A DNA stretch of 64,000 nt from Mobula hypostoma (lineage: Eukaryota): NCBI RefSeq assembly GCF_963921235.1, contig NC_086097.1:81656001-81720000 (forward strand), read 5' to 3'. This document shows positions 1 through 64,000 of the stretch, piece after piece (the stretch's first letter is position 1; the number at the start of each line of letters is the position of its first letter). A model generated the notes under the pieces. It did not search any database, was not told the DNA's origin, and saw only the letters and a list, made by a program, of their open reading frames with translations. Position numbers and translations under genes: made by a program.

Positions 1-3000
1 GTGGAATTGTTTTTCTCAGAGGACAACAGACTCTGGCTGACAAACGCAATGGGCCTCAAGCTGGTGCCCTGATCCTGATACAGGACACCCCCTAAACCCT
101 CTCGGCTGGCATCAGTGTGCAGTACATATGGCAATCGGGGGTCCGCAAAAGCCAGCACCAGTGCCTGGATCAGCAGCTCCTTCAAAGACTGAAAGGCCTC
201 CTCATATTTTGCATCCCACCTCGGTCCAAAGGGCTCCGACAAGCTAAGGTACACTCCACCCTCCTGTCCTTTTTCTCCCCCTCCCTTTCTTCCCCAAGGG
301 AAGGTAACCGCACAGAAGCTGATTCAAAGGGTGACTCACTTTCACGTAGCCTTTCACAAACCTCCAATAGTAACAGAACCCGAGGAATGAGTGCAGAGTG
401 CTCATAGTCTGGGGTCTTGGCCAAGTGGTAACAGCTTCTATCTTAGCTGGATCTGTAACTACTCCATCTCATGAGACTATGTGCCCAACGTAGCTAACAG
501 ACATTTGGCAGAACTGGCACTTGTCCAGGGTAAGTTTTAACCCTTCAGCTTTCAGGCAGCCCAGCACCTTCAGCAGCCTTGCTTCATGTGCTTCCAAGTA
601 GATCCAAATACTATGAGGTCATCCAGATATACTAACACCTCAAGCAAATTCATATCACCCACCGTCTTCTCCATGACCCGCTGGAAGGTTGCAGGAGCTC
701 CCAAGATGCCCTGGGACATCCTTTCGAACTGAAAAAGTCCCAGAAGACATATAAATGCTGTTTTCTCTTTGTCAGCCTCACTCATGGGGATCTGGTAATA
801 CCCATTCCTCAAGTCCAGCACACTGAACCACTTCACACCACTCAGGCACCAGCGCATCTTCAATCCTCAGGACAGTATACTGGTCAGGAATGGTGCGCCT
901 GTTCAGAGTCCTATAGTCCACATACATCCGTACCTTCACATTCTTCTTTTGCGCCACTACTACTGGGGACGCATAGGGGCTTCGGGACTCGGTGATGATC
1001 CCAGCTTCCTTCAACTTACACAAATGCTGCTGAACGTCCTCCACCTTTGCAAGGGCCAGTCACCGCGATCTTTCTCTGAACTGGATATCCTCAGTCACCC
1101 AGACAGTGTGACGCGTGCTCTTGGAACAACCCACATCAAACTGTTCGGTGGAAAAGACACCTTCCAGCTTCAACATCCTCTCTACCAACCTCCTCTTCCA
1201 ACCTGTAGGAACCGGGGAGTCCCCGAAGTTGAACGACTCAACGGTCAACTCTCCCCGCTTTTCCGATAGTTTCTCCACGGCGTGTTTCACAGGGGCACTA
1301 GACATTACCGTCACCGGGAACAAATGTGCCAGCGGCATCCCCCGCTTAAAGGTGACCTCCCTCTTCGTAGTGTTCCTGACAATCACTGCCATCCTGTGTT
1401 CCTGTACAACCGAGGGCTTCTGCAATTCGGGCCTCACCAGTACCCCAGCAGGAAATCCCAACTCCCCCTCGTGGTCTTCCAGAGTGTCCACTAAGAGGGC
1501 CTTGCCCTCAGGCACTCCGGGAAATTTGGGGATCTCCATCACTCTCGCTACTTCCCTGGGCCGTACTACCATTGGCTTCGACTGGATGAACCACACAGTC
1601 CCTCGTCTAAATTCGGTATCCGGCCCAATGCTGCCACGTGCTTCCTCAAAAGCAGCTCAAATCCCCGGGTGCACGGACAATGTTCCCAGAAAGCTCTCAC
1701 CAGCCTTCTCCTTGCAAGGCCTCCATGAGCCTCCTCACAAGAGGGGTGTTGGTCCCCACCAGAATTGAAATGCCGCCCCTCCTCAACAGGGTCCGGACAA
1801 ACCAGCACCAATGTATCAAAGACCTCAGACACACCCACATTGGTCTCCGAGAACTCCAACTTCACTGACAAATAACTGTCATATGGATAATCACTAGCAC
1901 TAAGCCCCCAGATCTCCAATGCCCTGAATGGTGTTAATGGTAAATGCTTCAAATACCGGTTGTAAAACGAACAGTATAACAACGTGACCTGCGACCCGGC
2001 GTCAAGTATGGCTTTAGTATAAATACCCTCCATTCATAGCGGCACACTGGAGCATGGCCTCACTAAGCCTTCAGGAATAGGGCCTTTTTGCTTTCGGGGG
2101 TTCCTTGGTACATTGCTGGGAACGTGTTCCCCCAGAGACACCAGGCCATTCCCTCACTGGGTCTCCTTTAGATTTTCCCAATGACCCTCCCAGGTTAGGT
2201 ACCCAGGGGCTCACTCTCCTTCTGGTGTGACACCTGCTGCCAGCAGCCCTCCGCATTGTCCGTCCCCTTGGGGAATCTGCCCCCCCCCCCGCCATCAACT
2301 CCATCATATTAGGGCGGGGGGGTCACACCCGCTGATAACAGCCGACATATCTCCGTTCTCAACTCTGCCGCAATCTCCTCTACCGCTCCCCAGGGTAGGC
2401 TATCTGTGGTCAGTTCACCGCAGGGGACTGCTACCGAGGACTGTACCCTGCTGACAGCGTCCTACCATGCCTCCTCTGCATTCTCCTCTTCCCGTACCTC
2501 TCTGATCAGCTCAACAAAAGATGGAGGGGGGCATGTCTTATGAGACTGACGGAGACCCCAAGCAATCAGATCCTGGGACTGGGCGCCCCTGGCTATCTGG
2601 TCCATTCTTAACTGATCCACCTCAGCCGCCTGAATGACCCCTCTGTGCCACAAGCAATTTAGCCGCCTCTCTAGCAGAAAAATAAAAGCAGAAAACTTCC
2701 CCTCTTCTCCTGACACATATTCTGAAACCCCACCATGAGTTCCATTGGGCTTCCAGTCAGACCAAAAGCATTGTCCAGTGCTTGTATGCAATTCACAGCT
2801 GTCGCTACGGGATACTTTAACCTGACAGCTCTCACAACGTCAGCGGCCCGCCCATTCAAACTTTCAACCAATCTCTGTCGCTTTTCATCATCCGAGCACT
2901 GCCACTCATCTAACAACTGACAGGTCCACTCTGTCCAAGTCTCATACTCCTCCTCCCCTTTAGGGGTGGGCGTTATTCCAGAGAATAGGCAGAGCCTGCC

Positions 3001-3365
3001 ATAGCTGGGACTTTGAATCTGATTTTTCTATTTATTCGCCAGAGAGGTAAGGGTGGATACTAACTCAAAATTCTCATTCTTCACCAGGGGACGTGGACTA
3101 ATTAAACGTTCCAAATCAAACCACTCTTTCCCCTAACTCCTCAGAAATGATCAAACTCTGTCTTTGAAATCTCCACCCCCAGCTACCGCTACCTCAGCAC
3201 CGGTCTGCATTAGAACGAGAGCTGCACGAGCCATTTTATCAAACCTCTGCCCAAAATCGCAACTTCAACAGTACTTAACAGGCGAATTAACAATTCATCT
3301 GGAGTACAAATATCTGCCCCACTGGTTCATTGCTCAGGGTAATCACACAGCATCCAATGGAATCA

Positions 3366-3384
3366 ATCCCGAACATAGCCCCCA
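3366..3384 (-). promoter_or_regulatory. Degenerate tRNA-Pro primer-binding site
   Basis: TGGGGGCTATGTTCGGGAT compared with the canonical Pro PBS TGGGGGCTCGTCCGGGAT. Confidence 0.65.
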
Positions 3385-3388
3385 TAAT

Positions 3389-3953
3389 TGTACCTCTGGC
3401 TTCGGCTAGCAGCTTAACATAGGGGATGATAGCCCCCGGCCCGGCCAAACTTAAGAAATCCCGTTTGGGTGGATGCTGCATGATGTGTCCCTGTTACAAA
3501 TCAGTACCCTGAAATAACATACAGTACACAAAATGCGATTAAACGATTAAGCTTTATAATTCTTACTTTGACTATATGGTTAGTAAAGAAAATGAAAAAA
3601 AAAGAAAAAGGGCACAATCTTATTAAACAGTCTATGCACAATGTTGGAGCTCACTGATAAGCCGATCGTCCACCATCAACCTCCTCCGATCGTCGCTGCC
3701 CTTCGGACCCTCACTCCAAGTCCACCCTGTCCGGTGGTCTACCGACTCTCTCCATTCGCGTCCTCTCTCCTCATCTCTCCCCGGCAAAAGACCGCAAAAA
3801 CCTCTCATTCAGACTCACAAGAAAGAACAACAGCATTCCAAACCCCATTATCTCTAGTCATAACCCAAACATTGCTGCTACAAAGAAACCATTACATTAT
3901 CAGTGAAACCTTGCAGCATGTTACACAGCAGTGAAACCCTACAGCATGTGACA
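3389..3953 (-). repeat. Probable 5' LTR of the PNMA-gag Gypsy
   Basis: TG...CA ends on the minus strand (TGTCACA...GGTACA), followed after 4 nt by a PBS-like sequence. The second LTR is outside the window, so the boundaries are inferred. Confidence 0.6.
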
Positions 3954-4409
3954 GAACATTACTTCCACGTTTGCCTGCAGCAACTACACATCTGGTGACT
4001 CATTAATTTATTGCCAATTCCTCAATGTTGCTACAGCAAAATCAGAGATCTATCATCTATCAGTATCATGGGAATATTCTGATCACAGATTGCAATCGTT
4101 CAGAAATACAAGAGACCGTGCAGATGCTGGAATCCAGAACAACACGCAAAATGCTGGCAAAGCAAGCCAGTACCACCCATAATGAGATGGCAGAGCAGAC
4201 TCGATGGGCCAAATGCCCTAATTCTGCTCATATACATCTTATACATGCACCATATTAGGGCATGAAATCCTGACTGCTGCCAACCCAAATCCCGTGAATG
4301 AAAACAACAGATTTAATGATTTCATTAACTCAAAGGCAAAATAACTCAACAGATAATAAACTGATATTATTGATAAAAGCAGATCTAATAGAATCTTCTT
4401 TTCCAATTA

Positions 4410-4620
4410 CGTGCTGAGGAGAAAAACAAAACAGAAAATACCTGAAACAGTCAGGCCACACAGAAGCTATGGAAAGAGAAACAGTTAATGTTGCAGCTCC
4501 AATCAGGGAACTTTGATTAGAAGCATCAACCCTTCTAATTTTCACAGATGCTGTGTGACCTGTCAAATGTTTCCAGTACTTTTCCATTTTTATTACAAAG
4601 TTCCAGCATATGCAATTTCA
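4410..4620. repeat. Old fold-back remnant of PLE 3' tail sequence
   Basis: Antisense tail-like arm followed by sense arm ttttcacagatgctgtgtgacctg...ttccagcatatgca. Confidence 0.45.
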
Positions 4621-5017
4621 TTTTATTTTAATTATTCTCAGAAACTGGAAGAAAGATGTTAACTGGGTAGTCGGTGGATACACTAAAATTATTCATGTCT
4701 GTACAGTACTGTGCTGTTCAAAGATAAAGAAATAAAAAGAACTGAAAAAGAAACTGGATTTGTTCAGCTAGTCCAGTGTGGATATTTTGATAAAGAATAG
4801 AACCTGTAGAGGAAAGGTAACTAAGAGGATTGGGGAAGACAACTTGATCATTCTAAATACTGGCCTCAAAATTGTAATGACCACAATATTACCTCAAGCA
4901 ACATAGACAATAAATTAATAAACTCTCAATCAACTTCCTGATTTTCGATAAATAGAATAGCATAAAGAAGACCATTAGTATCAGGTTTATTATCACTGAA
5001 TACATTATGTTTTGAGC

Positions 5018-6330
5018 AATGATCCCAGTTATGCCTGCCTCTTCTATGAACAGTCCATGTTTGAAGCCTTGCCCAGTAATACTCCCCAACTCGTCCTCCG
5101 CTACATTATCAACTGCATTAGTGCTGCTTCATGCATCTATGCTAAGCTTGTCAATTTCATCAGCTTTGCCTCTAACTTCTACCCTGCCCTTAAATTCACT
5201 TGGTCCATCTCTGACAACTCCCTCCTCTTTCTCAATCTCTCTGTCTCCAGCTCTGGAGACAAACTTTTATAACGAACGTCATTTATAAACCTATTGATTC
5301 CCATGGATAGTCTGACTATAATTCTTCCCACCCTCTCTCCTGTAAAACTGCTATTCCCTTTTCTCAGTTCCTTCGCCGCCACTACATCTGTTCCTAGGAT
5401 GCAGCGTTCCTTTCCAGGACATCTCTTCCATTTCCTGAATATCCACGGTCACCCCATCTTCCTGCCACCTTAACAGTGATAGAATTCGTGTCCTTACCTA
5501 CCACCCATCAGCCTTGCAATCAACACATCATCCTTCACAACTTTTGCCACCTCCAAAGGGATCCCACCACTAAGCACATCCTTACCTCTCTTTGTTTCCC
5601 ACAGGGATCACTCCTTCCTTGTTCATTCATCCCTCCCCACTAATTGCCCACCCAGCACCTACCCTTGCTAGCAGCCTAAGTGCTACACCTCCTCCCTCAT
5701 CTCCATTCAGGCCCCCAAACAGTCCCTCCAGGTGAAGCAAGGCTTCACCTGCAAATCTGCTGGGGTAGTGTATTGTGTCCAGTGCTCCCAATGCAGCCAC
5801 CTCTACATTTGTGAGACATGTTGTAGATTGGGGACCACTTTGTTGAGCACCTCTGCTCCATCCAGCACAAGTGGGACTACCTGGTGGCCAAACATGTTAA
5901 TTCCCATTCCGACATGTCAGGCACCATCAGGCTGGAGGAGCAACACCTTATATACTCTATCTGGGTAGCCTCCAACCTGACAGCATGAATATCGATTTTT
6001 CCTTCTGATAAAATAATTCCTCACCACCCCCCCCCATTCCCCTCTCTGAATTTTTACCTCTTCTCACCTGCCTATCACTTTCCCCCCTCCCCATACCTTC
6101 CTCCTTCTCTTTCTCCTACAGTCCACTCTCCTCTCATATCAGATTCCTTCTTTGGCCTTTCCCACCATGTTCAGTGACTTCCCCCTTCCTTTCCAGTCCT
6201 AAAGAAGGATCTCAGTCTGAAACGTTGACTGTTTATTCATTTCTATAGATGCTGCCTGACACATTGAGTTCCTCCAGCATTTTGTGTGCTGCTTTAGATT
6301 TCCAGCATCTGCAGACTTTCTTGTGTTTCT
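5018..6330 (+). mobile_element. Old 5'-truncated Penelope-like element (RT C-terminus, GIY-YIG, 3' tail with decayed HHR)
   Basis: Fragments FASNFYPALKFTWSISD and FTCKSAGVVYCVQCSQC..LYICET are homologous to the 1042-aa ORF; the tail is shared. Confidence 0.9.
6195..6230 (+). ncRNA. Decayed minimal hammerhead ribozyme (core mutated)
   Basis: agtc CTAAAGA aggatctcagtct GAAA cg TT gact; CUGANGA core changed to CUAAAGA. Confidence 0.7.
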
Positions 6331-6544
6331 GTATTTATATTATGCACAACCTAGCGTCGATTTATGAACATACAATCAATGTCTATAACCTATCTCATGT
6401 GCTTATACTTATTTATTTTGTTTTATTATTATTGTGTTCCTTATCTTGAGTTTTTTGTTTGTGCCGCAGTAGATCTGGAGTAACAATTACTTCATTCTCC
6501 TTACACTTGTGCACAAGAAATGACATTAAGTAATCTTGAATCTG

Positions 6545-6795
6545 AGATGTTGACACCCAGAAGCTGCTCATCCTTTCCACCACTGACCCCTCAAATGAGC
6601 ACTGGTGCACATTCTGTTCACTTCTCTTTCCTGAAGTCCATGGTCAATTCCTTGGTCTTGCTGACGTTGAGTGCAAAGTTGTTGCTGTGACACCACTCAA
6701 CCAGCTGATCCACCTCACTCCTGTACGCCTCCTCCTCACCATCAGAGATTTTGCCTACAGTGATATCATCTGCAAATTTATAAATGGTATTGCAA
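6545..6795 (-). mobile_element. Rex1/Babar-like LINE RT fragment
   Basis: YKFADDITVGKISDGEEEAYRSEVDQLVEWCHSNNFALNVSKTKEL. Confidence 0.85.
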
Positions 6796-7298
6796 AAGAG
6801 TACTTTTCTTTTAACTAACATTATTTCCTCATATCACTGAGGTAATGGTAATTTCATAAATTAAATAGCATTGGAACAAGTAGTTGCTTTGATTCATTAA
6901 GCAGAATATAGTCCCAAACAGAGTTTGAAAAGGAAATCAAATGCTTTATTCTTCTACACCCAGGGGAATATCATCTCCTCCAACACTGTTTAACAGTAGG
7001 AAATGAGCAGCAGCAGTTATTATGAACTCAAGATATCTTAATCAGACCCCATACAAATATGAATAAACAATTGCAAGGATAATTTTGTACTGGGATGGGG
7101 AGTGGGATGAGAGTGATAGAAGGGAATAGGAACTATTGCGGTTCAAGCGAAGAAATGAATTTTAAGTTAATCTTTTATGATGAATGCATTGAGATAAACC
7201 ACGTCACTAAGCAAATATTTCGCAGAAAGGTACCAATGCTCAAATTTTGCCACAGCAGCACTCCCCCTTCAATTGAACTCAACAGTGCCTGTTCTATT

Positions 7299-7352
7299 CA
7301 CACACACACAGTCACTCACACACACACACACACAGTCACACACACACACAGT

Positions 7353-7380
<28 letters not shown>
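7299..7380. repeat. (CA)n microsatellite, interrupted
   Basis: Visible directly in the sequence. Confidence 0.95.
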
Positions 7381-7383
<3 letters not shown>

Positions 7384-9561
7384 GTTAAAGCAATCCGAAG
7401 GACTAGATGGAAGAGGTCAAAAGACTGAAGGTCTTCACACACAGCTGAAAGTGACCGATTTGACGAGCCTTTTAAATTAGTTTAACTTGTTGTATTCTGC
7501 AATAGTTACTCGACACTTTTGCTTCAAAAATAAGTCACAAATCATTTTAGTATGTGTTGTGGTCTTGAAAAAGTTTTAGCCACTCAAGTTCAAACTATTG
7601 CAAATGGCCTATAAAAAACATCAACAATACTTTCCCCAGATCTTTTGAAACCTCACTCCAGATACTGCATAATGCTAGAAAAATCAAATCCATCTTTTTC
7701 CATTTGAGCCTTTCAGTCTGTATGCGTCAACCAGTTCCATAGTGCCAGCTTCTGATACACAAAGTGTTGAATCACACTGTAACAATCTTGTAACTTAACC
7801 TTTATGAATCCTTCTGCCCTTCCTATAAATGGCTACCAGACTGGTATATACAACTCCAACTACAGCCTAAGTAAAGATTTTTACAACTGAAAATTAACAC
7901 AACTCCAATATTTATTGCCTTGGATTATGAAGACAAGCATAGTCTTTCTTCACCACCATTTTTACATGCATCTTTCAGGGAACTATGCAATTCCACCCCG
8001 AGGTCTTGTTCTTTAATACTCCCCAGGGCCCTGCCATTCACTTTGATTTTAGGGTAAGAGGGGAAAATTTAAAAAGGGTACCAAGGGGCAACTTTTTCCA
8101 CAAAGAAGGTGACGGATATATAGAATGAGCTGCTAGAGGATATTGTAAAGGTAGGTACAATTACAACATTTAAATAAAAAGCATTTAGATAGAAAAACAG
8201 ATTTGAATCCTTGAGAGGGATATAGGCCCAACACAGAAAAAATACACCATTTCAAGCAGGCACCTTGGTCGGCGTAGATGAGATAGGTCGAATGACCTGC
8301 TTTTATGCAGTGTTACTCTGACTAACACTATCATTTTAAACACAAGCTGCTGGGAGTGATTCGAAAGAAATGAATGCTTCATTTTCCTGGCAAGACCACA
8401 GACGTGGGCTGTTTTAACTTTTTCAATGTCATGAATTTAAAAATGTCAATTTAACATGATAATGCTATTAGATTCTAAACTATTAAAAAATCTGAAGCCA
8501 AATCTCACCATGCACAAGCAGCTCTTCAATGACTTTGGCCCAAGTCCTCACCCACCAATACCAATCTGGAAACTGTTTACATCCTCCAGCCCTTCAAATT
8601 ACTGATCACGTGCACAGTAACCAAGGCTGAAGTCCCCACCATCAAAAGAAACACTTCCATTTATACCACACAAACATAAACAAGAAATATCACAGGCAAG
8701 ATGCACACAGTGAGGTTCCACAAACAGCAGTGTAAAACGTGTTTCAATGATGTTGCTAAGGGATACCCACTGCTCAAATGGTGGGTCATCTGTCCCCCAC
8801 CAAAAAAATAGATACCTCCAGCTAATGAAGTAGTTTAAACATATTTCAATTAATACAAATAGTTCTTAACTGGTTCCTGATTTTATAAACAATAAAGGAT
8901 TTCCAAACACAGGTATAATGCTTAAAAACTAAAAGAATATACCAGTGAGCGGCAGACAATCTATCCATCACAGAAGCAGCTAAGTTGGGATGAAGAGTGC
9001 CAGATGAGTCACCACCGCACATAGTCCAAATTTCTAATTTAATTACAACTGGCAATTTAAATTTCTGCTACCTGTAACGAGTTTGTTAGGTATCCAATAT
9101 AAATATACCATCCTCTAAACTGCAGAAAGCACCTACAGTGCTGAATAGGTTTCAAACTACTGTAAATATTTGCCTCTCATAAGCTAGTTTCTATTAATAG
9201 GAGGAACTTCTCTGGTACCTGAATAGACTAACACAAGTTGAATTTGCCAGTCCTCGTTCTTGTACTGACAAGCTGAAAAATATTCAAGAGCTCAGAGAAA
9301 CTTAGATAATCTTTATTGGAAAAAGGCTTACAAGATGCTGTCCAAACTTAGATTGACTTTTGGAAGCTAATAGCTGATAAAACTACTTTAGTGAGTAACT
9401 AACTGTTTAAAACAACTGCTAGAAAGTAGAAGGAAAACAAAATTGAGACATGGAAGGCCCAACCTGAAATAACTGTCAAAGCAGGGTTTATCCTGAACCA
9501 GATCCCATCATTGCAAATGAATAAAGCATCCCAGTTGAACAATATTTCTAAATTTTCCTGA

Positions 9562-10806
9562 TTGAGCCCGATTGAATTTTTTGAGGATGTGACTAAATAC
9601 ATTGATGAAGGTAGAGCAGCAGATGTAGTGTATATGGATTTCAGCAAGGCATTTGATAAGGTACCCCATTGCAAGGCTTATTCAGAAAGTAAGGAGGCAT
9701 GGGATCCTAGGGGACATTGCTTTGTGGATCCAGAACTGGCTTGCCCACTGAAGGCAAAGAGTGTTTGTAGACAGGTCATATTCTGCACGGAGGCGGTGAC
9801 CAGTGGTGTACTTCAGGGATCTGTTCTGGGACCCCTACTCTTTGTGATTTTTAGAAATGACCTGGATGAGGAAGTGGAGGGATGGGTTAGTAAATTTGCT
9901 GATGACACAAAGGTTGGGGGTGTTGTGGATAGTATGGAGGGCTGTCAGAAGTTACAGTGGGACATTGATAAGATGCAAAACTGAGCTGAGAAGTGGAAGA
10001 TGGAGTTCAGCCCAGGTAAGTGTGAGGTGGTTCATTTTGGTAGGTCAAATATGATGACAGAATATAGCATTAATGGTGAGACTCTTGGCAGTGTGGAGGA
10101 TCAGAGGGATCCTGGGGTCCGAGTCTATAGGACACTCAAAGCTGCTACACAGGTTGACTTTGTAGTTAAGAGGGCATATGGTGCATTGCCCTTCATCAAT
10201 TGTGGGATTGAGCTTAAGAGCCGAGAGGTAATGTTGGAGCTATATAGGGCCTTGGTCAGACCCCACTTGGAGTACTGTGCTCAATTCTGGTTGCCTCACT
10301 ACAGGAAGGATGTGGAAACCATAGAAGGGGTGCAGAGGAGTTTTACGAGGATGCTAACTGGATTGGGGAGCATGCCTTATGAGAATAGGTTGAGTGAACT
10401 CTGCCTTTTCTCCTTGAAGCAACAGAGGATGACAGGTAACCTGACAGAGGTGTACCAGGTAATGGGAGGCACTGATCGCGTGGATAGTCAGAGGCATTTT
10501 CCCCAGGGCTGAAATGGCTTGCATGAGAGGGCATAGTTTTAAGGTACTTGGAAGTAGGTACAGAGGAGATGTCAGGGGTAAGTTTTTTATGCAGAAAGTG
10601 GTGAGTGCGTGGAATGGGCTGCCGGTGGTGGTGGAGTCAGAAACGATAGAGTCTTTTAAGAGACTCATAGATGGATACGCTGAGCTTAGAAAAATAGAGG
10701 ACTATGGGTAAGCCTAGATAGTTCTAAGGTAGGGACATGTTTGGCACAGCTTTGTGGGCCAAACAAAATCTGTGTTGCGCTGTAGGTTTTCTATGTCTCT
10801 ATTTCT
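9562..10806 (+). mobile_element. CR1 LINE, 5'-truncated and degenerate
   Basis: YMDFSKAFDKVPH, QGSVLGPLLF, FADDTK, RPHLEYC..W.P motifs; ttctatg-type 3' tail. Confidence 0.92.
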
Positions 10807-11299
10807 CATGGATATTGAGGACTTCTTTCACAGCCACTTACGTGATTTGCCTTCTGCAGCCCTGTGGGCCTCGAATGACTGGGAGGTGCAGTTGGCCATC
10901 CTGCAGGGTAGCAACCATCAAGCAACAACTGAGCCTCTAGTTGTAAATCCAAGGCCCCACCCTGATGGCCTGTTGACAGTCTGGCATTGTTGAAGCCTTG
11001 AATTGTTTTTAAATGCCTCAGATAATAAACATTTAAAGTGTCAAATAGATCCGATGAAATAAAAATTATTCAAGCAATACAAATATACATTTACTTAAAC
11101 ACTCTTTAAATCCCAGGGATTATTTCCTTAATCTCAAGGTTTTTAAAGATTAGAAAAAAGCCAACCAGTTTTTAATTAAGTCTGCTCACCAGTCAGCCCA
11201 TGCATTGAACTAATAGAGGCGAGGCACAAAGTAAAACAAACCTCCCAATTTGGGATGCTGAGGCTCCATCCTTGGACTAAATGTTAAACTCAGCAGAAG

Positions 11300-11750
11300 A
11301 ACGCAAACAACAGGAATTCTGCAGATGCTGGAAATTCAAGCAACATACATCAAAGTTGCTGGTGAACGCAGCAGGCCAGGCAGCATCTATAGGAAGAGGC
11401 GCAGTCGACGTTTCAGGCCGAGACCCTTCGTCAGGACTAACTGAAGGAAGAGTGAGTAAGGGATTTGAAAGCTGGAGGGGGAGGGGGAGATGCAAAATGA
11501 TAGGAGAAGACAGGAGGGGGAGGGATGGAGTCGAGAGCTGGACAGGTGATAGGCAAAAGGGGATACGAGAGGATCATGGGACAGGAGGTCCGGGAAGAAA
11601 GACGGGGGGGGGGTGACCCAGAGGATGGGCAAGAGGTATATTCAGAGGGACAGAGGGAGAAAAAGGAGAGTGAGAGAAAGAATGTGTGCATTAAAAAGAG
11701 TAACAGATGGGGTACGAGGGGGAGGTGGGGCCTAGCGGAAGTTAGAGAAG
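11300..11750 (-). repeat. 3' pseudo-LTR of the PLE
   Basis: Direct repeat of 14814-15263. Confidence 0.95.
11403..11438 (-). ncRNA. Minimal type I hammerhead ribozyme
   Basis: AGUC CUGACGA AGG-GUCUCGG-CCU GAAA CG UC^GACU: stem I AGUC/GACU, intact core, stem II AGG/CCU, palindromic ACGU in place of stem III. Confidence 0.9.
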
Positions 11751-14700
11751 TCAATGTTCATGCCATCAGGTTGGAGGCTACCCAGACGGAATATAAGGTG
11801 TTGTTCCTCCAACCTGAGTGTGGCTTCATCTTTACAGTAGAGGAGGCCGTGGATAGACATGTCAGAATGGGAATGGGATGTGGAATTAAAATGTGTGGCC
11901 ACTGGGAGATCCTGCTTTCTCTGGCGGACAGAGCGTAGATGTTCAGCAAAGCGGTCTCCCAGTCTGCGTCGGGTCTCACCAATATATAAAAGGCCACATC
12001 GGGAGCACCGGACGCAGTATATCACCCCAGTCGACTCACAGGTGAAGTGATGCCTCACCTGGAAGGACTGTTTGGGGCCCTGAATGGTGGTAAGGGAGGA
12101 AGTGTAAGGGCATGTGTAGCACTTGTTCTGCTTACACGGATAAGTGCCAGCAGGGAGATCAGTGGGGAGGGATGGGGGGGACGAATGGACAAGGGAGTTG
12201 TGTAGGGAGCGATCCCTGCGGAATGCAGAGAGAGGCGGGGAGGGAAAGATATGCTTAGTGGTGGGATCCCGTTGGAGGTGGCGGAAGTTACAGAGAATAA
12301 TATGTTGGACCCGGAGGCTGGTGGGGTGGTAGGTGAGGACCAGGGGAACCCTATTCCTAGTGGGGTGGTGGGAGGATGGAGTGAGAGCAGATGTACGTGA
12401 AATGGGGGAGATGCGTTTAAGAGCAGAGTTGATAGTGGAGGAAGGGAAGCCCCTTTCTTTAAAAAATGAAGACATTTCCCTCGTCCTAGAATGAAAAGCC
12501 TCATCCTGAGAGCAGATGCGGCGGAGACGGAGGAATTGCGAGAAGGGGATGGCGTTTTTGCAAGAGACAGGGTGAGAAGAGGAATAGTCCAGATAGTTGT
12601 GAGAGTCAGTAGGCTTATAGTAGACATCAGTGGATAAGCTGTCTCCAGAGACAGAGACAGAAAGATCTAGAAAGGGGAGGGAGGTGTCAGAAATGGACCA
12701 GGTAAACTTGAGGGCAGGGTGAAAGTTGGAGGCAAAGTTAATAAAGTCAACGAGTTCTGCATGCGTGCAGGAAGCAGCGCCAATGCAGTCGTCGATGTAG
12801 CGAAGGAAAAGTGGGGGACAGATACCAGAATAGGCACGGAACATAGATTGTTCCACAAACCCAACAAAAAGGCAGGCATAGCTAGGACCCATACGGGTGC
12901 CCATAGCTACACCTTTAGTTTGGAGGAAATGGGAGGAGCAAAAGGAGAAATTATTAAGAGTAAGGACTAATTCTGCTAGACGGAGCAGAGTGGTGGTAGA
13001 GGGGAACTGATTAGGTCTGGAATCCAAAAAGAAGCGTAGAGCTTTGAGACCTTCCTGATGGGGGATGGAAGTATATAGGGACTGGACATCCAAGGTGAAA
13101 ATAAAGCGGTGGGGGCCAGGGAACTTAAAATCATCGAAAAGTTTAAGAGCGTGAGAAGTGTCACGAACATAGGTCAGAAGGGATTGAACAAGGGGTGATA
13201 AAACCGTGTCGAGGTATGCAGAAACGAGTTCGGTGGGGCAGGAGCAAGCTGAGACAATAGGTCGGCCAGGACAGGCAGGTTTGTGGATCTTGGGTAGGAG
13301 GTAGAAACGGGAAGTGCGGGGTGTGGGAACTATAAGGTTGGTAGCAGTGGATGGGAGATCCCCTGAGCGGATAAAGTCGTTGATAGTGTGGGAGACAATG
13401 GCCTGGTGCTCCTTAGTGGGGTCACGATCGAGGGGTAAATAAGAGGAGGTATCCGCGAGTTGTCGCTGTGCCTCGGCAAGGTAGAGGTCAGTACGCCAGA
13501 CTACAACAGCACCCCCCTTATCAGCGGGTTTAATAATAATGTTAGGATTAGTGCGGAGGGAGTGGAGAGCAGAGCGTTCCGAAGGAGTGAGGTTGGAATG
13601 GGGACAAGGTGCGGTGAAGTCGAGACGGTTGATGTCCCGTCGGCAGTTGGCAATAAAGAGATCCAGAGCAGGCAGAAGACCAGAGCGGGGTGTCCATGAA
13701 GAAGAGGAGGGATGAAGACGGGAGAAGGGGTCATCGGTGGGGGTGGAAGAGTCCTTGCCGAAGAAGTAGGCTCGGAGACGGAGACGGCGGAAGAAAAGTT
13801 CCGCATCATGGCGAACACGGAACTCGCTGAGGTGTGGGCGAAGGGGGACAAACGTGAGGCCCTTACTGAGAACAGAGCGTTCTGCCTCCGACAGTTGAAG
13901 GTCGGAGGGGATGGTAAAGACCCGGCACGGATGAGAGCTGGGATCAGAGGGGGGACGGGGGAGGCTGGGGGTGTCAATGGAGAGGGGAGGGTTGGGGTGA
14001 GAGGAAGATGGAGCCTCTGAGGGCCCAGGAGTTGACGGTGGGATCTGAGGAAGACGGGGCTGCGGAGTGGTGGTGGGGGAAGGGGAGACGGGAGTCACAA
14101 CAGCAGCACATAAAGACCCGGCCTGGAGTTCAAGGCTGGAGTCGCAGTTGGTGGTTGCGCGATCGCTTTGAATGTCTCCATGGTCGTTGCTGGAGTCCGG
14201 GTTTTGAATATGTCCTGAGGTGTTGGAGCCGCCGAGACCAACGGCAGGCGCCGCAATTTGAAGTTCATGCCTGCTAGCGTCGGGGCCGGCAGGCTCTGCA
14301 GTCCGTAGATGTAAGATCTTGCGATCTTTGCCTAACATGACAAAGTCAAAAAAACGGCGATTGCAGGCGTGGATCCGACGGAGGATGAAATAGCGGGTAG
14401 GACCATTACAGATGGCGAAGAAAGTGTCCCGAAGGTGTGGAAGGGTCTGGGATAGGGACACCAAGTACCTCCTCATGGCGGAGAGCGTCGCCTTCAGAGC
14501 TTGACGGGAGAAGCGGCGAGAGGCAGAGTCAATAAAATGTGAGTACCTGGGATCCTCAGAAGGTCCAAATTGAGAGGCTTGGAAACGAATCCTAAAGCCA
14601 ACTGGAGTAAGTTGGCGACGGAGGCACGTTCCAAGAAAGGATACATGGCAGTGATAGCGAGTTTGAGTCAAAGTCTGGTCGAAAAGTTGAAGAGCCGAAG

Positions 14701-14860
14701 AAATCACAGATGGGGAGCAGTGAGAGATGGTTTCACTGAACTCCCGTCGAAGAGAGGATCTAAACTTCTTCGGTGTAGGCATCACCGGAAGAGGCTTCGC
14801 AGTAGTGAATTTAAACGCAAACAACAGGAATTCTGCAGATGCTGGAAATTCAAGCAACAT
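11732..14860 (-). CDS. PLE polyprotein: N-terminal domain, Pro/Ser linker, reverse transcriptase, Cys-rich linker, GIY-YIG endonuclease (1042 aa; alternative start 14782)
   Basis: Motifs KPADKGGAVVV, YLLPKIHK..PGRPIVS, LDVQSLYTSI, GVAMGT, RYIDD, FLD, YYKPT, CKQNKCYTC, VIYCVRCSRCGLLYIGET..RFAEH; no internal stops. Confidence 0.96.
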   Translation of the reverse strand: MLLEFPASAEFLLFAFKFTTAKPLPVMPTPKKFRSSLRREFSETISHCSPSVISSALQLFDQTLTQTRYHCHVSFLGTCLRRQLTPVGFRIRFQASQFGPSEDPRYSHFIDSASRRFSRQALKATLSAMRRYLVSLSQTLPHLRDTFFAICNGPTRYFILRRIHACNRRFFDFVMLGKDRKILHLRTAEPAGPDASRHELQIAAPAVGLGGSNTSGHIQNPDSSNDHGDIQSDRATTNCDSSLELQAGSLCAAVVTPVSPSPTTTPQPRLPQIPPSTPGPSEAPSSSHPNPPLSIDTPSLPRPPSDPSSHPCRVFTIPSDLQLSEAERSVLSKGLTFVPLRPHLSEFRVRHDAELFFRRLRLRAYFFGKDSSTPTDDPFSRLHPSSSSWTPRSGLLPALDLFIANCRRDINRLDFTAPCPHSNLTPSERSALHSLRTNPNIIIKPADKGGAVVVWRTDLYLAEAQRQLADTSSYLPLDRDPTKEHQAIVSHTINDFIRSGDLPSTATNLIVPTPRTSRFYLLPKIHKPACPGRPIVSACSCPTELVSAYLDTVLSPLVQSLLTYVRDTSHALKLFDDFKFPGPHRFIFTLDVQSLYTSIPHQEGLKALRFFLDSRPNQFPSTTTLLRLAELVLTLNNFSFCSSHFLQTKGVAMGTRMGPSYACLFVGFVEQSMFRAYSGICPPLFLRYIDDCIGAASCTHAELVDFINFASNFHPALKFTWSISDTSLPFLDLSVSVSGDSLSTDVYYKPTDSHNYLDYSSSHPVSCKNAIPFSQFLRLRRICSQDEAFHSRTREMSSFFKERGFPSSTINSALKRISPISRTSALTPSSHHPTRNRVPLVLTYHPTSLRVQHIILCNFRHLQRDPTTKHIFPSPPLSAFRRDRSLHNSLVHSSPPSLPTDLPAGTYPCKQNKCYTCPYTSSLTTIQGPKQSFQVRHHFTCESTGVIYCVRCSRCGLLYIGETRRRLGDRFAEHLRSVRQRKQDLPVATHFNSTSHSHSDMSIHGLLYCKDEATLRLEEQHLIFRLGSLQPDGMNIDFSNFR

Positions 14861-15263
14861 ACATCAAAGTTGCTGGTGAACGCAGCAGGCCAGGCAGCAT
14901 CTATAGGAAGAGGCGCAGTCGACGTTTCAGGCCGAGACCCTTCGTCAGGACTAACTGAAGGAAGAGTGAGTAAGGGATTTGAAAGCTGGAGGGGGAGGGG
15001 GAGATGCAAAATGATAGGAGAAGACAGGAGGGGGAGGGATGGAGCCGAGAGCTGGACAGGTGATAGGCAAAAGGGGATACGAGAGGATCATGGGACAGGA
15101 GGTCCGGGAAGAAAGACGGGGGGGGGTGACCCAGAGGATGGGCAAGAGGTATATTCAGAGGGACAGAGGGAGAAAAAGGAGAGTGAGAGAAAGAATGTGT
15201 GCATTAAAAAGAGTAACAGATGGGGTACGAGGGGGAGGTGGGGCCTAGCGGAAGTTAGAGAAG
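14814..15263 (-). repeat. 5' pseudo-LTR of the PLE (ORF end plus 3'UTR duplicated upstream)
   Basis: Direct repeat of 11300-11750; begins with the last codons of the ORF. Confidence 0.95.
14917..14952 (-). ncRNA. Minimal type I hammerhead ribozyme
   Basis: Identical to 11403-11438. Confidence 0.9.
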
Positions 15264-15807
15264 GTCTGTTGTACCATCAGCAAAAGTCAATATAATTCAA
15301 CCTAACAAGGTTTATATGACTGAGCACATAACTACTCAATGGAATGTTTTAAAAAATAGTTTGGGGAATTGGGGAATACAAAGTTAGTAACCACTTCAGA
15401 GACTCAGCATTGTTATAATTTGCCAAAGTGACGCCCACTACAAATTCATGCTTTGAAACCGGAGGTTTGTGGTCTCTTCAGAGTGGAAAGATCATAGGGA
15501 GAGGTATTTTTTATTTCCGTCAAATCATTAAGAAATGCTTGAATACATGCAATATTCTGCTCTACAAAAATCTTGAGTCGTCTGGCACTGATGAGCAAAC
15601 AGAGGGAAGACAAGGCAAACCTTTGCTAATATTAGTCTAATTTATTGTCCATTAAAAACCATGCAAAATAAAGACCAACATTTAAAAAGGGAGGAACATT
15701 TTACTCTGCTAATTGAATGACACAATCCTCTGAAAATCAAGTAAAAAAAACTTCCTAGATAAAATATGACTATTTGCTTTGAAGATGGAACTCTCATCAA
15801 CATTTAC

Positions 15808-15946
15808 CTTTGTAGGTATTTATGGAGATCGTGACTCATGCAGCTTTAATTAAACAAATCACGCCTGCAAAACCTGCCTCATTAAAGCCTTTACAGAAAT
15901 GCCCTGTCTTTGCATTCTCCAGAAAGAGTGACACCTGGTCACCCTT
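15808..15946 (-). other. Possible non-coding exon of the host transcript
   Basis: ctctatttttacag| acceptor and AAAG|GTAAAT donor in apparently non-repetitive sequence. Confidence 0.3.
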
Positions 15947-16274
15947 CTGTAAAAATAGAGTAATTATTACTGAGGCATTGTAGAAGGTGCATTATGAAAA
16001 TCTAATTTCAGAGCCGAGGATAGTGAAGCATTGAAGAGGTCTAGGGAATAATTCACACTTCAGTAATGGCCAGAAGTAATATTTGTGCATAAATATACAA
16101 CGTTCGGTTCTACCCCTAACATCTTGGCAGCGAGGCAGCCTGAGTCTGCATACAGCAAGTCCTGGATAAAATCTGAGAGGTGACAAGTACAAGTCATGCC
16201 AGAAAAGTGATGGACAATAATCATTAGTTTGTTTGTTGACTAATTGATTGAGAACCAGCATGGAATCGGATCTT

Positions 16275-16455
16275 CTGCACTTCCAGCAATCCCCCAATTT
16301 AATCCTAGCCTAATCATGGGACAATTTACAATAACCAATTAACCTACCAACCGGTGCGTCTGTGGATAGTGGTAGGAAACCAGAGCAGCAGGAGGAAACG
16401 CACGCAGTCACAGGGAGAACGAACAAACTCCTTACAGACAGCAGCGGGAATTGTC
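16275..16455 (-). mobile_element. V-SINE/HE1-like SINE fragment
   Basis: aatttacaat..ccaattaacc..ggaaaccagagca..ggaggaaac core; related copies at about 23800-23970, 46790-46950 and 51005-51125. Confidence 0.65.
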
Positions 16456-16769
16456 TTCAACACGAGAGTCTAACCATTAGTCGTTGATATTCTATGGCAT
16501 TAACGTTGCCAAATTCCTCACCATCAGCACCCTGGGGATTACAATACTAGAAACTCAAGTTGACCGGTCACATTACAAACCACAAAGACAGGTCAGAAGC
16601 CAAGTAACCTGCAGCAAGTCCATTCACTGTTCATAAGGCATCGATCAGGAATGTGATGGAGTACTCTTCGTTTTCCTGGATTTTGAGGTAGTTCAACAAC
16701 AATCAGCAAAATGTAGCTCGCTTGTCTAACAACCCGCTATAAACATTTTTTAAATCTACAATGCCGCAA

Positions 16770-17495
16770 TTGGCACCTAAAATCTAGTTAATTGGGACAC
16801 ATCCAGATCAGTACATTTTGGACCAATTAAGCAGCTGTCCCAATTAGCCAAAGTTTCATGGAAATAATTAAAAAGGTACCAAAAAAAGCTAAACTACCAT
16901 TTAACTGAAAAATTGTTACGTATTTAAATGAAATACAGAACAATTTAGAACACTGCCAATACTACTACAATACTATAAAACTATATTAGTTCCCAATAGT
17001 TATTGGCAAAGGAATTCACTGCAGTGTTCTTTTGAATGATTGTAAATTAACAAAGTCAGTGCAGATAATGGACTGCCTGCATTGTCTTCCTGCATGAAGT
17101 GGTGTTGTAACCCAACAATAATGCTCCTGGCATCCTGTATAGTCACTAGACCAAGTTCAGATGTGTCACCTTCATCACTTTACTCTTCTTTGTATTTCCT
17201 GCCTTGGTGTTTTGATACACTGTTTTTGATGATTAGATCCTCCAACTCTTCATTGGTATGTGAATCAGCCTTTCTTCAGCACATGCAACTGAAGCTATTT
17301 AAAAACAGTTCGGTCAAAGCACAATGGTGTCTAATAGCCACACAAGTGCACGCCACTGAAGCTTGTTAGAAACTGTTCAGTAAAAATTTCCTTTCCCGGT
17401 TAAGCGGCATAGTGTCACAAACAAACCAGCTATTTTCTCGATTAATTTTTGTCCTTTAAGTTATCCCAAATAAGCCGCTGCCCAATTTAACCAAT
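16770..17495. mobile_element. Degenerate non-autonomous DNA transposon (Tigger-like)
   Basis: Repeated subterminal motifs taattgggac / tcccaattag / tcccaaataagccgctgcccaatttaacc at both ends. Confidence 0.45.
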
Positions 17496-17954
17496 ATTTA
17501 TGTAACTTTTTTAACATAGTAAATCATTCCAACACTCTTAAGGAAATGGAGCCAATGCAGTTTTTAAGCTGTTTCTTCAAGACTGGCCTTAGGGGATCTT
17601 AATTACAGCACACAACTCTTCCAACACATTTGCTGCTCCATTTCTAATGTAAAACTTCAGCTGGATGTTAAACAAAAATGTGTGGTGAAAGGAGGAGTAT
17701 TGTCAATGCTCCAGAAGCCCAAGCTTTGTCATTATTTTGCCCAAGGGTGAAATCAGAACTATTGTATGCATAGTGAGCCATAATATCACACCAATGGTTG
17801 CACTTCTACTTTCAACAATCGTGTATCTGGCAACGGGCAAGTTGTCTTCATTTTAAGGACTTTGATTGACAAGTTTGGCATTGGCACGAAACCAGAAAAT
17901 CTTGCCAAGAACTGTTATCTTGTCAATATGGAAAGCCTTAAAAAGTAGAACTCA

Positions 17955-18760
17955 GTAACGTAAAATTTGAGATGATGGAAACCTTTAATTAAAAGGAAAT
18001 TTTGGAAACAGAGTACATCAGATGAGTTATGAAACGCAAAAAGAGTTAGAGCCTTAGATCAATAACCTCTCATCAGAACGAGGAAAAGTTAGAAAAGAAA
18101 CTTCAGGAAATACAGCCTATGCCTTTCACATCCTCCTCAGTAGCCGAGGGCACACACATGCCTAACAGGTGAAGCAGCGATTCACTTGGACTTCTAGTAA
18201 TCCAGGGTGTGCAGTTAGCACACACAATGTGGTCTCCTCTACCTTTCAGGAACCAAGTGCAATATTGTGTGACTACTTTGCAGAAAGCTTCAGTTCAGAC
18301 CGAAGACTGACAGGCTTTCAATTGCTCATTTAAGTCTCCATCCCATTCCCACTCCAAACTTTTTCACATGACTTGAACCAAATGGTTGAACTATATGACC
18401 TAATTAGTTCATCAGTCTGTATACAGACATTTATTTGAAGCAGCTTAGATTGCTACCTACTTTTTCATTTTTTTGCAACTCATCCAAGATTTGTACCTCA
18501 TGCACAGAAAACTACTGTACTACATTATAACAACATCTCTTGCAAGGTTAAGTAACGAAATTTCATTTTTTGACTAGGTACATTAGAGCATTCATAATTT
18601 AATATTGATTTCAATAGTTTCAGATAACTAGTATTTCTATGAAACAAATATCACCAGTTCTGATGAAAGGTTATTAACTTTTTCTATTTTTCTCTCTCCA
18701 CAGATACTGTGTCACTTGTTGAGTATTTATAGCAATTGTAGCATTTTGTATCTCAGTTTC
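17955..18760. mobile_element. Ancient PLE remnant with inverted tail
   Basis: Antisense tail (tcatcagaac at about 18070), then a sense GIY-YIG remnant (caggtgaagcagcgattcact..tgtggtctcctctac) and a sense tail agttCTGATGAaagg..ctccacagatactg. Confidence 0.6.
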
Positions 18761-18967
18761 AATAGTATTTTTTTAAAACTCTCCAACCTTGTCTTTAAAT
18801 TTACGATTCTTCCATGCAGATCAGTTGCCATTTGCAAGTTTCATCATCTTCTCCGAACTGGCATCACGTGCATCACGCAATCTCCTCCCCATGGTAGGTG
18901 ATCCATTTGTCCTCTCCACACTTCTTTCTGCTCTGTAACTTAAAGCACTCTATTTCTCAAAATGGTC

Positions 18968-19445
18968 CAAAGGTTCATTTATTATCAAAGTTATGTTTGC
19001 AATACACAACTCTGAGATTCTTCTTCTCCAGATAGCCACGAAACAAAACAAAATCATGGATCAGTTCAGAGAGAAACAGCAAACCCATCCTCCTCCCTGC
19101 ACAAAAAAAGAATGGCAACACAATCACCAACCTCCACAACCCCCTCTACTCTACAAAGTGCAACAAGAACATCGGACCCCAAATACCCCTCATCCTGCAC
19201 AAAAAAAAGGGAAAGAACGGGCGAAAACATAGAATATGAAATCTATAAAACTGAAAAAGTCCATAGTCCAAATGCGTATCCATAAACACAGAAAGCCTCG
19301 GTAACATGCCGTGGGCACAGCAACAGGGCACACAGATGCCCCTCTCCAGCAGGAGGGAATCCCACCCACGATCAGAAGGCAGGCGTTAGTGCTCACTCTC
19401 CACCTTCGCCTTGATGTTTCAATCTCCTGGATCCGATGGGGCATT
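18968..19445 (-). mobile_element. Non-autonomous retroposon with Rex1-like 3' tail
   Basis: Antisense of tail ..gaatctcagagttgtgta..actttgataataaatgaaccttt. Confidence 0.55.
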
Positions 19446-19589
19446 AGCTCTGCCTCACTCATTACAGACACACTAGTTTTGCTGAGCATTTCCAGCATTC
19501 TATGATTTATTTATATATTTCAGAACTCACTGTTATTTCTTTTATCTGACAGAGAAATGGGAGGGCAAAGCAAAGTTATGTTGGCGCTA

Positions 19590-20370
19590 AACCATGACTC
19601 CTCTGCTTGCATCTTCAGAAACAGCTCTATTTCTATCTTTGCTATCTCTTTTTTTTCCCTTTTCAAGGTTCTTTTGAAGACCCTGACCTGGAGTTACACG
19701 CTGACTTCGGTTCTTTGCGGGAATGGGACCCGCTCTCAGGGCCTCACGAGTGGCCACTTATTGATATCCCAAGGATGCAGCCTGGAAGACGAGCACACCT
19801 TCAGGGTGCAGGATTTTCGTGGCTCTGGAGATGGGCTGATTCATGGCCGGTGCTCCTGACTGAGGTGTCGCAGGAGAACATGGAACATCGGGAGCAGTGG
19901 GCTAGTTGCTGGCTGTGTGTCCAGAGACCTGAGCTCTCTGGCGCAGAGCTCAGAAAAAGCGACGCAATAGACTTTTAACACCATTAATCAGCGTGGTGTT
20001 TGTTATGTCTCCCCTCTCGCTGTGAAACGGGTCACCTCTTTTTCCCTTATTAGCTAGAGAGGGACCCTGTGATATGTTGAATTACCCAGTGAACGAGTAG
20101 TCTTTGGGGTACTGCAAGTTTATTAATGCTTTGCTGCACACTTGAGTGCTTGGTGGAGGGTGCTGATGGTTTTTTTGCTGGTGGGGGGAGTCGTTGCCTT
20201 GTTGCTACTTGTGCGTGGGAGGGGAAAGTTGAGGGGAGCTTTGGGTTTCTAACGTTTAACTGTCATTCATTCTTTGGGGCACTCCTCTGTTTTCGTGGTT
20301 GCATACGAAGAAAAAGAATTTCAGGATGTATATTGTATAGATTTCTATGATATTAAATGTACCTATTGAA
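19590..20370 (+). mobile_element. Non-autonomous retroposon with Rex1-like 3' tail
   Basis: GC-richer non-coding head, then gaatttcaggatgtata..attaaatgtacctattgaa tail. Confidence 0.5.
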
Positions 20371-20973
20371 ATAAACCTAACATGCAAAGCACATGGAAGT
20401 GATGGAGCACAATTTGCATTGCAAGACTTGCAAATACACCTGATGCAATGGATTTGAAGCAACATATTTTCACACCACAGGAGTTACTTTCCCATCCATT
20501 TGCAAAGCGGGGAGGAAACTTACAGAAAAAAAGGAATGGAGCTGCAACAGGTGGCACACCTTAACAAAAATCTGTTTGGAGCTTCACACAACAGGGTTGA
20601 TGAAAGTAGAAAGTAACTCACATAAACTAGAAGTTTCCAGATAAAATGGGGAATGCAAAGGCAGCTAAAGGCAAGCTATCAATTATTGCCACATAGAACA
20701 GCGATCGAGTCACGAATCACAAAAATCTCTCACTCAGCATCAGAAAAACCAAAGAGCTGACTATCAGCTACATGAGGAAGAAGCCTGAGGTCCATAAGCC
20801 AGTCTTCACAAGGGGAATGGAGGTGGGGAAGGTCAGTAGCTTTCAGTTCCATGATATTAACTTATTAGAGGATCTGTCCTGGGACCAGTAGAAAAGTATC
20901 ATCACAAAGAAGGCATGATGGTGCCTCAACTTTCTTAGGTGTTTGTGTAGCTTCAGCACGTCACCAAAAAATT

Positions 20974-21634
20974 TAGATTATGAGGACATGCACTCCTCTT
21001 TTATTGTCATTTAGTAATGCGTGCATTAAGAAATGATACAATGTTCCTCCAGAATGATATCACAGAAACACAAGACAAACCAAGACTAAAAAAAACTGAC
21101 AAAAGCCACATAATTATAACATATAGTTACAACAGTGCAAAGCAATACCATAATTTGATGAAGAACAGACCATGGGCACTGTAAAAAAAAAAGTCTCAAA
21201 GTCTCTCGAAAGTCCCACCATCTCACGCAGACAGTAGAAGGGAGAAACTCTCCCTGCCATGAGCTTCCAGCACTGCAAACTTGCCGATGCAGCACCCTGG
21301 AAGCACCCGACCACTTGAGTCCGTCCGAAAACTTCGAGCCTCCGACCAGCCCTCTGACACCGAGCATCATCTCTGCCGAGCGCTTTGACCCTGGCCCCGG
21401 CAACAGGCATTAGGCAAAGCTGAGGATTTGGGGCCTTCCCCTCCGGAGATTCTCGATCGCACAGTAGCAGCGGCAGCGAAGCGAGCATTTCAGAAGTTTC
21501 TCCAGATGTTCCTCCGTGCTTCTCACGACTGTCTCCATCAAATTAGGATTGTGCACGGCCCCTATTTAACAAATATGATATCATTTTGGAGCGGCTGTGC
21601 ACGCTGCGTCGCGCCGCCATCTTCTCCTCCCCTC
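20974..21634 (-). mobile_element. Bipartite non-autonomous retroposon nested in the Rex1 fragment
   Basis: CpG-rich head GGGGAGGAGAAGATGGCGGCGCGACG, tail with AATAAA, flanked by an aaattt duplication. Confidence 0.6.
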
Positions 21635-21779
21635 AAATTTTGGTAAGTCTTCTATAGATGAACAGTGGGGAGCACAAGCTAACTGGTTGCATCATGGTCT
21701 GTACGGAAACACCAATGCCTAAGAATGGAAAAAGCTACAGAAAGTGGTGGATACAGCCCAATCCAACACAGGCAAATCC

Positions 21780-22185
21780 TGCAGTATTGTGAGCAGGTGT
21801 TGGGCCTCTTATCTAAGAAAGGATGTGCTGACATTGGAGAGGGTCGTGAAAAGGTCAGATAAGGCTTATGAAAATTATCCCTGAAATGCAAGGGTTAACA
21901 CACAAGGAACATTTGATGGCTCTGGGCCTGCACTCACTGCAGTTTAAAAGAATGAGGGGGATCTCGATTAAACCTATTAAATATTAAGGCCTAGATAGAG
22001 TGGACATAGAGAGGGTATTTCCTCCAGTAATGGAGTTTATGACCAGAGGGCACAGATTCTTGATTAGTGAGGGTGTTGACATTCAAGGTTGCAGAAAGAA
22101 AGCAGGAGAATGGAGTTGAGAGGGACAATAAATCAGCCATGGTGTATAGGACTCAATGGGCTGAATGGCCTAATCTGCTCCTGTC
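21780..22185 (+). mobile_element. CR1 3' fragment nested in the Rex1 fragment
   Basis: gagtattgtgagcag-like start, aaaggatgtgctgacattggagaggg, tail aatgggctgaatggcctaatctgctcct. Confidence 0.75.
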
Positions 22186-22743
22186 TCACAATCTCCCCAC
22201 TTTGTGGTAAATCCACACTTACATGGAGCAATACCACAAGAAAGCAGCGTCTATCAAAGACCCCTGCCATCCAGGCCATGCTAACTTCTTGTTACTTACT
22301 ATTGGGAAAGAAGCACAGAATCCTTAGGTCTCACTCCACAATTATTACCCTATAAGCATCAGGCTCCAGAACCGGCGTAGATAAATTCACTCACGACTAC
22401 TCCAAAAAGATTTGCTTTCAAAGACTCTTTACAACTCATGCTCTCATTAGTTTTATAGTACAGTTTGTCTTCTTTTGCACAGTGGTTGTTTGTCAGTGAT
22501 ACATTTAGGTTTTTGCTCAATTCTGTTGTATTTTTTCCTGTAACTGTCTGCAAGAAAATGAAACTTAAAAGTACAAGGTAAAATGTACATAATTCGATAA
22601 TAAATTTATTTTGATCTTTGAATTGCCTTGCTCCTTTCATTGGAACCTCCTAAACTACTACTACCAAATGCCTTTCTCTGTAATATCAGTAATAACTGGA
22701 TGAGGCAAAAAGGGAAGAACTGAACTTGTGATCTCCTCCTTAC

Positions 22744-22887
22744 CAAAAGGCCATGAACCTTGGCAAGAAGTATGCTTTGAATCGGCTCTCAGTGCAAAGC
22801 TGCTTCCAGGCAATAGCAGCTAGCGTTGCCTCAGCTTTCTGCGATCTCTCGACATCATATTCATTCACACCACAAAGTGGGAATTTG
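22744..22887 (-). other. Possible exon of the host transcript
   Basis: caccttctag| acceptor and TTTG|GTAAGG donor; a neighbouring candidate at 23147-23322 has a tattttgcag| acceptor. Confidence 0.3.
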
Positions 22888-25392
22888 CTAGAAGGTGCAA
22901 TCACCCTTGGAAAAATACAGCCCTACCCAAACAGCTGTTAAGAATTATGACTGTCCGTTAATTGGAAACATTCCAAAAAAATTAAAATTATTTGAATGTC
23001 AAAAATTTTTTGTTTTACTTTTAAAAATTATAAAGTTAACTGAGCAGGGAAAAACACTTTCAATTAAAAACATCCAAAAACTCAAATATATCTTAATCCC
23101 TAGCACACTTAGTCTTCTACTGAAAGCAGAAAAGGAACTCTTGTACCAGTTGTAGTCTCGAGCAGATACCCGTGAGAGGCAGGGAATGGATGGTGATTCA
23201 CCCAAAGAAATTGAGCTGCAGGTGTCCAATCTCAGCAATCGCAGCTGGAAAAATGCTAGTGAGCAGTCGTCTGCAGATTTAGCAAGTTTGTGTGCATGGT
23301 AAATGGAGTTATCAGCATATCCCTGCAAAATACAGTCCACGCATCAATCTCTGTGGACTTCAACTTGTTGAACAAGTATTAAGAGAACAAAGCACAATTC
23401 CAATGACATTCAAAAAAAAGCATTATTTATTTGGATGCAAAACAAAATGGAAATATTTTTCCAACTGGGAAAAATCTTGCATTGAGTAGATAAGACCATA
23501 AGAGATGGGAGCAGAATTGGCCATTCAGACCATCAAGTCTGCTCTGCCATTCTCTCATAGCTAATTTATTTTCCCTCTGAACCCCATCCTCCAACCTTCT
23601 CCTTCTAACCTTTGACACCCTTACTAAACAAGAACCTATTGAAGTCCACCTTAAATGTACCCAATGACTTGGGTTAAGCAGATTCTACTTTGTGTCATAA
23701 GAAATGTAACATGCATAGACCTTGCATGCAGTTGGAACTTATACATAGTACTGGAAGCCACATTTGATTATTAGTGAATTATTCTTACTTATATATTTAA
23801 TTATTGACATACAGCTCGGAGTAGGCCCTTCCAGTCCTTCAAACCACACCATCCAGTAATCCCTCAATTTAATGCTAGCCTAATCACAGGACAATTTACA
23901 GTGACCAATTAACCAACCAATTGGTATGTATTTTGGACCGTGGGAAGAAAGCAGAGAACCTGGAGGAAATCCAGAGAAAAGTTAGTTTCTTCCTCTTTTA
24001 ATTGCCACAAAATTCAGACTTCTTTAACATTATTTAGAATCTTGTAATACCTTAAGAAGAAATTCATCATTTTAGGGAATGGCGCATTCAGGAGATGCAT
24101 GTCAGAGTCACGGAAGATGGCACTTAAGAAGAGTTTCATCTTTTAATCATACAACAAAGCTCATTCACAGTTGAAGCTATTAATTCAAGCAAAGGTGATC
24201 TTGGTGTCAAATCAGAAATTAACAGTATGCAAGTTTCCCTCAAACATTAAAATTAAGTTTCAAAGGAAATGACTAAAGAACTTGTTGCATTATCATAGCC
24301 CCTCTCACAGAGATACATGGAATAAATGACCGAACCCCTACATTTATTCTTGCTGAACATGGCAGAATTTCCCACACTGAAAAAAATTTGCACAAATTAC
24401 AAGATGAGCAACTGGCTAATTACTGTTTGTCCTTAATAAGAGGACAGCAACTCTTCAAACAATACCATTGGATTAACCCTAGCCATCAGGGTACCTAAAC
24501 AGAACATCTGCTTGAACTAATCCAAAGAACAGCCTAAGAAACCAACACTGCCTCAAGAATTGAGGATCAAGATGACACAAGCTGCTAATTCAGTATACCG
24601 TAGATGAACAGTGAACACCAGCACTATAACAAGCCATAAGGTCTTGCCATTTACAAAAGGTCTCTGCTTCAATACAATAATTTCTGCATACATAATTTGA
24701 AAATTAATGTTCTTTGAACCTTCATACTTGTACTATTGCAAGAAGGGAGTTTTTTGTTCAGTTAGTGGTGGTAGTTAGCGATGAATGCTACCCAAAGACC
24801 GAAAGTGAAAACTAGTGAGTTCCATGTACTGTAGGTGACACTGAATCCAATGGACAACAAACAGGGCTGGCAAATATTCATCTTAAATACCCTCAAGTCA
24901 TAAAATCAACATTCAGTATAACACACTAAACAAAATTCAACTGAGAATACAGTTGATCAGTATTGAGAAACAGAACAGAATGCACCAACTAGGTCTCAGA
25001 GAGAAAAATAAACAATAAAAGGAGGAGCTGAAGTAGTGACTTTGGACCTGACTATGTCTGAATCGTAATTTATATAAATATGCTCAATAATTAAATTCTA
25101 TAAAATCAGTTACATGCTACACTCAGGGATCAAGGCCTCCTGCACTTGAATGAAATAGCCTCACCAATAAATCCTGGCAGAGTTCTCAGACATTAGCTTC
25201 AGTTTGCAGTAGGGCAACTACAATCACTTCCTTAAATCAACCAAACCAATAAATATTAAAACAGAATGAGTAGATGTACCTTAAGACAAAGTAATGTTGT
25301 ACTGTCACTTACTTTGACAATACGAATTCTGATTTTTGCTTTAATTCTTCAGATCTGACTCTGCATTCATGCAGGCAAAAATATAAGCTCAC

Positions 25393-26048
25393 AAACGTGA
25401 GAAAAGCTGCAGATGCTGGAAATCCAAAGGAAGTTCGAGAAATCGATATTCCTTCCATCAAGTTGGAGGCCACCCGGATAAAATATAAGGTGTTGCTCCT
25501 CCAACCTGAGTGTGGCCTCATCACGGCAGTAGAGGAGGCCATGGACTGACATGTCGGAATGGGAATGGGAAGTGGAACTGAAATGGGTGGTTACAGGGAG
25601 ACTGCTTCGCGAAGTAGCTACGTTCCATCTGCCAGAAAAAGTGGCATGAACATTGATTTCTCGAACTTACAGTAATTGTTTCTCCCCACCTTCACCCATT
25701 TCCCATTCCTGTTTCCCTCTCCTTATCTGCCAATCACCTCCCTCTGGTGCTCCTCCCCCTTCCCTTTTTTCCCATGGCCTTCTCTCTCCCATCAGAGTCC
25801 CCCTTCTCCAGCCCCTTATCTCTTTCACCAATCAACTTCCCAGCTCTTAACTTCACCTTCTCTCCCATTCCTGGTTTCACCTATCACCTGCCACCTTGTA
25901 CTTCTTTCTTCCTCCCCTCCCCCCACCTTCTTATTCTGACTTCTCCCTCCCCTTCCTTTCCAGTCCAGAAGAAGGGACTCAGTCTGAAATTCTTTTCCAT
26001 AGATGCTGCCTGGCCTGCTGAGTTTCTCCAGCATTTTGTCTGTGTTGC
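25393..26048. mobile_element. Older PLE 3' fragment with inversion
   Basis: Antisense tail end plus antisense HGLLYCRDEATLRLEEQHLIF, then sense MNIDFSN and tail with a broken HHR at about 25962-25990. Confidence 0.8.
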
Positions 26049-26049
26049 A

Positions 26050-26350
26050 AATTATACACTGTTAGGCCTTCATCAAAGCGTTCATGAACTTTTGACAAGC
26101 ATGATTGGTCAGTGGATGAGCAACATTCAGTGTTGAGAACTTCAACTCCATTCAGTGAGAGCACACAGTTGCCTTATGTAAATGGCATAAAGAATACATT
26201 AGAGCGCCCGTCCGCATTCTCCATCTGGCACCTCCAGACCCATGAGGAGAACTCTGATTGCTACATTGGCCTCATCAGTCATCAGAGAACTCACAAATCC
26301 CAAGTGGAAGCAAATCATCCTTGACCCCAAGGGACTGCCCAAGGAGAAAA
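26050..26350 (+). mobile_element. RTE-clade LINE 3' remnant
   Basis: IGLISHQRTH-like C-terminus and gcaaatcatccttgaccccaagggactgcc tail. Confidence 0.5.
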
Positions 26351-26892
26351 CAATAAAATTAAATTCCTTCATCAGAGAGCTATTTGCTTCAAATGATGTA
26401 TAACATTAATTTTCTCATTCAGTGGTAAAGTTATTCAAAACTTCATATTTGATAAGGAGTGTGCAAATGTAACTATGGAACAGATCTCAAGCAGCTTTAT
26501 GTTTCCTTATATCTTTCATGATTAAACACTTGATTAGATCCTTGGCCAGATTCAGAGTGTGAACACTACAAGTACTTAAATCATAAAACCATGATATTGA
26601 GAACGACAATACATTTCTCACAACTGTTCCGATCTCATATGTTACTTCTACAATATTTCAGTATTTTGAAATCAAGAGGATATTTCCAGTAACGAACCAT
26701 ACAATGAAACCTGTGTGTTCATCTACAATTTGAAGGCATGAAGAGGGTGGATTCCAGATGAGCTAGTACCATCACCTATAGTATCAGCAAGGGATATTTT
26801 ATCTTTTCTGGAGAACATTATAAAATAGCAAGACCAAGAGGGTCAAGGTGAAAGCTGAGGCATCAATTCGTGAAACCTCTCTACTATAACCC

Positions 26893-27177
26893 TGTAGCGA
26901 TGTGCTACACACAGCACTAGAATAACCACACAGAGTCGGTGAGTTAGAGTTGCAATGAAAGAGATTTATTCAAACTTCGCGGCCCGCTTTAAAGTCTTCC
27001 TGTTCCCGCCCTCCCTGGGCGGGACTACTGTGGGGAATGCATATTCCCAGACCCTTTCTGCGCGCGGGATTTTCCCCCTGCTGGTGAAGACGGCCTGGCG
27101 CCCTTTTCGGGGCCGGCCCTCTGCCTGCGCGCGCTGTTGTGAGCCGGTTCGTGTGTGCCAGAAAGTGGGTCGCCACA
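26893..27177 (-). repeat. 3' LTR of the Gypsy element
   Basis: Direct repeat of 30977-31261; preceded on the minus strand by the G-rich PPT-like TTGGGGGGGCGGTTA. Confidence 0.95.
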
Positions 27178-27179
27178 TA

Positions 27180-30100
27180 ACCGCCCCCCCAAGACGGCGA
27201 TACCTCCCCCAATGTCCACAGTCTGGATCGGCCTCTGTTTGGGAGGTCGGCCCCTGCGCCGCAGTGCCTGAGCCTGGACCGGTTGCGCCAAGTCCACATG
27301 GGCCGGTTTGAGTCGGTCCACCGTGAAAACCTCTTCTCTCCCCCCAATGTCCAGCACGAACGTGGACCCGTTGTTCCTGATCACCATAAACGGCCCCTCG
27401 TAGGGCCCCTGTAGCGGTGCCCGGTGTCCGCCCCGTCGTACAAAAAGAAACTTACAGTTCTGCAGGTCTTTGGGTACGCAGGTCGGGCTCTGTCCGTGCT
27501 GTGAAGTGGGGATGGGGGCCAGGTTACCAAGCCTCTCCCGTAGTCTGTCCAGGACTGCTGTGGGTTCTTCCTCTTGCCCCCTTGGGGCTGGTATGAACTC
27601 TCCTGGGACGACCAGGGGCGCGCCGTACACCAACTCGGCCGACGAGGTGTGTAGATCCTCCTTGGGCGCCTTGCGGATTCCGAGCAGGACCCAGGGAAGT
27701 TCGTCCACGCAGTTAGGCCCCTCCAGGTGGGCCATGAGAGCCGATTTCAGGTGACGGTGGAAGCGCTCCACTAGTCCGTTCGACTGTGGGTGGTAGGCAG
27801 TTGTGTGGTGTAGCTGTGTTCCTAAAAAGCTGTCCATAGCCGACCACAGGCTGGAGGTGAACTGGGCGCCCCTGTCGGAGGTAATGTGGGCCGGTACCCC
27901 AAAGCGTGCTACCCAGGTTGCGATCAGTGCTCAGGCACAGGATTTGGAGGTGGTGTCGCTGAGCGGGACTGCCTCTGGCCATCTGGTGAACCGGTCTATC
28001 ATAGTTAGGAGGTACCGCGCTCCTCGCGACACTGGCAGGGGCCCCACGATATCCACATGAATGTGGTCGAACCTCCGGCGGGTGGGTTCAAACCGCTGCG
28101 GCAGAGCCTTGGTGTGCTGCTGCACCTTGGCCGTTTGGCACTGCATGCACGTTTTGGCCCATTCACTGACCTGCTTACAAAGTCCATGCCACACGAACCT
28201 GTTGGCGACCAGCCGGACGGTTGTCCTGATGGAGGGGTGTGCTAAGTTGTGAATGGACTCGAAAACCCGCCGGCGCCAGGCTGCTGGGACGACGGGGCGG
28301 GGTTGGCCGGTAGCTACATCACACAGTAGGGTCCTCTCACCTGGGCCTACGGGGAAGTCTTGAAGCTGTAAACCGGAGACTGCAGTCCTGTAACTGGGGA
28401 ACTCAGTGTCTGCCTGCTGTGCCTCTGCCAGCACTGCATAGTCCACCCCCTGGGACAGGGCCTGTATGGTAGGTCTGGAAAGTGCGTCCGCCACGACGTT
28501 GTTCTTTCCAGAGACATGCCAGATGTCCGTTGTTTACTCGGAGATGTAGGACAGATGTCGCTGCTGGCGGGACGACCAGGGGTCGGACACCTTTGTGAAC
28601 GCAAAGGTAAGCGGTTTGTGGTCCGTGAACATGGTGAAGGGCCTACCTTCTAAGAAGTACCTGAAATGTCGGATTGCCAGGTATAGTGCCAATAGCTCCC
28701 GGTCGAAAGCACTGTATTTGAGTTCGGGTGGTCATAGGTGTTTGCTGAAAAACGCCAGGGGTTGCCAGCGACCCTCGATGAGTTGTTCCAGCACTCCACC
28801 GACCGCTGTGTTGGATGCGTCCACCGTGAGGGCAGTAGGAACGTCCGTTCTGGGGTGCACTAGCATCGCGGCGTTTGCTAAGGCTTCTTTGGTTTTAACG
28901 AAAGCGGTTGCGGCCTCTTCGTCCCAGGTAATGTCCTTGCCCTTACCCGACATTAGAGTGAACAAGGGGCGCATGGTTCTGGCTGCTGAGGGGAGGAAAC
29001 GGTGGTAAAAATTCACCATACCCACGAATTCCTGCAGGCCTTTGATTGTGTTGGGTCGGGGGAAGTGGCGGACCGCGGCTACCTTGGCGGGCAGCGGGGT
29101 TGCCCTGTCTTTAGTAATCCTGTGGCCCAGGAAGTCGATGGTGTCGAGTCCGAACTGGCATTTGGCTGCATTGATTGTAAGGCCGAATTCGCTCAGGCGG
29201 GAGTAGAGGTGGCGGAGGTGGGACAGATGCTCCTGCCGACTACTGCTGGCAATGAGGATGTCGTCCAAATAGATGAATGCAAAGTCCAGTTCGCGTCCCA
29301 CCGCGTCCATTAGCCACTGGAAAGTCTGTGCGGCATTCTTTAGACCAAACGGCATTCGGAGGAATTCGAAAAGTCCGAACGGGGTGATAAGTGCTGTTTT
29401 GGGGATGTCGTCCTGATGTACAGGGATTTGATGGTATCCTCGGACGAGGTCTACCTTGGAAAAGATCCTTGCGCCGTGTAGGTTTGCTGCGAAGTCTTGA
29501 ATGTGCGGCACAGGGTAGCGGTCTGACGTTGTAGCCTCGTTCAGTCTGCGGTAGTCACCGCATGGTCTCCAGCCCCCCGTTGCCTTGGGCACCATGTGAA
29601 GGGGGAGGCCCATGGGCTGTCGGACCGTCGTATGATCCCTAATTCCTCCATCCTCTTGAACTCCTTCTTCGCCAGTCGGACTTGTCTGGGGGAAGCCTTC
29701 GAGCACGGGCGTGGAGGGGTGGTCCCTGGGTCGGGATGTGGTGCTGTACTCCGTGTCTGGGCATGGCTGCCGTGAACTGCGGTGTCAGTACTGATGGGAA
29801 ATCCGCTAGGACCCTGGTGAATTCATCGTCGGACAGCGTGATGGAGTCCAGGTGTGGGGCTGGCAACTGTACTTCACCCAGGGAGAACGTTTGAAAAGTC
29901 TTGGCGTGGACTAATCGCTTCCCTTGCAGGTCGACCAGCAGGCTGTGGGCTCGTAGAAAATCTGCCCCCAGCAGTGGTTGGGCCACGGCGGCCAGTGTGA
30001 AGTCCCACGTGAACCGGCTGGAGCTGAACTGTAGCCGCACCGTGCGGGTGCCGTAGGTTCGTATTGTGCTGCCATTAGTGGCCCTCAGGGTGGGTCCCGG

Positions 30101-30262
30101 TTCTCTGTTGCGGGTGTCGTAACTCGTTGGAGGTAAGACGCTGATCTCCGCTCCGGTGTCGACCAAAAAGCGGCGTCCCGACTGCTTGTCCCAGACGTAC
30201 AGGAGGCTGTCCTGATGGCCAGCCGCCGTAGCCATCAGCGGCGGCTGGCCCCGGCGTTTCCC
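27180..30262 (-). pseudogene. Gypsy Pol (PR-RT-RH-IN), broken by frameshifts and stops
   Basis: Split over ORFs 29639-30328, 28732-29706, 27931-28494 and 27025-27837. Confidence 0.9.
30217..30262 (-). promoter_or_regulatory. -1 programmed ribosomal frameshift signal (gag/pol)
   Basis: Slippery G GGA AAC in the gag frame, 5-nt spacer, perfect 12-bp stem GGCCAGCCGCCG/CGGCGGCUGGCC; pol is in the -1 frame. Confidence 0.8.
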
Positions 30263-30937
30263 AGGAATTTGCAGGGTGGTCTGCAGCGGCGGGCCTCTGT
30301 GCCCCACCGCTGGTGGTAGAAACACCATTGTTCGTTGGGCTCCTCACTCCCGTCACCGGGTTTTGTAGGCTCTGCTACCAGGCCTGGTCTGGTCTGTCGG
30401 GCACGCGGCTTGGTGATCTGTGCGACGGATGCCCCTCTCCCTTTCCTGGCATTCCACAGCACATCTGCTCGGGCCGCCACCTCCCGGGGGTTGCTGAAAT
30501 CTGCGTCGGACAGCAGCAGGCATATGTCCTCGGGCAGTTGCTCCAGGAACGCCTGCTCAAACATGAGGCAGGGTTTGTGTCCTTCAGCCAGGGCCAGCAT
30601 CTCGTTCATTAATGCTGACGACAGCCTGTCTCCCAAACCATCCAGGTGCATTAAGCGGCGTGCTCGTTCGCGCCGTGAGAGTCCGAAAGTCCTTATGAGC
30701 AGGGCTTTGAATGCTGTGTATTTGCCGTCCTCCGGGGGCGACTGTATAAACTCCTCAACTTGTGCAGCAGTCTCCTGGTCGAGGGAGCTCAGCACGTAGT
30801 AGTAGCGAGTGGACTCTGAGGTTATCTGCTGAATGTGGAATTGTGCTTCTGCTTGTTCGAACCATAATTGGGCTCGCAGCGTCCAGAAGCTTGGCAGTTT
30901 TAACGAAACTGCGTGAACAGATGCAGCGTCGGTCATC
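30235..30937 (-). CDS. Gypsy Gag (intact)
   Basis: MTDAASVHAVSLKLPSFW..WFEQAEAQF..CFYHQRWG..CRPPC. Confidence 0.8.
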
Positions 30938-30960
30938 TCTGGTCCAAATATCGTTTGGGC

Positions 30961-30974
30961 CGTCGGGGTCACCA
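30961..30974 (-). promoter_or_regulatory. Primer-binding site, tRNA-Trp
   Basis: TGGTGACCCCGACG is complementary to the tRNA-Trp 3' end (..CGUCGGGGUCACCA) and lies 2 nt after the LTR. Confidence 0.85.
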
Positions 30975-30976
30975 AT

Positions 30977-31261
30977 TGTAGCGATGTGCTACACACAGTG
31001 CTAGAATAACCACACGGAGTCGGTGAGTTAGAGTTGCGATGAAAGAGATTTATTCAAACTTCGTGGCCCGCTTTAAAGCCTTCCCGTTCCCGCCCTCCCT
31101 GGGCGGGATTGCTGTGGGGAATCCATATTCCCAGACCCTTTCTGCGCGCGGGATTTTCCCCCTGCTGGTGAAGATGGCCTGGCGCCCTTTTCGGGGCCGG
31201 CCCTCTGCCTGCGCGCGCTGTTGTGAGCCGGTTCATGTGTGCCAGAAAGTGGGTCGCCACA
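30977..31261 (-). repeat. 5' LTR of the Gypsy element
   Basis: Direct repeat of 26893-27177, about 12 mismatches counted by eye. Confidence 0.95.
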
Positions 31262-32565
31262 ACCCTTCCCTTTTCCTTGCCAATTTTTCCCCCAGAAACT
31301 GATGGGAGATTGAAAATCTGGCTGAGTGGTGCCACAACAACGATCTCTTACTCAATGTCAGTGAGACCAAACAGCTGATTTTTGACTCCAAGGGGAGGAA
31401 ACCAAGAGCCCTTAAGCCGGCACCTGCAGAATCTATTCTTACAGAATCTATTTTACAATTTCTTCCACGCCAACCAGTGACAATACCACTCAGTTTGAGA
31501 GATGGCTATTCTCCTTCTTTTGCCATGAGAAACTTCCAAATCCTGAGAGAAATGTATACCCAAAGTTACTCTTGGATTCTTTGTATTTAACCTGAACACT
31601 GCTCTGCAAGTTAATGTTGATCTCTTATATTGAGGCCTGGGAGAAAAAAAAACAGAAAATAAGCCCAATAAATGACTTTGCCAACGAAGTGGCTGTGTAA
31701 TAGATGAACAAGAAGCTGAGTGCAAGTTCTCTGAGTGTAGGAGTCGCCACTTTCATTTTATTTGCCTTGAAGAGTGAACTCCTCATTTTGACCACGGAAC
31801 TGCTTTACCTTGGTATTATATGGAATTAATAGATGCCAAGGGAAAGGTGGGCATTGGTTACTCAGCTTTTATCAACACTAATTTCATTTTTGTTCCGTTA
31901 AACAGAAGTAAACAATTTAAAGGAAAACACAAGGCTTTAAGGAGCAATCTTTTTAACTGGTTTTGCATAGCATTACCAACAAAGGAGAAATTTGAAAAGA
32001 CTGGAGAAAAAAACCATGCTTGAATGTAATCACAGTTATACATAATCGCTCAACTCTGCAAAGAATTTCAGAAAAAATTGTTCACAAGTAGCAAGCCTCC
32101 TTTTATCAACAAGGAGTCTCCTGGAAGACACCTCTCACAATGTAACCTGCTGTGCCAAATCTTACTGGCTGAGATAGTTATGGATAACCATGCACACACC
32201 AAGTCTAAAACTCACTGCCAGATTCAGTAGTATACACATTGATCAGCTAATTCTATATGTGAGTGTTTGAAGATTAGTAAAAAAAAAATTAACTGAGAAT
32301 GAGGCATATAAGAAAAATATTGCAAAATTGGAGCACCTGGGTCAGCAGTGAGACAATGAATAATCATATGGAAGAGCCACAAGGAACCATGGTCAATAAC
32401 GGAATGGAAAACAAATGAATGCTGGGGAATTGAAGACCAACCTCCCGGGAATGAAGGGAGTGGGAGCAGAAATAGGTCATCAGGCCCTACAAACCTCCTC
32501 AACATTCAAATGATCATGGCTGCTTTCTGCTGGTCTCAACTCTTCTCTGTACCAGCTCCCCATAA

Positions 32566-34307
32566 CCGATTCGAGATAAAGGTGGGAAGATGTGCCTGGA
32601 GGCTGTGGAAGTGAGCGAGGTCCTCAATGAATACTTCTCTTCAGTATTCACCAATGAGAGGGAACTTGATGATGGTGAGGACAATATGAGTGAGGCTGAT
32701 GTTCTGGAGCATGTTGATATTAAGGGAGAGGAGGTGTTGGAGTTGTTAAAATACATTAGGACAGATAAGTCCCCGGGGCCTGACGGAATATTCTCCAGGC
32801 TGCTCTACGAGGTGAGAGAAGAGATTGCTGAGCCTCTGGCTAGGATCTTTATGTCCTCGTTGTCCACGGGAATGGTACCGGAGGATTGGAGGGAGGCGAA
32901 TGTTGTTCCCTTGTTCAAAAAAGGTAGTAGGGATAGTCCGGGTAATTATAGACCAGTGAGCCTTACGTCTGTGGTGGGAAAGCTGTTGGAAAAGATTCTT
33001 AGAGATAGGATCTATAGGCATTTAGAGAATCATGGTCTGATCGGGGACAGTCAGCATGGCTTTGTGAAGGGCAGATCGTGTCTAACAAGCCTGATAGAGT
33101 TCTTTGAGGAGGTGACCAGACATATAGATGACGATAGTGCAGTGGATGTGATCTATATGGATTTTAGTAAAGCATTTGACAAGATTCCACACGGTAAGCT
33201 TATTCAGAAAGTTAGAAGGCATGGGATCCAGGGAAGTTTGGCCAGGTGGATTCAGAATTGGCTTGCCTACAGAAGGCAGAGGGTGGTGGTGGAGGGAGTA
33301 CATTCAGATTGGAGGATCGTGACTAGTGGTGTCCCACAAGGATCTGTTCTGGGACCTCTACTTTTTGTGAATTTTATTAACGACCTGGATGTGGGGGTAG
33401 AAGGGTGGGTTGGCAAGTTTGCAGACGACACAAAGGTTGGTGGTGTTGTAGATAGTGTAGAGGATTGTCAAAGATTGCAGAGAGACATTGATAGGATGCA
33501 GAAGTGGGCTGAGAAGTGGCAGATGGAGTTCAACCCGGAGAAGTGTGAGGTGGTACACTTTGGAAGGACAAACTCCAAGGCAGAGTACAAAGTAAATGAC
33601 AGGATACTTGGTAGTGTGGAGGAGCAGAGGGATCTCGGGGTACATGTCCACAGATCCCTGAAAGTGGCCTCACAGGTGGATAGGGTAGTTAAGAAAGCTT
33701 ATGGGGTGTTAGCTTTCATAAGTTGAGGGATAGAGTTTAAGAATCGCGATGTAATGATGCAGTTCTATAAAACTCTGGTTAGGCCACACTTGGAGTACTG
33801 TGTCCAGTTCTGGTCACCTCACTATAGGAAGGATGTGGAAGCATTGGAAAGGGTACAGAGGAGATTCACCAGGATGCTGCCTGGTTTAGAAAGTATGCAT
33901 TATGATCAGAGATTAAGGGAGCGAGGGCTTTACTCTTTGGAGAGAAGGAGGATGAGAGGAGACATTATAGAGGTGTACAAGATAATAAGAGGAATAGATA
34001 GAGTGGATAGCCAGCGCCTCTTCCCCAGGGCACCACTGCTCAATACAAGAGGACATGGCTTTAAGGTAAGGGGTGGGAAGTTCAAGGGGGCTATTAGAGC
34101 AAGGTTTTTTACTCAGAGAGTGGTTGGTGCATGGAATGCACTGCCTGAGTCAGTGGTGGAGACAGATACACTAGTGAAGTTTAAGAGACCACTAGACAAG
34201 TATATGGAGGAATCTAAGGAGGGGACTTATATGGGAGGCAGGGTTTGAGGGTTGGCACAACATTGTGGGCCGAAGGGCCTGCACTGTGCTGTACTATTCT
34301 ATGTTCT
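32566..34307 (+). mobile_element. CR1 LINE ORF2, 5'-truncated and young (single CGA>TGA-type stop at about 33724)
   Basis: KSPGPDGI, NYRPVSLTS, QHGF, PQGSVLGP, FADDTK; ttctatgttcta tail; inserted into an older antisense CR1 tail. Confidence 0.95.
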
Positions 34308-37300
34308 AACACTTAATTCCTCAATCTTTCTAATATTTATCTCCACATTAAAAATTTCCAGTGATCTAGCCTCCAGCACCCTCAGTGGCAAAAATTCTTC
34401 GGTTTCTGCAGAAATTATGACAAAATTCAGTTTTAAGTGGCCAGCTTCTTATTTTACAACAACGTCCGTTTGTTCATCTCTCTCTTACTGGTGGAAGCAC
34501 CTCAACATTTACCCTGGCAAGCCTGCTAAGGAACTTATGTTCAATTAGGTTTACTGCTCATTTTTCGAAACTCCAAGAAATCCAACGCAATGCTGGAATA
34601 TTTCAACTAATTTATTTCCAGGATTTGGATGCCATTGGCAATACTGCCAGTTCATGTCATCCTCAACTGCCCCCAGAATTAAGAAGGCAGTTCAGCATCC
34701 ACTACAATGCTACCTGGAGTGCCAGGAACATGGATGAGAATTTCAGCAAAGAAGTGGGAATAAGGAGATGGTCAATGTTGTAAAAGTTACAATTTTTGTA
34801 GTGGGGATTTACAAACACAAGAGAATTTGAATACACTAATCTTTATTTTTGTTCAAGGTTAACAGATGAGACTGGAAAGTTATGTCAAAGACAAATGAAA
34901 ATAATAGCAGCTGGTTATGGGCCATATGGTGTCTAAACATACACTGGATATAAAAAAGCATAATTTGTAATCATTATTGAGGTGCACTTTTAAAATATGC
35001 TGTTGTGCCAATGTGATGTTATCACTCTGAGAACTTCTAAATTACTGCAAGGTTTGTCAAACATGATTTTCAGAGCATGTATTGTCACCAGATTGGAAAT
35101 ACTGTATACCACAGCAAAAGTATATAACAACACATTCATAGACAAAATTGCAGCTGAATAGTTCTTGGTGGAAATTCCTTGGAATGCATTCAGATGGTTG
35201 TGATCAGGCAAGTTGATTAAGTATATAGCTTATACTCTCCAAATCTCATTCAATGTGTCAGGCAAGTTTTAAAACATCTTAGAAAGCAATTATTAGCAGG
35301 CAGAAGGATTGTCGGAGGCAGGTGAGAACTTTTTTAGAACAAAATTTTATTTGTTGTCTGAATATTTTCTAATTTTGATAGCAAAGGACAAGAGAAATGA
35401 AAGTATGGTTAACCCATGAGAACTGAAACACGTCGAATGCAGAGCTCATGATACAAGCTGAATGCATTTTTGTTGTCACCTGCTTGGCATTCACTGGCTG
35501 CTCTCGGTGAAAGTAAAATGATACCCCTAATATTTAAGAAGTGAAATCTCAAAGTATCTTGGTTAGGGAGGTCATTGCCTTTCTTTTTAATGTGACTACA
35601 ACTGCTTAACACTTTTGAGAGTTCGTTGCTTTTAATGATGATATGTTAACACAAGAACATAAATTATAAAAGTAGCCCATTTAACTCCTTGGCCTGCCCA
35701 GCCATTTAATAAGATCATGGTTAATCTTTCCTACAGCAATCCCAAAAGATCTCAATTCCCTTAACACTTAACATCTATCAATCTTTACTTTGAATATAAA
35801 CAAAAGTCTCCAATTGGGTAGGAAATTCCCAGCATTCAGCACCACCTGAAATGATTTCCTTTCATTTTGGCACTGGATAGCCAACCTTTCTTATTGGGGA
35901 GGGGGAGGGGGAGGGATGGGACCCACCTCATGGGAGAACAACAGGCAGAACAATTAGAACAATACCAGAATGAATTAGTCTGGAATCTGAGCAGACTGAG
36001 AGGAAATGGGTTAAGGCCCAGCAGCAGGCAGCTCACTTGGCAGCAGTCGTGGAATAACTGTTGGGGTAAACTGGGAAGTGCTGGACCAGGGGATTGACAA
36101 ATGGGAAATTGCCCACAAACAGGAGACCCGGCACTGCCTATTGAAATGGCATCCACAGAGACCAGGCAATGGCAGGCTCAAAACTCTGATAATTCCAGCC
36201 AGCCCCTCACACTCAACACCACCACCCACAGGCCTTATGCCAGGGGAAAAGCAGAGTGTCCTATCTGAATCACCCTCACTTTAAGTTGCACATGGCAATG
36301 ATGAACTTTGGCACAAATTAGAAGAAATGACTAAAGGCCTCCGGGTGCATCCCAAAGACATACGTGCACTGGTTAAAGATAAATATGTAAGACAGTATGA
36401 CCTCAAGGGTGCAGGATGGAACATAGGCAACTGATGGGAATGCCAATAATGTGGAAAGATATTGGAACTTTAAGGAAGTGAGGCAGAGACTGGGAGGAGA
36501 GGGTAACTGGGAAAAGATAATGTCAGTTATTCAGAGAGCTGACGAACTTGGCTTTCGCTATGCAGAGTGAAAAACACCAGGCCTATGAGGAATATTCAGG
36601 ACTGGGCAATACAGGGAAGGATGAGCCAGTCTTCCTGAAATTGCTCAAGGAAGGTCAGCCCACCAGGAGTTTTTAAACTTGGAACAACTGTGGGATACAA
36701 ACACTCCACAACTTCATGGACTGGGGAAATAGACCTGAAAAGAGGGGAGAAGGGTTGTAATGGCTGAAGAGGATATAGCTGCTGTAAGGACACAGAGGAT
36801 TTGCTTTGTGTGCCAGAAACAGGAGCATCTCACATAGGACTACGAGAACAGACACAGAAGAGCAAAGGAGGTGGTTTGTTACAGCTGTGGGCTCTCAGGC
36901 CATGGTCAGGAGCAATATCACAAGGAGGAAAGGAGGTGTGATAGCTACCCACCAAGACAGGCAGAAACTGCAGCAGAATCTTCACTACCCACCTTGACTG
37001 CTGACCAGATTGTAGAACTGGTAAAGACAGCACCCAAGTCAGCCGAACAGCTATTGGTAGCCCCCATTAGTACTGGTCATCCATGAATATAAACAAGAAC
37101 TTTGCTAAGAGGTCAACAATGTGATATGTTAGGAGACACAGGAACTTCAGCATCCATAATTGACCTACTCTTGCCCATAACTGGATGGGCTATTTATCTT
37201 ACAGGTGTAGGAAGCAAAACAATGAGGGAAAAGAAAAGTGAGCCTCAGATATTTGAGCAACATACATCAAAGTTGCTGGTGAACGCAGCAGGCCAGGCAG

Positions 37301-37319
37301 CATCTATAGGAAGAGGCGC

Positions 37320-37355
37320 AGTCGACGTTTCAGGCCGAGACCCTTCGTCAGGACT
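37320..37355 (-). ncRNA. Minimal type I hammerhead ribozyme
   Basis: Identical to 11403-11438. Confidence 0.9.
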
Positions 37356-38477
37356 AACTGAAGGAAGAGTGAGTAAGGGATTTGAAAGCTGGAGGGGGAG
37401 GGGGAGATGCAAAATGATAGGAGAAGACAGGAGGGGGAGGGATAGAGCCGAGAGCTGGACAGGTGATAGGCAAAAGGGGATACGAGAGGATCATGGGACA
37501 GGAGGTCCGGGAAGAAAGAAGGGGGGGGGTGACCCAGAGGATGGGCAAGAGGTATATTCAGAGGGACAGAGGGAGAAAAAGGAGAGTGAGAGAAAGAATG
37601 TGTGCATTAAAAAGAGTAACAGATGGACTTCCGCCACCTCCAATGGGATCCCACCACTAAGCATATCTTTCCCTCCCCGCCTCTCTCTGCATTCCGCAGG
37701 GATCGCTCCCTACACAACTCCCTTGTCCATTCGTCCCCCCCATCCCTCCCCACTGATCTCCCTCCTGGCACTTATCCGTGTAAGCGGAACAAGTGCTACA
37801 CATGCCCTTACACTTCTTCCCTTACCACCATTCAGGGCCCCAAACAGTCCTTCCAGGTGAGGCATCACTTCACCTGTGAGTCGACTGGGGTGATATACTG
37901 CGGCCGGTGCTCCCGATGTGGCCTTTTATATATTGGTGAGACCCGACGCAGACTGGGAGACCGCTTTGCTGAACATCTACGCTCTGTCCGCCAGAGAAAG
38001 CAGGATCTCCCAGTGGCCACACATTTTAATTCCACATCCCATTCCCATTCTGACATGTCTATCCACGGCCTCCTCTACTGTAAAGATGAAGCCACACTCA
38101 GGTTGGAGGAACAACACCTTATATTCCGTCTGGGTAGCCTCCAACCTGATGGCATGAACATTGACTTCTCTAACTTCCGCTAGGCCCCACCTCCCCCTCG
38201 TACCCCATCTGTTACTCTTTTTAATGCACACATTCTTTCTCTCACTCTCCTTTTTCTCCCTCTGTCCCTCTGAATATACCTCTTGCCCATCCTCTGGGTC
38301 ACCCCCCCCCCCGTCTTTCTTCCCGGACCTCCTGTCCCATGATCCTCTCGTATCCCCTTCTGCCTATCACCTGTCCAGCTCTCGGCTCTATCCCTCCCCC
38401 TCCTGTCTTCTCCTATCATTTTGCATCTCCCCCTCCCCCTCCAGCTTTCAAATCCCTTACTCACTCTTCCTTCAGTT

Positions 38478-38513
38478 AGTCCTGACGAAGGGTCTCGGCC
38501 TGAAACGTCGACT
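38478..38513 (+). ncRNA. Minimal type I hammerhead ribozyme
   Basis: agtc ctgacga agggtctcggcct gaaa cg tc gact. Confidence 0.9.
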
Positions 38514-39337
38514 GCGCCTCTTCCTATAGATGCTGCCTGGCCTGCTGCGTTCACCAGCAACTTTGATGTATGTTGCTTGAATTTCCAGCATCTGCAGAAT
38601 TCCTGTTGTTCTCAGATATTTGAGATAGACGGAGTGCGCTTTTCAGTCGATTTCTGTGTATGTTCTAATAATGAAGGTACTGTCATAGATTGAGGGATAG
38701 GTCAGATTACATGGATAAGTCAGGGCCAACAAACAAGCATGATTCTCAGAACAGACAACATGGCCACAGCAGTCCCGATCAGCGAGGACTGGAGTCAGGA
38801 TGAGGATGTCGTTTCTAGATTATGTCATGTGATCCAAGGGACACAGGCTGAATACAAACCAGATTGTGAAACAATCAGAATAGACGCAATTAGAGCAGAA
38901 CAACCACATAACCCCTCACACTCTCAAGTGGAAGCAAAGGTCTGGAGTAAAGGATGGTCCAAGAAGGTCAAGTTGATCTAAAATAACACACATTGCCCAA
39001 GACTATAAAACCAACAAGTCATATAATCAAAATTCTACGGATCAGATCTGAATTTGAGAAAACTCAGAAGATGTTGGATTTTTAGTTGATGTGTGGATAA
39101 TTTAATGCTTGCTGGTCTATGATCAATAATTGCAGCCTTCTTTGTTTCGAAGTCTTAAGGCCTAAGATTCTGGAACATGGTTGTAGACGTGTGTTTTAAG
39201 GTGTTTTGCTGAATGTTTAACCTTTGAGCAAATGTACCCAAAATATGAATGGTTTGAGCATGGAAAACATTACTTGAGATGTGCTCACATGTGAGGCGAA
39301 GGAGAGACAAAGAGAGACGGAGAGGGGGAGGGACACT

Positions 39338-39355
39338 TGCACGCGTGCGCGTGCG

Positions 39356-39398
<43 letters not shown>
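39338..39398. repeat. (GC/GT)n-(CA)n alternating purine-pyrimidine tract
   Basis: Visible directly in the sequence. Confidence 0.9.
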
Positions 39399-39402
<4 letters not shown>

Positions 39403-39739
39403 AAAATGGTTGTGTGATCAAAAGGGTGGAATACCACATAAAATACTGGGAGGAAACAGCAAGTAAATGAGATTGAATGGAAGGCAAAGCCAACAGTTTT
39501 GGTTTCGGTCTTTAACATTTATCCTTGCAAACAAACTTCACAGGCAAGACATGGGCCATCAGAACTTTAGCATAGACCAGAGACTTATCTGTCTCAGAAT
39601 CTTAGCATAGAAAAGATGGAAGATGATGTCTACAGACTTGAAATACTTAGAAACAAGTGTTTTGTGGATCCACGGGGCAGGGTGAAAGTCAATTATTCGA
39701 GTAGGCGAAGCAACTTCAAGAGATAGCTGTGCTGGCGCG

Positions 39740-40432
39740 CTGCAAAATCGACACAGATAGAGAGTTGGAGTGAGCAATTCGTAGAGGAGAATTGTGACAG
39801 AAGTTTGATCCCATCCAACTAACCCAGGTGCGAGATCAGACTGCTCTAAGTGTCGAGCTGATTTGGAGAGACCGAGAATGGCTTCTTCGGCAGCGAAATC
39901 TAGGCCTGAAGTGAATCACTGGGTGGTGTGTTCTAGGCCCAGAGCAATTTGCTGCAGTAGTGCCTGGGTCCTAATGTGAGGCATGATCTGCTGTTTGGAC
40001 AATTTAAACGCTGGCCCAGATAGACTGGAAAAGCAGGGGGTCAAGAGACGCGCCGATTTCTCTCGCTCTCCCGCGACGTTTACTCCTCTCTCCATAGAAT
40101 TGAGGCTGTGAGTCTGCCCCTGGCTGCTGTGCTTCGTGTCTGCAAACTTTGCGGTGATTTGCCCCACTAATATGACGAACTAATACTAAGGTTTTGGGCC
40201 TGCTCCGAGGATTTGGATCCAAGGACTCAGTTTGGTTCTTTTGTTGTTGCTGCTCGCTTCTATTGTTTGCATGGAATGTGTTTTTTCCCTCTTCCTATGC
40301 ACCTTTTATTTTTGGCTTCTTTTTATGTTTTAATTGGGTTCTTTTGGGTTTCTTGCTTTGTGGCTGCTTGCAAGCAGACAAATCTCAAGGCTGTATAATT
40401 AATACATTCTTTGATAATAAATGTACTTTGAA
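39740..40432 (+). mobile_element. Non-autonomous retroposon with Rex1-like tail
   Basis: Tail aatctcaaggctgtata..tttgataataaatgtactttgaa, shared with the LINE ending at about 44460. Confidence 0.55.
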
Positions 40433-42948
40433 TCAAGGCTGGCCTCACTTTACAAAGTTTTATCTTCCTTGCCTGCTCATAAGAAAAGTAAACCACCCAT
40501 TCCTTACAGCAAACACCATGTACTTTGTGATACATTTAAAAAGCAAATGCTCAAATATGAAGAAAATCAACAGTAGGTAGGGCAGCAGCCAGCCACAAAG
40601 CTCATAGTCCCCACTATCTTTTTCAGCTTAAATTACAATATACCAACACTGCTCTATGCAGACTGCAGCAAAAAATCAGTATAACATTTCTCCAGGTAAC
40701 CACAGTACTTCCCATTATTAAGATCACAGTTCCTACAAAACAGAGCCTAACTACAAGAAATGTCACAGGAAATTTGACTACACACTATGTACTTACATCA
40801 GAACAAAACAAAACTCTTATCATATATTTACTTTTATGACGCACTCTCTTTGATAGCCAGGTGCCAGGTATTTGCATTGACCGCTCTACTTGTTTAAAAT
40901 TTGGTTAGCTTCAGGTAACATACCACAAGACTCTTACGTTTTGACATGAATTTTTGCCTCAATGTATTTCCGTGAAAGGCACAACAGTACTTCTGCAATC
41001 ATCACTATGCGACATTAACAATATGTCACAGTAATGAAGGGTTAACTTGTATAGAACGAAGTAGAACATGTTATTCTTAACATATAGGGTTATCCACTTC
41101 CCGTATTATTCAGGCAAAATGGTTCTCAGTCCACATCTAGAAATGGTGCATATTGTGCCTTAAGACACCAAAGGCACTTCCAACCACCACCCCCACCCAC
41201 AGGCTGGGAGTGAAAGATTAGAACTGAAAGTGACTTCTGTCACACTGCTGCATGTTTTATGGTGTTTGAACACTTGTAACAGGGCTTTTGTGCAAGATTT
41301 AATTAACTCTTCATCCGGGGAACTTATTTGTAACCAATGCAATTGTATGTGTAGCCTTAAGCATTTTTAAGAATTCGGTCAAGTCACAGAGCATAGACAT
41401 TCAGAAGAGTGTGTACAGAGACTTGCATAAGGAGGGACATTTTATACATAAATGGACAACTTAGACACAGCCTAAAGCACTTTGTGATGATTGCCATTGA
41501 GTTAGCACATTCCCCCAGTGGCCCTCAGTTACATAATGGCCCGGTACTGATTAGAACACCAGATTCTTCTGATATGCTGGTGTCTCTGGAGGCATTCACA
41601 TAAGGTTTGTTAAAGTATCCACCTTGCAAGATAATGCAAACTGAATGATCTTTGGCACCAACTCAATTCTGCACAGCCCAGGTTTGCTGGAGCCTATACG
41701 GGTTTGCACAAGGTGGTAGCGCATTCTGTACAACCAACCAGATGCAAAACCCCAGGTCAACCAAGATAAAACTAGATCGCAGATGTAAAAGCTCAGCCTT
41801 ATGTTCCCTTCTCATTACTTTACAGAATAAATCAGAAGTAACTGTGAAAACAAAAACAAGTGGGTGGTCAATGCCACACAGCTGAGGAACTAAATTGAAT
41901 TTTCTGCAACTGAAGTAATAATGAGCCATTGTTGACAGCAATACATATAACTTTGAAGAAAAGAGAACATTTATCCAAAGTAATAATTGCAGGATACAGG
42001 AAAAGAACAAGAGATGAGACCAACTGGATGGCTCCTTAAGGATGACAATGAGTTGAATGGTCTCTTACAGTGTCACACTATACAGAGATAGTTTGTATTT
42101 GATTTACCTGACCAATAAACTATTAATTTTAATGAAAATTTGATTGACTTACATAGATCTCCAGTATCATTTCCACATGGCAGGATAATTGTACTTTCCT
42201 CCTCTCCAAACACAGTACCAATTACTGTGATGCTCATCTTGGGGCACTTGGCGCTGGAGTCCCAAAACCCTCAAGTTGAAAACACCAATCAAAGATCCCC
42301 ACCATCAGGCAGACTGTGCCCTGCACTTTGACGTACTCCCTCATGGGTCAGTGTGAAAGGCTGTCCATGAGGGCTGAGGACAAGTGGGACTGCACAGCTA
42401 CTCACCACTGAGGTACTAAGTTCAGTCCGCACCCTTTCCAGCAACAAGTGTAAGCCATTGGTATGGGACTGACACCACCCAGATCCTACAGTGCCTCCCT
42501 ATCAGCTAGGCTAATTCTCTATGACAGGGAGAACTATGCGGCCAAACGGGCAGGAACCAGCAGCTCCCATTACCTCAGGGTGACTGAAAGATCTAGAAAG
42601 GCTGTCAAAACAAGAAGGAAATGCTGCCAGTCCATGACAACCTTGTGTCCCGAGCCTCAGTGCTGACCAGCCATATCATTCACACCAGCCCTTACAAGCA
42701 ACCTTCTCACACCCATCTGTGGTGCATTTCACTGCTGAGTTCATAACAGCTTCCTAACGCTTCTGCACTGCACCTCTATATGTAACACCATATCAACACT
42801 AGAGTACTATAATAATACTACAATAAGACCTTTTAGTGCTGATACTATTATTCTGAGCAGCCTATCCTGAACATGAAGTAAGATTCATCTCAGACTGGAG
42901 GTAGAGTAGTTTAAATCCCATGTACTATGGGAATGGACGCCTACTTAC

Positions 42949-43059
42949 ATGGACAAACTTCTGATCATTTATTTTTCTGCTCAATACCAGCATTACCATT
43001 TCAAGCAGCCAGCGTTAGGTCCATGTAGATCGGTCAGATACACTGTAAAGCTTCTGGTC
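42949..43059 (-). other. Putative non-coding exon of the host transcript
   Basis: cttttactacag| acceptor and CAT|GTAAGT donor; stops in all three frames. Confidence 0.5.
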
Positions 43060-43131
43060 CTGTAGTAAAAGCACCCACATTAATAATGCAGCAACATCAC
43101 GTGAATGTTACCCCTACCAATATACACTTGC

Positions 43132-43289
43132 CTTCCGAGCAATTGACATGCTCTTTCTTTCTGATTCACCAGCATCACTTTTGATCATTACCCACAGGAT
43201 ATTGAAAGTCAGCAGACTTTTTTTCTGCACATCTTCAACATTTGGTGTAATATTCTCTCCAGAATATATTCATAATGTTGTAGTTCCCA
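43132..43289 (-). other. Putative non-coding exon with a GC donor
   Basis: tttttttttatactcag| acceptor and AAG|GCAAGT donor; stops in all three frames. Confidence 0.45.
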
Positions 43290-43619
43290 CTGAGTATAAA
43301 AAAAAATTACTAAAATAAAATGATTGTGTAATAGGCATTTCTCATTCCCCAGGCAACACGTCCTAGTACTAATTCCAGTTTAATGCTAGTTAGGGAAACG
43401 GTTGGTATACAAGCATTCAGCAAAGTTGAAATCCAAAAGTAAATCTTAAACTTCATCATTTCTGCATAGGCAGCTGCGCCACATTTTTGGTCACATGCTT
43501 TGGCCCTCTGTGAGGCACCCTCTCAACTATTGTTTGATGTAACCTTGTGAGGTACCCTGAATCACGTCATTACATTGAAGCCTCTTAAATACATGTTGTT
43601 GTTAAATCCATGCGGATAA

Positions 43620-44462
43620 AAAGCAGCGAGGAGGAAACTAGAGGCCCATGAACCAGTCCTCATCAGAAGATCAGAGATGGAGATGGTCAGCAATTTTAAA
43701 TTCCTTGGTGTTAGCGTTCTGAGGAACTGTCCTGGGTCCAACGTGTAAGTGCAGTTACGAAGAAAGCACACAACATCTGTACTTCCTTAGAAGTTTGCAA
43801 AGATTTGGGGTAACATTTAAAGCTTTGACAAACTTCTATACATGCGTGGTGGAGAGTACATCGACTAGCTGTATCACAGCCTGCTATGGAAAGACCAATG
43901 CCCTTGAATGGAAAAGCCTACAAAAAGTAGTGGATACAGCCCAGTCCATCATGGATAAGGCCTCCCCCATCTTGAGCACATCTACACAGAGTGTTGTTGC
44001 AGAAAAGCAGCATCCATCATCAGGGATCCTCACCACCCAGGTCATGCTCTCTTCCTGCTGCTGCATCAGGAAGGTGGTACGGGAGACTCAGGACTCACAC
44101 CACCAAGTTCAGGAACAGTTGTTACCCCTCAACCATCTTGCTCTTGAACCAAAGGAGATACCTTCACTCATCTTCACTGGCCCCATCACTGAAATGTTTC
44201 CACAACCCATGGACTCATTTTCAAGGACTCATCATCTCATGTTCTCAATATTTATTGATTATTTATTATTTTTATTATTTCTTCTGTCCTTTTGTATTTG
44301 CACTATTCATTGTGTTTTGCACACTGGTTATATGCCCAGCTGGAGCAATCTTTCATTGATCCTATTATGGTTATTGGATGTATTGAGTATGCCTGGAGAA
44401 AATGAACCTCAGGGTTGGATATGGTGACATATATGTACTTTGATAATAAACTTACTTTGAAT
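43620..44462 (+). mobile_element. Rex1-like LINE 3' fragment
   Basis: FKFLGV, NFYTCVVES...CITACYG, LQKVV, RTHTTKFRNSCYP; aataaacttactttgaa tail. Confidence 0.85.
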
Positions 44463-44660
44463 TTTGGCATACTTCTGGCATGGATCATCTAGTTCTATAT
44501 TATACATCTTGCCAATATTAATACAAGAAATTTTTTTAAATGGCACATTTTTCCAGCAGCCCGCTTAAAATAACAATTGGACAGCGGAGAAAAATTGAGT
44601 GTCAACTTTAAAGATTTCACCATCAAAAGTCAATTCTAAATTTCAATTCAAATAAGAATA

Positions 44661-46192
44661 CAGGTTTCCCGCGCCATCCAAAGGTAGAGCGTTCCTATGA
44701 AACGGTTCGTAAGCCGAAATATCGTAAAGCAAAGAAGCAATTACCATTTATTTATATGGGAAATTTTTGTGAGCGTTCTCAGACCCAAAAATAACCTACC
44801 AAATCATGCCAAATAACACATAAAACCTAAAATAACAGTGACAAATAGTAAAAGCAGGAATGATATGATAAATACACAGCCTATATAAAGTAGAAATATT
44901 TCTCTACAACGATTGCCTGCAGAGATCTCCGTAGCAAAAATCTCACACAAGTGCTCTCGGCAGAAAATCTCACACAAGCGCTGTTGGCATAAACGTGCTC
45001 TCCAGTAACCTTTAAACTATGAAGCTGCCAAATCTACCAAATAACACATAAAAATACACGGCCGATATAAAGTAGAAATAATGTATGTACAGTGTAGTAT
45101 CACTTACTGGAATCGGGAAAACAGCGCTGAGCACACTGACGATGGTGTGTTAGACTGAGTCGTCGCAGGCTGGGTGGTGCAGTGGCCCCCACCCTCTGGG
45201 CTGCCGACCCGATACATTGCCGCGAAGAACGCAGCGGTAGCCGGGAGGCACACAGCACATCGTTAAGAAAAAAGATGAAATAAACATGCTAATTAATTAG
45301 GTGCTGCCCAGCACGTAAATGTCAGCGCAGATCAGAGGCGATTGCCGATTGCATCGCTTCTGATCTGGGCCGACAATTACGTGCTAGGCGGCACCTAATT
45401 AATTAGCATGTTTATTTCGGCTTTTTTCTTAAAGATGTGCTGTGTGCCTCCCGGCTATTGCTGCATTCTTCGAGAATCGGTATAGTATCTGTCCAGGGAC
45501 CGGGTGTTGGGGTGATGGGACACGTGGGTGTCATCTCATCGTCAATCAGGGCAGGCAGCTCATCTTCTCCTATGACTGCCTGCCTCGCTGTCGAAGGTCG
45601 AGGTTCATCATCTGCTGTGGCTGATGTGGAAGGCTTGCTTGACTGCTGAGCCTCGCACATTTTTCTGTCATACAGTTCTTTGTAAGGACTCAAACCATCC
45701 TGCAAATATTCCCTAAACCTACGTACCCTTTCAAAATTAAAGTCGTACTTTATCATTGCAGCGAAAATCTCACACAGTTGCTTCACTTTCTGCATTCGGT
45801 TGCATTCGGTTTTGATTGTTATCCTTTCCTCTTCCAATTGCATCAGCTCTTCATCTATCAGTTCTTGGTCATGGGATGCCAAAACCTCTTCAACATCATC
45901 TTCGTCAACTACCACAAGCCAAACTCACTTTGTCCTTGCTTCATTCACCACGATCAAAACGCTTAATTATGTATAGTTTTACGCTAAGTGTAACACCCTT
46001 ACTCTTTCAGGCTTTTCCAACACCATAGAACTCACCTTGCCAACGACTGCTCAATGCAACATGTTAAAGCAATGCCGTTCCTTCTTCGTAACAGTGAAAA
46101 CACCTTCTGAAAGTGAAAACAGGGTACTATTGTCGGTCTTTCGTAACAGTGAGGTTTCGTAAAGCGAACGTTCGAAAAGCGGGGGACACCTG
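44661..46192 (-). mobile_element. Tigger/pogo-type internally deleted DNA transposon
   Basis: TA|caggtttcccgc ... gcgggggacacctg|TA ends; transposase remnant DEDDVEEVLASHDQEL..Y.ELY. Confidence 0.88.
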
Positions 46193-47276
46193 TATTAAAA
46201 AATGGTTAATTAATAGAAGCGGAATTAAGGGAGTGCCTACAGACAGGGTCAGGGAATTGCATATTGAGCAAATTTCTTGGTCAAAGATGAAACTGCTAGC
46301 AGAGCTCAATCACACCCAGACCAGTCAAGGCACTAAACAGCTGTCAGATTTGAATCCGTACATTGCCCACTCAAATCTACTCTGTTTCAAATCAACTGTC
46401 GGGCAAATGAACTTGAATGGAATAAATGACACTTTAGAGAATTCAGAATCTATGTTGGCATGAAAAATATTCAGCATAATGAGTACGAATATGTTGATCA
46501 CAACTCCACTAAAGAGGCTGCAACCGCGACAAATTAAGACCAGCAACAGAAGGCAAATGAGGAAACAGATCACACTCAGAATAGAACAATAACATGCCCC
46601 TCTCGGCAGAGGGACAGCAACACTGTTTGTCACCAAGGTTCGCACGTCTCCTCTAACAGCAAATACTTTTCCTGATTTTTAATGTAGCAGTGATTATTAT
46701 GTGCTCTGGTGAATATTGCAGCAACTGGAGAAATAGTAAGAAATGAGGATGGATGTCAAGGAATAGGCAGTGATGTTAACAGGCGATGTTGGCCTCAACA
46801 TGGGTTTCTTCCAGCAGCTCTGGCTTTCTCCCACATTCCAAAGATATATGGGTGTGTAGGTTCATTGGACATATGGACGTAATTGCATGGCACAGGCTTG
46901 TTGGGCCAGAAGGCCCTATTACCTTGTTACGTCTCTGTGGAAGAAAATTCAATTTTGAATTAAACTTTATTGTCAAGCCTGACTAGCTACGTATTGCCCA
47001 AGATTTGGGTAATGAGGGTGACAGGATAAGACATGGACTCTGCCTTGTTTGTGCTAGCCAACAATAGTTCATGCCAATAATGAGACATTGCCAACCTTTA
47101 TCTGAGAAACAAAGTGACTTACAACCTGTTTGGCAAAAGGAGGAACTGAATGTGGACACGTAGTTATAATTTTGCGTACTACCCAGAAGCATACATAGAC
47201 TGGCTGATACCAAACAAGTGCTTCTTGAAATCGCTGATCAAATATGTTTAGCTGTTGGCCATTGCCCAAAACTTAC

Positions 47277-47617
47277 TATATAAATTTAAGATGTAACCTG
47301 ACATTTTCAGAGTCGTAAGACAATGGCTCCCCGTGATCACGATTTAAAGGGTTAACCGTATACCAGGGTCTGTGTCTTTATTTCTATTTGTCAACGGGGT
47401 AAAGTCTCTCTTGGTAAATTGGCGATAAAATTCTTTTACAGTAATATACGATAAGTCAGGGTAAATTCTTTGACAATCTCCAAATAATCTAGGAAGATCC
47501 TTATTCTTAGAAGGACCAAGATATGCAAAGTGCAAATTTCTTTTGTTTGAGCTATTCCTAGAGGAACCCTCTAGGAATATGATGATGGTCCAGTTTGGAA
47601 TTTGCTCAATGAAAACT
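47277..47617 (-). other. Putative non-coding exon (341 nt) of the host transcript
   Basis: tctgttctgtgttgcag| acceptor and ATA|GTAAGT donor in unique sequence. Confidence 0.5.
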
Positions 47618-47789
47618 CTGCAACACAGAACAGACAATGTAAATCTAATGCCACAGTGCAAGTCAATTTTACTTACCACTGGCTTGAGTGCAAGCTCCAA
47701 ACATGAAGTTTTCAAACAGTTTATCTTCAATTAGAAATCAGTAAATCAGAATTCAACTGGGACTTTACCCATCAGCACAGTCTTACCCC

Positions 47790-48270
47790 TTTTAGAACCC
47801 AGAACAGTACAACACAGGAACAGGCCTTTTTAATCCAATTAAATTAGCAATCAAATGGCCAACCTAACTAATTCCCTACGTCCATATCTCTCCATCGTCC
47901 TCACATTCATGTGCCTATCTGAACATCTCTCAAAAGTCTCTACTGTAACTACCTCTACCACCACTGCAGGCACCCGCCACTGTATAATAAACTTGCCCCT
48001 CACATCCACTGTGAAATTACTCCCTCTCACCTTTAATGCATGTCCTTTGGTATTATACATTTCAACCCTGGGAAAAAGATACTGCCTGTCTCTTCTATCT
48101 ATGCCTCTCATAATCTTATAAACCTCAATCAGATCTCCCCACAGCCTCCACCGCTCCAGAGAAAACTGCTCAATTGGTCCAACCTCTCACGACAGCACAT
48201 GTCCTCTAATCCAGGCAGCATCCCGGCACACCTCTTCTGCACCCTCTCCAAAGCCTCAACATCCTTCCTT
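47790..48270 (-). mobile_element. CR1 3' fragment
   Basis: MRGIDR..LFPRVE..TKGHALKVRG. Confidence 0.85.
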
Positions 48271-48272
48271 TA

Positions 48273-49385
48273 AAAGTTGCTGGTGAACGCAGCAGGCCAG
48301 GCAGCATCTCTAGGAAGAGGTGCAGTCGACATTTCAGGCAGAGACCCTTCGTCAGGACTAACTGAAGGAAGAGTGAGTAAGGGATTTAAAAGTTGGAGGG
48401 GGAGGGGGAGATCCAAAATGATAGGAGAAGACAGGAGGGGGAGGGATGGAGCCAAGAGCTGGACAGGTGATAGGCAAAAGGGATACGAGAGGATCATGGG
48501 ACAGGAGGTCCGGGAAGAAAGACGGGGGGGGGGAACCCAGAGGATGGGCAAGGGGTATATTCAGAGGGACAGAGGGAGAAAAAGGAGAGTGAGAGAAAGA
48601 ATGTGTGCATAAAAATAAGTAACAGATGGGGTACGAGGGGGAGGTGGGGCATTAGCGGAAGTTAGAGAAGTCGATGTTCATGCCATCAGGTTGGAGGCTA
48701 CCCAGATGGAATATAAGGTGTTGTTCCTCCAATCTGAGTGTGGCTTCATCTTTACAGTAGAGGAGGCCGTGGATGGACATGTCAGAATGGTAATGGGATG
48801 TGGAATTAAAATGTGTGGCCACTGGGAGATCCTGCTTTCTCTGGCGGACAGAGCGTATGTGTTCAGCAAAGCGGTCTCCCAGTCTGCGTCGGGTCTCGCC
48901 AATATATAAAAGGCCACATCGTGAGCACCGGACGCAGTATATCACCCCAGCCGACTCACAGGTGAAGTGTCACCTCACCTGGAAGGACTGTTTGGGGCCC
49001 TGAATGGTGGTAAGGGAGGAAGTGTAAGGGCATGTGTAGCACTTGTTCTGCTTACATGGATAAGTGCCAGGAGGGAGATCAGTGGGGAGGGATGGGGGGG
49101 ACAAATGGACAAGGGAGTTGGGTAGGGAGCGATCCCTGCGGAATGCGGGGGGGGGGAGGGAAAGATGTGCTTAGTGGTGGGATCCCGCTGGAGGTGGCGG
49201 AAGTTACGGAGAATAATATGTTGGACCCGGAGGCTGGTGGGGTGGTAGGTGAGGACCAGGGGAACCCTATTCCTAGTGGGGTGGCGGGAGGATGGAGTGA
49301 GAGCAGATGTAACTGGCACTTATCCATGTAAGCGGAACAAGTGCTACACATGCCCTTACACTTCCTCCCTTACCACCATTCAGGG
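48273..49385 (-). mobile_element. Truncated PLE (related subfamily) with a short 5' fold-back inversion
   Basis: Antisense copy 48273-49311; 49313-49385 is the reverse complement of about 48997-49070. Confidence 0.92.
48324..48359 (-). ncRNA. Minimal hammerhead ribozyme with a stem III variant
   Basis: AGUC CUGACGA AGGGUCUCUGCCU GAAA UG UC GACU; core intact, ACGU palindrome changed to AUGU. Confidence 0.8.
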
Positions 49386-49466
49386 TTCACCACATATTCT
49401 CCTCCAATGCCTCTCTCCTGCTGCACGCTACAGCAGAACTATCCTCACTCCACCCATTCCATTTTA

Positions 49467-50999
49467 CAGGAGTCCCCCGCTTTTCGAACATTCGCTTTAC
49501 GAAACCTCACTGTTACGAAAGACCTACATTAGTAACCTGTTTTCGCTAACAGAAGGTGTTTTCACTGTTACGTGAAAAGCAGCGCGCGATAAAAAACCAA
49601 CACGCGAAAAAATCAGTGCGCCCCGAGCAGCCGCTCTCCCCCAGATTCGGAACGGCATTCTCGCCAGCATTGCTTAAACACGTGTCTGTGAGCAGCCGTT
49701 TGCAAGATGAGTTCTAAGGTGTCGGAAAAGCCTGAAAGAGCTCGTAAGGGTGTTACACTTAGCGTAAAACTGGACAGAATTAAGCGTTTCAATCGTGGTG
49801 AATGAAGTAGGGACAACGTGAGTTTGGCTTGTGGAAGCTGACGAAGATTATGTTGAAGAGGTTTTGGCATCCCACGACCAAGAACTGATAGATGCTGATG
49901 CAATTGGAAGAGGAAAGGATAACAATCGAAACCGAATGCAGTAGCAAAAGTGCAGCAAATGCATGAGATTTTCCCTGCAATGATAAAGTACAACTTTAAT
50001 TTTGAAAGGGTATGTAGGTTTACGGGATATTTGCAGGATGGTTTGAGTGCTTACAAAGAACTGTATGACAGAAAAATGCACGAGGCTCAGCGGTCAAGCA
50101 AGCCTTCCACATCAGCCACAGCAGATGACGAACCTCGACCTTCGACATCGAGGCAGGCAGACATGGAAGAAGATGACCTGCTTGCCCTGATGGAAGCAGA
50201 TGACACCCCAGTGTCCCACCACCCCAACCCCTGGGCCGTGGACAGATACCGATTCGCTGAGAATGCAGCGGTAGCCGGGAGGCACACAGCACATCTTTAA
50301 GAAAAAAGCCGAAATAAACATGCTAATTATTAGGTGCCGACAATTACATGCCGGGTAGCACCTAATTAATTAGCATGTCTATTTCGGCTTTTTTCTTAAA
50401 GATGTGCTGGGTGCCTCTAAGCTACCGCTGCATTCTTCACGGATCGGTATCGGGTCGCTTCCCAGAGATTGGGGGTCACTGCACCAACCAAATCTGCGAC
50501 GACTCAGTCTAACACACCATCATCAGTGTGCTCGCTGTCTTCCCGATTCCCTTAAGTGATACAACACTGTACATACATTATTTCTACTTTATATAGGCTG
50601 TGTATTTTTACGTGTTATTTGGTATGATTTGGCAGCTTCATAGCTGAAAAGTTATTGGAGAGAGTGTTTTTGCCAACAGCGCTTGCGTGAGATTTTCTGC
50701 CAACGGTGCTTGCGTGAGATTTTTGCGACAGAGATCTGTGCAGGCAATCATTGTAGAGAAGTATTTCTACTTTATATAGGCTGTGTATTTAGCATATCAT
50801 TCCTGCTTTTACTATATGTTACTGTTATTTTAGGTTTTATGTGTTATTTGGCATGATTTGGTAGGTTATTTTTGGGTCTGCGAATGCTCACAAAATTTTC
50901 CCATATAAATAAATGGTAATTGCTTCTTCGCTTTACGACATTCTGGCTTACGAACAGTTTCATAGGAACGCTCTACCTTCGGATGGCGGGGGAAACCTG
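49467..50999 (+). mobile_element. Tigger/pogo-type internally deleted DNA transposon, second copy in inverted orientation
   Basis: TA|caggagtcccccgc ... gcgggggaaacctg|TA; homologous along its length to 44661-46192. Confidence 0.88.
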
Positions 51000-53068
51000 T
51001 ATTTCATTTAGAGATACAACACGGTAACCGGCCCGTCAAGCCTGTCAAACCCACGCCATCCAATTACCCCCATGTGATCAATTAACCCACTAACTGTGAG
51101 TCTTTGGAGTGCGGAGGAAAATGGAACGCCGACCCAATCATGAATTGGAGCCAGCTCTCATGCGACCATATCAATCACCTCTTCCTGAGCTCCCTTTTCT
51201 TCCACATCCATACAATGCCCTAAGAAAATATCATATAGAAACATATAAGCAGCTTCTACATGAGCAATGACAGTTCGTAACACTTCCATTCCCTCTCACC
51301 ATCATTCCCTTTCAACCCTCTACCAGCTCAGATGAGTGGTCCAACATCCAGTATCTGCTGGGTGAACCATAATTTCAAAAATACAATATAAATAGATGTT
51401 GCCTGACCTGCCAGGGTATTTTTTGTGTTGCTTTCGATTTCCAGGATCTGCAGACTTTCCTGTCTATATAAATAAAAGGTATTGCTGCCACATCAACCTG
51501 GGATCTCCTCTCAAACACGACTGATCAGCAAAGCATCGGCAATGGCATTGTGATCCAGCAACCCCAGTTGTATTCTCTCCCTAATCACCTGTTACATAAC
51601 TTTAAAAACCAACATCAGAAATAACTGGAAGGCACAAAAATCAATAACAGTTTTCACTTTATTCTACCTTCACTCAGCTGCATTTTGAACTAGATATCAA
51701 GTACACTGGGCTTTTTTGTGCTAATCTCAATGAAGTGAAATGCCAGGCAGGGTCTAGGAGAGCTTGAGTATGATATACAAACTAAGATATGTCAACAGTG
51801 AAATTGATTTGAATTTACGGGTTTGTGATCATTGCACACACCATTAAAATTCTGGAATAAAGAAGATGTTGTGCAATGAGGCAAAGCCTCAGAGGTGGGA
51901 TGGATTAAGCTGGTTGGCACATCTCTGATAAACCTAGTCACTCTCAGCTCGACATAAAATGGCCCAAAAATCATTCATTTTGAAATTATTGTTCCAAGAA
52001 TCCCAGCCAATGTCTGCTATATTTGAAACAGGAATCACAGATGTAAATAATTTTGAGCAATTTATTTTAAAAGCCAAGGTCTCTGATATTGCAGTAGGAT
52101 AACTGCCTGATAGGAAACCAGAACGAGATGTTAGAGATATTTCACTTAACCTGCACTTCTGGCTGTTGATACCAGCAGCAAGAAATATCCAGGTTCTGCC
52201 TGACACCTAGTGCCTGCTGCTGAGTTCTATCTAGGCTGTTACTGCTGGCAATAAATATGCTTAGACAGTAACTGCTGAATACAAACCGATGCAAAACATA
52301 TGCCCTAATTGAATATGCTTTTTCCATGGTTTAAAATCCATTAAAAATCAAAAGAATAAACAGTGGTGTGCTTCTCTGTTATACGAGCTCCCCCAGCAGA
52401 CTACTCTGGATGTCCATAGCAGGCAACTCAATAAGGCTGAACCTTAAACAAATTGCCTACCATTTTCATCTGGCAGGATTATTCAATTATGCAATAGGTG
52501 ATTTCTAAAATCTGTCCATTGTTGCATCGTCTTATAGTCAATCTTTCCCTCACTACCCCTCTTCCCCCTCCCACACACACATACAACTCTGCCCTTTAAT
52601 TTACTATTGGAATATAAAGAAAATAAAATATCGGGGTTAACAACTTGGCGTTTTCTTATTGCATTGAAGAAACAACCTGTTATGTCTTGTAGGTTACAAC
52701 AGTCACAAACCAATCAGTATTTCTGAACCTATGTCTGATGCGCTGATTGCACATCACATCTTTGATCTGCTTAATGAATAGAATACCGGGGGCGGGGGTG
52801 TTAGAGATGGATTTGAATTTCAGCCTTTCTAATGATCAGACATTCAACATGTACAGCACTGCCATAAACATCACTTTGATCATGATGCAATTTAAAATTC
52901 TATATCAGACCCAAGTGCCATATAAGTGAAACTGTAAAAGAACAGAACAGCATCTACAAATATATTCGCCGTGTCCTGGAAGTTCATAAGACCAACCACT
53001 CAATCCCAACCACCAAAGCACATGATCAAACCTTTCTGAGTGTCTCCAATACTTTAATTTCTACATAC

Positions 53069-53227
53069 CTTGGACAACCCTGTAAAGCTGGTGGAAACAG
53101 TTTGGCAAGAGGCAGAAACAGTTGCAACACCGTGGGAAAAGGACAGAGGGATGGAACGAACTGGAAAGCTCTTCTGACAATGCAAGTACTGTACGGTACA
53201 ACTGTTTGGGATGAACAGCCTCCCAAT
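53069..53227 (-). other. Putative exon 2 (159 nt) of the host transcript
   Basis: atcttgtgcttcag| acceptor and CAAG|GTATGT donor; no ATG. Confidence 0.5.
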
Positions 53228-54689
53228 CTGAAGCACAAGATATAACGCTGGTTCTAATAGATTTACATCTCAACAATTTAAACCATTGTTTGGGTTTTGT
53301 CAGAAGAGACATTAAAGGCAAATTATGCACACTCATACAATTCGCTTCTGAAGCTTTCTCCTCACATTTTATGGCAAGCTGTTCTAGCAATATTTTTCAA
53401 TTACCTTTGTTCACACTGTCTTTCAAAGTTACCCAAAAACACACATGGCTGCAAACTGAAAGGCTCCACCAATTCAGTATCATGGATGCCATCCTGATAT
53501 TAGGCAAGAATTAAATCTGTGCATTAACTGTAGTTTCTCCATGTGCAATTATTATACACTGAGAAGGAGATTATACATCTCTGATTCTATTACGTTACCC
53601 GCATTAAGCTACCTCTAACGAAAATTGGGCTGACGGATTGATCCCAAAAATGAACACATCTTGCACATATTGTTACCGCCACCTCTGAGCAATAATCCAG
53701 TCCATCTAATCTAATCTATACTGTTATTTCTCTGCCACCAACTCCTGCATCACTCCCCCCAAAAAATCTTACCTCTCTTTGCTGCCTTTTTGACACTAAA
53801 GCAATCTCTCCCTTACTTACTCCAAACTCATCATCCAACTCCACGAAAAACTCCGAATGATCCATGGTCTTTTGAAGGATGTTCATACTAGTTTAGCTTC
53901 ATCGGGGATTGCTAGTTGCCATGAGCACATAAACCATTTAGTCTTGCTTTGGTCCCAATATCCTCCTGTTCAATTCCTCAAGAGGCAATTCCTAACAATC
54001 AACCTCTTCGTGAACTTAACACACATGGAAAACTCACCCAGTCCCCTGGTTCCTGACATAAATACAACTCAATATTCTCCCACAAATTAGGTCAAGGTAA
54101 TCTTTCCTCTTCAAAACACTTCCTTCTATTTAATTCAAAATGCAGTCAATATACTCGTGTTCGCGTCAAAAGGCACAGTTTGCCTATTTCAACTTTGAAA
54201 CTCATTCATAAACCTATTATTGTGACCATTTTGTTGTTCTTCAGTCGATTTCCAATAAGACTGTGACATCTAGTAACTGGACTTGTAACAACTGCTCGCA
54301 AGCAACTAAAAAGGGGCGAAATCGAGAGCTCGCCAACCCTTCCTTTTTCATTCATCTGTACAACCGACTGACAAAGATACAAGTCCCAGCAGAAGTCAAT
54401 ATCAAACGCCGAGCTAACTCGAACAACTCGCATATGTCAACCAAACGAAGTTATCCCGTGTGCGGCCACCTAAAACACTGTAAACTCTAAGCATTATTAT
54501 TTTAAAACACTATACAGAATGCTCACTGTCAAATATATAACCCGTTCCACTTCTCAAGAAAAGGTCAGATTTTAATTAGGCTATACATAAAGGGTGGGCA
54601 GCGTTTACAGCAGCTGCCTGCAATGTGTAGAATGTGGAACATTACGGAATTCACTTTCTTCCAAAATAACGCCGAACGACTTTCCTTTC

Positions 54690-55330
54690 CAGCAAACCCC
54701 TCTCAACCCAGCGCACGGAAAGGTCCCGCGTCACATGGATCCCCCCCCCTTCCCTTCCCTTCCCTTCCCTTTCCTTTCCTTTCCTTTCCCTCCCTGTCGT
54801 TCATAATGAGACGCCAAGGCCCCGAGTTATAACGGTCCAACAGAGGCTGCTGCGGCTAAGGATGTGTTAAAGCCGCCCACCGCTATTTCCAGAGAGGCGG
54901 GAACAGCAGCAACAACAGGCCGCTTGCCAGGAGCTCCGGCTCGGCTGAGCGGTGCCGCTCCGCTCCGGCCCGTTCCCCCGTTTGAGAGATCGACACACAA
55001 CGACGCGCACGGAGAAGGAGGGAGGGAGAGTGAGTTGGGGCTACAGACCTGCCGCTGGGAGGTTCCGAGGTTCCGGCTCCGCTGACGAGCTTCCCTCCGT
55101 CGCTTGTTTTTGAAAGATGTTTTTTTCAAAAATAAAAAGAAAAGCCTCTCAGATCGCGTCAGGGAGTAAGTTGGCGGAAGCGGCAACTCCAGCTGTGCGT
55201 ATGTGGGAGAGAGAATGACCGAAGAGTTGTGAGGGGAAAGCGGGCAGGCGCGGGAGAAGCAGCCGCCAGCCGGCTTCACTGACTCAGTGAGTGAGAGTCT
55301 GCTCACAGCTCAGATCAGCTCAAGCCTTCT
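54690..55330 (-). promoter_or_regulatory. CpG-island promoter and first exon region
   Basis: Unique GC/CpG-rich block, ETS-like gcggaagc, AP-1 site inside the palindrome tcactgactcagtga (55276-55290), candidate donor CAG|GTCTGT at 55049/55048. Strand is inferred from downstream splice sites. Confidence 0.7.
54748..54795. repeat. Polypyrimidine (CCTTC/CCTTT)n tract
   Basis: Visible directly in the sequence. Confidence 0.85.
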
Positions 55331-56584
55331 CAGACACACACACACACATACGCTATGCGCATGCCCCCACCCCCGTCCACTTGGTGCACACCAAGAGCCA
55401 GCTGAGCAATTGCACTCCAGTTTCTCCGAAATCCCCGTTCAATTCCATTCTGAATGTGTGCGCGTTTGTCATTGCTACTGGTGTCCGTAAACATGCTCAT
55501 CAAGATCTGTATCTTGTAAGATCTCCAGCATTTTGTGTGGTGCTCAAGATTTCCAGTATCTGCAGAATTTCTTGAGTTTATTATTAAGATCCGAACAACG
55601 AGACGCGTTTACAAGGAGTCTTAACATTTTCTTCCGCTGTACTCGCACAGATTAGGAATTGGGATGTATTTTTTTTACTACTGAAGCGCATCTCAAAGCA
55701 TATTTAAGTCCTTCCAAACCTCTGATGAAAATGATGCACACTGATCGCGGTTTTTCGTCATGTTTCTTGAATATAGTATTGGAGCGCATCAAAACTTTAT
55801 AAAGAATATTTCTCTGTAAATATATTTGTAGACTGAAAATATATTACAATGCATTTATATATGAAATGAACTTCCAGAAAACTGGCTAACAATATGAAAA
55901 CCATTACACGACTCTAGCTTCCAATGTATCTGACACATGTATTCAATCATTTTTGTTCTTAAAGGAAATGATAGTTATGTTCAAGTATCTTTCAAGCTGA
56001 TTCAGATACTCTGATTATGACGTAGTATGAACAGAATCATCATTTACACTAAATCTGCCACGAAGCAAGTTTTCATTAATTTGTTGGATCCCTTTTCTAC
56101 TAATTAATAGTAATGTATTTAAAGAGTTAAACACAACTTGTCTGATCACTGCATAACTGTAGGAATCAGAATAGTTCTATTAATTATTCATAAACACCTT
56201 TTAATTAAATAAATAATGCATTCTCTACTACATATAATTATGACTATTTAGTGGATGAAATATTCGCAATTACATTGGGACCAGAGATGTTTGCCTTCTA
56301 ATTTGCTGTAATACATTCACTTTCAAGAATCATTATGGATGTTATACACACTGAATCAATTATACAAGTTGCATTCCTTAATACAAAGTTATTAATCATT
56401 CTTAGTTATTTTTAAAAGGACCACATAAAATAATTTATTGTTGTAAAATATTTTTATTTATATATTAAGGACATAGAACCACACAAGCAAATGCATCATA
56501 GTAGATAAGACAACAAATTCTCAATTTGGGCCCAATGGAACCCATTTACCCAACTAAAAGTACTAAGATTGTGTTTATTAGAAG

Positions 56585-56835
56585 GACATCCCATTAGAAC
56601 AGAAATGAGGAGGAATTTCTTTAGCCAGAGGTTGACGGATCTGTAGAATTCATTGCCAAAGACAGCTATGAAGGACAAGTCATTAAAAGTAAGTTAGATA
56701 GGTTCTTGACTAGTAAGCGTGTTAAAGGTTACATGGAGAATGCAGGAGAATGGGGTTGAGGGGGGAGAAATCAGCTGTGATCAAATGGTAGTTTCAATGG
56801 ATCGCAAAGCGGAATTCTACTTATGTATCTTATAG
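56585..56835 (+). mobile_element. CR1 3' tail fragment
   Basis: agaacagaaatgaggaggaatttctttagccagag, shared with about 60918-61170. Confidence 0.75.
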
Positions 56836-58030
56836 TATCATAGCTTATTCAGGATTGCAAGGATTGTATCCACAATCAGACAACAGCCCCCTTACAGCCA
56901 TCTGCCCATGGCCCATGGCATTCCAGATGGATCCAAATGCAACTGGGCAACCTTCTCAGTCAAGCAGGTACTACATACCCCATCTATGATGACATCAATC
57001 AGCCAGCGAACCATGTACACTGGCTCCTAGGTTCCAGACTGGAAGCTCAAGTGGGCTGGGTGGTCCATGGACAAGTGGCTTGAGGCAGAGCATGTGGAAG
57101 GTAGGTGTGATCCTGGGGATGGTGGCAGCTGGAGAAGGTAAGCAACTGGATTGATGTGATGGGTAATTTTCAAAGGACCAGTGAACCGGGGCGCGAGCTT
57201 GTGGGAGTCAGTTCGCAGGGGCAGATCTCGGTTAGGTAGTCAGACACTGTCCCCAGACCGAAATCGTCTGGCTGGTCACCAAGTGCTGTCAGTTGGCAGC
57301 AGTAGGCATGGTTGGCAGCTAGGATTGCCCTTCATGCCTTCTTCCAAGCATGCAGGCATTAGTGAACCAGGGCCCTGTTGGCTCCTCCATGGGGAACAAT
57401 GGGGGTTGGTAACATGAATCTCTTCAAATGGTGAAATACCCATGACAGAGGAGGTGGGACAGCTCAGCCCGGAGCAGATACATCTCCCATGTGGGAAGGG
57501 TTAGAAGCAGCAAAGCAACACAGAAACTTTTCCACTTGCTGATTGGCTCTTTAAGATGGTCCATTGGTCTGCACATGATAGCCAGAGGACAAACTCAGGG
57601 AGGTGTGGAGGGGGAAGAATACAAGATACAAACCAACAAAGTGTAGACTATCCCAAAACATAACGTGGAAATCCCTGTGATGTTTCTCATGTTGCAGGGG
57701 TAAACACAATGCTCCTTCCACCTCAAAGGAAATGGCTGAACGATCTCACCCATTTTCTCTGCGTGTAATGGACTAGATTTAATTAGGAAGCCTAAAGTAA
57801 AGACACCCTGAAGATGCAGTGATCATAATATGACAGAATTCTCCCTACAATTTGAAAGGGAGAAGACAAAGTCAGATGTATCAGTATTAGAGTGGAGAAA
57901 AGGACATTACAGAGGCATGAGAGAAGAGCAGGCCAAAGTTGATTGGAAGGAACACAGTCAGGAAGCAAGGCAGAACAGCAATATCTATGGTTCCTGAGGG
58001 CAATCCCAAAGATGAAGAATTATTCTAAAG

Positions 58031-58094
58031 CAGGGCTACAAACCCCTCGGCTAATGATAAGGCTGCATGGCATAAAAAAGGTTGGGAACCCCTG
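58031..58094. mobile_element. 64-bp hAT MITE
   Basis: caggg...cccctg ends; perfect 8-bp TSD ttctaaag (58023-58030 and 58095-58102). Confidence 0.85.
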
Positions 58095-58511
58095 TTCTAA
58101 AGGAAGTATGAGGCAACTGTGGTTGACAGGGGAAGTCAAAGATAGTGTATATAATCTCGCAAAATTTAGTAGGAAGTTAGAGAATTGGGAAGCTTTTAAA
58201 AACGAAACAGAAGGCAATGGAAAAAAAATATAAGGAGAGAAAAGATTAAAAATGAAGATACAATAGCCAATAATATAAAAGAGGACACCAACAGTCTTTT
58301 TCAGACATATAAAGAATAAAATTGAGGCAAGAGTGGATATTGGACCACTGGAAAATGACACTGGTAGTAATGGGGGAACAAAGAAATGGTGGATGAACTT
58401 AATAAGTATTTTGTGTCATTCTTCACTGTGGAAGACACTAGTATGCCAGAAACTCAAGAATGTCAAAGAGCAGAAGTGAGTGCAGTTGCTATTACTAAGT
58501 AGAATTACTAA

Positions 58512-59578
58512 ACTGGAAGACCACAGTCTATGTGGATTGGTGATAACATGTCCTCGCTGACGATCAACACTGGCGCATCTCAGGGGTGTGTGATTAGCCC
58601 ACTGCTCTACTCTCTATATACATGCGACTGTGTGGCCAGGCATAGCTTAAGTACCATCTATACATTTGCTGATGATACAACCATTTTTGGTAGACTCTCA
58701 GGTGGCGACAAGAGGGCGTACAGGAGTGAGCTATGCCAACTAGTGGAGTGGTGTCGCAGCAACAACCTGGCACTCAACATCAGTAAGACGAAAGAGCTGA
58801 CTGCGGACTTCAGGAAGGGTAAGACAAAGGAACACATGGCAATCCTCTTAGAGGGATCAGAAGTGGAGAGAGTGAGCAGCTTCAAGTTCCTGGGTGTCAA
58901 GATCTCTGAGGATCTAACGTGGTCCCAACATATCGATGTAGTTATAAAGAAGGCAAGACAGCAGCTATACTTTATTAGGAGTTTGAAGAGATTTAGCATG
59001 TCAACAAGTACACTCAAAAACTTCTATAGTTGTACCATGGAGAGCATTCTGACAGGCTGCATCACTGTGTGGTATGGAGGGGCTAATGCACAGGACCAAA
59101 AGAAGCTGCAGGGGGTTGTAGATCTAGTCAGCTCTATCTTGGACACTAGCCTACAAAATATCCAGGACATCTTTAGGGAGTGGTGTCTCAGAAAGGCAGC
59201 ATCCATTATTAAGGACCTCCAGCACCCAAGGCATGCTCTTTTCTCACTGTTACCATCAGGTAGGAGGTACAGAAGCCTGAAGGCACACGCTTAGCGATTC
59301 AGGAACAGCCTCTTCCCCTCTGCCATCTGATTCCTAAATGGACATTGAACCCTTGGACACTACCTCATTTTTAAAAAAATATACAGTATTTCTGTTCTTT
59401 GCACGTTTTTAATCTAATCAATATACATATACTGTATTTGATTTACTTATTTATTCATTATTATTATTATTTTTTCCCTCTTCTATATTATGTATTGCAT
59501 TGAACTGCTGCTGCTAAGTTAACAAATTTCACGTCACATGCTAATAGTAATAAACCTGATTCTGATTCTGATTCTGAA
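58512..59578 (+). mobile_element. Rex1/Babar-like LINE 3' part nested in the CR1
   Basis: 254-aa ORF with TGASQGCVISPLLYSLYT, FADDTT, FKFLGV; tail aataaacc(tgattc)3. Confidence 0.92.
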
Positions 59579-61616
59579 GTAATTTAGGAAACTGAAAGGT
59601 CTAAAGGTAGATAAGTCACCTGGACCATAGGGACTATACTCCAGGGTTCTGAAAGAGGTAGCTGAAGCGAATGTGGACGCCCTAGTACTGATCTTTCAAA
59701 TATCACTAGATTCTGGAATGGTTCAGGAGGACTGGAAAATGCCACACCACTCTGTAAGAGGGGAGGTAGGCAGAAGAAAGGAAATTATAAGTCAGTTAGC
59801 CTGACTTCAGTGGTCGGGAAGATGATGGGAGTCCATTATTAAGGATGAGGTTTTGGGGTACTTGGAGGCACGTGATAAAGTAGGCCAAAGTCAGCATGGG
59901 TTTCTTAAGAGGAAATATTGCCGGACAAATCTATTGGAATTCCTCGAGGAAATAACAGGCAGTATAGACCAAGGGGAGTCAATGGATATTGTTTACTTGG
60001 ATTTTCAGAAGGCCTTTGACAAGGTACCGCACATGAGGCTGCTAAGCAGGATAAGAGCCCATGGTATTACAGAAAAGGTACTAGCATGGATAGAAGATTG
60101 ACTAACTGGTAGGAGGCAAAGAGTGGGAATAGAGGGGACCTGGTCTGGTTGGCTTCTGGTGCCTAGTGCTGTTGTGCAGAGGTTGGTGTTGGAACTGCTC
60201 CTTTTCATGTTATATGTCAATGATTTGGATGATGGAGTTGCTAGCTTTGACACCAAGTTTAAAAACAATACAAAGAGAGGTGGAGGGGCAGGTAGTGCTG
60301 AAGAAGCAGGGAGTCTGCAGAAGGTCTGAGACAGATGGGAGAATGGGCAAAGAAGTGGCAGATAGAATATAATGTAGGGAAATGTATGGTCATACGTTTT
60401 AGTAGAAGAAATTGTGGCATTGGGTATTTTCCAAACAGGTAGAAAATTCAAAAATCAGAAGTGTAAAGAGGCTTGGGATTCCTTGTGCAGGACTTCCTTG
60501 CAGTTAGTTCACAGTTTGAGTTGGTGGTAAGGAAAGCAAATGCAATGTTGGCATTCTTTTCCAGAGGACTAGAATATAAAAGCAAGGACATAATATTGAG
60601 GCTTTATAATGCATTAGTCAGACTGCACTTGGAGTATTGTGAGCAGTTTTGCATCCCTTATCCAAAAAAAGAGATGAGTCCAGAGCAGGATTCACAAGAA
60701 TGGTTCTGGGAATGAATGGGTTAACAGTTGAGGAGCACTTAATAGCTCTGGGCCTTTGCTCACTGGAGTTGAGAAGAATAGTGTGGGGATGGGGAAATCT
60801 CGTTGAAACCCATCGAATATTGAAAGGCCAAGATAGAACAGATGTGGAGAGGAAGTTTCCCATACTGAGGGAGTCTAGCACCAGAGGGTACATTTTCAGA
60901 ATAGAACAATGATCCTCTAGAACCGAGATGAGGAGGAATTTCTTTAGCCAGAAGGTGGTGAATCTGTGGAATTCATTCCCACAAACGGCTGTGGAGGTCC
61001 ATTGGATGTATTTAAAGTGGAGGTTGATAGGTTCTTAATTGGCCAGGGCATCAAAGGTTACGAGGAGAAAGCTGGAGAATTAAGTTGAGAGAGATAACAA
61101 AGCAGCCATCCTGGAATGACAGAGCAGACTTAATAGTCCAAGTGGTTTAATTCTGCTCTTGTGTCTTATGTCTCATCTCAATTGTCTGTTAAAAACAAGA
61201 GGCATCAGCAGCATGTGCAAATGCAGAGTATGTGACCTCCTATGCATGCTGATGGACACTGAGTGGAGACAATTATCCCAAGGGGTCAATCTGGAACTTA
61301 GTAGTTTTATTAGAGGGCAGCAAGAAGCATCTTTATAGTCACAGACATTTAAATAATCATAGACTGAAATTTATTCAGATGATTTAGTCTAGTGCAGCAA
61401 TAGATCCCTCTAGCCCAAACTGGGGTCCATAGACCCCTCGGCTAATTTCCTTTAGCCAAACTGCTTTAACGCAGGGATCCACTATGTTTAGGACTGTACT
61501 TTCTGGATGTATATTGTACATGTAGAAAATTGGTCTGTGACTGCTGAATTTCCACAGGATTTCTAAACCTCCTCCATTATGCCAAATGCCTGACCACTTC
61601 CTCTGTGGCTCAAGAG

Positions 61617-62750
61617 CAGTGGTTCCCAAGTAGGCAATATCACCCACAGACAAAGATAAAGTGGGTCGTGAGGTATCAGTAGCAAGGGGGCAGCTGTGGC
61701 ATTATGGCTGACCTTAAGAAACGAATGACTTATTTTAAACATTTGTTCATCAGTGCATCATAATTGATGACAATGATCACATAATCACCTCATCGCTTGC
61801 TAACCCGCTATTGTCTTAGACTTTGCTCAGAGTGCATCATAGTTATTGAAAAGCAATGTAACATTTCTGTGTTTGGCATATCAAAAGAAATCTAACCTGA
61901 AGAAATTATGTTATTTCCCATCGAGTGTGGTCATTAATCCATAATGAAAATGGCAGAAGTAGACCAAATGAGAAAGAAGTATAGACAGTATAGTGTGGAG
62001 TATCTGAAATGTGGATTTGTACCAACACAGAGCAACCAACAGCAGCCAATATGTCTGTTGTGTGAAAGGGTTTTTTTTCCAAGTGAGGTAACAAAACAGT
62101 CCAAGCTCCTTGAATATTTGAAGAGAATGCACTCTGATAAAGCAAACAAGAACTTGGTTTATTTTCAGTCACGTCATGAAAACTTTCTGAGATGGAAAAT
62201 ACTTTAAAACATGGTTGTCAACACTTCACAACAAAACAGTGGTTTGTATGCTTCATACATTTCATTGCTCATGACTAAATCTGCAAAGCCCCATACAACT
62301 GGAGAAGAACTGATTCTGCCAGCAGTAAGAGAGGTTCGGAGTTCCAGTCTTGCATAAATATGGTTTTCCAGACCAGATAATTAAAATGATTCCGCTCAGT
62401 AACAACTCTTTTCAAAGATGAATGAATGAAATGTCTGAGAATGAGGAAGAACTCATTGTTCAACATACTTAGGACAACAGAGTTTGCCCTGCAGTTGGAT
62501 GAGTTGACTTTGCCAGGCAACAAATATTTACTTCTTGTTTCACAAATGATGAAAGCATGTTCGAGAGCTGTTGTTTGCAAGGGAACTAGAAATGGATATG
62601 AAGGTGTAGTATATTTAATATTTGAGTAATATTGTAAATATATTGTTTGATTAAGCATTCTTTGTTTACATAATTCATTATGGAGGTTATGTGAAAAAGT
62701 ACACAAATGGCATACGTCATCAAGCCACTGCATCATATGTTAGTGCCTCA
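61617..62750 (+). mobile_element. hAT (Charlie/Buster-like) transposon remnant
   Basis: cagtggttccca end; RQYSVEYLKCGF..PICLLC (BED finger), KPHTTGEELILPA, IPLSNN, FALQLDE; many frameshifts. Confidence 0.8.
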
Positions 62751-63069
62751 CTAAAAAAAAGGAAAAATAAAACAAGTAGGCAAGCATACCAATTCCTGTG
62801 TTTTTCTTTTGATTTATTTCTGGAGTTACAAAGCATAACAGTGGCGATAACTAAGTTTTTAAAACAAACCCCAAGATGACCAGCTACCTGTTGAAGCTCA
62901 GCTTGTTTTTCTTTGAAAGGGAGACATTTAAATTAAAAAAAGAGGGCTGAAAACTGCCAAAATTAGCACACAAGTATAGTCATAGATTTATAAACAGTGA
63001 GTTTATAATAATAACAAATCATAATTCAAAATTCCAGAAATGGCTGGCTATATCATAAAGATAGATAGA

Positions 63070-64000
63070 GTCTGATTTTGGGTGTAAAATGTTCCAACCA
63101 GTACTTGTATCAGAGAGAGTTTACCCTCATTACTTATCATCAACCACTGGTGTCCATTTTCAATCCACAGAAGGGTGTTCCACTAACAGCAGTAGCAAGA
63201 ATGCAGAGATGGGCTCTGTTTCTTGGCAGACACTATTGCAAGATCAAATTCAAGAGGACAACTAATCATGGAAATGTTGATGGATTGTTCTGTTTAGCAT
63301 TAGAAATGGAAATACCTGAAATATTTACATAAGAGGACACTCTTCTTCACCAACTCTCCTTAACGCAATCAGAAGACTACCTACTGTGGCAGAGATGATC
63401 CAAAGGGAAACCAGAAAAGATCCCACACTGTCTCAGGTCTACATGGCAACCCAAAATGTGCAGCAGAAATTTTAGTTCCCCCAATTTTACCAGCACCTGA
63501 ATGAACTTCCACTTGACGGGGGTTGACTTATGTAGGGATTGAGAGTTGTTATACCATCCAGGCTGAGGGATGCAGTGTTGGAGGAGCTATATGCTGGTCA
63601 TCTGGGCTTTATCAAAATGAAAGTGTTGGCTCAATTTGTTTGGGGGCCTCGGATACATCAGCAGGTTGAGCAACTTGCGGTGCACTGTTCAGAATATCAA
63701 CTTGTCCAGAAGATACTAAGGGCAGTACCTGTCCATCCCTGGGAATGGATTGCATTTTCCTGGCAGAGGATTCATGCAGTTCTGATGGGCCATTCATGGA
63801 TGCAAATTATTTGCTAGTCATGGATGCAGCTACAAATGGCCAGAAGTGTTCCCAATATCCTCCACTACAGCCTTGCACACTATTGATGTGTTGAGAAGCC
63901 TCTTCAAATTGACTGGTATTCCAGAGCACTTAGACAGTGACAATGGACCACAGCTTGTGCAGAACTGTTTCAGTCATTCCTAAAAATAAACGGAATAAGA
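63070..64000 (+). mobile_element. Degenerate Gypsy pol (RNase H end and integrase)
   Basis: FTLITYHQPL..ARMQRWAL, RVVIP..VLEELYAGHLG, PWEW..WQRIH, DNGPQ. Confidence 0.85.

Follow-up and report, generated by a model that had tools for sequence, protein, structure and literature searches.

How are the pseudo-LTRs of a Penelope-like element (PLE) rebuilt at insertion, which RNA strand is copied, and what is the role of the hammerhead ribozymes? These questions, left open in PMC2377424, PMC3846280, PMC4209133 and PMC11167929, are raised by an element within a 64,000-nucleotide stretch of the Mobula hypostoma genome (contig NC_086097.1, positions 81,656,001 to 81,720,000, forward strand), hereafter called the window. 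The family includes thousands of long, near-identical copies, and insertion footprints could therefore be counted. The footprints exclude a linear RNA running from cut to cut as the template, indicate that one sense RNA is re-copied, and give a near-strict rule of two start sites, which narrows the remaining question to a circular template versus a template jump.

The window copy is a young full-length member of a hugely amplified Penelope-like family and, taken singly, is ordinary. As described in the initial annotation, its open frame of 1042 aa lies between almost identical pseudo-LTRs (15263-14814 and 11750-11300, minus strand; 99.56% identity over 451 columns), the differences being a single substitution and an indel within a run of C. 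The main features are:

11300..11750, minus strand: downstream pseudo-LTR, terminating in a tail of the long class, 107 nt past the cut
11401..11439, minus strand: minimal type I hammerhead, downstream copy (predicted cut 11407/11406)
11732..14860, minus strand: ORF, open for 1042 aa from the first ATG
11804..12028, minus strand: GIY-YIG endonuclease with CCHH residues (aa 945-1019)
12110..12136, minus strand: CX4CXXC linker motif of the Neptune/Nematis type (aa 909-917; motif as defined in PMC8557442)
12776..13264, minus strand: RT core (aa 533-695; YIDD at 688, Leu at 562)
14814..15263, minus strand: upstream pseudo-LTR, with the last ORF codons, the 3' UTR, a hammerhead and 107 nt past the cut
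14915..14953, minus strand: minimal type I hammerhead, upstream copy (predicted cut 14921/14920)
15264..15286, minus strand: 13-nt filler and a possible, uncertain, degenerate 10-bp TSD (9/10 match with 11299-11290)

The upstream pseudo-LTR is a 5'-truncated second pass of the unit. Its length of 450 bp is nothing special, as the upstream repeats of the family span from none to 4336 nt. No exact TSD of at least 9 bp was found around the window element, the end of which lies 107 nt beyond the second cut.

The two hammerhead cores are identical and start at 14948 and 11434, a spacing equal to the 3514-nt unit. An Rfam scan gave no hammerhead match (only three chance hits); the minimal motifs were located by pattern. 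Both predicted cut positions, the 3514-nt unit and the first in-frame ATG 60 nt past the cut were reproduced as initially annotated, and the elements of a type I minimal hammerhead (CUGANGA, GAAA, UH, stems I and II, palindromic 15.2-16.2) are all present. The core had been termed complete, which holds for stems I and II and the core itself but not for stem III; this is reduced in each copy to the palindrome ACGU, and the motifs are therefore minimal hammerheads of the dimer type. Dimeric PLE hammerheads are the subject of Lunse et al., cited in PMC6765202. The minimal hammerheads of metazoan PLEs (PMC4209133) share with these motifs the core, an extra base after A9, the palindromic 15.2-16.2 without a stem III loop, and an arrangement in tandem copies about 3 kb apart. 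In contrast to the highly conserved G10.1-C11.1 pair of that set, the pair is G-U in the window and in most of the sampled Mobula copies, with C in some older ones, and the Mobula sequence is nearly invariant over tens of thousands of copies; exact cores number 39,061 in the genome. In their sequence context, stems I and II have a predicted pairing probability below 1%, so that the modelled fold disfavours self-cleavage as a dimer.

The ORF product matches Pfam RVT_1 (aa 533-695, E 2.8e-5) and GIY-YIG (aa 945-1019, E 0.0011), both under the curated cut-offs, and contains the motifs DKG, YIDD, GVIY...YIG and CCHH; no RNase H domain was detected in it by Pfam. Upstream of the first in-frame ATG there are out-of-frame ATGs 20 and 56 nt past the cut. 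The first ATG (14860) is replaced by GTG in 25/88 copies, nine of which have an open ORF, whereas the ATG at 14782 is kept in 88/88 and aligns with the N-termini of relatives. The true start is thus likely to be this second methionine, giving a protein of 1016 aa. Residue 562 is leucine in the window copy and proline in 85/88 other copies and 47/48 homologs. The "intact" ORF of the initial annotation is therefore uninterrupted, yet intact only in the sense of an open frame, with a conserved RT proline replaced. A search for protein homologs at E<=1e-50 returned 81, the best named one from a bamboo shark (71%); a search for solved structures among relatives gave none.

The element is a Neptune-type PLE, a placement based on the linker motif and not on a tree with named references. 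In agreement with EN+ PLEs, a single ORF encodes an RT followed by a C-terminal GIY-YIG domain with CCHH residues, the partial tandem pseudo-LTRs derive from a 5'-truncated upstream copy, and the family shows 30-40 bp tails, inverted partners and TSDs. The CX2-5CXXC linker of Neptune takes the form CX4CXXC (aa 909-917), which Nematis has as well. Neptune-type elements (PMC8557442) are alike in their single ORF and linker, in the partial tandem pseudo-LTRs bearing a hammerhead, in the inverted 5'-truncated partner and in a 30-40 bp tail that is frequently confined to one end; the Mobula family differs in being very young and abundant. Non-LTR retrozymes (PMC7229834; bioRxiv 10.64898/2026.07.22.740005) likewise carry tandem type I hammerheads, have proposed circular intermediates and are linked to PLE pseudo-LTRs. 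However, retrozymes are small, non-coding and non-autonomous, with canonical hammerheads and demonstrated circles, whereas the Mobula element is of the autonomous type, with 3.5 kb, minimal hammerheads, a postulated circle and a 1042-codon RT/EN ORF. The 30-nt tail word has 64,181 exact copies, and the ORF is open for at least 1000 aa in 43/89 full units. The latter count supports the view of the initial annotation, that of a recently active autonomous PLE, in the form of a recently amplified, autonomous-type family.

The tails past the cut of 92 long copies (L036, L107 and L139, equal to L035, L108 and L138, and the tail-less L136 were left out) measured 57-73 nt in 45 cases, 99-112 nt in 45 and other lengths in 2. 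The following positions are proposed:

14809..14822, minus strand: putative RT start site 2, 99-112 nt beyond the cut (45/92 copies), with a motif resembling site 1
14848..14864, minus strand: putative RT start site 1, 57-73 nt beyond the cut (45/92 copies)
14953..14958, minus strand: candidate RNA start, a hexamer at the outer edge of the ribozyme, adjoining the stops of short copies

Two-armed insertions combined one short and one long tail in 47/49 cases (20/22 long and 27/27 short insertions), and a TSD of at least 9 bp was present in 26/27 of the short ones. Our literature searches yielded no earlier report of such pairing within an insertion; this near-strict rule sets the family apart from the Neptune-type elements of PMC8557442. 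Poseidon_Ac of the green anole (PMC11167929) is similar in that two neighbouring internal RT start sites determine its tail, both target strands are cut and extended, and a hammerhead is situated upstream of the start sites. It belongs to another clade, its cut position falls 26 nt into the ORF (in Mobula, 138 nt ahead of the likely start), its start site shows no strand difference in bulk, and the main text gives no pairing per insertion. Exact TSDs of at least 9 bp bracket 65/92 long Mobula insertions, and the tandems at these loci are therefore single events.

Subfamily alleles of the upstream and downstream repeats were compared at 89 loci (without L042, L065 and L100, which have internal deletions). 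At non-CpG sites of the ORF only 12/509 cells were discordant, against 175 expected if the repeats were unlinked, and 21/89 loci had locus-private variants common to both repeats. Both results make it likely, on these sequence comparisons, that the end-repeat is made by copying one RNA twice and, as had been proposed, that reverse transcription past the junction regenerates the partial tandem. Gene conversion between repeats is an alternative source of shared variants. Two loci stood out by their A>G changes. In L061, which has no TSD, these made up 33 of 39 rare variants, with 19/19 in both repeats; in L055, 15/17 were also found in the inverted arm and 12/17 in the upstream repeat. No siblings of either locus at >=97% outside its own insertion were present among the best 40 matches per search. 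Depletion of 5'-G of the ADAR type was not significant (p=0.10). These clusters appear ADAR-like and point to one sense RNA copied twice; our literature searches yielded no earlier report of locus-private A-to-G clusters in both repeats of an insertion. The Penelope elements of Drosophila virilis (PMC2377424) and Adineta vaga (PMC3846280), which are alike in the pseudo-LTR promoter, the variably truncated upstream copy, the TSDs and a tail on one inverted pseudo-LTR, differ from the Mobula family in this footprint. The three copies within L055 are not identical.

In the pseudo-LTRs, the repeats disagreed at no fewer than two shared sites in 20/78 loci, without a preferred direction (13 vs 9), which indicates that alleles move during or after insertion. 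A separate ancestry of the two pseudo-LTRs with fixed polarity, suggested by 37 loci, was dropped when 89 loci showed mostly linked repeats: the inverted-arm control gave a similar discordance (0.21 against 0.31), and an excess of downstream-only variants was confined to loci picked by their upstream junction. Three candidates for rolling evidence were rejected, L108 (shared changes mostly CpG decay), L138 (shared changes fitting DNA-level duplication) and a both-end variant of L136 (absent from its rare variants).

The reading that we tentatively prefer, at somewhat less than an even chance, is that reverse transcription begins within an uncut sense RNA, some 65 or 102 nt beyond the cut site, and that the upstream repeat is rebuilt by a jump from the 5' end of this RNA to the matching 3' repeat, after which the RNA is copied once more. 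The 5' end of such a linear RNA would lie within the upstream repeat, about 30-35 nt ahead of the cut, and the transcript would extend through the ORF into the downstream repeat. The endonuclease would nick both target strands 10-14 bp apart, as suggested by the TSDs, and a two-site (dimeric) enzyme could produce the two arms, whose short and long tails are the footprint seen. Most cDNAs would run off the nearby 5' end, giving rise to tens of thousands of short copies, while some may switch to the 3' repeat and continue through the ORF and a second time across the junction before stopping at a variable point, leaving a pseudo-LTR. The hammerhead, hypothetically, would cut only as a dimer, probably aided by protein, and either in a minority of the RNA molecules or at a late stage of the cycle.

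It is the short copies that favour this uncut RNA with a jump over a circle: they stop 24-34 nt upstream of the cut, with 22/95 first-pass 5' ends inside 11 nt at the outer edge of the ribozyme. The adjoining hexamer is one that we take to be initiator-like. Second-pass stops within 75 nt of the cut were also in excess (8/37 vs 3.9 expected, p=0.037). The internal deletions of L042 and L065 have an edge within 5 and 2 nt, respectively, of the 5' end of the copy, as a misdirected jump would give. The jump would need to succeed frequently (29/37 second passes extend beyond 75 nt) in an enzyme with no RNase H domain by Pfam, a circle would yield the same DNA product, and the editing evidence comes from two loci.

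An unlikely but serious competitor is a circle: the hammerheads would cut as a dimer, the 3514-nt monomer would be ligated, and internally primed RT would roll past the junction repeatedly. This idea, which the initial annotation shares, is not new, having been put forward by Cervera and De la Pena in 2014 (PMC4209133, Discussion). It accounts for the re-copying, for upstream lengths that are continuous to 3368 nt at single-unit loci, and for the lack of a stop at the cut, and it agrees with the conservation of both hammerheads, identical to the window over 36 nt in 62/85 loci. At L136 the unit is circularly permuted and carries a 25-nt end repeat. The 27 loci that lack a near TSD were inspected for long 5' transductions delimited by a TSD, and none turned up. 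Furthermore, 3/95 short copies begin exactly at the cut (p about 0.012), a hint of some cleavage. On the other hand, a circle requires a second class of RNA to explain why 5' ends cluster ahead of the cut, and it has to accommodate the sparsely populated stems, the G-U pair and the 20/78 loci with unlike repeats. Minimal hammerheads cleaved weakly even as dimers or trimers (PMC4209133), and for the anole Poseidon, according to the main text of PMC11167929, insertion in vitro from two internal start sites was independent of ribozyme cleavage and the RNA-seq data contained no reads terminating at the cut. The junction of a ligated circle would be identical in sequence to the genomic tandem.

The fuller claim, that a two-site enzyme reverse-transcribes one sense RNA two or three times per insertion on a hammerhead-closed 3.5-kb coding circle, we regard as unlikely and a shade more doubtful than the circle itself. 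If true, the element would be an autonomous retrotransposon of the nucleus, replicated by rolling on a circular RNA that a ribozyme has made, and RNA-editing marks frozen in the genome would record repeated copying, each target strand being primed at a different start site.

Less probable still is a linear read-through RNA from loci with at least two units, the repeats being inherited and then homogenised by gene conversion or unequal crossover, much as Frangieh et al. 2024 (PMC11167929) envisage. L108 and L138 do contain two full units; in L138 a variant shared by both full units is absent from the third, partial copy, which suggests duplication at the DNA level, and L066, L067, L137 and L143 resemble one another in part in alleles that occur only in the upstream repeat, directly after the cut. 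However, two full units occur in only 2/92 loci, the linkage of subfamily alleles in the ORF is near complete, and in the upstream repeat of L055 the A>G variants (12 shared, 5 missing, 2 of its own) are interleaved, unlike a conversion tract; no parent with that pattern was found.

Finally, a linear cut-to-cut monomer copied once from its 3' end in a LINE-like manner, the linear form of the template initially proposed, contains the entire ORF, but is ruled out for practical purposes because insertions begin within the RNA, some 65 or 102 nt beyond the cut, and run across it: 92/92 long copies reach 27-112 nt past the 3' cut, with none ending there, 0/92 begin at the 5' cut, and 37/39 read through the latter in the locus set picked on the 5' ORF.

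The element at 11300..15263 (minus strand) is a real and rightly described PLE of the ordinary Neptune-like type. The near-identical pseudo-LTRs (pLTRs) of the initial annotation were recovered at 15263-14814 and 11750-11300 (99.56% identity), as was its uninterrupted 1042-aa ORF (frame 14860-11732 open, minus strand). The protein carries the motifs DKG and YIDD, a CX4CXXC linker, and GVIY...YIG with CCHH; in a Pfam scan both RVT_1 and GIY-YIG were weak, scoring under their cut-offs. Among 8000 candidates scored, 81 relatives were found at E<=1e-50, the best named one being a bamboo-shark protein (71%), which makes a cartilaginous fish the likely host. Of 88 copies, 25 read GTG at the first ATG; all 88 keep the second (14782), which lines up with the start of the relatives' proteins. 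Since Leu562 replaces a Pro present in 85/88 copies and 47/48 homologs, the window copy may, judging by its sequence, be dead despite its open frame. A 16-codon upstream ORF (14900-14850, minus strand) begins 20 nt past the cut in a frame other than that of the main ORF; its ATG is retained in 86/88 copies.

Two identical hammerhead cores are present, and their predicted cuts (14921/14920 upstream, 11407/11406 downstream) lie 3514 nt apart, exactly as annotated; the unit was numbered u1-u3514 from the first base past the upstream cut. The cores had been called complete, but they are of the minimal type, with stem III reduced to the palindrome ACGU. The 10.1-11.1 pair is G-U, if the base after A9 counts as the usual extra nucleotide, and stems I and II have pairing probabilities below 1% in the predicted in-context fold. 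According to PMC4209133, whose discussion put forward the circle model, minimal hammerheads were already known in PLEs, and their cleavage was weak even in dimeric and trimeric form. The annotation's headline hypothesis is twelve years old, hence not new, and it fits by half only.

The 3.48-Gb genome contains 39,061 exact occurrences of a 33-nt hammerhead word and 64,181 of a 30-nt word from the tail (element sequence past the downstream cut). A 514-nt 5' ORF query yielded 2723 candidates; the 40 that were scored are 99-100% identical. Ninety-five ten-kb stretches taken around matches gave 92 distinct loci, window included; these are top-scoring copies, not a random sample, and one part was picked for the presence of the upstream repeat. 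A full unit was found in 89/92 loci, with the ORF open for at least 1000 aa in 43 of the 89. Synonymous changes were enriched among variants in at least four copies relative to singletons (43:50 vs 209:492, p=0.002), as expected for an active lineage.

All 92 loci have tails (45 of 57-73 nt, 45 of 99-112 nt, one of 27 and one of 44), and none starts at the upstream cut. The linear cut-to-cut template of the initial annotation is therefore excluded. Exact target site duplications (TSDs) of at least 9 bp surround 65/92 loci. The two tail-end sites are alike in sequence, and the bimodal tails match the two internal start sites demonstrated in vitro for anole Poseidon (PMC11167929). Among two-armed long loci (main copy plus inverted arm), 20/22 combine one short and one long tail (exceptions L046 and L106), as do 27/27 two-armed copies in a positional sample that begins at the start of contig C1. 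We infer that the two nicked strands are primed at different sites, as by a putative two-site enzyme. A tail on a single end had been reported qualitatively in the earlier literature; a search of mostly open-access papers found no count or per-insertion mechanism. In a head-to-head insertion (L035/L036, G000:C36, near 131.85 Mb) each arm exceeds one unit pass, and 489 nt are deleted from the interior of one of them.

Within loci of the first set, upstream and downstream repeats differ by 0.73%, compared with 1.52% between loci. At shared non-CpG sites, observed discordance relative to that of unlinked repeats is 0.01 in the ORF below u2500, 0.13 at the ORF end, 0.09 and 0.31 in the 3' UTR, and 0.12 in the tail; 21/89 loci have private variants common to both repeats. 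Clusters of A>G in sense coordinates, accompanied by almost no T>C, are the expected trace of ADAR acting on a sense template. At L061 (G000:C9, near 135.64 Mb), A>G accounts for 33 of 39 rare variants, and in the overlap 19/19 occur in each of the two repeats. At L055 (G000:C40, near 72.30 Mb; 14-bp TSD), clustered A>G changes number 17 in the main copy, 15 in the inverted arm and 14 in the upstream repeat, which shares 12 and has 2 of its own; 11 are present in all three copies. The six A>G sites common to the two loci are at chance level (p=0.39), the 5'-G bias does not reach significance (p=0.10), and no sibling with either pattern occurs among the 40 best matches. Conversion between neighbouring repeats could have produced the pattern at L061, which lacks a TSD, and at least two shared pLTR sites differ in 20/78 loci, without direction; repeat assembly or polishing errors may also lie behind the shared patterns. 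As sequence evidence for re-copying of one sense RNA, two loci (L055 and L061) are few, yet decisive in kind. Because the clusters fit an edited sense template, they speak against the antisense template proposed in PMC3846280 and a non-RT origin of pLTRs (PMC2377424, which states that reverse transcription does not produce them). No paper on A>G marks in PLEs was among the matches listed by a search of mostly open-access papers.

The family's footprints, rather than the single window copy, carry the value here, reducing the mechanistic question to two testable options. In the subset chosen on the 5' ORF (n=39), 37 copies pass through the upstream cut and 22 reach more than 325 nt, into the ORF end. 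Second-pass stops fall within 75 nt of the cut in 8/37 (3.9 expected, p=0.037). The tail word was also used to sample 95 copies. Of these, 22 have their start within 11 nt, at 24-34 nt upstream of the cut and next to a hexamer that we take to be initiator-like, and 34 start in bins more than 80 nt upstream. Three start precisely at the cut (p about 0.012 relative to the local density); microhomology could explain one of the three. In L042 and L065 the 5' end almost coincides with the edge of an internal deletion. The start cluster, the second-pass stops and these edges suggest an RNA whose 5' end would lie at the ribozyme's outer edge; the ribozyme would stay uncut, and the RT would jump from that end to the 3' repeat. 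We tentatively favour such a jump, on the pattern of insertion ends. A template circle closed at the hammerhead predicts the same DNA product and accounts for the long copies equally well, but it is the somewhat less likely option: it requires a second RNA class for the 24-34 nt peak and has to overcome both the ribozyme's weakness and the findings in anole (cleavage dispensable in vitro, no RNA-seq ends at the cut; PMC11167929). Inherited multimers with DNA-level homogenisation are improbable.

The L042 and L065 deletions join u1373 and u1390, respectively, to just upstream of the hammerhead, with landing points 17 nt apart and four A residues at the L042 joint. L136 (G000:C5:59883381-59893380, oriented 2996-6529) is a copy of unit length in circular permutation, running u607-3514 and then u1-631; its ends share a 25-nt repeat, and it has neither tail nor TSD. 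L108 and L138 hold two full units and a partial third, possibly by DNA-level duplication.

The window also contains the following elements:
37248-38610, 5'-truncated member of the family (99%) with two arms, a short and a long tail, and a 14-bp TSD
48273-49385, truncated copy of greater age (96%, short tail) whose 5' end carries 73 nt of internal sequence in inverted orientation
5083-6328 and 25429-26048, decayed relatives within this PLE group (66-83% identity) whose hammerhead regions are degenerate
27025-31053, minus strand, region resembling an LTR retrotransposon, matching gag-like (DUF7041), RT, RNase H and integrase domains and interrupted by inter-frame stops
32566-34248, 9985-10512, 58512-59294 and 43723-44427, plus strand, non-LTR retrotransposon RT frame fragments
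54827-55309, minus strand, open 160-codon stretch with no match in the Pfam scan

Both non-LTR fragments scanned (32566 and 58512) gave Pfam RVT_1 matches, and the 160-codon stretch may belong to the 5' region of a host gene.
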